A stretch of 35,778 nucleotides of DNA, from positions 1 to 35,778 of the forward strand of contig JAPLBW010000028.1 in NCBI GenBank assembly GCA_026392555.1. Reading direction: 5' to 3'. Made by a program: the position numbers and the translations under genes. This document shows, in pieces, positions 1 to 35,778 of the stretch; position 1 is the stretch's first letter, and each line of letters starts with the position of its first letter. The notes below the pieces were generated by a model that was given only the letters and a program-made list of their open reading frames with translations, had not been told where the DNA came from and made no database searches. Source of the stretch: Actinomycetota bacterium (GTDB lineage Bacteria; Actinomycetota; Actinomycetes; UBA12327).

Positions 1-1
1 C

Positions 2-238
2 GAGGTTGCGCAACGCATCGAAGCTGGGTTCGTGTTTATCAATACACATAACCGGACCGGCATGACTCCGCGTGCACCGTTTGGTGGTGTGAAGAAGTCT
101 GGCTTTGGCCGCGAGTATGGCGATGAAGGCTTGCTTGACTACACCCAGAATGTGTCGATCCACGCTCCGGCTGCCTACCGCCCCGGCGGATCGGGAGGGG
201 CAGCTAATGCGTATCCAGGAACTGCAGATGTTGTTTAG
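2..238 (+). CDS. aldehyde dehydrogenase family protein, C-terminal fragment (5' end outside window)
   Basis: The frame is open from base 2 to TAG at 236-238. The translation EVAQRIEAGFVFINTHN...PFGGVKKSGFGREYGDEGLLDYTQ is the typical ALDH C-terminus (PFGG.K.SG.GRE). Confidence 0.8.
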   Translation, partial: EVAQRIEAGFVFINTHNRTGMTPRAPFGGVKKSGFGREYGDEGLLDYTQNVSIHAPAAYRPGGSGGAANAYPGTADVV

Positions 239-276
239 CGCATAGCCGATGTGTTGGATGATCTGATCGACAACGG

Positions 277-558
277 TTAGTTGTCGTAGTCCACAACGAC
301 GCGGCTAGTCAGCAGCGGTCGCAACCAACCACCAAATTCCACGTGGTCTGGGTTGGCTTGGTAGGCCTTGAGGTCCTCGACCGAGTCGTGTGTGGTGGTC
401 AGGGCGAGGTCGTAGGAGACTTCTGAACCGACGACGTCCAGGCCAACATGCAAGGTCTTAATCTCGGGGATTTGGGTGACTAACGTCTCCAAGCGCGTCT
501 TGGCCTCGTCGCGGTTGGCGGAATCAGCAAACTTCATCAACACAATGTGAGTAATCAA
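277..558 (-). CDS. Dabb (stress-responsive alpha/beta-barrel) domain protein
   Basis: 93 aa with a TTG start preceded by GGAG. The N-terminus MITHIVLMKF and the size fit the Dabb ferredoxin-like family. It lies 3 nt downstream of the preceding gene, so the two are probably translationally coupled. Confidence 0.7.
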   Translation of the reverse strand: MITHIVLMKFADSANRDEAKTRLETLVTQIPEIKTLHVGLDVVGSEVSYDLALTTTHDSVEDLKAYQANPDHVEFGGWLRPLLTSRVVVDYDN

Positions 559-561
559 CGT

Positions 562-1203
562 CTAGCTCCGGTCCTTGATGTAATCGAGGGCTTGCTCTTC
601 GGACACAACTTCGGCGTACTTGGCTTGCAGGTCAAAGAGGTTGGCTTCGTGCGGACCAGGGTGGCGATCGCCCACGGCCTCTCGCACGATGATGGGGATA
701 AACCCGTAGGAAACCGTGTCGACGCCGGTTGCACGTACACAGCCTGAGGTCGACCAGCCGGTAATGAGTACGGTGTCGATGCCTTGAGCATGCAAGGTGT
801 TGGCAAGGTCAGTGCCGATGAAGGCTGATGGGTACTGCTTGGTAACGACGAGTTCGTCTCCAACAGGTTCCAGGCCTTCAACCCACTCGCCAAAGGGCGA
901 ACCTTTGTCGAACATGCGAAGAGCGGGAACCTTCTTGTAAAAGTAACCACCGTTAGCGCCGCCGGGTTCGTACTCCACGCGAGTCCAGACAACAGGAACG
1001 CCAGCGGCACGAGCGGCCACGACCAGCCGCTTCATGGATTCAGCAGATGACTCAACACCGGCATACAAGGGTGATTCGGGATCGATGTAGGCCTTGCACA
1101 CATCCACCATGAGCAAGATCGGGTGCTCTCCGAACGTCAGCGACCCATCAAAGGCTCCGACGTAGTTGGCCTGGACATCGCTGTCGAGGGGCTTGGCGCT
1201 CAT
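562..1203 (-). CDS. isochorismatase-family cysteine hydrolase (N-carbamoylsarcosine amidase / maleamate amidohydrolase-like)
   Basis: 213 aa with RBS GAGAGGAG. The D-K-C triad context is visible: LLMVDVCKAY, VVTKQYPSAF, ITGWSTSGCVRAT. Confidence 0.8.
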   Translation of the reverse strand: MSAKPLDSDVQANYVGAFDGSLTFGEHPILLMVDVCKAYIDPESPLYAGVESSAESMKRLVVAARAAGVPVVWTRVEYEPGGANGGYFYKKVPALRMFDKGSPFGEWVEGLEPVGDELVVTKQYPSAFIGTDLANTLHAQGIDTVLITGWSTSGCVRATGVDTVSYGFIPIIVREAVGDRHPGPHEANLFDLQAKYAEVVSEEQALDYIKDRS

Positions 1204-1312
1204 GAGGCTCCTCTCGGGCCGACCACGGAATAATCGTGGTCGGGGTAGGGTTGAAATCTAGTGGATGGCTACTCATGAAGGTGAAGCAAGTGGCCCGAGA
1301 AGATGAGGATGT

Positions 1313-2221
1313 ATGACTCGCGTCCAAGTGGTTGAAGTATCTGCCCGTGACGGGCTCCAAAATGACCCCGCGTTCTTGACCACCGAGCAAAAAGTTGAAC
1401 TGATCAGGCGAAGCATTGCGGCCGGCATTGATCGCGCTGAAGTAGCGTCTTTCGCCAACCCCAAGGCCGTGCCTCAGATGGCTGACGCTGAAGGTGTGCT
1501 CGAAGGCCTGGGAGTGATCGATGGGTTCTCCAGTATTGGTTTGGTGCTCAACACCAGAGGCTTTCACCGAGCAGTCACCACCAACGTCAAAGAAGTCAAC
1601 GTCGTCGTGGTGAGCACCGATACCTTCAGTCAGCGCAATCAGCGGATGGATTCGCTGGGGACGCTGGCTGTCTTGGAGGAGGTCATCCCGCTAGCCAGAG
1701 AAGCCGGCATCAAGGCGACCGTGACTTTGGCCGCCAGTTTTGGATGCCCCTTTGAAGGTGAAGTTTCCATTGACCGCACGGTGATGCTGGCTGAAAAAGC
1801 TGCAGAGTACGGCGTTGCCGAAATCGCCTTGGCAGACACCATTGGAGTCGCGGTACCGGCAGATGTAAAGCGACGATTCGAGGCAGTCAAAGCAGTCTCT
1901 GGAGACATTCCGTTACGCGCGCACTTCCACAACACCCGAAATACCGGTTATGCCAACGCGTTAGCCGCTGTGGAGGCCGGAGTATTTATCCTCGATGCCA
2001 GCTTGGCCGGTATTGGCGGCTGTCCGTTCGCGCCTAAGGCCACCGGAAATATCGCGACGGAGGACTTGGTGTACGCCTTGCACCGCAGCGGAATTGAAAC
2101 CGGCCTGGATCTCGACAAGCTACTGGAGGCCAGCGAGTGGTTTGCACAAATCCTGGAACGAAAGACGCCGTCACTGGTCAGTAAGGCCGGAGTCTTCCCG
2201 CCAGCGGAATTGCTTGCCTAG
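1313..2221 (+). CDS. hydroxymethylglutaryl-CoA lyase-like (HMGL family) enzyme
   Basis: 302 aa. It shows VEVSARDGLQN near the N-terminus, then HFHNTRNTGYANALAAVEAG and GIGGCPFAP, which are typical HMGL TIM-barrel motifs. Confidence 0.85.
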   Translation: MTRVQVVEVSARDGLQNDPAFLTTEQKVELIRRSIAAGIDRAEVASFANPKAVPQMADAEGVLEGLGVIDGFSSIGLVLNTRGFHRAVTTNVKEVNVVVVSTDTFSQRNQRMDSLGTLAVLEEVIPLAREAGIKATVTLAASFGCPFEGEVSIDRTVMLAEKAAEYGVAEIALADTIGVAVPADVKRRFEAVKAVSGDIPLRAHFHNTRNTGYANALAAVEAGVFILDASLAGIGGCPFAPKATGNIATEDLVYALHRSGIETGLDLDKLLEASEWFAQILERKTPSLVSKAGVFPPAELLA

Positions 2222-2251
2222 TAAGCGCGATGCGATTTAGCAGTTGACAAT

Positions 2252-2287
2252 AAAAAAGACGCCCACCGAGGTGAGCGTCTTTTTTAT
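2252..2287. terminator. bidirectional rho-independent terminator between convergent genes
   Basis: The sequence is AAAAAAGACGCCCACcgagGTGAGCGTCTTTTTTA: a GC stem flanked by an A-run upstream and a T-run downstream. It sits between the stops at 2221 (+) and 2293 (-). Confidence 0.75.
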
Positions 2288-2292
2288 CTGGT

Positions 2293-3120
2293 CTAGTGAC
2301 TCATGACGGGCTCGGTGCGAGCCGGCACCTTGAAGTCAGCTGGGACTTCGTAAACAACCTCGTTGGTCTCAAGTTGTGCACGCAGTAGTTCGGATTGGCG
2401 ATCGCCAACCATGGGGCCAATGAGATCCCAGACGGGGTCAACCTCACGGTTGAAGATCAATCCTCGGTTGGCCGCATCGCGGGCTACAAGGTCAGTGTCC
2501 TGGATGGAGTCCAGAACGTTTTGAGGCAGACCTTCATCTACGAGCTGGAACCACCAGTCAAGATAAGCCTGAACGTTGACATCCATCGCTGGGTAGTTGT
2601 CGGCGTGAACGCGGTAGGCCAACATCCACTGCGACATGATCGACCGTTGGCGTGGAGTCAGCTGAGCCTCGGACAAGCCTGGATGCGATTTGCCGGCCGC
2701 GTAGGTGTCGTTTAAGTGGCCAAACACGTAGTCCATGTAGGTCCGGTGCGAACCAAGATCAACACGTGGGAGCAGATCCAAGTGCATCGCGTAGAACGGG
2801 GCGCTAAAGACCGAGTCAAAGGTCCAGTGTGGAATGGGTGATTCACCATCGGTAAATGCAAAGACCATATGACTGTCAAGCAGGAAGGGAGCAGGGGCAC
2901 CTGGCGGGTGAATCTCGTTGGTGATGGCGTGGTAGACGACCTTCTTCACCAAGTCATCACCAACCAAAACCCGAGTCATGCCCAGATCCTTGTCTCCAGC
3001 AGCGTTGGTAATGGTGTGGAATGGCCCACCATCTGCGCTGTGAAGTTCTTTCATCCCAAGGCGTGCCTTGATCTGTTCTAGCTTGTCGACATTGAGCTTT
3101 TGGGCCCAGCGTTCTGTCAT
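2293..3120 (-). CDS. ferredoxin-dependent bilin reductase (PcyA-like) superfamily protein, subfamily 1 (paralog of 8316..9074)
   Basis: 275 aa with RBS AAGGAA. The core LLDSHMVFAF..PIPHWTFDSV..MHLDLLPRVDL resembles PcyA LDILHCVMFP..LPLFGCDIV..ADLSP, including His and Asp at near-identical spacing. The C-terminal ARDAANRGLIFNREVDPVW..G..ELLRAQL resembles the FDBR tail. It starts 31 bp downstream of the Rieske oxygenase gene. Confidence 0.6.
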   Translation of the reverse strand: MTERWAQKLNVDKLEQIKARLGMKELHSADGGPFHTITNAAGDKDLGMTRVLVGDDLVKKVVYHAITNEIHPPGAPAPFLLDSHMVFAFTDGESPIPHWTFDSVFSAPFYAMHLDLLPRVDLGSHRTYMDYVFGHLNDTYAAGKSHPGLSEAQLTPRQRSIMSQWMLAYRVHADNYPAMDVNVQAYLDWWFQLVDEGLPQNVLDSIQDTDLVARDAANRGLIFNREVDPVWDLIGPMVGDRQSELLRAQLETNEVVYEVPADFKVPARTEPVMSH

Positions 3121-3151
3121 GTGGATTCCTTTTCTTTAGAGCAGAAGGGAC

Positions 3152-4363
3152 TTAGGACTCTTCGATTTCGTAGGCCGTCTGTCCGCCAGCGTTAGTAGCG
3201 GTTTCTACCTTGGATCCACCCAAGATGGCCCTCGAACTGACCTCCTTGTGCACCCAAGCATTCGCAAGTTCTGGATTGTTCTTGCGGGCTGGTGAAGGAA
3301 TAACTACTGCGACGTCGCGCGGTCCATCGCCAACGATCTGGTGCATGTCAATGCCCCAGCCCTGGTCCAGGAGTTCGTTGCGACGACGACGGTAGGTCGT
3401 TTGCAGGATGTCTGAGCGAATGTGCAGTTCATCCGAGAGCTGGTACGGCAAGATTTCCGGACGTTGCTTCTTGAGCACGCTGTCATCCTGCTTGAAGATG
3501 TCTTGGATGCGCTTGTGGGTGTCCTTGTCGGCCCATTCAGCCTTGATGAAGTCGCGCAGGCCGATGTACATCGAGCGCGTGTGGTTCTCGTCCACGGGGA
3601 CGTGGGCATCGATGAGCACCATGTTGCCGATCGGCAGGGGAACGTACAAAACGTTGATGTTAGGCAAGAAGTAACCGGCCTTGACGTGAGTAAGGACGGG
3701 TCCGTCGCCGACTTCCTTCTTGTACTTGAACTTGAACAACTTGCCCCACAGGCCACCCAAGTTCTTCGGCGGAGCCTTCAGCGGGATGGTGGAAAGACCT
3801 GACCAGGGGGTGGTCGTGACGTCAAAGTCGGGGACCGAGGGGTCCTTGATGTTTCCGAATCGACTGCCGTGGACGAACGCTGCGTGGGAGCCGTCCATGC
3901 CGTTTTCCAGGGCGCGCTCGTAGTTCACCTTCCAGTAGTAACTACCTTCAACGCGCTTGAACTGCGGGTCGTCAAGTTCGGGGATGTCGGGGATGGGGGG
4001 GCGTTCTTCTTCGGGAAGGTCACCCAGGAAGGTCCACACATAGCCGTACTTCTCAATGACGGGGTAGGAGTCAACGCGGGCTTTGGTAGGAATGTTGCGC
4101 TGTGGCTGAGCCGGAATTTTGGTGCACTGACCGTCGCCGCCGTACTGCCAACCGTGGTAAGGACACACGATGGAATCTTTGTCATCGGTCAACCAGCCTT
4201 CTGACAAGGGGCCACCGCGGTGGACACACAGGTCGCTTAAGCAATTGACTTGGCCCTTGGAGTCCCGGAACAACACGAAGTACTGTCCCAATGCCTGCAG
4301 CGACAAGGGGCGGTCAACAACGTTGGAGCTGAATTCAACGGGCCACCATAGATTCTTAAGCAC
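3152..4363 (-). CDS. Rieske [2Fe-2S] non-haem iron oxygenase, alpha-subunit type (PaO/Tic55/KshA-like class)
   Basis: 403 aa with a GTG start after AAGGACGG. The Rieske motif is CVHRGGPLSEGWL-x11-CPYHGWQYGGDGQCTKIP. The mononuclear-iron motif is ENGMDGSHAAFVH (E-N-x2-D-x-S-H-x2-F-x-H). Confidence 0.9.
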   Translation of the reverse strand: MLKNLWWPVEFSSNVVDRPLSLQALGQYFVLFRDSKGQVNCLSDLCVHRGGPLSEGWLTDDKDSIVCPYHGWQYGGDGQCTKIPAQPQRNIPTKARVDSYPVIEKYGYVWTFLGDLPEEERPPIPDIPELDDPQFKRVEGSYYWKVNYERALENGMDGSHAAFVHGSRFGNIKDPSVPDFDVTTTPWSGLSTIPLKAPPKNLGGLWGKLFKFKYKKEVGDGPVLTHVKAGYFLPNINVLYVPLPIGNMVLIDAHVPVDENHTRSMYIGLRDFIKAEWADKDTHKRIQDIFKQDDSVLKKQRPEILPYQLSDELHIRSDILQTTYRRRRNELLDQGWGIDMHQIVGDGPRDVAVVIPSPARKNNPELANAWVHKEVSSRAILGGSKVETATNAGGQTAYEIEES

Positions 4364-4552
4364 AGTTTCCGTCCTTCATCACGACAGCCGACAGTGGGAT
4401 TGCTTGCCGGCTATTTGGTTGTGGAACTCACAGGGGAGTTCCGTTGGATCCCCCAGAATTTCCGTTCTCCCATAGTACGGCGGTCCGCTCCCACGCGCGA
4501 CCCCGATAGGTCAGGTCTGGCCACGCCTAGGACCAAAGTCCCATGGCTAGTC

Positions 4553-4572
4553 CCAGGGCGGGTGCGCCCTGG
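4553..4572 (-). terminator. possible hairpin terminator after the ACAD-like gene
   Basis: CCAGGGCG-ggtg-CGCCCTGG is a perfect 8-bp stem, 16 nt downstream of the stop at 4588. There is no U-tract, which is common in actinobacteria. Confidence 0.35.
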
Positions 4573-4587
4573 CTCAACCGATCCGCG

Positions 4588-5871
4588 CTAGTCCTTCTTG
4601 GTGACCGCCGTGGTCATGCCCGCCCAGCCCTGACCGCTGGTGATCTGCTTAGCCACATCGAGCTTGCCTCGCTCGGCCGGGAAGGCCTGGACCAGACCCA
4701 TGGCCGCATCGCGAAGCGATCGGCCAATCTCGTTGTCCATCAGGGCGCCACTGGTGCCGCACATCTTGAGGGCGTTGGCAGTGACTTCAAAGGCACGCTC
4801 ACAAATGGTCCCCTTGGCCAATCGCCAGGTGCGTGCAACGTCAGCGTTGGGCAGCAACGGGGGTTCACTGGATTCCAGATCAATTTGACGGCGTAACCAC
4901 ATGTGGATGTCCTCGAGCTTTTGTTCAGTCTCGCCAATGAGGATTTGGTGCATCGAGCTCGTGGCGATTGATGCGCCGGTGTCACCGAACTTCATCGCCA
5001 TCGTGCGATCGAGTGCGTACTCGTAAGAATTACGCGCCACGCCGGCGTAGATAGAAGCGATAGCGATCTGGTTACCTACCCAGGTTCCGCGAGCAACTTG
5101 AGTCGCGCGTTGGAATCCACCATGCAGGGTCAGTGCCATGTCGTCAGGGACGAACGCCTCGTTAAGAATGCAGCCGTCGTTGTCCGATGCACGCATACCC
5201 AAACCGCTCCAGTGGGTGCGCGGTTCTACGCCATCTTGGGTTCGGTCGACCAAGAACAGGGCCAACCCATTGAGGTCGGTAGCACCTTCTAGGCGGGCGG
5301 TCACTAGGTAGTAGTCAGCAACAGATGATAGGCAGCCAAAGGACTTCGTGCCGCTGACGCTCCAGCCGCCGTCCACCTTCTTGGCTTCGGTTTGAATGAC
5401 GACATTGGCCGTTTCAGCCTTCACCGATTCACTAGCGAAGTTCCCGATCCACAGTGCGTCGGTTCCCATGAAGGTCAAAATCTTTTCCGCAAAAGCTCGA
5501 ACTACGGGGATTTCTTCATCGGTGTACAAACCGGCATCAATAGCACCGAGCGGCAACATGCCGCGGGATGACGAGGAGTTGTGGAAGAAGTACGCAAGTG
5601 CTGTTGAGGCACATGCCGTTCCCATGACGTAGGTCGCGGCACAGAGGTCGCGCAACGTCCCGCCCATGCCGCCGTACTCGGTGGGAATCACCAGACCAAG
5701 AAGTCCGGACTCGGCGATGGCCTTGGCATTGCCTGGAGCAAAGCGTCCTTCGGCATCAGCAATGGGTGCATTCGCGCGCAGGGTGGGCAGGATGCTTTCG
5801 ACGACAGCGGCTCGCTCGCGCTCGGCATCGGTCATGCGGTCGAGGATGCGTTCGGCAATGAGTTGCGTCAT
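4588..5871 (-). CDS. acyl-CoA dehydrogenase-fold flavoprotein (dehydrogenase or flavin monooxygenase type)
   Basis: 427 aa with RBS GGAGA. ESGLLGLVIPTEYGGMGG, the middle beta-domain (GGWSVSGTKSFG) and a C-terminal helical domain are typical of the ACAD family. Confidence 0.8.
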   Translation of the reverse strand: MTQLIAERILDRMTDAERERAAVVESILPTLRANAPIADAEGRFAPGNAKAIAESGLLGLVIPTEYGGMGGTLRDLCAATYVMGTACASTALAYFFHNSSSSRGMLPLGAIDAGLYTDEEIPVVRAFAEKILTFMGTDALWIGNFASESVKAETANVVIQTEAKKVDGGWSVSGTKSFGCLSSVADYYLVTARLEGATDLNGLALFLVDRTQDGVEPRTHWSGLGMRASDNDGCILNEAFVPDDMALTLHGGFQRATQVARGTWVGNQIAIASIYAGVARNSYEYALDRTMAMKFGDTGASIATSSMHQILIGETEQKLEDIHMWLRRQIDLESSEPPLLPNADVARTWRLAKGTICERAFEVTANALKMCGTSGALMDNEIGRSLRDAAMGLVQAFPAERGKLDVAKQITSGQGWAGMTTAVTKKD

Positions 5872-6037
5872 GTGATCTCCAGGTCATCTGAGGTCGATGG
5901 GTAAATGCGTAACGTTTTTGGCGAAGAGCGTTTCATACTCTTCTGACGAAACCCTAGGGGCTTTTGACCCTAACGGGACGGTCGGGTGGCCGCTTGTGGC
6001 ATCGTCTAAGTTCTGTGTGAATTTATGGAGGTAGGCC

Positions 6038-6487
6038 ATGGAGATCGTTTTTGAGCAGCCCACATCAGAGGGCGTGCAGGCTGCGTACGAGGTAGCCCGG
6101 CAGTGGTTGCCAGCTTTCGTGGCTGGTAAACGAGCCGAAGAGCACCTCTACGCACCTGGCGTGAGCACGTGGCACAACATCGGTGAATGGGAGGCACCCA
6201 TCCACACCACACCAAGTCGCACGCGACGGATCAACGCCGGCGCGGTTCTTGGAATCGATGAAGTCAAATGCACAGTCTTTGACGGTGGCTTTGTTTTGCA
6301 GGCTGTGACGATTGGCACTTCGGCTGATGGACAACCCGTGCGTGTGCCGACCGTCTTGATTGTGACCGTGACTAATGGGCAGATCGCGCGCTTTGAGGAG
6401 TACGCCGACTCGGCAGCATCGAAAGCCCTCTTTGGCGAAGAGGTTGACGCGATTCGCGACGAGCACGCCAGCTTCGAATCAGAATAA
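6038..6487 (+). CDS. SnoaL/NTF2-like fold protein
   Basis: 149 aa with a strong RBS GGAGG 7 nt upstream. The C-terminal LIVTVTNGQIARFEEYAD is typical of SnoaL-like cone-fold proteins. Confidence 0.5.
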   Translation: MEIVFEQPTSEGVQAAYEVARQWLPAFVAGKRAEEHLYAPGVSTWHNIGEWEAPIHTTPSRTRRINAGAVLGIDEVKCTVFDGGFVLQAVTIGTSADGQPVRVPTVLIVTVTNGQIARFEEYADSAASKALFGEEVDAIRDEHASFESE

Positions 6488-6510
6488 GGCCCTACGGAAA
6501 AAGGAAATAA

Positions 6511-6543
6511 GTAAGCCGCCCTTCGTGGCGAAGAGCGGCTTAC
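6511..6543. terminator. hairpin terminator between convergent genes
   Basis: GTAAGCCGCccTTCGtggCGAAgaGCGGCTTAC. An A-rich tract on the left gives a T-tract for the minus-strand transcript. Confidence 0.6.
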
Positions 6544-6560
6544 TCAATGTCTTGTCGTGC

Positions 6561-7238
6561 TTATGGCTTGACTTGCACCCAAACTTCGTGGGTTGCGTCG
6601 TCCCACGTGGCGTATTCGAATTCCACGCCTAGGTCCTTGGCGTAGCCCTCAAAGCGAGGAACGACGTAGTTTTCCCACAGCCACTGCTCAGTCATATCGA
6701 ACTGACCGATGCGTGAACCGGCGGCAAGGCAGGTCTTGAAGGGGGAAATCCACGTGCGTCGCATGCCATCTTCGGAGCGAGTGGTCTCTAGAACCATGTG
6801 GTAGTGGCAGGAGCTGTAGCCCGCAACAGCGAGGACCGCGAGTTCCTTCTTTCCCGACACGGCGATGAGTTGGCCCATGCGCTCGTTGACCGGCTTCATG
6901 GTCTTCACATCATGTGCGTTCCAGTCGTCCATCAGATCGCGCTCTTTAGCAAACTGGACAACCTGCAAGTGCAACTTAATGACCGCATCGTTGAGTTCGT
7001 GCTGGTAAGGCACTTGCTCGTGCAACGTGCGCATGACCATCTTCACGCCAATGGCGAATTCCTTCTCGAGTCCGGCGATGACATCAAAGTCCGTCTGCTC
7101 GGAAGTCAGGTACCGCTCAGCAATGGCAGTGAAGTCAGGCATTCCGCCGGGAGGTCCGCCAGCACCGGGTGGGGGTCCACCTGCTGTGGCGTGGGCGGGT
7201 GGTCCGCCAGGCTTTGTGGTTTCGGGTGCTTGCGTCAT
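6561..7238 (-). CDS. hypothetical protein with a Pro/Gly-rich N-terminus, co-transcribed with the RCCR-like gene
   Basis: 225 aa with RBS GAAGAGG, starting 27 bp after the upstream stop. It has an N-terminal PGGPPAHATAGGPPPGAGGPPGG tract. I recognise no family. Confidence 0.55.
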   Translation of the reverse strand: MTQAPETTKPGGPPAHATAGGPPPGAGGPPGGMPDFTAIAERYLTSEQTDFDVIAGLEKEFAIGVKMVMRTLHEQVPYQHELNDAVIKLHLQVVQFAKERDLMDDWNAHDVKTMKPVNERMGQLIAVSGKKELAVLAVAGYSSCHYHMVLETTRSEDGMRRTWISPFKTCLAAGSRIGQFDMTEQWLWENYVVPRFEGYAKDLGVEFEYATWDDATHEVWVQVKP

Positions 7239-7265
7239 GTTTACCTCTTCAGCGCTAGTAGTTCG

Positions 7266-8078
7266 TTAGGAAACGGATGGTCGAGGAATCTGGCGGTCAG
7301 CTCCCCAAAGTGCATTGACCAAACGCTCTTCAATGTCAGGTCCAAGTCGGCGAGCGGCGAGGACGTTTGCAGGGTCTCGCTTAACGATGGTACGGCGTAA
7401 AATCAGATCGCGCTCGGCCAATTCAGCACGTTTTTCGACCGGGACAGGCGTAGCTTCCTTGACCCAGCCAAGCCAGATGTCCACCAGGCGGTGGGCCTCG
7501 GTGCGCATGAGTTCCCAGTTCTCCTCGTTGTTGTCCAACGAGGAGCAGATAGCGACGTCGCTGAGTACCTGGCGGATGTAGGCGCTACGGCTAACGAACT
7601 GGGTCAGACGTGGGTCCACGCGCAATTCCAGGTAGTGCTCGTTGCGTGGCTCGATGTACTTGTCGAAGTAGTCGACATTGGTGTTCAAGTCCTGACGCGC
7701 AGGAGTGTCTAAGTAAATCCACGGGCGAGGGGAGGTGCCGAAGGCGATACCCAAGTGCGGAACGTCGATGTGCGGGCCAAGCCAGACCGTCACGTGCACG
7801 TTGACGAACGCGCGCTTGAAGTCGCCGATCCAGGCGTGCGCCAGCCAGTCAACTTCGGGGCCGGTATAGGCATTGAGTGATCCACCAGGCCCCTCAACAC
7901 CGTCAGCGCCATAGTGCTCAAGGTCTGCGTAGCCGGGGTCACGGTGGAGCTCGAAGACCGGGCGAATCTTGTCCATCAATTCGTTAGAGATCTTCCAGCC
8001 GTTTTCCCAAACGTCCGTGACGTCGAGGGCGCCTGCGCCATCAACCATGTCCGCTATGAGAGCAACTGTTTCCGCCAT
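7266..8078 (-). CDS. red chlorophyll catabolite reductase (RCCR)-like / FDBR superfamily protein, subfamily 2 (paralog of 11662..12486)
   Basis: 270 aa with RBS GAGGAA. The blocks GPEVDWLAHAWIG, VDVPHLGIAF, DLNTNVDYFDKYIEP, FVSRSAYIRQVLSDVA and ERDLILRRTIVKRDPANVLAARRLGPDIEERLVNALWG match, in order, my recollection of plant RCCR blocks (IDFVIGSWIH / APNFVVEL / DLVLNPDYLKEYY / YVSPSLFVRSAFSPTA / RRDKSFRRKSIEDDLDLQFPRMFGEEV). Confidence 0.6.
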   Translation of the reverse strand: MAETVALIADMVDGAGALDVTDVWENGWKISNELMDKIRPVFELHRDPGYADLEHYGADGVEGPGGSLNAYTGPEVDWLAHAWIGDFKRAFVNVHVTVWLGPHIDVPHLGIAFGTSPRPWIYLDTPARQDLNTNVDYFDKYIEPRNEHYLELRVDPRLTQFVSRSAYIRQVLSDVAICSSLDNNEENWELMRTEAHRLVDIWLGWVKEATPVPVEKRAELAERDLILRRTIVKRDPANVLAARRLGPDIEERLVNALWGADRQIPRPSVS

Positions 8079-8315
8079 GTTGGATTCCTCGTTTCGGGTG
8101 GAGCAAAAGTGGGGATTGGACGTTGCCTAAGAGTTAGTCTGTTGTCCAAGCCTTCGTGGTTAGTGGCGATACCCTTCCATATCAGGCCTAGCAAAGACAC
8201 CCCGGTTGCCGCCTTTTTACCCTTCGGGCAGGCAACACGGTTATTTCAGGGCTAAAGTCACGGCTTAACCAGCATGGCCCTCACGCCGGGGGCACCACCG
8301 ATGGAGGAGTTTTTC

Positions 8316-9074
8316 ATGAGTTTGCCCAAGGACCTTGCTGACCGCACGCTAGTGGAGATGGTCGAGCGCACCGGCGCGGTTGAAGTCCACGGCGAAGACG
8401 GTGGCGCTTACTTGACCTTGATGAGCCCGTTTGGTCCGGACCCCGTTGGCAAGATGCGGGTGTTCAAGTCGGACACGGTGAAGAAGATCGTCTACTGCGG
8501 GTTGACAGTGGAAAAATTCAAGATGGACACTCACATGATCTTCGGCTTTACCGCAGAAGACTCGCCTTTGCCGCACTTCACCTTGGACTCGGTGAACGCC
8601 AACGGGAGTTTGGCCTTTCACCTTGACCTGATCACGAAGGCGGAGTTGTCTGTTCATGTTCCCTATATGGACTACGTCTATGGCGGTTTGACAGACACGT
8701 TCAATGACACGATCAAGTGGGAAGGGCTCTCACGCGCGCAAGTTGGACCTCGTCAGTACGCAATGATGTCGCCATGGATGTTGGTTAGCCGCGCCACTGA
8801 ACCCACCTTCCGCCGGTTCTCAGGTGAGGATGATGACCAGGGCCGTGGCCCCGTCAAGACGTACTTGAATTACTGGCTTGACTTGGTCGATGCGGGGGTT
8901 CCCGATGATGTCGCGGCGACGGTGAGCACGGACGAAATCATGGCTCACGATCACAAGCTGCGGTACAACTTGTTCAGCCCCGAGGTTGACCCGGTCTGGC
9001 GTGACGTGGGCAAGATCGTGGGCGAAGACACTGCCGAGAAGATGCGCCAGATGCTCTTGTCGAATGCCTGGTAG
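8316..9074 (+). CDS. FDBR (PcyA-like) superfamily protein, subfamily 1 (paralog of 2293..3120)
   Basis: I chose the ATG at 8316 because of the strong RBS GGAGGAG 6 nt upstream and the length match to the paralog; the ORF track starts it at 8274. The core is MDTHMIFGF..PLPHFTLDSV..FHLDL, and the tail is SPEVDPVWRDVGKIVGEDTAEKMRQML. Confidence 0.6.
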   Translation: MSLPKDLADRTLVEMVERTGAVEVHGEDGGAYLTLMSPFGPDPVGKMRVFKSDTVKKIVYCGLTVEKFKMDTHMIFGFTAEDSPLPHFTLDSVNANGSLAFHLDLITKAELSVHVPYMDYVYGGLTDTFNDTIKWEGLSRAQVGPRQYAMMSPWMLVSRATEPTFRRFSGEDDDQGRGPVKTYLNYWLDLVDAGVPDDVAATVSTDEIMAHDHKLRYNLFSPEVDPVWRDVGKIVGEDTAEKMRQMLLSNAW

Positions 9075-9098
9075 GGGCAACCGATAGATTCATCGGTC

Positions 9099-10706
9099 AT
9101 GGAGACCGTCGAAGAGCGCATTTATCGTCGTCGCTGGTTAACGATGCTTACCCTGGTTTCAGGGTTGATCGTCGTGATCATCGACAACACGATCCTGAAT
9201 GTCGCGTTACCGAGTATCTCGCAGCAACTGGGTGCAAGCCAAGCCCAATTGACCGGTGCGATCTTGTCGTATGCCGTGGTGTTCGGAAGTTTGCAGTTCA
9301 CCGCAGGTGTCCTTGGCGACCGCTGGGGTCGTAAGCGCATCTTCATGATCGGGCTAGTTCTGTTCGGCCTGGCATCGCTGGCCGCGTCGCAGTCGCAAAG
9401 CCCGAACCAGCTGGTCGGGTACCGCGCGCTGATGGCTATCGGGGCTGCGATGATCACGCCTCAAACTCTGTCGATTTTGACTAACGTTTTCCCGCCAGCC
9501 GAGCGTGGGCGCGCGATCGCGATTTGGGCGGGATGCACCGGTGCCTCCTTGGCCCTGGGCCCCATCGTGGGCGGGTTGCTGCTGGATTATTTCTGGTGGG
9601 GCAGCATCTTCTTCATCAATGTCCCCATTGTTATCGGCACGTTCATCGCCGCGTGGTTCCTTGTTCCTGAATCAAAGAACCCCAACGCAGGCAAAGTCGA
9701 TCCGGCCGGCATTGCCTTGTCGGTTGTTGGTTTGGGCGCATTGATTTTTGGTTTGGTGTATGGCGGCGAAGAGCGTGACTGGTCGTCGGTGTTGTCCACC
9801 GGGATGATCGTCTTTGGTGTGGCTGTTCTGGCGTTGTTCGTGCTCGTGGAAAGCAAGATTGCGAGCCCGTCCTTTGACGTTCGCTTCTTTAAAAATCCTC
9901 GCTTTAGTGCCGCGTCGATCGCGGCTGGGTTTGCCTTCTTTGCCCTCTTTGGGATTTCGTTCTTCCTGACCTTCTACTTCCAATTTGTTAAGGGCTTGAC
10001 TCCTTTGCAGGCCGGGTTGTCGGTACTTCCCGTGGGAATTGCTCAGGTGATCTTTGCCCCGCGGGCACCCAAGCTCGTCGCGCGGATCGGACCGAAGTTC
10101 ACCATCGCTTTGGGGCTGATCGTTCTAGCGATGTCTTTGTTCGGCTACGTATTTGTCTCCATAGACGATCCGGTCTGGCACGTCTACGTCCTCGGGTTCT
10201 TCACCGGTGCAGGGTTGGCTAATGTGGTTGCGCCTTCTACTGAATCAGTGATGTCGAGCCTGCCGCCGGAAAATGCTGGGGCAGGTGCTGCGGTGAATAA
10301 CACGACGCGTCAAGTCAGCGGCGCACTCGGTATTGCTGTCTTTGGAACGATCCTGCAGGTGATGTATGCCCGAGCGATTCAGCCATCGTTAGTTTTCTTG
10401 CCTGAATCGGTGCGCGATCAAGCGAGTCGATCCATCGGTGATACCTACGTCGTCCTTCGCGGCCTTGCTGAGACGGACCCAGCCGCAGCGCAAAAAGCTG
10501 GTCAAGAGTTTTTGTGTGAGGCAGGTCAAGCGTGCGCTGCTGGACAGGCCTACCTCACCGGCGTTCACGTCACAGCGGTTATTGCAGCAATCTTTGCGCT
10601 TACTGGCGCGGCTGTGGTCTTGCGATACTTGCCACGGAAGGGAATGGCCGTGAGCTACACGCGGTCGGTACCCGATAGTGAGCCCAGCGCACAGCCTGCC
10701 GAGTAG
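9099..10706 (+). CDS. MFS transporter, DHA2 (EmrB/QacA, 14-TMS) type
   Basis: 535 aa. It shows IIDNTILNVALPSI, GDRWGRKRIF (MFS motif A) and many hydrophobic segments. Confidence 0.85.
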   Translation: METVEERIYRRRWLTMLTLVSGLIVVIIDNTILNVALPSISQQLGASQAQLTGAILSYAVVFGSLQFTAGVLGDRWGRKRIFMIGLVLFGLASLAASQSQSPNQLVGYRALMAIGAAMITPQTLSILTNVFPPAERGRAIAIWAGCTGASLALGPIVGGLLLDYFWWGSIFFINVPIVIGTFIAAWFLVPESKNPNAGKVDPAGIALSVVGLGALIFGLVYGGEERDWSSVLSTGMIVFGVAVLALFVLVESKIASPSFDVRFFKNPRFSAASIAAGFAFFALFGISFFLTFYFQFVKGLTPLQAGLSVLPVGIAQVIFAPRAPKLVARIGPKFTIALGLIVLAMSLFGYVFVSIDDPVWHVYVLGFFTGAGLANVVAPSTESVMSSLPPENAGAGAAVNNTTRQVSGALGIAVFGTILQVMYARAIQPSLVFLPESVRDQASRSIGDTYVVLRGLAETDPAAAQKAGQEFLCEAGQACAAGQAYLTGVHVTAVIAAIFALTGAAVVLRYLPRKGMAVSYTRSVPDSEPSAQPAE

Positions 10707-10714
10707 ACCATTCG

Positions 10715-11488
10715 ATGAACTCAGGGCTTGCACAAATCCTCGCAGTGATTGCGGCCGGCTTTAGTGCGGGCGCCATTAATGCGGTGGCTGCTGGGGGAAC
10801 TTTGATTGCCTTCCCAGTGTTGTTGTGGGCCGGTGTTCCGCCGTATTCGGCAAATATTGCCTGCAGCATCGGGTTGCTCCCCGGATATGCCAGCGGTGCT
10901 TATGGCTATCGCCACGTCATGGATCAAGTCGCAGCTATTCGCACGCGGTTAATCGTTGTCGTTTCCCTTGGTGGCGTAGTGGGAGCGTTGTTATTGATCG
11001 TTACACCTCGTGATTCGTTCACCGCCGTTGTGCCGTACTTGATTTTGCTCTCGGTCGGGTTATTTGCTGCGCGTCCTTGGTTAACACGCATGCTTCAAGC
11101 GCGCGGTTCGGGGCCACAGTTAGCCAGCGCCCGCATGAGCGTTGCTTTGGGTGTTTGCATCTTCCTCGCGGGCGCGTATGGCTCGTACTTTGGTGCCGCT
11201 TTGGGGATCGTGTTGTTGACCATTTTGGGCACGCTTTTGCATTCCAACATGAAGGCCAGCAATGGCATGAAGTCAGTGCTGTCGTTTTGCTGCGTAGCTG
11301 CTGGTGCTTGCCTCTTCATCGTGGCCGGCCGCGTGGATTGGCTCCCCGCAGCCCTCTTGGTGGCATCCTCCACTGTCGGTGGCTTTGTCGGTGCTCGCGT
11401 CGGCTTACGAGTCCCAGACGTGGCCTTGCGTTGGATCGTCATTGTCATGGGAACGGCTGCCTCAATTGGCCTTTTCCTCAAAGCCTGA
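10715..11488 (+). CDS. TauE/SafE (TSUP) family anion/sulfite exporter-like membrane protein
   Basis: 257 aa, polytopic. AGFSAGAINAVAAGGTLIAFPVLL at the N-terminus and a repeated half later (VGGFVGARVG) are typical of the TSUP family. Confidence 0.75.
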   Translation: MNSGLAQILAVIAAGFSAGAINAVAAGGTLIAFPVLLWAGVPPYSANIACSIGLLPGYASGAYGYRHVMDQVAAIRTRLIVVVSLGGVVGALLLIVTPRDSFTAVVPYLILLSVGLFAARPWLTRMLQARGSGPQLASARMSVALGVCIFLAGAYGSYFGAALGIVLLTILGTLLHSNMKASNGMKSVLSFCCVAAGACLFIVAGRVDWLPAALLVASSTVGGFVGARVGLRVPDVALRWIVIVMGTAASIGLFLKA

Positions 11489-11586
11489 GCCCACCCGAGT
11501 CCTTGCTCCATCGATCTCAGCGCGACCTGTCCTTCGGCCCCTGTTGAAGGGGACAAAGTCCCGCCTCGTCCGGATAGGATTGACTC

Positions 11587-11613
11587 CACACAGAAATGAA
11601 CGGATTCTGTGTG
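11587..11613 (+). promoter_or_regulatory. stem-loop in an intra-operon spacer (attenuator, terminator or operator candidate)
   Basis: CACACAGAA-atgaacgga-TTCTGTGTG is a perfect 9-bp stem. It sits among three CGGATT(n2)GTG-like direct repeats in the 173-bp gap upstream of 11662. Confidence 0.3.
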
Positions 11614-11661
11614 CACGCCGATCGGATTGTGCGTCAGGTCCACTTATAAGAGGAGGCTGCT

Positions 11662-12486
11662 ATGGGCGAGACCATGGTGTCTGTTGAAGAGTTGGTAGCC
11701 CAAAGTGGCCCCGTTGATGTCACGTGGGTCTATGAACAATGGCGCGAGAAGTTGGCCGTAATGATGGCCAAACTGCAGGATCGCTTTGAACTCGTGCCAG
11801 ATGAGTCCACCAATGGTTTAGAAATTGCTGGCGAAATCGGTTCGGGGATTCACGGGCAAGTGCAGTGCTTTGCTGGTCCGGAGATTGACTGGATGGTCTA
11901 TTCGTGGATGGCAGACCCCAAGAACGGATTTGCCAACATGCACATCACGATCAGCCCAGGACCACAGGTAGACGTTCCCCTCTTCGGCATGGCTTTTGCT
12001 TGCTTTGGTGAGCGTCCGTGGGGATTTATGGATTTTGGTGCCCGCCGCGAAGCAGCCGTTAACACCGACTATTACTTCAAGTACTACGAGCCGCTTAATG
12101 AGCGCTGGCTCAATGTTCGACGGGACAATCCGCAACTCGACTGGTTCATGTCGCCATCAGGGTATGTGCGCCAGGTGCTTTCGCCGATCGCTTTTTGTTA
12201 CTCCGGACCGCCTGAGCAAAAGACGGTTGACCTCATCCAAGGTGAAGCCGATTACATGCTTGACGAGTGGATGAAGATGTTCGATGCGGCCGACCCGGTT
12301 CCTGCGGATCAGCAGGACGAGTTGTGCCAATACACCGAAGACTGGCGTAGCACGGTGGCTCAGCTTGACCCAGCCAACAGCATCGCTGTGAAGCTCTTTG
12401 GTCAAGACATCTGTGACCAATTGGTGATGGCGCTGGGTGGAACGCAGCGCCAGTTACCCCATGCCGGCAAGTTCTGGACCAAGTAG
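11662..12486 (+). CDS. RCCR-like / FDBR superfamily protein, subfamily 2 (paralog of 7266..8078)
   Basis: 274 aa with RBS GAGGAGG 5 nt upstream. The blocks GPEIDWMVYSWMAD, VDVPLFGMAF, AVNTDYYFKYYEP, FMSPSGYVRQVLSPIA and LDPANSIAVKLFGQDICDQLVMALGG are collinear with 7266..8078. Confidence 0.6.
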   Translation: MGETMVSVEELVAQSGPVDVTWVYEQWREKLAVMMAKLQDRFELVPDESTNGLEIAGEIGSGIHGQVQCFAGPEIDWMVYSWMADPKNGFANMHITISPGPQVDVPLFGMAFACFGERPWGFMDFGARREAAVNTDYYFKYYEPLNERWLNVRRDNPQLDWFMSPSGYVRQVLSPIAFCYSGPPEQKTVDLIQGEADYMLDEWMKMFDAADPVPADQQDELCQYTEDWRSTVAQLDPANSIAVKLFGQDICDQLVMALGGTQRQLPHAGKFWTK

Positions 12487-12504
12487 AAATCCGACGAGAC
12501 GACA

Positions 12505-13500
12505 ATGAGTGAACAGCAGAATCTGGTCCGGTCCCTGTGGGATGCAGTCAAGGTAGAAGGTTTGGATGCGCCGTACGACACTGCGCACCTGCGGATTTAT
12601 TACGCAGCAACGAATCCGAACACTCTCGAAGTCGACATGTCGGGAATTATGCCGGCTGCCAAGCGGTCGCCGGCACCCGTCGTGTTGTTTCTTGGTGGCG
12701 TCAACATTGGTCAGGATTCGCTGCGTTGGTTGATGATCAACTTGGTGGAAGCCGGCTACGTGTGCGTCACTTTCGATCTGGTGGGCGAACAAATGCCGGG
12801 CTTCTACGGCACCACCCCAGGTCTTGATTTATCCGCTCTGCAAGCTGGTGTGTATGGCACGCGACCACCATCGATTGCCATTCAGCCCATCCTTGACCGC
12901 CTGGCTGTTCTCAATGCGGAGGGAACCTTGTCGGGCGTCATGGATCTTGATCGACTCGTCCTTGGTGGCCACTCCGGTGGCGGAACGGTCGCCTTGGAGT
13001 CGGCCCGTCGGTCGTACTTCCCGTCGTTGCGCGCTGTAGTCGCGTATGCGGCTCACACGGTGCCGGCTCAGGTTCTCGGTCACCCCGATGGCACGGTTCT
13101 CGAGTGCGCCTCGGATATTCCTGCCTTGTTGATGGCAGGCACCGAAGACGGAACGATGAAGCGCAGCGCAGCTCGGTACCCAGGGCAAGACCCAGCAACG
13201 TTCAATCCGATCGTCATGACTTTTGAGCAGGGAATTCCGGGCGGTCGCGATGATGCTTGGTTTGTTCAGTGGGATGGAGCCAACCATTTTGGGATGGGCT
13301 ATCCATTGGACCCGACCTGTGCTCGTGGATTTCTCGATAGCGAACCCACCACTGATCCAGCGCAGACCAGGGCTGATCTCACAGCGCTAGTTGTGGATTT
13401 TCTTAACGCATACGTTCGCGATGACTCGCAGGCTCTGGCTGCTCTAGAGAAGTTGCTAACTGATCCGCCTAAGACCATCGGGCAAGTTCGCTGCCGCTAG
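12505..13500 (+). CDS. alpha/beta hydrolase, chlorophyllase / PAF-acetylhydrolase / dienelactone-hydrolase-like
   Basis: 331 aa, starting 18 bp after the RCCR-like gene. PVVLFLGGVN..AGYVCVTFD is followed by the nucleophile elbow LVLGGHSGGG (GHSxGG, as in chlorophyllase GHSRGG). Confidence 0.6.
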   Translation: MSEQQNLVRSLWDAVKVEGLDAPYDTAHLRIYYAATNPNTLEVDMSGIMPAAKRSPAPVVLFLGGVNIGQDSLRWLMINLVEAGYVCVTFDLVGEQMPGFYGTTPGLDLSALQAGVYGTRPPSIAIQPILDRLAVLNAEGTLSGVMDLDRLVLGGHSGGGTVALESARRSYFPSLRAVVAYAAHTVPAQVLGHPDGTVLECASDIPALLMAGTEDGTMKRSAARYPGQDPATFNPIVMTFEQGIPGGRDDAWFVQWDGANHFGMGYPLDPTCARGFLDSEPTTDPAQTRADLTALVVDFLNAYVRDDSQALAALEKLLTDPPKTIGQVRCR

Positions 13501-13711
13501 CAGGTGCGGGTCATCGGTGCGGCGGCGTGGCCTATCGCCACCGCGCTAGGCACATTGTCCGTGGAGTTAGGTGTGGATTAGCCCAGATTCTCGGCTAGGG
13601 GTCTACGACCCAAGACCTGAACTGGGTTCGGGTCTAGACTAAAAACCAGTGAATGTTTCTATCTTAAGAACCGGCCGCAGTGTGTGAAAATTTCTGAGAG
13701 GTAATCAACTC

Positions 13712-14707
13712 ATGACCGATCTTGCGGCTAATTCGGATGCTGCAAATGCACCCATTTTTGTCAACTCTGGCGTAGCGGCGCCTAGTGAATGGCAGAAGAT
13801 CATTGAAGGCACGTGGCACGGCCGCCCGTCGATTTTTGACGGCGATGGCACGCACGTTGGTTACGAGAATGTGGCGCGAGCGAGTGAGTTTTCTAATGGG
13901 CAGACGCACTACTGGATGAACACCAAGTTTGACGGCGGTGGGCACCTGCGTAGTCGCCTTGAGCTCGGTGGAATGTTCTCCTTCGGTGTCATTGACTCCG
14001 ATCAAAACCGGATTTACACGGGGCCCGACTTCTTTGGAGCGGGGCAGCCGTATGGAACGTTCGTTGACTCGAACTACTACTCGCAGGGATGGCAGGCCGA
14101 CCTCGTTACCTGGAACTACATCATCCCGGGCACCGATGTGCAGGTGTATTCGTCGGTTTGTTACGACGGCTGGACGCCAGCAATCGTCTTCGACGGCTTG
14201 TACCTGCGCACCTTTGACCACGAGACTAATCCTGAGACCCAAAAGCGCATTCAAGAGTTCAAGGATCAGGAAGAAGCCCTCGGGCAGATGAATTTTGTGA
14301 CCCCGACGAAGGAAAAGGGAGCATGGAAGGGTTCTGTTGAAGTTTTCGGCGCTGATCAGAAGTTGATCGGTCACAGCGAAGTCGTGATTGAGCATGAGCC
14401 CATTGACTTGATTCGCTCGCGGCAAACGGTGACATGGAGTGGGGTCTTGGAGCGGCAGTACACCTTTGAGCGTGTGCGCCTTGAGCACAAGACCATGTTT
14501 CACGGCCCTGACGTATGGGGCAACCAGATGGCGTATGGCCGTTGTGCTTTCACCGCTCAGCACTTCACCAATGAAGCCACCAAGATCAAGGGCCGCGAGT
14601 TCATGCTGAACTACGACTACGAATTGGTCGTTAACTGGCAGGTCTTTGATGGGAATGCCCTGACGCACGTCGTCGTGGGCGTGCTGACCTGGGAACCTGC
14701 GGTCTGA
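13712..14707 (+). CDS. conserved hypothetical two-domain protein (tandem paralog 1)
   Basis: 331 aa, roughly 50% identical by eye to 14848..15825. Each half begins with a W-x-G strand (GTWHGRPSIFD; GAWKGSVEVFG), suggesting two calycin/lipocalin-like barrels. The antisense 381-aa ORF is Arg-rich and was rejected. Confidence 0.6.
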   Translation: MTDLAANSDAANAPIFVNSGVAAPSEWQKIIEGTWHGRPSIFDGDGTHVGYENVARASEFSNGQTHYWMNTKFDGGGHLRSRLELGGMFSFGVIDSDQNRIYTGPDFFGAGQPYGTFVDSNYYSQGWQADLVTWNYIIPGTDVQVYSSVCYDGWTPAIVFDGLYLRTFDHETNPETQKRIQEFKDQEEALGQMNFVTPTKEKGAWKGSVEVFGADQKLIGHSEVVIEHEPIDLIRSRQTVTWSGVLERQYTFERVRLEHKTMFHGPDVWGNQMAYGRCAFTAQHFTNEATKIKGREFMLNYDYELVVNWQVFDGNALTHVVVGVLTWEPAV

Positions 14708-14728
14708 CCCAGCCCTTGTCGGCTCTAT

Positions 14729-14761
14729 CCTTTGACCTGACCTTTGACCTGACCTTTGAAG
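14729..14761 (+). repeat. 12-bp direct tandem repeat (CCTTTGACCTGA x2.7) in the spacer between the tandem paralogs
   Basis: It reads directly as CCTTTGACCTGA CCTTTGACCTGA CCTTTGAAG. It begins 22 nt after the stop at 14707. Confidence 0.85.
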
Positions 14762-14847
14762 CCTTGTTTTGCGTGATTGACGGGCGATGTGGTCGCAGTT
14801 CAGGCACACTAAGGTGGCTTGACGACACGATCAGGAAGTAGGGATAG

Positions 14848-15825
14848 ATGACCGCGGTGAGTGATCGCCAGAGCAGTGCAGCTAGCGAGCCCAGCGAATG
14901 GCAAAAGAAGATCGCGGGGGAATGGCATGGTCGTCCCGGTTTGTTTGATCCTGAGGGCAACCACGTCGGCTATGAGCGCATTGCGCGCGCCAGTGAGGTA
15001 TTGCCTGACGGCACCACGGTTTACTGGATGAATGGCACCTTGGACGGTTCCGGGCCACTGCGCAACCGTTTCCAACTCGGCGCCGACTTCCGCTTTGAAG
15101 TCATCGACTCCGATGAGAACCGCGTGTACATGGGTCCTGACTTTTATGGCACGGGTCAGCCCTACGGCTTGTTCGTTGATGCGCACTACTACTCACCCGG
15201 ATGGCAAGCCGACCTTCGTACATGGAACCAAGTCCTTCCGGACGGCAAGACCCAGGTTTACTCATCGGTCTTGCACGACGGCTGGAGCGTGTGCGCGGTA
15301 TTTAACGGCTTGTACAAGGTTGTTGATGTTGGCGCGAATGATCAAGAGACCCAAGGCTTCATTGATTCATGGATCCGGGACGAAACAGAGCGCGCGCCTC
15401 GCCCTCATGTCTTGCCAACCAAGCAAAAGGGTGCGTGGACCGGAACTCTTGAGGTCTATGACGCCGCCTCACGGGAGAAGGTAGGCGACAACTTCGTCAC
15501 CATCGACCATGAGCCTTTGTCGCTCGTACGTACCAAGCAGACGATCACCTGGGAAGGTGCTATCAACCGCAAGTACACTTTTGAGCGCTTGCGCCGCGAT
15601 CAAAACACGACCTATGACGGCCCGGACATCATGGGAAATGCGCGTAACTACGGACGTGCCTTATTCACGAGCCAGCACTTCACCGGTGGTGACGTGTGGA
15701 AGATTAAGGGACGCGAATACCTGCTCGATGACTCGCAGTCGTTGAGCATTGTGTGGGAAGCATTTAAGGGCGACATGCTCACTAACGTTATTTTCGGACA
15801 GCTGGATTGGAAGGCACAAGCATGA
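14848..15825 (+). CDS. conserved hypothetical two-domain protein (tandem paralog 2)
   Basis: 325 aa. Blocks shared with paralog 1 include SEWQKKI.GEWHGRP, VIDSDENR.Y.GPDF.G.GQPYG.FVD..YYS.GWQADL.TWN, KGAW.G..EV and KIKGRE. Confidence 0.6.
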   Translation: MTAVSDRQSSAASEPSEWQKKIAGEWHGRPGLFDPEGNHVGYERIARASEVLPDGTTVYWMNGTLDGSGPLRNRFQLGADFRFEVIDSDENRVYMGPDFYGTGQPYGLFVDAHYYSPGWQADLRTWNQVLPDGKTQVYSSVLHDGWSVCAVFNGLYKVVDVGANDQETQGFIDSWIRDETERAPRPHVLPTKQKGAWTGTLEVYDAASREKVGDNFVTIDHEPLSLVRTKQTITWEGAINRKYTFERLRRDQNTTYDGPDIMGNARNYGRALFTSQHFTGGDVWKIKGREYLLDDSQSLSIVWEAFKGDMLTNVIFGQLDWKAQA

Positions 15826-24616: not shown

Positions 24617-26033
24617 TCCCACCTCGGTATAAGAAGCACCCGGGCTTGCCGGATACGGGGTTTAGGCAGGTCGTTGATTCGTAAACAAGGACTCGACCAG
24701 TGTTGCTAGCCGCGTACTGCCCGTTACCGATTGACCCGCCGAACGTAACAGCAGAACTGTATCCGCTTCCGACCTGCCATGCCGCATCGCGGAAGGCGTT
24801 AGCCGTGAGGTTCTTCGGGGCTTTGTCGATGACGGCCTTGAGGAACAAGTTGGCATCGCAGTACTGCAAGCCTTCCTTGTAATTGGGGCGCACACCGTCG
24901 GGCGGGGTAGCTCCGGCTGAATCGATGATTTGCTTGCAGAGCCCCTGATTGGGGGTGGCCGGGTCTGGGAACGGAATGGCTGGATCTAGGCGGATGTCAC
25001 CAGCAGGCAAGACGCCAAAGCCGATCATGCCCGCCAGTGCAGTGTCGACGATGGTCGCCGGGTTGTCTTGCAAGAACAGCGGACTGTCGTAGGAGGAAAT
25101 CGCAAACTTTGCCTTCGACGTAGTGGCTTCTTGGCTGGACAACATGATGGGCAAGATCCGCGCACCACCAACGACGATGATGCGGTCTAGGCCGGAGTTA
25201 GCTGCTCCAGTGAGCGCGGCGGATGAACCAGCGCCGAGGGTTCCGATATTGGCGGTATCAACAAAGAAGGTTTCAGACTTGGTGATGCCGTTGGCAGCGA
25301 AGAAGGGCTGCACGATCTCGGTGATGTCGCGCCGAGCAATTTCATTGTCCACCCCGACAACGGCAACGCCCGCTGTGCCGTTGAACCACCCCTGGTCCTT
25401 CAACGCAGCCAATTCGGTACGGAGGTACCCACCGTATTCCGGCCAGCTAGGCGACCATAGGTAGGGGGAAAACTTCTCGAATTCCTTTTGATCTTGGGCG
25501 AAAAGGGACTCATCCAACATGATCGTCTTGCGTGCGAAATAGCACGGGCGCGCGTTATTTTGGAACTGTCCTTCAAGGACAACAGCGAAAACCTGATCAT
25601 CCTGGGTGAAAGCGTTGCAAAACGATTCAGCGTATTCGGGGTTGTCAAGACCGCCGCCGTACTTCTTAATGATGGGGACGATCTTGCGTCCATTGAGGCC
25701 ACCGTTGGCATTGACTGCATTAACGGAGGCTTGAATTTGCTTGATTACTCCATCGGCGCCACCGTAGTTCGCGGTCTTGAAGCCTAAGGATTCTTGGAGG
25801 TTGCCCAAGTCAGGGACGATGTAGCCGATTTTGATCGAGTCCGCGGTTACACCAGGGGACTCATCATCTGCACCTGCGGCCGCGCCCGATCCCGAGCTTC
25901 CTGATCCGGAGGCAGTGTCAGCCTTCGAGCCACACCCAGCCGCGAGCGTGGCTAGGAGCGCGAGCGCGGCAAGCCAAGTGATCGTTCGAGTCCGATTGCT
26001 GCGAGAAGTCACGAATGAGGGTGCCGGAGACAT
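24594..26033 (-). CDS. ABC transporter substrate-binding lipoprotein (LivK-like), paralog 2
   Basis: I chose the start at the internal ATG 26033 (MSPAPSFV..LATLAAGCGS signal peptide and lipobox, AAGGA upstream). The 76-aa Arg-rich N-terminal extension in the ORF track is implausible. Confidence 0.8.
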   Translation of the reverse strand: MSPAPSFVTSRSNRTRTITWLAALALLATLAAGCGSKADTASGSGSSGSGAAAGADDESPGVTADSIKIGYIVPDLGNLQESLGFKTANYGGADGVIKQIQASVNAVNANGGLNGRKIVPIIKKYGGGLDNPEYAESFCNAFTQDDQVFAVVLEGQFQNNARPCYFARKTIMLDESLFAQDQKEFEKFSPYLWSPSWPEYGGYLRTELAALKDQGWFNGTAGVAVVGVDNEIARRDITEIVQPFFAANGITKSETFFVDTANIGTLGAGSSAALTGAANSGLDRIIVVGGARILPIMLSSQEATTSKAKFAISSYDSPLFLQDNPATIVDTALAGMIGFGVLPAGDIRLDPAIPFPDPATPNQGLCKQIIDSAGATPPDGVRPNYKEGLQYCDANLFLKAVIDKAPKNLTANAFRDAAWQVGSGYSSAVTFGGSIGNGQYAASNTGRVLVYESTTCLNPVSGKPGCFLYRGGNVPFATN

Positions 26034-26393
26034 AGGGGTGAGCGTCCTTTGTGGGGCAGTAGGGAAGTGGCCGAGCCTAGGAACGCGCCTCGTCCTTAAA
26101 ACGGCTGATCCAGGTGCTAGTTGATCTGGATTTATTACACTAAGTCCGGCAGGCGCCCGCGTCAACGAGGTTGGACGACACCGATTTCGCACAATCCTTG
26201 GCAAGTGGAAGGTAAACGGCAGATGGGTTGACGCTGAACGATGCCTGAATCTATTGTTCACACTCCGGAACGTTAGGCATTGCCGGATGCTTCAGATTGC
26301 AGTGTTTCTTCCCCTCATGTGGTGTGGCGGGCAAGAACGCGACAATTGCCTTACCCACCTCGTTCCTGACGAGCCGTCGAATGGATACATAGC

Positions 26394-27419
26394 GTGACGC
26401 GTGGTTCAGTCTTGCGATTGACGTCTTCAATTGCTGCAGTTGCGTTTGTCACAGCAGGCTTGCTGCCGATGGCGAACACCGCACAAGCCGCCGACAACGG
26501 GGCATGGTCTGCAGCTCCCACGAAGCAAGGCACATTCACCGCTCGCCAATACTTCTTTCTCGAACTCTCACCTGGTGCCACGGTCAAAGATTCCGTAACC
26601 GTAAAAAATGCTGGCCAGGTCGCGCAGGTACTCGATCTCTATCCAGCTGATGCGTTCAACGTTGAAAGTGGCGCCGGCTTTGCGCTACGCAAGCGAGGCG
26701 ATAAGAACACTGACGTCGGTTCCTGGATCACGTTGGATAAAACGCGCGTTGAAGTTCCCGCTGGTGGAAGCGTGAGTGTTCCGTTTACCCTCACGGTGCC
26801 TAAGGGTGTGACTCCCGGTGACCATGCCGGCGGTGTGGTCACGATTGAACCTGCTCCGGCCCCCAGCGGAGACAACAGTCAGATTCAAATCCAACGAGCG
26901 TTAGGTGTGCGCACCTATGTGCGTATTGCTGGTCCCTTGACGCCTGCTCTATCCATCACCAAGGTTGACCTGAAGGTGCGCCCTGCCCGCCTGCCTTTCA
27001 TTGGCCAGCAAGGTGGTGCCACGGTCACCTATTCGGTGCGTAATAGCGGCAACGTGCGACTCACTGCGGATCGCATCATCACGCTGGACGGCCTCTTCGG
27101 CCGGACATTGCGCAACACCGGGCGGGGTCCGATTCCGGAAATCTTGCCTGGATCGACGGTTGTATTGACGGAGAGTTTCACCAAGATGCCGGTGCTCAAT
27201 CAAGTGACAGCAAATGTGCGCTTGATCGCCTCGGAGGGCAAGGTGGATACGTCGGGATCGGCTACTGCGCTTGCTGTTTCATGGGTCTTCTTGTTTTTGT
27301 TGCTCTTAATCATCGTGGGCATTGTGGTGGCGGTCTTGTGGTCACGACGTGAATCAAACTTGGTGAGCCAGATGGCCGCTGATGCGGGTCCTTTGTCACC
27401 AACAGGAGACTTACTGTGA
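26394..27419 (+). CDS. DUF916-like cell-surface protein (partner type found in WxL loci), signal peptide + C-terminal TM anchor
   Basis: 341 aa. The signal peptide ends in ..ANTAQAAD. YFFLELSPGATVKDSVTVKNAG and SWITLDKTRVEVPAGGSVSVPFTLTVPKGVTPGDHAGGVV match the DUF916 pattern. The C-terminal hydrophobic helix is WVFLFLLLLIIVGIVVAVLW. Confidence 0.65.
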   Translation: MTRGSVLRLTSSIAAVAFVTAGLLPMANTAQAADNGAWSAAPTKQGTFTARQYFFLELSPGATVKDSVTVKNAGQVAQVLDLYPADAFNVESGAGFALRKRGDKNTDVGSWITLDKTRVEVPAGGSVSVPFTLTVPKGVTPGDHAGGVVTIEPAPAPSGDNSQIQIQRALGVRTYVRIAGPLTPALSITKVDLKVRPARLPFIGQQGGATVTYSVRNSGNVRLTADRIITLDGLFGRTLRNTGRGPIPEILPGSTVVLTESFTKMPVLNQVTANVRLIASEGKVDTSGSATALAVSWVFLFLLLLIIVGIVVAVLWSRRESNLVSQMAADAGPLSPTGDLL

Positions 27420-28714
27420 GAGGTCGCACCAAAGCAGTAGCAGGATCGCTGGCCGTCGGGCTCGTTGCCTTGATGCTGGCTGGGCTGTCCACGGTGGCCC
27501 AGGCCGCTGATCCGATTCCCGGCTCCGGCACCACGGTGGGAACAGTTGTTGATCCAGCGAATCCGTTCGCTGCGCCAGCAGCTCCGACCGGTCGCACAGC
27601 CAACGCCGCCCCACCTATCGCCAAGGTCGGCGATTCGGTCATTGTGACGGGCTCGGGTTGGCCCGCAGGCTCGTTGATCACGGTCGCGGTGTGCGGCAAT
27701 AACTATCTGAATGGTTCGGCTGATTGCGAACCCACTGGTCAAGGCCAGACCACGGCAAATGCAAATGGTGAGATTGCCGTGCAGGTTGCGTTACCAGCCT
27801 TGCCTCCGTCGCCGTGTCCTTGCGTTGTTCACCTTGCGTCGCTTGCGGATACGAACACCGTGGACGTTCCGTTCACCATCACTGGTGCACCAACAGCAAC
27901 CCCGTCGCAGATTGTTAACCGCCGTTCGGTCGATGTATCGGCACGCCTTACTGGCAGTGGCCCATTCGCCGCTTACCTCGGCGGAGCAGCAAAGCGTGAA
28001 CTTGTTATTTCTGTAACAAATACTGGCTCGTCGAACTTGATTAATCCTGCGCTGAACCTGACAGTGGGCCGAGGTGAGAATCCCGCTACCCCGCTCACCA
28101 GCCCCAGCGGTCAACAGCCGACGTTAGGAACAATCACGCCTGGCCAGACGGTGGAGTATCGCCAAAGCGTCACGCTCGGCCCGCCGGCGTTTGGCCAGTA
28201 CCGAGTGAAGGGCGAGTTCATCGGTTTGGATTTGATCACTGTTGATCAGCAAAACGTGAACGCGGGAGTTCTCAGTTTTTCTGTCGCGACGTCTAGTTAC
28301 CCGTGGCTCTTGATTTTGATTGCGTGGCTATTGCTCCAGATTCCGCTCTTGGGTCTGTACAAGCGCCGCCCAGCGGAGAAGCCATTGAGTGAAGACCCAC
28401 TCATTGAGCAACTTCCGGTTGCCTCGGGCGCTCCAGGCTTTGGTGTGAGTGCGTTTGATCCCACGCCTGCCATGGCTGGTGCCCCTGTTGCATTGGCCGC
28501 TGCAGTGGCTCGACCCGTGGTTGACACTCCGGCTCCGCCGCCGCCACCTGGTTACCGAGCCATTCAGCCAGCTTCTGCCACACCCCCTCCAGCGCCGTTG
28601 CCTTCAATGCCAGCGGCACCTGGCGTAGCACCAAGTGCTGTTCCCGCACCTTCCATACCGGCTCCTGCGGGCGTGGAAGCACTGCGGGCGTTGCTGCAAC
28701 CACCCACGCAGTAG
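27416..28714 (+). CDS. secreted/membrane-anchored surface protein with an Ig-like N-domain, one TM helix and a Pro/Ala-rich tail
   Basis: 432 aa. Its GTG start overlaps the upstream TGA. It has a signal peptide (..VAQAADP), the TM helix YPWLLILIAWLLLQIPLLGLY, and then a low-complexity tail (TPAPPPPPGY..PPPAPLPSMPAAPGVAP). Confidence 0.6.
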   Translation: MRGRTKAVAGSLAVGLVALMLAGLSTVAQAADPIPGSGTTVGTVVDPANPFAAPAAPTGRTANAAPPIAKVGDSVIVTGSGWPAGSLITVAVCGNNYLNGSADCEPTGQGQTTANANGEIAVQVALPALPPSPCPCVVHLASLADTNTVDVPFTITGAPTATPSQIVNRRSVDVSARLTGSGPFAAYLGGAAKRELVISVTNTGSSNLINPALNLTVGRGENPATPLTSPSGQQPTLGTITPGQTVEYRQSVTLGPPAFGQYRVKGEFIGLDLITVDQQNVNAGVLSFSVATSSYPWLLILIAWLLLQIPLLGLYKRRPAEKPLSEDPLIEQLPVASGAPGFGVSAFDPTPAMAGAPVALAAAVARPVVDTPAPPPPPGYRAIQPASATPPPAPLPSMPAAPGVAPSAVPAPSIPAPAGVEALRALLQPPTQ

Positions 28715-28718
28715 CGAG

Positions 28719-29417
28719 CTAGACGCTCTGCAGCAGCAATTCAGCAACTTTCGTTGCGTTGGTTAGCGGACTGTCATGCGGTCCAACCATTACCTCGTAA
28801 GGGTGACCACTTTCGTCCAGTCGAATCCGCGTGAGTTGACAAGGAAATGTTGCGGGAGTGTCAGAGAAAAATACGTAGCGGGTGGGCACGTCACTGGCGG
28901 CGGGATTTTCCAACGCGACGGGTTCGAGTGACGGACCAAGTGGAGTGGGGACAAGGCGGGCGTTCACAAAGTCGACGAGGGATGCATCGAGGAAACCTTG
29001 TTCGGTGCCCACGGGTCGAGCTGGGATGCTCATCGCTGGGTCCAGATTGTCCGGTGGCGCCGGTGAACCAGGAGGATTGAGGTCCACACCTCGCTCCCCG
29101 TTGCGCGGCACAGCCGCATCAAGGTAAACAACGCGTGCAATGTTGTTAGCACGTACTTCGAGCACGCATCGGCACACCAAGCCGGCCTGACTGTGGGCAA
29201 CCAAGACCACTGCTTCGTCCTGTGAGTCAATGGCGGAGACCACGTCAGCAACCCACTCGCCGAGCCCAATTGCGGAACCGACGCGGTCTGAGTGGGGTTC
29301 GCATCCGGTCAATGTCGGGGCAATGACGGTGTGGCCGGCCGATGTCAGGAAAGGCACCAACTGATCCCACGCCCATCCACCACGAAAAGCGCCATGGACT
29401 AAGACGAAAGTCGCCAT
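28719..29417 (-). CDS. alpha/beta hydrolase (AB_hydrolase_6; plant methylesterase/SABP2-like fold)
   Basis: 232 aa. The N-terminus FVLVHGAFRGGWAWDQLVPFLTSAGHTVIAPTLTG is the classic MES/HNL-type start. The nucleophile elbow is LVAHSQAG. Confidence 0.7.
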   Translation of the reverse strand: MATFVLVHGAFRGGWAWDQLVPFLTSAGHTVIAPTLTGCEPHSDRVGSAIGLGEWVADVVSAIDSQDEAVVLVAHSQAGLVCRCVLEVRANNIARVVYLDAAVPRNGERGVDLNPPGSPAPPDNLDPAMSIPARPVGTEQGFLDASLVDFVNARLVPTPLGPSLEPVALENPAASDVPTRYVFFSDTPATFPCQLTRIRLDESGHPYEVMVGPHDSPLTNATKVAELLLQSV

Positions 29418-29756
29418 TTAGGTCAGCGCATCCACAACGTCGTTGCTGGGCCCAGTGTCAAGTACCACGTCAACGAATTCCCGAGGGTAGGACTCGTAGG
29501 GCTTCATGTGTTCGTACATCTTTTCGGTGTAAGCCACGTACCCTTCGCGCTGGGTGCATTCAAGGTAAGAGTCAACCTTGTCGAAAAAGCGCATGTTCAT
29601 AAAGTGGGTGCGATCTTCTTGGCCGCGTACGAGCACTCGACGAATAAAGCCAGGGTGGTCGTCAAAGAATTGCGCGAAGCCTTCAGAGAAAGTGATGTAC
29701 GCGTCCGCGTGTTCCTCGGCGTCGATAGTCCACGCGTGCGAGATGACAATAACCAT
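29418..29756 (-). CDS. ABM (antibiotic biosynthesis monooxygenase)-like ferredoxin-fold protein
   Basis: 112 aa. Its stop directly abuts the next start (TAAATG). The size and pattern (VIVISHAW.., FMNMRFFD.., Y..Y) fit the ABM/Dabb-like fold only loosely. Confidence 0.4.
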   Translation of the reverse strand: MVIVISHAWTIDAEEHADAYITFSEGFAQFFDDHPGFIRRVLVRGQEDRTHFMNMRFFDKVDSYLECTQREGYVAYTEKMYEHMKPYESYPREFVDVVLDTGPSNDVVDALT

Positions 29757-29793
29757 GCGATGGATAGTACGCGAGTAAATCGTTGGCGGGAGG

Positions 29794-31092
29794 TTATGCC
29801 AACGTGATGGTCATGATGGCGGTGTAGCGGTCGGCCGACTGGAAGGCCGGAACGGTCAAAGTCAGGGCCGAGGTGACGTTGTACACCCCGCCAGTCGTTC
29901 CGGTGGTGAGGTTTTCATCGGTGTTCTTCGTGCACAGACTTACCGTGCCCGAGAAGCTCTGGGCGCTGCTTCCGGCCGATTGACCAGGGGCGATCAAGCT
30001 GGAATCAAAACCGGAAATCACGGTCTTGCTCGGCGCGGAGTAATCCCAGGCGGTGCCGCTGCTGGCCGCGACACAACCAGGCGTTGCGGCCAAGGTGGAT
30101 TTAGCCATGGACTTCCCGGTTGCGCTCGTGAAGTTAGTCAAGCTAGCCGTGAGTGACCAGCCGTAGCTTCCACCACGTGTGTCAGAAATGGTGATGTCGT
30201 TGAGTGTCCCGCTGATTGGCGCGGGAGCGAGCGGCGAGGTGATGGTTCCCAGATTGACGGTGGTCGCATTGTTATTTGCGTTTGATGTCCCCAGCACCGG
30301 TGTGGTGGTTCCCGATCCATCCGCTGACCCACTGGTTGACGTGGTGTTGGTGTAGGTGCGCTGAGTGAGTTGACCCTGGAGCACGCTCAATCGAACGATT
30401 TGATCGGTAGTGCACCCGGCCCCACCGGTGGTGTCACCCGTCTGTGCGATGCAGTTGCTGCTGGGGGACGCGGGCACGACACCGGCAATCGTGGTGCGTG
30501 CTCCGTAAGCGGTCGATGTTTGTGGGGTGCAGGCGACTTGCGCTCCCACCAAGTTGGCGTCATCTGCGGCCACAAAGGTGTACTTAAACAACGCGGGTAC
30601 AAATTCGAGCTTGTCACCAGCAACAAATGTGGTGGGCGCTCCAGTTCCCGTTGCCGTCGGCACGTTGATGGTTACCGGCATGGGTGCGCTGACCGAGCCG
30701 CCGATGGAGATCGTTGTGGAGGAACCAGTGGCTCCGGTGCCGGTCGCGTTGAAGAGGGCTGAGCCACTTTGTTTGCGAATGTCAATGGTGGGTTCGGCAC
30801 GAACTTGTGCACCGGTGATCGCAAACGGCAAACTGGCATTCACGCTGGGGAAGTCGTAGGTCACCGAGATCGTCGAACCTGCATCGGATACTGCCGGCGC
30901 GGTCATGGTGACTGAATAATTGGTAATGCCCAGGTCGTAAGAAGCAGCCAGTGATGGTGCGTTAAAAGCGCAGACGAACGGCACGGAAATGGTGGCAGCC
31001 TGGGCCTGCTGTGCAGAACTAATGCTGAGACCAGTGGTTGCAAGGAGCCCCACCATGACAACGGCGATTCGGCGAGATACGCAGCGCTTCAT
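29794..31092 (-). CDS. WxL-domain cell-surface protein
   Basis: 432 aa with a signal peptide (..SSAQQAQAAT). The C-terminal roughly 190 aa fit the WxL domain pattern: LSVLQGQLTQ, VNLGTITSP, LNDITISDTRGGSYGWSLTASLTNF, and the ending YTAIMTITLA. Confidence 0.65.
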   Translation of the reverse strand: MKRCVSRRIAVVMVGLLATTGLSISSAQQAQAATISVPFVCAFNAPSLAASYDLGITNYSVTMTAPAVSDAGSTISVTYDFPSVNASLPFAITGAQVRAEPTIDIRKQSGSALFNATGTGATGSSTTISIGGSVSAPMPVTINVPTATGTGAPTTFVAGDKLEFVPALFKYTFVAADDANLVGAQVACTPQTSTAYGARTTIAGVVPASPSSNCIAQTGDTTGGAGCTTDQIVRLSVLQGQLTQRTYTNTTSTSGSADGSGTTTPVLGTSNANNNATTVNLGTITSPLAPAPISGTLNDITISDTRGGSYGWSLTASLTNFTSATGKSMAKSTLAATPGCVAASSGTAWDYSAPSKTVISGFDSSLIAPGQSAGSSAQSFSGTVSLCTKNTDENLTTGTTGGVYNVTSALTLTVPAFQSADRYTAIMTITLA

Positions 31093-31910
31093 CAGCTCGG
31101 GCTCACCTCCCCTAGGAGCACTCGCCTGAGAAATTCAGGGGCCACCAGGGTGCAGTAGTGCGCGCCCTCAAAGTAGGGGGCGAGCGATGAATTGCTAGTG
31201 GCAACCAGCGCACGGGAGCCGATTTCCGCAATCGCGCCATTGGTGGTGATAGCAGCCACTGGGGGAGTCCACGACGGGCCTACACCTACGACGGTGTCGG
31301 CGACGGTCACCAAGGTGTTGGCACTGGCGCTGGGCAGATTGGATGCGGTGGGGTTATAAGGAGCGGCGTTCTTTTCCGTGTTGGTGAGCGATCCCCACAC
31401 GCTGTTAATGGTGTTTTGGTTGATCGTTTGGCAGGTGCCGTCGGTGGCGGGAGAAGTGCTGAGTCCGTCGCCGGCGCTACCAAATCCCCATGCTGGTTCA
31501 ACAACGAACCGACCGTTACCGAAGGTGGTTCCGGCGGGCCAATTGCCCTTGTTCAAGCTCTCTCCGGTGCGCATCTTGCAGCGGATCAACTTGGGCTTGG
31601 TTAGATCATTGTTTTCGTATTGCACGTACTGGGTCGTGGAAATCTTTTTTGCTGACGTAACGACAGCAGATTTGGAGAAAACAAAGTCAGATTCGTCCTT
31701 GTACACCGTTCCGGTGATGGTGAAGTTACCACCGTTTTCCACCAATTTCGATGTATCGATATTGGCGATGCCGATCTGCCCCTCGGCACAAAATCGGAAG
31801 AAGCCCGTTGACGTGATAATCGTTCCTGGGATGGGAGCCGCACCAGAGAGCGCAGGCACGGCGAGGATCGCGATGATGCCCAAGAGCACGATCGTGAGGC
31901 GGCGGCGCAC
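31092..31910 (-). CDS. secreted hypothetical protein, first gene of the minus-strand WxL operon
   Basis: 272 aa with a signal peptide (LLGIIAILAVPALSGAAP). Its stop overlaps the next start by 1 nt (TGATG). Confidence 0.55.
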   Translation of the reverse strand: MRRRLTIVLLGIIAILAVPALSGAAPIPGTIITSTGFFRFCAEGQIGIANIDTSKLVENGGNFTITGTVYKDESDFVFSKSAVVTSAKKISTTQYVQYENNDLTKPKLIRCKMRTGESLNKGNWPAGTTFGNGRFVVEPAWGFGSAGDGLSTSPATDGTCQTINQNTINSVWGSLTNTEKNAAPYNPTASNLPSASANTLVTVADTVVGVGPSWTPPVAAITTNGAIAEIGSRALVATSNSSLAPYFEGAHYCTLVAPEFLRRVLLGEVSPS

Positions 31911-32001
31911 GCGGTTCCCCTATCAAGAGATCTGTTAACCAGTAACCTTTCCAAACGGAAACAGGCACGACAAGCGGTTTGGATTACATTCCGGCAACGG
32001 A

Positions 32002-33060
32002 TTGGCCAGCCCAGATCACGCCTGTGGTCTGTGGGTGCGAGAAGATGTGGAGGTGACCGCTCCCCACGCCCAGATCCAACTAGCTGACCAAGCCGGGATC
32101 GATGCTGCGGTAGCGGTGCTTCAACGCGGCGGGCTGGTCGTTCTACCCACAGAGACGGTGTACGGCCTGGGCGCAGATGCCACGTCGGAACTTGCGGTTG
32201 CCCGGATTTTCCAAGTCAAGGGTCGCCCTGCTGATCACCCGGTGATCGTTCATGTGCTCGGTGTGGATGATCTTGATGTGTGGGCTGTCGATGTGCCGTC
32301 GTATGCGCGTGAGTTGGCCCAAAGATTTTGGCCTGGTCCCCTGACCTTGGTGTTGTCCCGTCGCCCAGGTATTGGCGAAATCGCAGCCGGTGGGGCACCC
32401 ACGATTGCCCTGCGTAGTCCGTCGCATCCGGTCGCGCGTGCTGTCATCGAACAGTTGGGCTCGGGAGTTGCAGCGCCTTCGGCGAACCGATTCGGTCGCG
32501 TGAGCCCCACAACTGCGCACCATGTTGTAGAGGAATTGGGCGATGTGTTGACGGCCTCTGACTTAATCCTTGATGGTGGCGAGTGCGCGATCGGCGTGGA
32601 ATCCACCATCATTGACTGCACCGGAGCAGAGCCGATTGTTTTGCGCCCCGGTGGAGTGACCAATGCTGATATTGCGCAGGTGGTCCAGCTTTCGAATCAA
32701 ACGGTGAGTGACTTGGAGCGAGATATTCGCGCGCCGGGGACCTTGGCCGCTCACTACGCGCCGACCGCGCGAGTGTTGTTGGCTGAAGAAGCGGAAGCCG
32801 ATGCAGTGATTAACGCGGCCCCAGCCGGTGAAGTGGGCCTGCTCTCCATGGTGACCTTTGAGCCCTCCACGGACCGTGCAATCCACCGCCTCGTGGCGCC
32901 CGGCACTGTTGACGAGTACGCACAAGATCTCTATGCGGCCCTTCGCAGGGCAGACCAACTCGGATTAGTCGCGGTAGTCGCGGTTTTGCCACCGGCCGAA
33001 GGAATTGGTGTGGCAGTGCGCGATCGATTGCAGCGAGCAGCGACCGGATCTGCCCTGTAA
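32002..33060 (+). CDS. tsaC: L-threonylcarbamoyladenylate synthase (Sua5/TsaC, YrdC domain + Sua5 C-domain)
   Basis: LPTETVYGLGADA, KGRPADHPV, WPGPLTLVL, APSANRFG and a C-terminal Sua5 domain are present. The start is uncertain: TTG at 32002, or GTG at 32047 or 32053. Confidence 0.85.
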   Translation: MASPDHACGLWVREDVEVTAPHAQIQLADQAGIDAAVAVLQRGGLVVLPTETVYGLGADATSELAVARIFQVKGRPADHPVIVHVLGVDDLDVWAVDVPSYARELAQRFWPGPLTLVLSRRPGIGEIAAGGAPTIALRSPSHPVARAVIEQLGSGVAAPSANRFGRVSPTTAHHVVEELGDVLTASDLILDGGECAIGVESTIIDCTGAEPIVLRPGGVTNADIAQVVQLSNQTVSDLERDIRAPGTLAAHYAPTARVLLAEEAEADAVINAAPAGEVGLLSMVTFEPSTDRAIHRLVAPGTVDEYAQDLYAALRRADQLGLVAVVAVLPPAEGIGVAVRDRLQRAATGSAL

Positions 33061-33077
33061 CTGGAGGCAGGCTCCAG
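33061..33077. terminator. small hairpin between tsaC and tRNA-Lys
   Basis: CTGGAG-gcagg-CTCCAG lies immediately after the TAA at 33058-33060. There is no T-run. Confidence 0.3.
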
Positions 33078-33088
33078 CCAACATCACG

Positions 33089-33164
33089 TGGTGGGCCGCC
33101 CGGGGCTTGAACCCGGAACCCACGGATTAAAAGTCCGTTGCTCTACCAATTGAGCTAACAGCCC
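33089..33164 (-). tRNA. tRNA-Lys (anticodon UUU), CCA encoded
   Basis: The reverse complement GGGCTGTTAGCTCAATTGGTAGAGCAACGGACTTTTAATCCGTGGGTTCCGGGTTCAAGCCCCGGGCGGCCCACCA folds as a cloverleaf. The anticodon loop is CTTTTAA, and the acceptor pairs GGGCTGT/GCGGCCC with two G-U pairs. Confidence 0.9.
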
Positions 33165-33252
33165 GCCTCCGAAATCGGAGTGCCCTAAGCCTAGGGGGCT
33201 GGTTTATGACCTTGGTGATCAGCGTCCCAGAGCAATCCGCCAAGATGTCGTT

Positions 33253-33860
33253 ATGCGTCTAGATCATGTCTCTTATGCGGTCCCTGCTTCTCATCTCGCT
33301 GACGAGGTTCAACGCCTTGGTGCAAGCGCAGGTGGGATCTTTCGCGATGGCGGTCGCCACCCTCGGTTTGGGACGCGCAACTTTGTTTTGCCATTGGCCG
33401 GCGGTTCGTACCTCGAAGTAGTAGCAACGCTGGATCACCCAGCCGCAGACCGCGCACCTTTTGGTCAAGCGGTGAAGCATCGTGCAGAACGCGGTGGCGG
33501 ATGGATGGCATGGGTCTTGGCTGTTGATGATGTCGAGCCAATGGAACAGCGCTTGGGCCGTCCTGCCGTTGAGGGCATGCGTCACCGGCCCGATGGCGTT
33601 GACCTCACGTGGAAGCAACTGGGAATCAAAGATGTGATGGAAGATCCACAGGTGCCCTTCTTTGTTCAGTGGCTCAGTGATGCAGCAAGCTTCCTCGCAT
33701 TGAGCGTTTGGAAATCGGTGGCGATGCGGCTTCAGTCACCGAGTTCCTTGGTTCATCAGTGGATGACATTGATGGTGTGACGATTGATTTTGTTGACGGC
33801 GAGCCTGGCTTGGTCGCGGTTCACTTGGCTACCCACCGAGGATCGGTGCGGCTCGACTGA
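33253..33860 (+). pseudogene. glyoxalase-like (VOC superfamily) domain protein, interrupted by a frameshift near 33681-33699
   Basis: The N-terminal part MRLDHVSYAV...PFFVQWLSD is family-like. After about 33690 the family-like sequence continues only in the -1 frame (IERLEIGGDAASVTEFLGSSVDDIDGVTIDFVDGEPGLVAVHLATHRGSVRLD, stop at 33858-33860). The span is 608 nt, which is not a multiple of 3. Confidence 0.65.
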
Positions 33861-34110
33861 TGACCAGCCCTGACGGTCAGGCGGCTGAACAACAAGCAAT
33901 CCTGGATGGACACCCCCGCCGTTGGGCGATCTTGGGCGTTATGGTTTTTAGTTTGACCATCGTTGCCTTCAGATAGCTCCCGGCTAAGCCCGCGCCACCA
34001 AGCGAACCGGTGGAATCAACCCACTGATCGGACCAGCCTGTGGTGCCTGCGGGTGCCTCGCGTATGCTTTCGTGGGTTCCCAACGGACCTGTGCAAACAG
34101 GATTTCGTGA

Positions 34111-34183
34111 GCCCCCATCGTCTAGTGGTCTAGGACGCCGCCCTTTCAAGGCGGTAACACGGGTTCGAACCCCGTTGGGGGTA
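34111..34183 (+). tRNA. tRNA-Glu (anticodon UUC)
   Basis: GCCCCCATCGTCTAGTGGTCTAGGACGCCGCCCTTTCAAGGCGGTAACACGGGTTCGAACCCCGTTGGGGGTA. The anticodon loop is CTTTCAA, and CCA is not encoded. Confidence 0.9.
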
Positions 34184-34250
34184 CGCAAGTACCTGTTTGA
34201 CCAGCACCCCTCGTGCTGGAGTAGTAAGCCTCACGGATTCGTCCGTGTTT

Positions 34251-34327
34251 GGCCCCGTAGCGCAGTTGGTTAGCGCGCCGCCCTGTCACGGCGGAGGTCG
34301 CCGGTTCGAGCCCGGTCGGGGTCGCCA
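34251..34327 (+). tRNA. tRNA-Asp (anticodon GUC), CCA encoded
   Basis: GGCCCCGTAGCGCAGTTGGTTAGCGCGCCGCCCTGTCACGGCGGAGGTCGCCGGTTCGAGCCCGGTCGGGGTCGCCA. The anticodon loop is CTGTCAC. Confidence 0.9.
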
Positions 34328-34351
34328 GGACACCCTTTGGGTGACCTGTTC

Positions 34352-34427
34352 GGTCAGGTAGCTCAGTTGGGAGAGCGGCCGCCTGAAAAGCGGTAGGTCG
34401 GCGGATCGAACCCGCCCCTGACCACCA
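34352..34427 (+). tRNA. tRNA-Phe (anticodon GAA), CCA encoded
   Basis: GGTCAGGTAGCTCAGTTGGGAGAGCGGCCGCCTGAAAAGCGGTAGGTCGGCGGATCGAACCCGCCCCTGACCACCA. The anticodon loop is CTGAAAA. Confidence 0.9.
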
Positions 34428-34459
34428 GTTGTGCGCAATGTCGGATGGGTCGTTCAGTT

Positions 34460-34476
34460 GACGTTGGATCAACGTC
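34460..34476 (+). terminator. possible hairpin after the tRNA operon
   Basis: GACGTTG-gat-CAACGTC is a 7-bp stem 33 nt after tRNA-Phe. The loop is only 3 nt and there is no T-run. Confidence 0.25.
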
Positions 34477-34556
34477 TGACCGATGGCAGACCGGAATCCC
34501 CTGTGTTTGGATGGAAAGAATATTTTTCTGTTCCTAACTCTTTGAGGGATCTTGAC

Positions 34557-35778
34557 ATGGGTTTAAACCGACGTTTCGTTGGAATTGTTGCTGTCACTGC
34601 TGTCATGACGGCGACGCTCGTGCCACTGGGGGCTAGCACCGCACAGGCAGCACCGGTTGGTCCTGGCTTTACCCTCACCGTCTCCGATCTGCAATACATC
34701 CTTGATCAAATCAAGATTGCGGAAGCCCATAAGGCAGCTGATAAGCGGGCAACGTGTACGAGCGGTAACGGATTAACGGTGGCAAACTGTGCAGTCCCTG
34801 GGAGCAACCCGTACGTTCCCGGATCTTTGCTCACCACAGACATCTCGGACCCTCGCCTCGTGAACGGCCTGCGTCAAACGGATGGCCGCAACAACAACTT
34901 GATCAACGGATTCTCTACCTGGAATGGTGTGCGTTATACCTCGAGTGCGGGTCAGTCCACCTATGGATCGGCAGATCAACCGTTCCCGCGCGATACGCCG
35001 GAAAACTGGCGCTTGACCGACACCACCAATACTTCGTTCGGCCCCGTGGGTTCGACCTATAACCCTTCGTCGCGCCCGACCAGCTTGGTTGACCCACAGC
35101 CTCGCGTCATCAGCAACTTGATTTCGGATCAATCGGCGTACAACCCAGCCGCTGTTGCTGCCTCTGGTGCTGACATCAGCGGCCTGACCACGGACAAGCA
35201 AAAACAGGACACTCAACTCTTCATCAAGAACGTCGCTCCTAATGCTGGTGTTGCGGCCCCGTATAGCGGAATGTTCACGCTGTTTGGGCAGTTCTTTGAC
35301 CACGGTTTGGACTTGGTCGGTAAGACGAGTGCTGAAGTAGTCCTTATCCCGCTGAAGCCGGATGACCCGTTGTACCGCGAAGGCGCACCCACCAACTTCA
35401 TGGTGCTCAACCGCACGGTGCTGGACTCCAACAACGCTGGCACCAACACCACCACGCCATGGATTGACCAAAACCAGACCTATACCTCTGCACCTTCGCA
35501 CCAAGCGTTCTTGCGCGCTTACGGATGTGGCGGTGCGTCGTCAAGCGCTGCCACCTGTGCGGTTGGCTCCGCTCCTGTCGCAACCGGTGAGATCCTGGAC
35601 GGTGCCATCACGCACAACTTGGCTAACTGGGGCGAAATCAAAGCCCAAGCTGCCAACAAGTTGGGTATTGAGTTGACGGACTATGACGTCACCAATGTTC
35701 CGCTGCTCGCCACGGATGAATTTGGACGTTTTTTGCGCGGACCTAATGGCTTCCCGCTTGTTGTCCTCAAGAGTGGCG
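34557..35778 (+). CDS. secreted animal-haem-peroxidase superfamily protein, N-terminal part (3' end outside window)
   Basis: This gene is not in the ORF track because it has no stop in the window. By hand translation, 407 codons are open from the ATG at 34557 (RBS GAGGGA 7 nt upstream). It has a signal peptide MGLNRRFVGIVAVTAVMTATLVPLGASTAQAAP. The haem-peroxidase motifs are PRVISNLISDQ, FTLFGQFFDHGLDL (distal His) and TPWIDQNQTYTS. Confidence 0.8.
   Translation, partial: MGLNRRFVGIVAVTAVMTATLVPLGASTAQAAPVGPGFTLTVSDLQYILDQIKIAEAHKAADKRATCTSGNGLTVANCAVPGSNPYVPGSLLTTDISDPRLVNGLRQTDGRNNNLINGFSTWNGVRYTSSAGQSTYGSADQPFPRDTPENWRLTDTTNTSFGPVGSTYNPSSRPTSLVDPQPRVISNLISDQSAYNPAAVAASGADISGLTTDKQKQDTQLFIKNVAPNAGVAAPYSGMFTLFGQFFDHGLDLVGKTSAEVVLIPLKPDDPLYREGAPTNFMVLNRTVLDSNNAGTNTTTPWIDQNQTYTSAPSHQAFLRAYGCGGASSSAATCAVGSAPVATGEILDGAITHNLANWGEIKAQAANKLGIELTDYDVTNVPLLATDEFGRFLRGPNGFPLVVLKSG

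What the first reader, a model, noticed from the sequence alone, without database searches (positions are those of the whole stretch)
2293..4363. Rieske oxygenase co-transcribed with an FDBR-fold protein, mirroring the PAO-RCCR oxygenase/reductase couple
The oxygenase shows CVHRGGPLSEGWL..CPYHGWQYGGDGQCTKIP and ENGMDGSHAAFVH, the same E-N-x2-D-x-S-H-x2-F-x-H iron motif I recall in PaO (ENVSDPSHIDFAH). It is followed after 31 bp by an FDBR-like gene, and the pair ends at a clean bidirectional terminator (2252-2287). In plants PAO opens the porphyrin ring and RCCR reduces the product in a channelled reaction. A physically linked oxygenase and bilin-reductase-like pair in a bacterium is the strongest single argument for macrocycle cleavage followed by reduction.
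Basis: partly seen in the sequence, partly recalled or inferred. Interest (0 to 1): 0.8.

Follow-up and report, generated by a model that had tools for sequence, protein, structure and literature searches.

The report
Bacterial oxygenase with RCCR-like reductase
A bacterial iron-sulfur oxygenase gene sits directly in front of a gene whose protein folds like the plant enzyme that reduces ring-opened chlorophyll; the pair recurs across bacterial phyla inside a larger operon that probably breaks down chlorophyll-type pigments, a process still unproven in bacteria.

Summary
Genes 3152-4363(-) and 2293-3120(-) lie 31 bp apart and end at a strong bidirectional terminator. The first encodes an alpha-only Rieske oxygenase (Rieske + VanA_C domains). 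The second (A1) has no Pfam hit, but its confident AlphaFold model matches Arabidopsis RCCR best (TM 0.70, E 3e-10), then HY2, PebB, PebA and PcyA.

The PAO-specific argument fails. No PaO domain is detectable, and the cited iron motif also occurs in the caffeine demethylase NdmA and in SxtT.

The functional coupling holds up. The oxygenase lies directly upstream of the A homolog in 48 of 72 genome loci from Actinomycetota, Chloroflexota, Acidobacteriota and Cyanobacteriota. One metagenomic ORF fuses the two.

The pair belongs to a conserved operon: true RCCR homolog, esterase-like hydrolase, Rieske, A, DUF3598-like barrel protein, SDR. Amidases, flavin monooxygenases and CoA-transferase/lyase genes flank it.

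The best reading is catabolism of a chlorophyll- or bilin-type tetrapyrrole. Ring opening by the Rieske enzyme is inferred, not shown.

A March 2026 preprint already proposes prokaryotic PAO/RCCR structural homologs for chlorophyll a degradation. It has no synteny analysis and no ring-opening biochemistry.

The parts
3152..4363 (-). Alpha-only (alpha3-type) Rieske non-heme iron oxygenase, 403 aa. Rieske ligands are C46/H48/C67/H70. The iron motif is E153-x3-D157-x2-H160-x4-H165.
   Evidence: Pfam Rieske 80 bits plus VanA_C 73 bits, no PaO. Best PDB relatives are SxtT/GxtA, NdmA, phthalate dioxygenase and DdmC. No CxxC motif and no TM segment.
3121..3151 (-). 31-bp intergenic gap carrying the ribosome-binding site (AAGGA) of A1. 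No hairpin.
2293..3120 (-). A1: RCCR/FDBR-fold protein, 275 aa, member of a family covered by no Pfam or NCBIfam model.
   Evidence: AF2 pLDDT 93.4. Foldseek best hit AtRCCR, E 3e-10, TM 0.70. hhalign to the B family 98.8%. Family of 307 clusters at 50% identity.
2252..2287 (.). Bidirectional intrinsic terminator shared with the convergent HMGL-like gene.
4588..5871 (-). Acyl-CoA-dehydrogenase-fold protein, a candidate oxygenase component of a two-component flavin monooxygenase. It lies upstream of the Rieske gene here and directly downstream of A in gammaproteobacteria.
   Evidence: A flavin reductase is conserved in 28 of 80 loci.
7266..8078 (-). B1: bona fide RCCR-family homolog.
   Evidence: PF06405 47.8 bits against a cutoff of 24.9. 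AtRCCR E 2.5e-9. B-family profile against AtRCCR 8.7e-22.
8274..9074 (+). A2: paralog of A1 (about 38% identity), followed by MFS (9099-10706) and TauE (10715-11488) transporter genes.
11662..12486 (+). B2: second RCCR/FDBR-family paralog. It heads the remnant of the canonical operon.
   Evidence: PF06405 27.1 bits, PF05996 29.3 bits. Gene order.
12505..13500 (+). Alpha/beta-fold serine hydrolase (GHSGG elbow), esterase-like.
   Evidence: Abhydrolase_6 1.2e-6. Only a sub-threshold Chlorophyllase hit (E 0.0067). Weak polyesterase similarity. Conserved between B and Rieske in 30 of 80 loci.
13712..15825 (+). Two tandem paralogs (13712-14707 and 14848-15825) of a double beta-barrel protein with a DUF3598/BFA1-like fold.
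   Evidence: AF2 pLDDT 90.4. Foldseek hits BFA1 5yvf at 1.9e-8 and DUF3598 2o62 at 1.1e-7. A>Lip>SDR order in 42 of 80 loci.
15807..16655 (+). Classical short-chain dehydrogenase/reductase.
16655..17356 (+). Conserved small membrane protein.
17368..18114 (+). Asp/Glu-racemase-superfamily protein (Amdase/EutA-like). Candidate isomerase or decarboxylase for dicarboxylate products.
277..2221 (.). Accessory genes that travel with the cluster: Dabb (277-558 -), isochorismatase-family amidohydrolase (562-1203 -) and HMG-CoA-lyase-like (1313-2221 +). The 3' end of an aldehyde dehydrogenase lies at 32-238.

Best explanation
The Rieske oxygenase and A1 are a coupled oxygenase-reductase pair in a catabolic operon for a tetrapyrrole pigment, most likely a chlorophyll derivative of the pheophorbide type. 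Proposed order, all steps inferred: the esterase-like hydrolase removes an ester. The Rieske enzyme, supplied by host ferredoxin and reductase, oxygenates the macrocycle and opens it as PAO does. The two RCCR-fold proteins A and B each reduce one double bond of the reactive linear product. The DUF3598-like barrel protein and the SDR handle or modify the catabolite. Flavin monooxygenases then cut it into monopyrrolic imides. CN-hydrolase and isochorismatase-type amidases, the racemase-fold protein, aldehyde dehydrogenase, CoA-transferase and HMG-CoA-lyase-like enzymes would take those imides to central metabolism. Shown here: the folds, the homologies, the conserved gene order and the fusion. 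Not shown: any substrate or any reaction.
For: A1 has the RCCR fold, with AtRCCR as best match. Besides RCCR, the significant matches are FDBRs (E 3.8e-7 to 1e-3) and coproporphyrinogen oxidase HemF (E 6.5e-5 to 6.7e-4), so all 50 hits at E<=0.001 are tetrapyrrole enzymes. A is homologous to B, and B is a clear RCCR homolog over nearly its full length (E 8.7e-22). A-family invariant D102 and D228 align with RCCR Glu154 and Asp291. Rieske>A adjacency occurs in 48 of 72 informative loci across four phyla. It is confirmed from the Rieske side in Nonomuraea, Actinoplanes and another actinomycete. A cyanobacterium has a tight Rieske-A-B unit. A single ORF fuses Rieske, VanA_C and A. In this window Rieske-A1 has moved as a unit out of the canonical B-hydrolase-Rieske-A-Lip-SDR order. 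No heme oxygenase domain appears in five Pfam-annotated neighbourhoods, which leaves the Rieske enzyme or the flavin monooxygenases as the oxygen-dependent step. A conserved esterase-like hydrolase fits an esterified substrate such as chlorophyll derivatives, because heme-derived bilins carry no esters. Conserved amidases and C-N hydrolases fit nitrogen-ring mineralisation. Independent preprint 10.64898/2026.03.19.712979 predicts PAO, RCCR, PPH and CLH structural homologs co-occurring in the same families (Nocardioidaceae, Micromonosporaceae, Streptosporangiaceae). It reports chlorophyll a loss in Shewanella acanthi cultures.
Against: The oxygenase lacks the PaO domain, and its nearest characterised relatives are demethylases or hydroxylases of non-tetrapyrroles. 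No Mg-dechelatase was seen, and no ferredoxin or reductase is encoded in the window. In Halieaceae, Microbulbifer and Pseudomonadales loci A sits next to the ACAD-fold gene, and the Rieske gene is distant or absent within 10 kb, so A does not strictly need this oxygenase. The hydrolase has no significant similarity to chlorophyllase or PPH. The preprint's experiment documents only conversion of chlorophyll a to pheophytin a, which also happened abiotically at pH 4.5. It shows no ring opening. The E154/D291 mapping rests on weak alignments for A (E about 1) and on my memory of the RCCR structure papers.
Confidence: 0.5

Rival explanations
1. The substrate is an already linear tetrapyrrole, such as biliverdin, phycobilins from cyanobacterial prey or heme-derived bilins. 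A and B act as bilin reductases. The Rieske enzyme hydroxylates the bilin or cleaves a methine bridge into dipyrroles. There is no macrocycle opening.
For: The A and B families also match HY2, PebB and PebA. Two sequential reductases mirror PebA/PebB. The downstream amidase and monooxygenase set fits either source. The cluster occurs in aquatic heterotrophs and in some cyanobacteria.
Against: B prefers RCCR over FDBRs by 13 orders of magnitude. The conserved esterase-like hydrolase has no obvious role on free-acid bilins. No heme oxygenase is linked to the cluster.
Confidence: 0.2
2. Another enzyme opens the ring, namely the ACAD-fold or FAD-dependent monooxygenase, or it opens non-enzymatically. 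The Rieske protein is then a tailoring hydroxylase or demethylase acting on the catabolite next to A, comparable to TIC55 in plants.
For: VanA_C-type enzymes are typically demethylases or hydroxylases. An ACAD-fold gene and a flavin reductase are conserved, and in gammaproteobacteria ACAD is the gene adjacent to A.
Against: Rieske>A is the most conserved adjacency (49 of 80 loci) and occurs as a fusion. The minimal cyanobacterial unit is Rieske-A-B with no flavin enzyme next to it.
Confidence: 0.12
3. The pathway degrades a non-tetrapyrrole N-heterocycle or aromatic compound, and the RCCR-fold proteins have been recruited to a new substrate class.
For: The oxygenase family is generic. The amidase, Asp/Glu-racemase-fold protein and HMG-CoA-lyase-like genes resemble heterocycle pathways such as nicotinate degradation (my own knowledge). 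No direct chemical evidence exists here.
Against: Every significant structural match of A1 is a tetrapyrrole enzyme. Two distinct RCCR-fold families are retained together across phyla.
Confidence: 0.13
4. The pair is biosynthetic and makes a bilin-like chromophore or signal, as the HO-FDBR couples do.
For: FDBR relatives in heterotrophs (pre-PcyA) are biosynthetic (PMC10151467).
Against: No globin, phytochrome, V4R or HO partners are present. The context is transporters, hydrolases, amidases and CoA-lyase genes typical of catabolism.
Confidence: 0.05

Closest known systems
Plant pheophorbide a oxygenase (PAO/ACD1) with red chlorophyll catabolite reductase (RCCR/ACD2)
   Same: A Rieske-type mononuclear-iron oxygenase is paired with an RCCR-fold protein. 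B1 passes the RCCR Pfam threshold, and A1 matches the AtRCCR structure best. An Asp291-equivalent is invariant in A and B, and a Glu154-equivalent acid is invariant in A.
   Different: The oxygenase carries VanA_C rather than the PaO domain, with no C-terminal CxxC and no membrane anchor. There are two distinct reductase families, A and B, each duplicated here. The genes form an operon with esterase, barrel protein, SDR and amidase genes. Activity is untested.
Heme oxygenase with ferredoxin-dependent bilin reductases (PcyA, PebA/B, HY2, pre-PcyA clusters)
   Same: The logic is an O2-dependent ring opener followed by FDBR-fold reductase(s). The fold is shared. FDBR relatives exist in heterotrophic bacteria (PMC10151467, PMC13446030).
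   Different: No HO, BBAG globin, V4R or Fe-S partners are present. A1 fails PF05996, and B2 is below its cutoff (29.3 against 31). The context is catabolic.
Alpha3 Rieske oxygenases of the VanA, DdmC, NdmA, SxtT, KshA and phthalate group
   Same: Domain architecture, iron motif and alpha-only organisation.
   Different: Similarity stops after about residue 185, so the substrate-binding half is divergent. None of those enzymes is linked to FDBR-fold proteins.
Predicted prokaryotic chlorophyll a degradation genes (SH-PAO, SH-RCCR, SH-PPH, SH-CLH; Aliyu et al., bioRxiv 2026, 10.64898/2026.03.19.712979)
   Same: The same idea and the same host families. The S. acanthi hits lie within about 11 kb.
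   Different: The preprint works at genome-level co-occurrence. It gives no operon or synteny analysis, no mention of Rieske class, of the second (A) family, of the DUF3598-like protein or of the downstream amidase and CoA genes. I could not verify that its SH-PAO and SH-RCCR are these families.
Cyanobacterial RCCR-like genes (Npun_R3277 and Npun_R3279; Thomas et al. 2009, PMC2716323)
   Same: RCCR-family proteins in prokaryotes, in duplicate and near each other.
   Different: They were regarded there as an anomaly of symbiotic Nostoc and Anabaena. Here the family is widespread in heterotrophs and is linked to an oxygenase.

Membership tests
PAO / TIC55 / PTC52 (LLS1-related) oxygenases | N-terminal Rieske [2Fe-2S] domain (CxH...CxxH) | tested here: met
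   PF00355 80 bits. C46-x-H48 and C67-x2-H70.
PAO / TIC55 / PTC52 (LLS1-related) oxygenases | Mononuclear iron motif E/D-x3-D-x2-H-x4-H | tested here: met
   E153NGMD157GSH160AAFVH165 is present. The motif is not discriminating, because it also occurs in NdmA, SxtT and phthalate dioxygenase.
PAO / TIC55 / PTC52 (LLS1-related) oxygenases | C-terminal PaO domain (PF08417) | tested here: not met
   No hit at E<=10 in the window protein or in five relatives. VanA_C scores 73-106 bits instead.
PAO / TIC55 / PTC52 (LLS1-related) oxygenases | C-terminal CxxC motif and membrane anchor (feature recalled from the literature) | tested here: not met
   Cys only at positions 41, 46, 67 and 80. Maximum 19-aa Kyte-Doolittle hydropathy is 1.38.
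PAO / TIC55 / PTC52 (LLS1-related) oxygenases | Phylogenetic placement with PAO rather than VanA or KshA references | not tested
   No PAO, TIC55 or CMO reference sequences could be obtained with the tools. Only the domain-level test was run.
RCCR family (PF06405) | Sequence match above the Pfam gathering score | tested here: not met
   A1 has no hit, and 18 of 45 family members hit only weakly (best 1.6e-5). Neighbour B1 passes (47.8 against 24.9) and B2 passes (27.1).
RCCR family (PF06405) | RCCR/FDBR alpha/beta/alpha sandwich fold | tested here: met
   pLDDT 93.4. AtRCCR 3agb E 3.2e-10, TM 0.70 over 274 columns.
RCCR family (PF06405) | Acidic pair equivalent to AtRCCR Glu154 and Asp291 (role recalled from Sugishima et al.) | tested here: inconclusive
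   A: invariant D102 and D228 align with E154 and about D291. B: Ala at the E154 position, and invariant D235 aligns with D291. The A-to-RCCR alignment is weak (E about 1), although the path via B is consistent.
RCCR family (PF06405) | Ferredoxin-dependent reduction of RCC to pFCC | not testable with these tools
   Biochemistry is required.
FDBR (PF05996: PcyA, PebA/B, HY2) | Sequence match above the gathering score | tested here: not met
   A1 has none. B2 scores 29.3, below the cutoff of 31.
Alpha3 Rieske oxygenases with VanA_C catalytic domain | Rieske plus VanA_C, with no beta subunit gene | tested here: met
   No Ring_hydroxyl_B-type gene in the window.

The most novel reading that the evidence does not exclude
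This is the core of a widespread bacterial pathway that mineralises chlorophyll-type tetrapyrroles completely. A VanA_C-class Rieske oxygenase, recruited independently of plant PAO, opens the macrocycle. Two distinct RCCR-fold reductases (the unannotated A family and the RCCR-like B family) act in sequence. Flavin monooxygenases, imide and amide hydrolases and a CoA-dependent lyase route then convert the pyrrole rings to central metabolites. Plant RCCR would then be a descendant of an ancient bacterial catabolic reductase.
Probability: 0.3. Interest if true: 0.85.

Novelty: new variant of a known kind. Interest (0 to 1): 0.7.

Why it matters
Chlorophyll is made and destroyed on a vast scale, yet no bacterial enzyme that opens or reduces its macrocycle has been demonstrated. 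The fate of phycobilins is equally unknown. This locus gives a compact, conserved and testable gene set. It is present in culturable Nocardioides, Mumia, Actinoplanes, Nonomuraea and Microbulbifer strains. It includes a protein family (A) that no database model recognises and a natural oxygenase-reductase fusion. If confirmed, it would define the bacterial counterpart of the PAO/RCCR step. It would also show that a different Rieske lineage performs that step, and it would bear on the origin of RCCR and the FDBRs.

Tried and rejected
- **PAO membership:** the PaO HMM was searched at E<=10 on six proteins and gave no hit.
- **Motif as a PAO signature:** rejected, because NdmA and SxtT carry it.
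- **Pre-PcyA-type FDBR cluster (HO, BBAG, V4R, Fe-S):** the context does not match.
- **Direct sequence link of A to solved structures:** phmmer found nothing, and the profile reached RCCR only at E about 1. The link needed structure prediction and profile-profile comparison through the B family.
- **Chlorophyllase or PPH identity of the hydrolase:** only a sub-threshold Chlorophyllase hit (E 0.0067, 15.7 bits against a cutoff of 26) and weak polyesterase hits.
- **Maleate isomerase or NicF identity of the Amdase-like and isochorismatase-like proteins:** the best NCBIfam hits (EutA, arylmalonate decarboxylase, BiuH, RutB) are all far below their cutoffs.
- **Shared operator motifs among the cluster's intergenic regions:** only chance-level 9-mers plus one palindrome.
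- **Terminator between the ACAD-fold gene and the Rieske gene:** a GC hairpin without a U-tract that is not better than shuffles (z -1.0), so the 5' limit of the transcription unit is undecided.
- **Role of Glu154/Asp291:** could not be verified in the paper library.
- **ORF calling in 70% GC loci:** gave many shadow ORFs. Family counts were therefore read only for clusters confirmed by Pfam or tblastn.
- **Preprint gene identities:** its supplement gave no gene lists.
Full report
**Observation**

The window is a 35,778-bp contig of an NCBI 'Actinobacteria bacterium' MAG. Near-identical contigs come from other uncultured actinobacterial MAGs, including actinobacterium acAMD-2. On the minus strand, ORF 3152-4363 (403 aa) is followed after 31 bp by ORF 2293-3120 (275 aa). 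Both have ribosome-binding sites. The gap has no stable structure. The pair ends at a hairpin flanked by A- and T-tracts at 2252-2287. It folds at -22.7 and -28.9 kcal/mol on the two strands, and none of 200 shuffles does as well. The quoted Rieske and iron motifs are present.

**What the two proteins are**

The 403-aa protein has a Rieske domain (80 bits) and a VanA_C catalytic domain (73 bits). Its best solved relatives are SxtT/GxtA, NdmA/B, phthalate dioxygenase, DdmC, KshA and carbazole dioxygenase. These are the alpha-only Rieske oxygenases, and similarity ends near residue 185.

The PaO domain that marks PAO, TIC55 and PTC52 is not detectable in it or in five relatives even at E<=10. 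It has no C-terminal CxxC and no hydrophobic anchor. It therefore says only 'Rieske oxygenase'.

The 275-aa protein (A1) matches no Pfam or NCBIfam model and no PDB sequence. Its homologs are all 'hypothetical'. With a 45-sequence alignment AlphaFold2 gives pLDDT 93.4. Foldseek ranks Arabidopsis RCCR first (E 3e-10, TM 0.70). HY2, PebB, PebA, PcyA and PebS follow, and coproporphyrinogen oxidase comes more distantly.

**Other RCCR-fold genes in the window**

The window holds three more proteins of this fold. B1 (7266-8078) passes the RCC_reductase threshold. B2 (11662-12486) hits both RCC_reductase and Fe_bilin_red. A2 (8274-9074) is a paralog of A1.

A profile of the B family matches AtRCCR over almost its whole length (E 8.7e-22). 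The A and B profiles are homologous (hhalign 98.8%, E 8e-17).

Through these alignments the A-family invariant D102 (HWTFDSV) falls on RCCR Glu154, and D228 (EVDPVW) falls at or next to Asp291. B has Ala at the first position and an invariant Asp at the second. That these two residues are the RCCR catalytic pair is my recollection of Sugishima et al. I could not verify it in the library.

**Conservation of the pair**

531 species genomes encode an A relative, and the best 80 loci were fetched. Of the 72 loci with enough upstream sequence, 48 have the Rieske homolog directly upstream on the same strand.

Recurrent gene orders among the 80 loci:

| Order | Loci |
|---|---|
| Rieske>A | 49 |
| A>Lip>SDR | 42 |
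| B>hydrolase>Rieske>A | 30 |
| B>hydrolase>Rieske>A>Lip>SDR | 27 |

'Lip' is the 325-331-aa protein at 13712-15825. Its model (pLDDT 90.4) is a double beta-barrel resembling BFA1 and DUF3598. Hosts include Nocardioides, Mumia, Nanopelagicales-type MAGs, Anaerolineales, Chloroflexus, Roseiflexus, Aridibacter and cyanobacteria.

Starting instead from Rieske homologs, Nonomuraea, Actinoplanes and a third actinomycete show the following order, mostly with overlapping stop and start codons: Dabb< CN_hydrolase> RCC_reductase> hydrolase> Rieske> A> Lip> SDR> (membrane)> Amdase.

A Xenococcaceae cyanobacterium carries a bare Rieske-A-B unit. One marine-type metagenomic contig encodes a single 642-aa ORF fusing Rieske, VanA_C and A.

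In Halieaceae, Microbulbifer and Pseudomonadales, A is followed by the ACAD-fold gene and an isochorismatase-family gene. There the Rieske gene is distant or absent within 10 kb.

In the window itself the canonical operon survives as B2-hydrolase-Lip-Lip-SDR-membrane-Amdase (11662-18114) without Rieske-A. That pair sits 7 kb away behind the ACAD-fold gene, so it moved as a module.

**Wider gene set**

Clustering all ORFs of the loci, checked by Pfam, gives the following counts out of 80 loci:

| Family | Loci |
|---|---|
| Aldehyde dehydrogenase | 43 |
| FAD-dependent monooxygenase | 31 |
| Flavin reductase, often fused to an HMGL-like domain | 28 |
| Tandem CN_hydrolase | 28 |
| CoA-transferase III | 21 |
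| PEP-mutase/ICL-type lyase | 14 |
| Aconitase-family hydratase | 14 |
| GntR regulator | 13 |

Microbulbifer also has a rubredoxin-reductase fusion. No heme oxygenase domain is listed in any of the five Pfam-annotated neighbourhoods.

**Literature**

FDBR relatives in heterotrophs (pre-PcyA) sit with HO, globins, V4R and Fe-S proteins and are biosynthetic. Neither paper mentions Rieske partners. Bacterial RCCR-like sequences have served only as outgroups there. Cyanobacterial ones were noted in 2009 as an oddity.

A bioRxiv preprint of March 2026 (10.64898/2026.03.19.712979) used structure-based searches to predict prokaryotic PAO, RCCR, PPH and CLH homologs. It found the RCCR-type set mainly in Actinomycetota, Pseudomonadota and Cyanobacteriota, and it names Nocardioidaceae, Micromonosporaceae and Streptosporangiaceae. 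It reports slower chlorophyll a loss in a Shewanella acanthi double hydrolase mutant.

That preprint contains no synteny analysis and no evidence for ring opening or RCC reduction. Conversion to pheophytin also occurred abiotically at low pH. The idea is therefore already public but unproven. Whether its HMMs cover the A family or this Rieske class could not be checked.

**Mechanism**

The best-supported reading (about 0.5) is that Rieske and A1 form a coupled oxygenase-reductase step in tetrapyrrole catabolism, most likely of de-esterified chlorophyll derivatives. B would be a second reductase. The flanking flavin monooxygenases, amidases and CoA-lyase genes would dismantle the pyrrole units.

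What is shown is fold, homology, linkage and fusion. Substrate, ring opening and electron donors are inferred. Rivals are:
- a bilin substrate without macrocycle opening (0.2);
- the Rieske enzyme as a tailoring enzyme, with another oxygenase opening the ring (0.12);
- a non-tetrapyrrole heterocycle (0.13);
- biosynthesis (0.05).

**Comparison, novelty and score**

It works like PAO/RCCR and like HO/FDBR. It is not a member of the PAO family by the domain test, and A1 fails the RCCR and FDBR sequence thresholds while meeting the fold test.

I rate it a new variant of a known kind, for these reasons:
- a different Rieske class;
- an unannotated RCCR-fold family that is small (307 clusters among 1.84 billion representatives);
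- two reductase families in one operon.

Interest is 0.7. The system addresses how bacteria destroy chlorophyll-type pigments and is testable in cultured strains. The concept has been anticipated by a preprint, and no chemistry is established.

**Limits**

- Only the 80 loci most similar to A were analysed.
- No PAO reference sequences were available for a tree.
- The residue mapping depends partly on weak alignments.
- Co-transcription is inferred from spacing.

Noticed in passing
L083 3635-5563 (protein P0400; JGI contig Ga0115545_1004159): A single 642-aa ORF fuses a Rieske domain, a VanA_C domain and an A-family RCCR-fold domain. It is a natural 'Rosetta stone' for the pair. It was seen on one contig only.
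   Followed up: partly
Proteins P0404, P0379 and P0457: The A domain recurs fused to NAD(P)-binding Rossmann domains (Epimerase, NAD_binding_10, NmrA). P0457 (1286 aa) also has ankyrin repeats and a FYVE finger, so it looks eukaryotic. This hints that some A-family reductases draw electrons from NAD(P)H rather than ferredoxin.
   Followed up: no
window 7266-9074 and 11662-15825: The A, B and DUF3598-like genes are each present twice in this contig (A1/A2 and B1/B2 at about 38% identity, the two barrel proteins at about 50%). Only one Rieske gene is present. B1 and A2 are transcribed divergently from a 195-bp region.
   Followed up: partly
window 11587-11613 and 6011-6019: A palindrome CACACAGAA-N9-TTCTGTGTG lies upstream of B2. 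The half-site TTCTGTGTG recurs in the intergenic region between the ACAD-fold and SnoaL-like genes. It may be an operator. No regulator gene was found in the window, although GntR/UTRA regulators occur in 13 related loci.
   Followed up: no
window 14729-14758: A 12-bp unit CCTTTGACCTGA is repeated about 2.5 times in tandem between the two DUF3598-like genes.
   Followed up: no
window 6508-6546 (- strand): A very strong terminator-like hairpin (18-bp stem, T-tract) follows the unknown 225-aa gene 6561-7238. That gene has a Pro/Gly-rich N-terminus and is conserved only in the closest relatives (L001, L003, L006).
   Followed up: no
L085 9203-10447 (Actinoplanes sp. CA-142083 chromosome): An IS110-family transposase is inserted exactly between the Rieske gene and the A gene of an otherwise canonical operon.
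   Followed up: no
L001 and L004 (CAMCVY010000012.1, CALQPL010000041.1): Contigs 85-99% identical to this actinobacterial locus at the protein level are deposited under the name 'Bifidobacterium breve' MAG. This is almost certainly a mislabelled bin.
   Followed up: no
window 277-558 and loci L084-L086: A 93-aa Dabb (dimeric alpha/beta-barrel) protein is conserved divergently upstream of the CN_hydrolase/RCCR operon in actinomycetes. Its fold superfamily includes cofactor-independent oxygenases and IsdG-type heme degraders, so a catalytic role is conceivable.
   Followed up: no
window 18121-26261: Two paralogous lipoprotein-type solute-binding proteins (18121-19545 and 24594-26261) flank fused ABC permease/ATPase genes next to the cluster. 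A homologous binding protein lies downstream of the operon in 22 of 80 related loci, so it is a possible uptake system.
   Followed up: partly

What the first reader, a model, noticed from the sequence alone, without database searches (positions are those of the whole stretch)
7266..9074. Four FDBR-superfamily paralogs in two subfamilies; one member of each is divergently transcribed from a shared 237-bp region
**Subfamily 1** (2293-3120 and 8316-9074) keeps a His...Asp pair at almost the same spacing as the catalytic His88/Asp105 of PcyA as I recall it. The sequences are LDSH-x17-D in FDSV and MDTH-x17-D in LDSV, against PcyA H-x16-D.

**Subfamily 2** (7266-8078 and 11662-12486) lacks that Asp and instead follows the RCCR block order.

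Four such genes in one non-phototrophic locus is unusual. Phototrophs usually carry single, dispersed FDBR genes. This suggests several sequential or substrate-specific reductions, or binding/chaperone roles, on linear tetrapyrroles. The shared intergenic region 8079-8315 probably holds divergent promoters, and it contains a GTTGCC-n20-GGCAAC inverted repeat (about 8203-8238).
Basis: partly seen in the sequence, partly recalled or inferred. Interest (0 to 1): 0.75.

Follow-up and report, generated by a model that had tools for sequence, protein, structure and literature searches.

The report
Paired bilin-reductase-like genes in catabolic operon
The four genes are real relatives of the plant enzyme that detoxifies opened chlorophyll rings, and they belong to a conserved, apparently undescribed operon of soil and water bacteria that probably breaks down a chlorophyll- or bilin-type pigment for food.

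Summary
Four ORFs form two subfamilies: A 2293-3120(-) and C 8316-9074(+) are 37.5% identical; B 7266-8078(-) and D 11662-12486(+) are 38.6% identical. B and C diverge from a 237-bp spacer.

B and D pass Pfam RCC_reductase. A and C match no Pfam, NCBIfam or PDB sequence. They are still homologous to B/D (hhalign E 3e-14), and the C model hits only RCCR and bilin reductases.

Subfamily 1 keeps an acidic residue where PcyA has Asp105 and plant RCCR has Glu154; subfamily 2 always has Ala there. Equivalence of the subfamily-1 His to PcyA His88 is unresolved.

The larger result is the context. In 61 loci from Actinomycetota and Chloroflexota, one subfamily-2 gene and one subfamily-1 gene sit in a co-directional operon: subfamily 2, α/β-hydrolase, Rieske oxygenase, subfamily 1, unknown 320-aa protein, SDR, membrane protein, decarboxylase/isomerase-like protein. 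Flavin monooxygenases, aldehyde dehydrogenases, lyases and C-N hydrolases flank it. Natural Rieske::subfamily-1 fusions exist.

The window's lineage carries a rearranged version with old, not recent, duplicates. I found no paper on this operon.

Best reading, by inference only: a tetrapyrrole catabolic pathway with a PAO/RCCR-like core.

The parts
2293..3120 (-). Subfamily-1 FDBR/RCCR-fold protein A (275 aa). It lies directly downstream of the Rieske oxygenase gene, as in the canonical operon.
   Evidence: 37.5% identical to C. No Pfam or NCBIfam hit. Keeps all family-invariant residues: D71, H73, H87, D91, H102, D104, D225 in C numbering.
3152..4363 (-). Rieske non-heme-iron oxygenase, alpha-subunit type (403 aa).
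   Evidence: Pfam Rieske plus VanA_C. CxH..CxxH at residues 46-70 and ExxxDxxHxxxxH at 153-165; no C-terminal CxxC. Found next to subfamily 1 in 60 of 61 loci.
4588..5871 (-). Acyl-CoA-dehydrogenase-fold protein. It is probably the oxygenase component of a two-component flavin monooxygenase.
   Evidence: Pfam ACAD N, M and C domains. Weak NCBIfam hits to HsaA, DszC and SfnB types. In 31 of 61 loci, usually next to a flavin reductase.
6038..6487 (+). Small SnoaL-like protein (149 aa).
   Evidence: Weak Pfam SnoaL_2 hit. Found with B-type genes in L005-L008.
6561..7238 (-). Unknown 225-aa protein, 27 bp downstream of B on the same strand.
   Evidence: No Pfam hit. Conserved with B in L005-L008.
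7266..8078 (-). Subfamily-2 RCCR-family protein B (270 aa).
   Evidence: Pfam RCC_reductase 47.8 bits against a cutoff of 24.9. Arabidopsis RCCR at E 2.5e-9 by sequence. AF2 pLDDT 95.2; Foldseek top hit is RCCR at E 1.3e-13.
8079..8315 (.). Divergent intergenic spacer between B and C. Presumed promoter region.
   Evidence: Read from the sequence. No sigma-70 consensus site and no Rfam hit.
8202..8240 (.). Imperfect hairpin or palindrome that contains GTTGCC-n20-GGCAAC.
   Evidence: z = -3.0; conserved only in near-identical relatives.
8316..9074 (+). Subfamily-1 FDBR/RCCR-fold protein C (252 aa). It is the first gene of a run of ten plus-strand genes ending at 18114.
   Evidence: No Pfam or PDB sequence hit. 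hhalign to subfamily 2 at E 3.4e-14. AF2 pLDDT 94.6; Foldseek top hits are RCCR (E 1.5e-10), then PcyA, PebB, HY2 and PebA.
9099..10706 (+). DHA2-type MFS transporter. Specific to this lineage.
   Evidence: Pfam and NCBIfam. Present in 5 of 61 loci.
10715..11488 (+). TauE/SafE-family membrane protein. Specific to this lineage.
   Evidence: Pfam TauE. Present in 0 of 61 full-length comparison loci.
11662..12486 (+). Subfamily-2 RCCR-family protein D (274 aa), directly upstream of the hydrolase gene as in the canonical operon.
   Evidence: Pfam RCC_reductase 27.1 bits, above the cutoff. Fe_bilin_red 29.3 bits, below its cutoff of 31. Departs from the family at H81Y and H108L.
12505..13500 (+). 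Alpha/beta serine hydrolase (331 aa).
   Evidence: Pfam Abhydrolase_6. GHSGG nucleophile elbow at residue 155. Only weak cutinase- and DLH-type PDB hits. In 61 of 61 loci.
13712..14707 (+). Unknown conserved '320-aa' protein, copy 1.
   Evidence: No Pfam hit. 54% identical to the single copy in Aeromicrobium.
14848..15825 (+). Unknown conserved '320-aa' protein, copy 2.
   Evidence: In 60 of 61 loci. No Pfam, NCBIfam or PDB hit. Internal N-half/C-half repeat at E 2.9e-4.
15807..16655 (+). Short-chain dehydrogenase/reductase.
   Evidence: Pfam adh_short. In 57 of 61 loci.
16655..17356 (+). Hydrophobic membrane protein (233 aa).
   Evidence: Read from the sequence. A syntenic gene of 210-240 aa sits at this position in the canonical operons.
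17368..18114 (+). Protein of the Asp/Glu-racemase superfamily, of the arylmalonate-decarboxylase / maleate-isomerase type.
   Evidence: Pfam Amdase. PDB hits to arylmalonate decarboxylase and maleate isomerase. In 49 of 61 loci.
277..2221 (.). Three accessory genes: Dabb 277-558(-), isochorismatase-like amidohydrolase 562-1203(-), and HMG-CoA-lyase-like 1313-2221(+).
   Evidence: Pfam and NCBIfam. Dabb and HMGL-like genes also occur in canonical clusters.
18121..26261 (-). ABC uptake system: two Peripla_BP_6 binding proteins and fused permease/ATPase genes.
   Evidence: Pfam. Binding-protein homologues flank the operon in about 22 of 61 loci.

Best explanation
**What the genes are (shown).** The four genes encode two pairs of cofactor-less reductase-type proteins with the FDBR/RCCR fold. 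They belong to a conserved bacterial catabolic operon.

**Proposed mechanism (inferred).**
1. A pigment-derived tetrapyrrole is taken up. I favour a chlorophyll derivative such as a pheophorbide or phyllobilin.
2. The alpha/beta hydrolase removes an ester group.
3. The Rieske oxygenase oxygenates the molecule and probably opens it. This is the role PAO plays in plants.
4. The subfamily-1 protein is the oxygenase's direct partner and is sometimes fused to it. It has both acidic residues used by RCCR and FDBRs, and it reduces a double bond of the product. This is the RCCR role.
5. The subfamily-2 protein is the RCCR-family member that lacks the central acid. It carries out a second, different reduction or assists subfamily 1.
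6. The SDR, the decarboxylase/isomerase-like protein, flavin monooxygenases, aldehyde dehydrogenases, lyases and C-N hydrolases then dismantle the open-chain product into central metabolites and ammonia.

**The layout in this window.** The operon is split and carries an extra, anciently diverged set. B and C are co-regulated from the shared spacer, and there is a second copy of the 320-aa protein. This suggests two substrate-specific versions of the same chemistry.
For: **Fold and family**
- B and D pass Pfam RCC_reductase.
- The subfamily-2 profile hits Arabidopsis RCCR at E 9e-21, PebB at 1.9e-9 and HY2 at 3.5e-4.
- Subfamily 1 is homologous to subfamily 2.
- High-confidence models of B and C each give 45 significant PDB matches. 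Nearly all are RCCR or FDBR chains, with RCCR first; the only others are PcyA-homologue subunits of two cryo-EM complexes.

**Catalytic residues**
- Subfamily-1 D91 aligns with PcyA D105 and RCCR E154.
- Subfamily-1 D225 and subfamily-2 D235 align with RCCR D291 and PcyA D220.
- These residues are conserved in the families.

**Operon context**
- Among 61 loci, the neighbours of subfamily 1 are: hydrolase 61, Rieske 60, 320-aa protein 60, SDR 57, subfamily 2 55, aldehyde dehydrogenases 50, Amdase-like 49, FAD monooxygenase 41.
- Gene order is fixed and genes overlap at stop/start in Aeromicrobium, Nocardioides and Dactylosporangium.
- Rieske::subfamily-1 fusion proteins occur on at least 6 contigs.

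**Catabolic character**
- The loci carry uptake ABC systems, aldehyde dehydrogenases, methylisocitrate-lyase-like and HMG-CoA-lyase-like genes, CN_hydrolase and isochorismatase-type amidohydrolases.

**Established knowledge used**
- The plant pathway uses the same three enzyme classes in sequence: PPH or MES16 (alpha/beta hydrolases), PAO (Rieske) and RCCR (PMC8219035, PMC4950323).
- Chlorophyll and heme break down chemically to maleimide-type monopyrroles (PMC7318184).
Against: - No substrate has been tested, so everything beyond fold and context is inference.
- The Rieske protein has no PaO domain and no C-terminal CxxC. Its nearest solved relatives are SxtT, NdmA and DdmC, so it is not a PAO orthologue.
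- No ferredoxin, no Rieske reductase and no Mg-dechelatase (Staygreen) gene was seen in the window or in the canonical loci.
- The binding proteins are of the amino-acid/amide type (Peripla_BP_6), which is not an obvious fit for a large pigment.
- Subfamily 2 lacks the residue equivalent to RCCR Glu154.
- Some subfamily-1 relatives are fused to NAD(P)-binding domains. This hints that the reductant may not be ferredoxin.
Confidence: 0.5

Rival explanations
1. The pathway is catabolic but acts on already-open, heme-derived bilins such as biliverdin, phycobilins released from cyanobacteria, or urobilinoids. The two FDBR-fold proteins reduce bilin double bonds as classical FDBRs do. The Rieske oxygenase hydroxylates or cleaves a methine bridge instead of opening a macrocycle.
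For: - Subfamily 1 carries the FDBR-type pair of acidic residues.
- D scores almost as well on Fe_bilin_red as on RCC_reductase.
- Carriers live where bilins are common; the close relatives are uncultured Actinomycetota and Chloroflexota bins.
- The binding-protein-dependent uptake system suits water-soluble dicarboxylic bilins better than chlorophyll.
Against: - The hydrolase and the Rieske oxygenase are the most constant partners, at 61 and 60 of 61 loci. Free bilins have no ester to hydrolyse and no ring to open.
- No heme oxygenase was seen in any locus examined.
- The best structural match of both subfamilies is RCCR, not a biliverdin reductase of the FDBR type.
Confidence: 0.2
2. The FDBR/RCCR fold has been recruited for a substrate that is not a tetrapyrrole, for example another conjugated N-heterocyclic or aromatic natural product. 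On this reading the operon is an ordinary aromatic-type degradation pathway, and the resemblance to chlorophyll breakdown is coincidental.
For: - The Rieske protein, flavin monooxygenases, hydrolase, SDR and aldehyde dehydrogenases are all generic aromatic-catabolism types. None passes an NCBIfam equivalog cutoff.
- Subfamily 1 has no sequence-level match to any characterised protein.
- The Rieske protein lacks the PAO hallmarks.
Against: - Every solved or characterised member of this fold acts on a tetrapyrrole: RCCR, PcyA, PebA/B/S and HY2, and more distantly coproporphyrinogen oxidase. These are the only kinds of significant structural match.
- The residues that contact and protonate the tetrapyrrole in those enzymes are the conserved ones here.
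Confidence: 0.2
3. The genes make a bilin chromophore or signal for a photoreceptor or bilin-binding protein, as the pre-PcyA clusters of non-photosynthetic bacteria do, and are not catabolic.
For: - Active FDBRs are known in heterotrophic bacteria (PMC10151467, PMC13446030).
- The unknown 320-aa protein could be a binding protein.
Against: - No locus examined has a heme oxygenase, V4R protein, Fe-S protein, globin/BBAG, phytochrome or GAF gene.
- The constant partners are degradative enzymes and uptake systems.
Confidence: 0.05

Closest known systems
Plant red chlorophyll catabolite reductase (RCCR/ACD2; PDB 2ZXL, 3AGA) working with pheophorbide a oxygenase (PAO)
   Same: - Same fold; RCCR is the top structural match for both subfamilies.
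- Subfamily 2 passes the Pfam family model.
- The C-terminal Asp (RCCR D291) is conserved in both subfamilies.
- The gene sits beside a Rieske oxygenase and an alpha/beta hydrolase, which mirrors PPH or MES16, then PAO, then RCCR.
- A natural Rieske::subfamily-1 fusion recalls the PAO-RCCR companion-enzyme relationship (PMC8219035).
   Different: - Only 14-22% identity to RCCR.
- Subfamily 2 has Ala where RCCR has Glu154.
- Subfamily 1 fails the Pfam model.
- The Rieske partner has a VanA_C-type rather than a PaO-type C-terminal domain.
- The hosts are non-phototrophic bacteria, and the genes are embedded in a roughly 16-gene degradative operon, not a detoxification route.
Ferredoxin-dependent bilin reductases (PcyA, PebA, PebB, PebS, HY2)
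   Same: - Same fold (Foldseek E 1e-8 to 1e-10).
- Subfamily 1 has an Asp aligned with PcyA D105 and a second Asp aligned with PcyA D220.
- Subfamily 2 has a His aligned with PcyA H88.
   Different: - Profile-profile alignment to the PcyA family is not significant by sequence (E 0.06).
- Neither subfamily passes Pfam Fe_bilin_red.
- There is no heme oxygenase in the context.
- It is unresolved whether subfamily-1 His73 equals PcyA His88.
Pre-PcyA FDBRs of heterotrophic bacteria and their clusters (Rockwell et al. 2023, PMC10151467; PMC13446030)
   Same: FDBR-superfamily genes in non-photosynthetic bacteria, sitting in conserved gene clusters.
   Different: - Those clusters hold heme oxygenase, an Fe-S protein, two V4R proteins and bilin-binding globins, or a B12-domain protein plus a globin.
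- This operon has none of these. It has oxygenases, hydrolases and dehydrogenases instead.
Tandem RCCR-like genes of Nostoc punctiforme (Npun_R3279 / R3277; PMC2716323)
   Same: More than one RCCR-family gene close together in a bacterial genome, with function unknown.
   Different: Those are two similar copies of one family in a phototroph. Here there are two distinct subfamilies, one without any Pfam model, paired one-to-one in an operon of non-phototrophs.

Membership tests
Pfam RCC_reductase (PF06405) | Whole-protein score at or above the gathering cutoff of 24.9 bits | tested here: met
   B scores 47.8 bits and D 27.1 bits. This applies to subfamily 2 only.
Pfam RCC_reductase (PF06405) | The same cutoff, applied to subfamily 1 (A and C) | tested here: not met
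   A and C have no Pfam hit at E <= 0.01. The subfamily-1 profile finds no PDB sequence at E <= 0.1.
FDBR/RCCR structural superfamily | Alpha/beta/alpha sandwich fold shared by RCCR, PcyA, PebA/B/S and HY2 | tested here: met
   AF2 models of C (pLDDT 94.6) and B (pLDDT 95.2). Foldseek gives 45 significant hits each, nearly all RCCR or FDBR chains apart from PcyA-homologue subunits of two cryo-EM complexes, with TM 0.6-0.76. A and D are included by homology.
RCCR (plant type) | Acidic residue at the Glu154 position on the central beta-strand. Its role rests on my recollection of the RCCR structure papers. | tested here: not met
   Subfamily 2 has Ala (B A112) in 67 of 67 sequences. Subfamily 1 has Asp or Glu there (C D91) in 93% of an unbiased set.
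RCCR (plant type) | Asp at the Asp291 position in the C-terminal helices | tested here: met
   B D235 (RDPAN motif) is present in 67 of 67 sequences. C D225 is present in 85 of 85 loci and in 85% of the unbiased set.
PcyA-type FDBR | Catalytic Asp105 equivalent | tested here: met
   C D91 aligns with PcyA D105 in direct and family-profile alignments. These alignments are not significant on their own (E 0.06-0.12); the fold-level match is significant.
PcyA-type FDBR | Catalytic His88 equivalent | tested here: inconclusive
   Subfamily-2 H95 aligns with H88. For subfamily 1, the direct alignments put M74 opposite H88, while the subfamily-1/subfamily-2 profile alignment equates H73 with H95 through a 1-residue gap. 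H73 is kept in only 58% of the wider family. No structural superposition was available.
Pfam Fe_bilin_red (PF05996) | Score at or above the gathering cutoff of 31 bits | tested here: not met
   Only D hits, at 29.3 bits.
FDBR/RCCR enzymes | Ferredoxin-driven, cofactor-free reduction of a tetrapyrrole double bond | not testable with these tools
   This needs enzyme assays. No ferredoxin gene is in the loci. Some relatives are fused to NAD(P)-binding domains.
PAO/TIC55/CAO clade of Rieske oxygenases | Rieske CxH..CxxH motif plus the mononuclear-iron motif | tested here: met
   Residues 46-70 and 153-165 of the 3152-4363 product.
PAO/TIC55/CAO clade of Rieske oxygenases | PaO C-terminal domain (PF08417) and a C-terminal CxxC. 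Both are recalled from the literature. | tested here: not met
   Pfam reports VanA_C and no PaO domain. There is no CxxC in the sequence.
Pre-PcyA gene clusters | Neighbouring heme oxygenase, Fe-S protein, V4R pair and bilin-binding globin | tested here: not met
   None is present in the window or in the canonical loci. The cluster definition is from PMC10151467.

The most novel reading that the evidence does not exclude
The operon is the first genetically defined bacterial pathway for complete mineralisation of chlorophyll-derived tetrapyrroles. Its steps would be:
1. An esterase removes an ester group.
2. A Rieske oxygenase that is not a PAO orthologue opens the macrocycle.
3. A heterodimeric reductase follows. 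It consists of a new FDBR-fold family (subfamily 1, catalytic) and an RCCR-family partner (subfamily 2, with altered chemistry or a scaffolding role).
4. Downstream enzymes take the pyrrole units to maleimide- or maleate-type acids and ammonia.

Related domains in algivorous or bacterivorous protists would then point to a wider, unrecognised way for heterotrophs to deal with ingested pigment.
Probability: 0.25. Interest if true: 0.9.

Novelty: new variant of a known kind. Interest (0 to 1): 0.75.

Why it matters
Chlorophyll is made and destroyed at about 10^12 kg per year (PMC7318184). The enzymology of its breakdown is known only for plants and algae, and there it ends in stored phyllobilins.

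How heterotrophic microbes consume chlorophyll derivatives, phyllobilins or bilins is essentially uncharted. Ten full-text searches found no paper on a bacterial pathway or on this operon.

The analysis yields several things that can be used directly:
- A defined operon present in cultured strains, which makes the question testable.
- A new protein family in the bilin-reductase superfamily with no Pfam model (295 representatives at 50% identity).
- A one-to-one pairing with a bacterial RCCR family that lacks a catalytic acid.
- A natural oxygenase-reductase fusion.

It also bears on where plant RCCR came from. Bacterial RCCR-family genes in a catabolic setting are a plausible source.

Tried and rejected
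- **Direct sequence searches for subfamily 1.** Searches of C, and of the subfamily-1 profile, against PDB sequences found nothing. Homology had to be shown through subfamily 2 and through structure.
- **Alignment to PcyA.** hhalign of either family against PcyA alone or against a 30-sequence PcyA alignment was not significant (E 0.06-0.25). The PcyA homologues returned were all at least 61% identical, so the profile was shallow. I used the residue correspondences only where several alignments agreed.
- **Recent tandem duplication.** Rejected, because the window paralogs are among the most distant pairs in their families.
- **Pre-PcyA-type biosynthetic cluster.** Rejected on gene content.
- **Known RNA element or sigma-70 promoter in the spacer.** None found.
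- **The 320-aa protein.** No Pfam, NCBIfam or PDB match, even with a profile.
- **PAO orthology of the Rieske protein.** Not supported.
- **A specific relative for the hydrolase.** Only weak cutinase-, PETase- and DLH-type hits, plus a sub-threshold chlorophyllase hit.
- **The 1189-aa 'fusion' P0278.** It reads through subfamily 2, hydrolase, Rieske and subfamily 1, and looks like a gene-calling artefact. I did not use it.
- **Literature.** Searches found no description of this operon.


Full report
**1. The observation**

BLASTP gives:
- A (2293-3120, minus strand) vs C (8316-9074, plus strand): 37.5% identity, E 4e-54.
- B (7266-8078, minus strand) vs D (11662-12486, plus strand): 38.6% identity, E 5e-64.
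- Across the two groups: only marginal hits, E 9e-5 and 7e-4.

B and C are divergent, with the spacer at 8079-8315. A longer ORF for C begins at 8274. The 8316 start is the better one for three reasons:
- The family N-terminus is MSLP.
- GGAGGAG lies 7 nt upstream.
- Independent gene calls give 252 aa.

**2. Are they FDBR-superfamily proteins?**

*Subfamily 2 (B and D).*
- Both pass Pfam RCC_reductase, at 47.8 and 27.1 bits against a cutoff of 24.9. D also scores 29.3 bits on Fe_bilin_red, just under that model's cutoff.
- B hits Arabidopsis RCCR at E 2.5e-9.
- A 41-sequence family profile hits RCCR at 9e-21, PebB at 1.9e-9 and HY2 at 3.5e-4.

*Subfamily 1 (A and C).*
- It matches nothing in Pfam, NCBIfam or PDB sequences, even as a profile.
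- The two family profiles do align with each other: 98.2% probability, E 3.4e-14, over 222 columns.

*Structure.*
- AlphaFold2 models of C and B are confident, with pLDDT 94.6 and 95.2.
- Each gives 45 significant Foldseek matches in the PDB. Nearly all are RCCR or FDBR chains, with Arabidopsis RCCR first for both, and the exceptions are PcyA-homologue subunits of two cryo-EM complexes. Coproporphyrinogen oxidase appears only weakly.

So all four proteins belong to this superfamily. Subfamily 1 is a family without a database model. An exhaustive profile search finds 295 representatives at 50% identity, 200 of them at E <= 1e-10.

**3. The His/Asp claim**

I first confirmed that my recalled Synechocystis PcyA sequence is identical to PDB 2d1e. 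That fixes His88 and Asp105.

*The central Asp.* C Asp91 lines up with three residues:
- B Ala112, through the RCCR alignments and the subfamily-1/subfamily-2 alignment;
- RCCR Glu154, by the same route;
- PcyA Asp105, through alignments to PcyA.

*The C-terminal Asp.* C Asp225 and B Asp235 line up with RCCR Asp291 and PcyA Asp220.

*The His.*
- Subfamily-2 His95 lines up with PcyA His88 at identical spacing.
- For subfamily 1 the evidence conflicts. Ungapped alignments to PcyA put Met74 opposite His88. The significant subfamily-1/subfamily-2 alignment equates His73 with His95 through a one-residue gap.

*Caveat.* The alignments to PcyA are not significant on their own (E 0.06 or worse), so they are only a guide. 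The tools gave no residue-level structural superposition.

*Conservation.*
- Subfamily 2 (67 sequences collected by gene adjacency): Ala112, His95 and Asp235 are invariant.
- Subfamily 1, unbiased representative set: Pro86 100%, His87 96%, Asp/Glu91 93%, Asp104 92%, Asp225 85%, His73 58%.
- The 85-locus subfamily-1 set shows full invariance, but those loci were found with patterns covering two of these motifs. That figure is therefore partly circular.

*Verdict on the claim.* The Asp part is supported, and so is 'subfamily 2 lacks that Asp'. The His part is open.

**4. Context**

Look-ups of homologues in cultured strains show one co-directional operon:

regulator | flavin reductase::HMGL-like | ACAD-fold protein | aldehyde dehydrogenase | methylisocitrate-lyase-like | FAD monooxygenase | aldehyde dehydrogenase | (Dabb, CN_hydrolase) | subfamily 2 | alpha/beta hydrolase | Rieske oxygenase | subfamily 1 | unknown 320-aa protein | SDR | membrane protein | Amdase-like protein

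Many of these genes overlap at stop and start.

A scan of one genome per species found 466 loci that encode a subfamily-1 relative. They are in Actinomycetota (Nocardioides, Mumia, Aeromicrobium, Actinomadura, Actinocorallia, Dactylosporangium, Micromonospora, Catellatospora, Nocardia) and in Chloroflexota (Anaerolineae, Caldilineales, Ardenticatenaceae).

In the 61 loci with at least 18 kb of sequence, the neighbours of subfamily 1 are:

| Neighbour | Loci (of 61) |
|---|---|
| Alpha/beta hydrolase | 61 |
| Rieske oxygenase | 60 |
| 320-aa protein | 60 |
| SDR | 57 |
| Subfamily 2 | 55 |
| Aldehyde dehydrogenase | 50 |
| Amdase-like protein | 49 |
| FAD monooxygenase | 41 |
| ACAD-like protein | 31 |
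| ICL-like protein | 30 |

No locus has a second subfamily-1 or subfamily-2 copy within 10 kb.

None of the accessory enzymes passes an NCBIfam equivalog cutoff, so no characterised pathway is recognised.

**5. The window's own layout**

- The canonical adjacencies survive: Rieske then A; D then hydrolase; 320-aa protein, SDR, membrane protein, Amdase-like.
- The Rieske-A block has moved to the other strand.
- An extra set has been added: B with the 225-aa and SnoaL-like genes, C, and a second 320-aa gene.
- Metagenome bins at 74-98% identity share this layout (L005-L007). A more distant bin (L008) has the divergent subfamily-2/subfamily-1 pair with a hydrolase, the 225-aa gene and the SnoaL-like gene.
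- In distance matrices, A vs C and B vs D rank 64-84 of 84 and 51-64 of 66. Each paralog is closer to orthologues in other genera than to its partner in the window. The duplicates are therefore ancient or were acquired horizontally.
- D is atypical, with H81Y and H108L.

**6. Functional coupling**

Among subfamily-1 relatives there is a Rieske(VanA_C)::subfamily-1 fusion. Its cluster members occur on at least 6 contigs, the longest 30.8 kb.

Other relatives are fused to NAD(P)-binding Rossmann domains. These include transcripts of the heterotrophic protists Diphylleia rotans and Rigifila ramosa, the latter with ankyrin and FYVE domains.

The fusion and the constant adjacency argue that subfamily 1 acts on the product of the Rieske oxygenase. 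RCCR stands in the same relation to PAO.

**7. Mechanism**

*Shown:* fold, family relationships, residue conservation, operon structure, fusions.

*Inferred:*
- The substrate is a tetrapyrrole, because every characterised member of the fold acts on one.
- The hydrolase, Rieske oxygenase and reductase trio parallels the plant sequence of PPH or MES16, then PAO, then RCCR (PMC8219035, PMC4950323).
- The Amdase-like protein could decarboxylate the beta-keto acid left after removal of the methyl ester.
- Aldehyde dehydrogenases could oxidise the formyl group created by ring opening.
- The isochorismatase-type and CN_hydrolase amidohydrolases, the maleate-isomerase-like protein, and the ICL-like and HMGL-like lyases fit breakdown of maleimide- or maleamate-type fragments. 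Such fragments are known chemical products of chlorophyll and heme (PMC7318184). This last point is by analogy with the maleamate branch of nicotinate catabolism, from my own knowledge.

*Points against:*
- The Rieske protein is not PAO-like in its C-terminal half.
- No ferredoxin, reductase or Mg-dechelatase gene is present.
- The uptake system is of the amino-acid/amide type.

*Probabilities:*
- About 0.5 for a tetrapyrrole catabolic pathway with a PAO/RCCR-like core.
- About 0.2 for heme-derived bilins as the substrate.
- About 0.2 for a non-tetrapyrrole substrate.
- About 0.05 for a biosynthetic role.

**8. The spacer**

- The 6-nt inverted repeat is real but at chance level.
- The extended stem at 8202-8240 is moderately unusual (z = -3.0).
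- It is conserved only among near-identical relatives.
- There is no Rfam hit and no sigma-70 consensus site, although actinobacterial promoters need not match that consensus.
- No regulator gene lies in the window, whereas canonical loci carry GntR- or IclR-type genes.
- The spacer probably holds divergent promoters. This is not shown.

**9. Novelty**

The literature in the held library covers:
- plant RCCR;
- cyanobacterial RCCR-like genes (PMC2716323);
- an RCCR-related outgroup used in FDBR trees;
- pre-PcyA clusters with quite different content (PMC10151467, PMC13446030).

Ten searches found nothing on this operon, on subfamily 1, or on bacterial chlorophyll or bilin mineralisation genes. 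The library is incomplete, so prior description elsewhere cannot be excluded.

I class the finding as a new variant of a known kind: an RCCR/FDBR-type module in a new setting, with a new sister family. I score interest at 0.75. The question it opens is large and directly testable in cultured strains, but the function is still inference.

Noticed in passing
window 13712-14707 (+) and 14848-15825 (+): Two copies, about 50% identical, of a highly conserved protein of about 320 aa. It has no Pfam, NCBIfam or PDB match and is present in 60 of 61 related loci. Its N and C halves resemble each other (hhalign E 2.9e-4), and each half carries a GxWxG-type motif.
   Followed up: partly
proteins P0250 / P0355 (metagenomic; not in the window): Natural fusion of a Rieske/VanA_C oxygenase with a subfamily-1 domain, seen on at least 6 contigs. 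The sequence is rich in Lys, Asn and Ser and has a long N-terminal extension, so it comes from a very different organism than the window.
   Followed up: partly
proteins P0229 (Diphylleia rotans) and P0308 (Rigifila ramosa): Subfamily-1-like domains occur in transcriptomes of heterotrophic protists, fused to NAD(P)-binding domains. In Rigifila the protein also has ankyrin repeats and a FYVE finger, so it is unlikely to be bacterial contamination.
   Followed up: no
window 19567-21954 (-), 21891-22394 (-), 22391-24622 (-): Unusual transporter ORFs: a branched-chain-type permease fused to an ABC ATPase, and an ORF that combines an MFS_1 domain with an ABC ATPase. They are flanked by two Peripla_BP_6 binding proteins at 18121-19545 and 24594-26261.
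   Followed up: no
window 26394-31092: Cell-surface genes (a WxL-interacting protein and a WxL-domain protein) and a 432-aa protein with a neocarzinostatin-like chromophore-binding domain. Homologues of the WxLIP and neocarzinostatin-like genes, plus a binding protein, also flank the operon in Mumia quercus (L009). They may be a capture system for the substrate.
   Followed up: partly
window 33089-34427: tRNA-Lys on the minus strand and a tRNA-Glu/Asp/Phe cluster on the plus strand, just beyond the locus. This may mark a boundary of the variable region.
   Followed up: no
L004 and L006: Metagenome bins titled 'Bifidobacterium breve' carry 93-98% identical copies of this 57% G+C locus. The organism label looks wrong.
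   Followed up: no
window 13664-14809 (-): A 381-aa ORF lies antisense to the 13712-14707 gene. It gives weaker tblastn matches at the same places as the sense gene, so it is most likely a shadow ORF and not a gene.
   Followed up: partly
L002 (Nonomuraea sp. CA-218870): A subfamily-2 gene, 47% identical to B, stands alone with none of the operon partners nearby. Subfamily 2 can therefore occur outside the operon.
   Followed up: no
window 11662-12486 (+): Paralog D replaces two residues that are otherwise near-invariant in subfamily 2: His81 to Tyr, and His108 to Leu (64 of 67 sequences have His108). This suggests altered function compared with B.
   Followed up: partly
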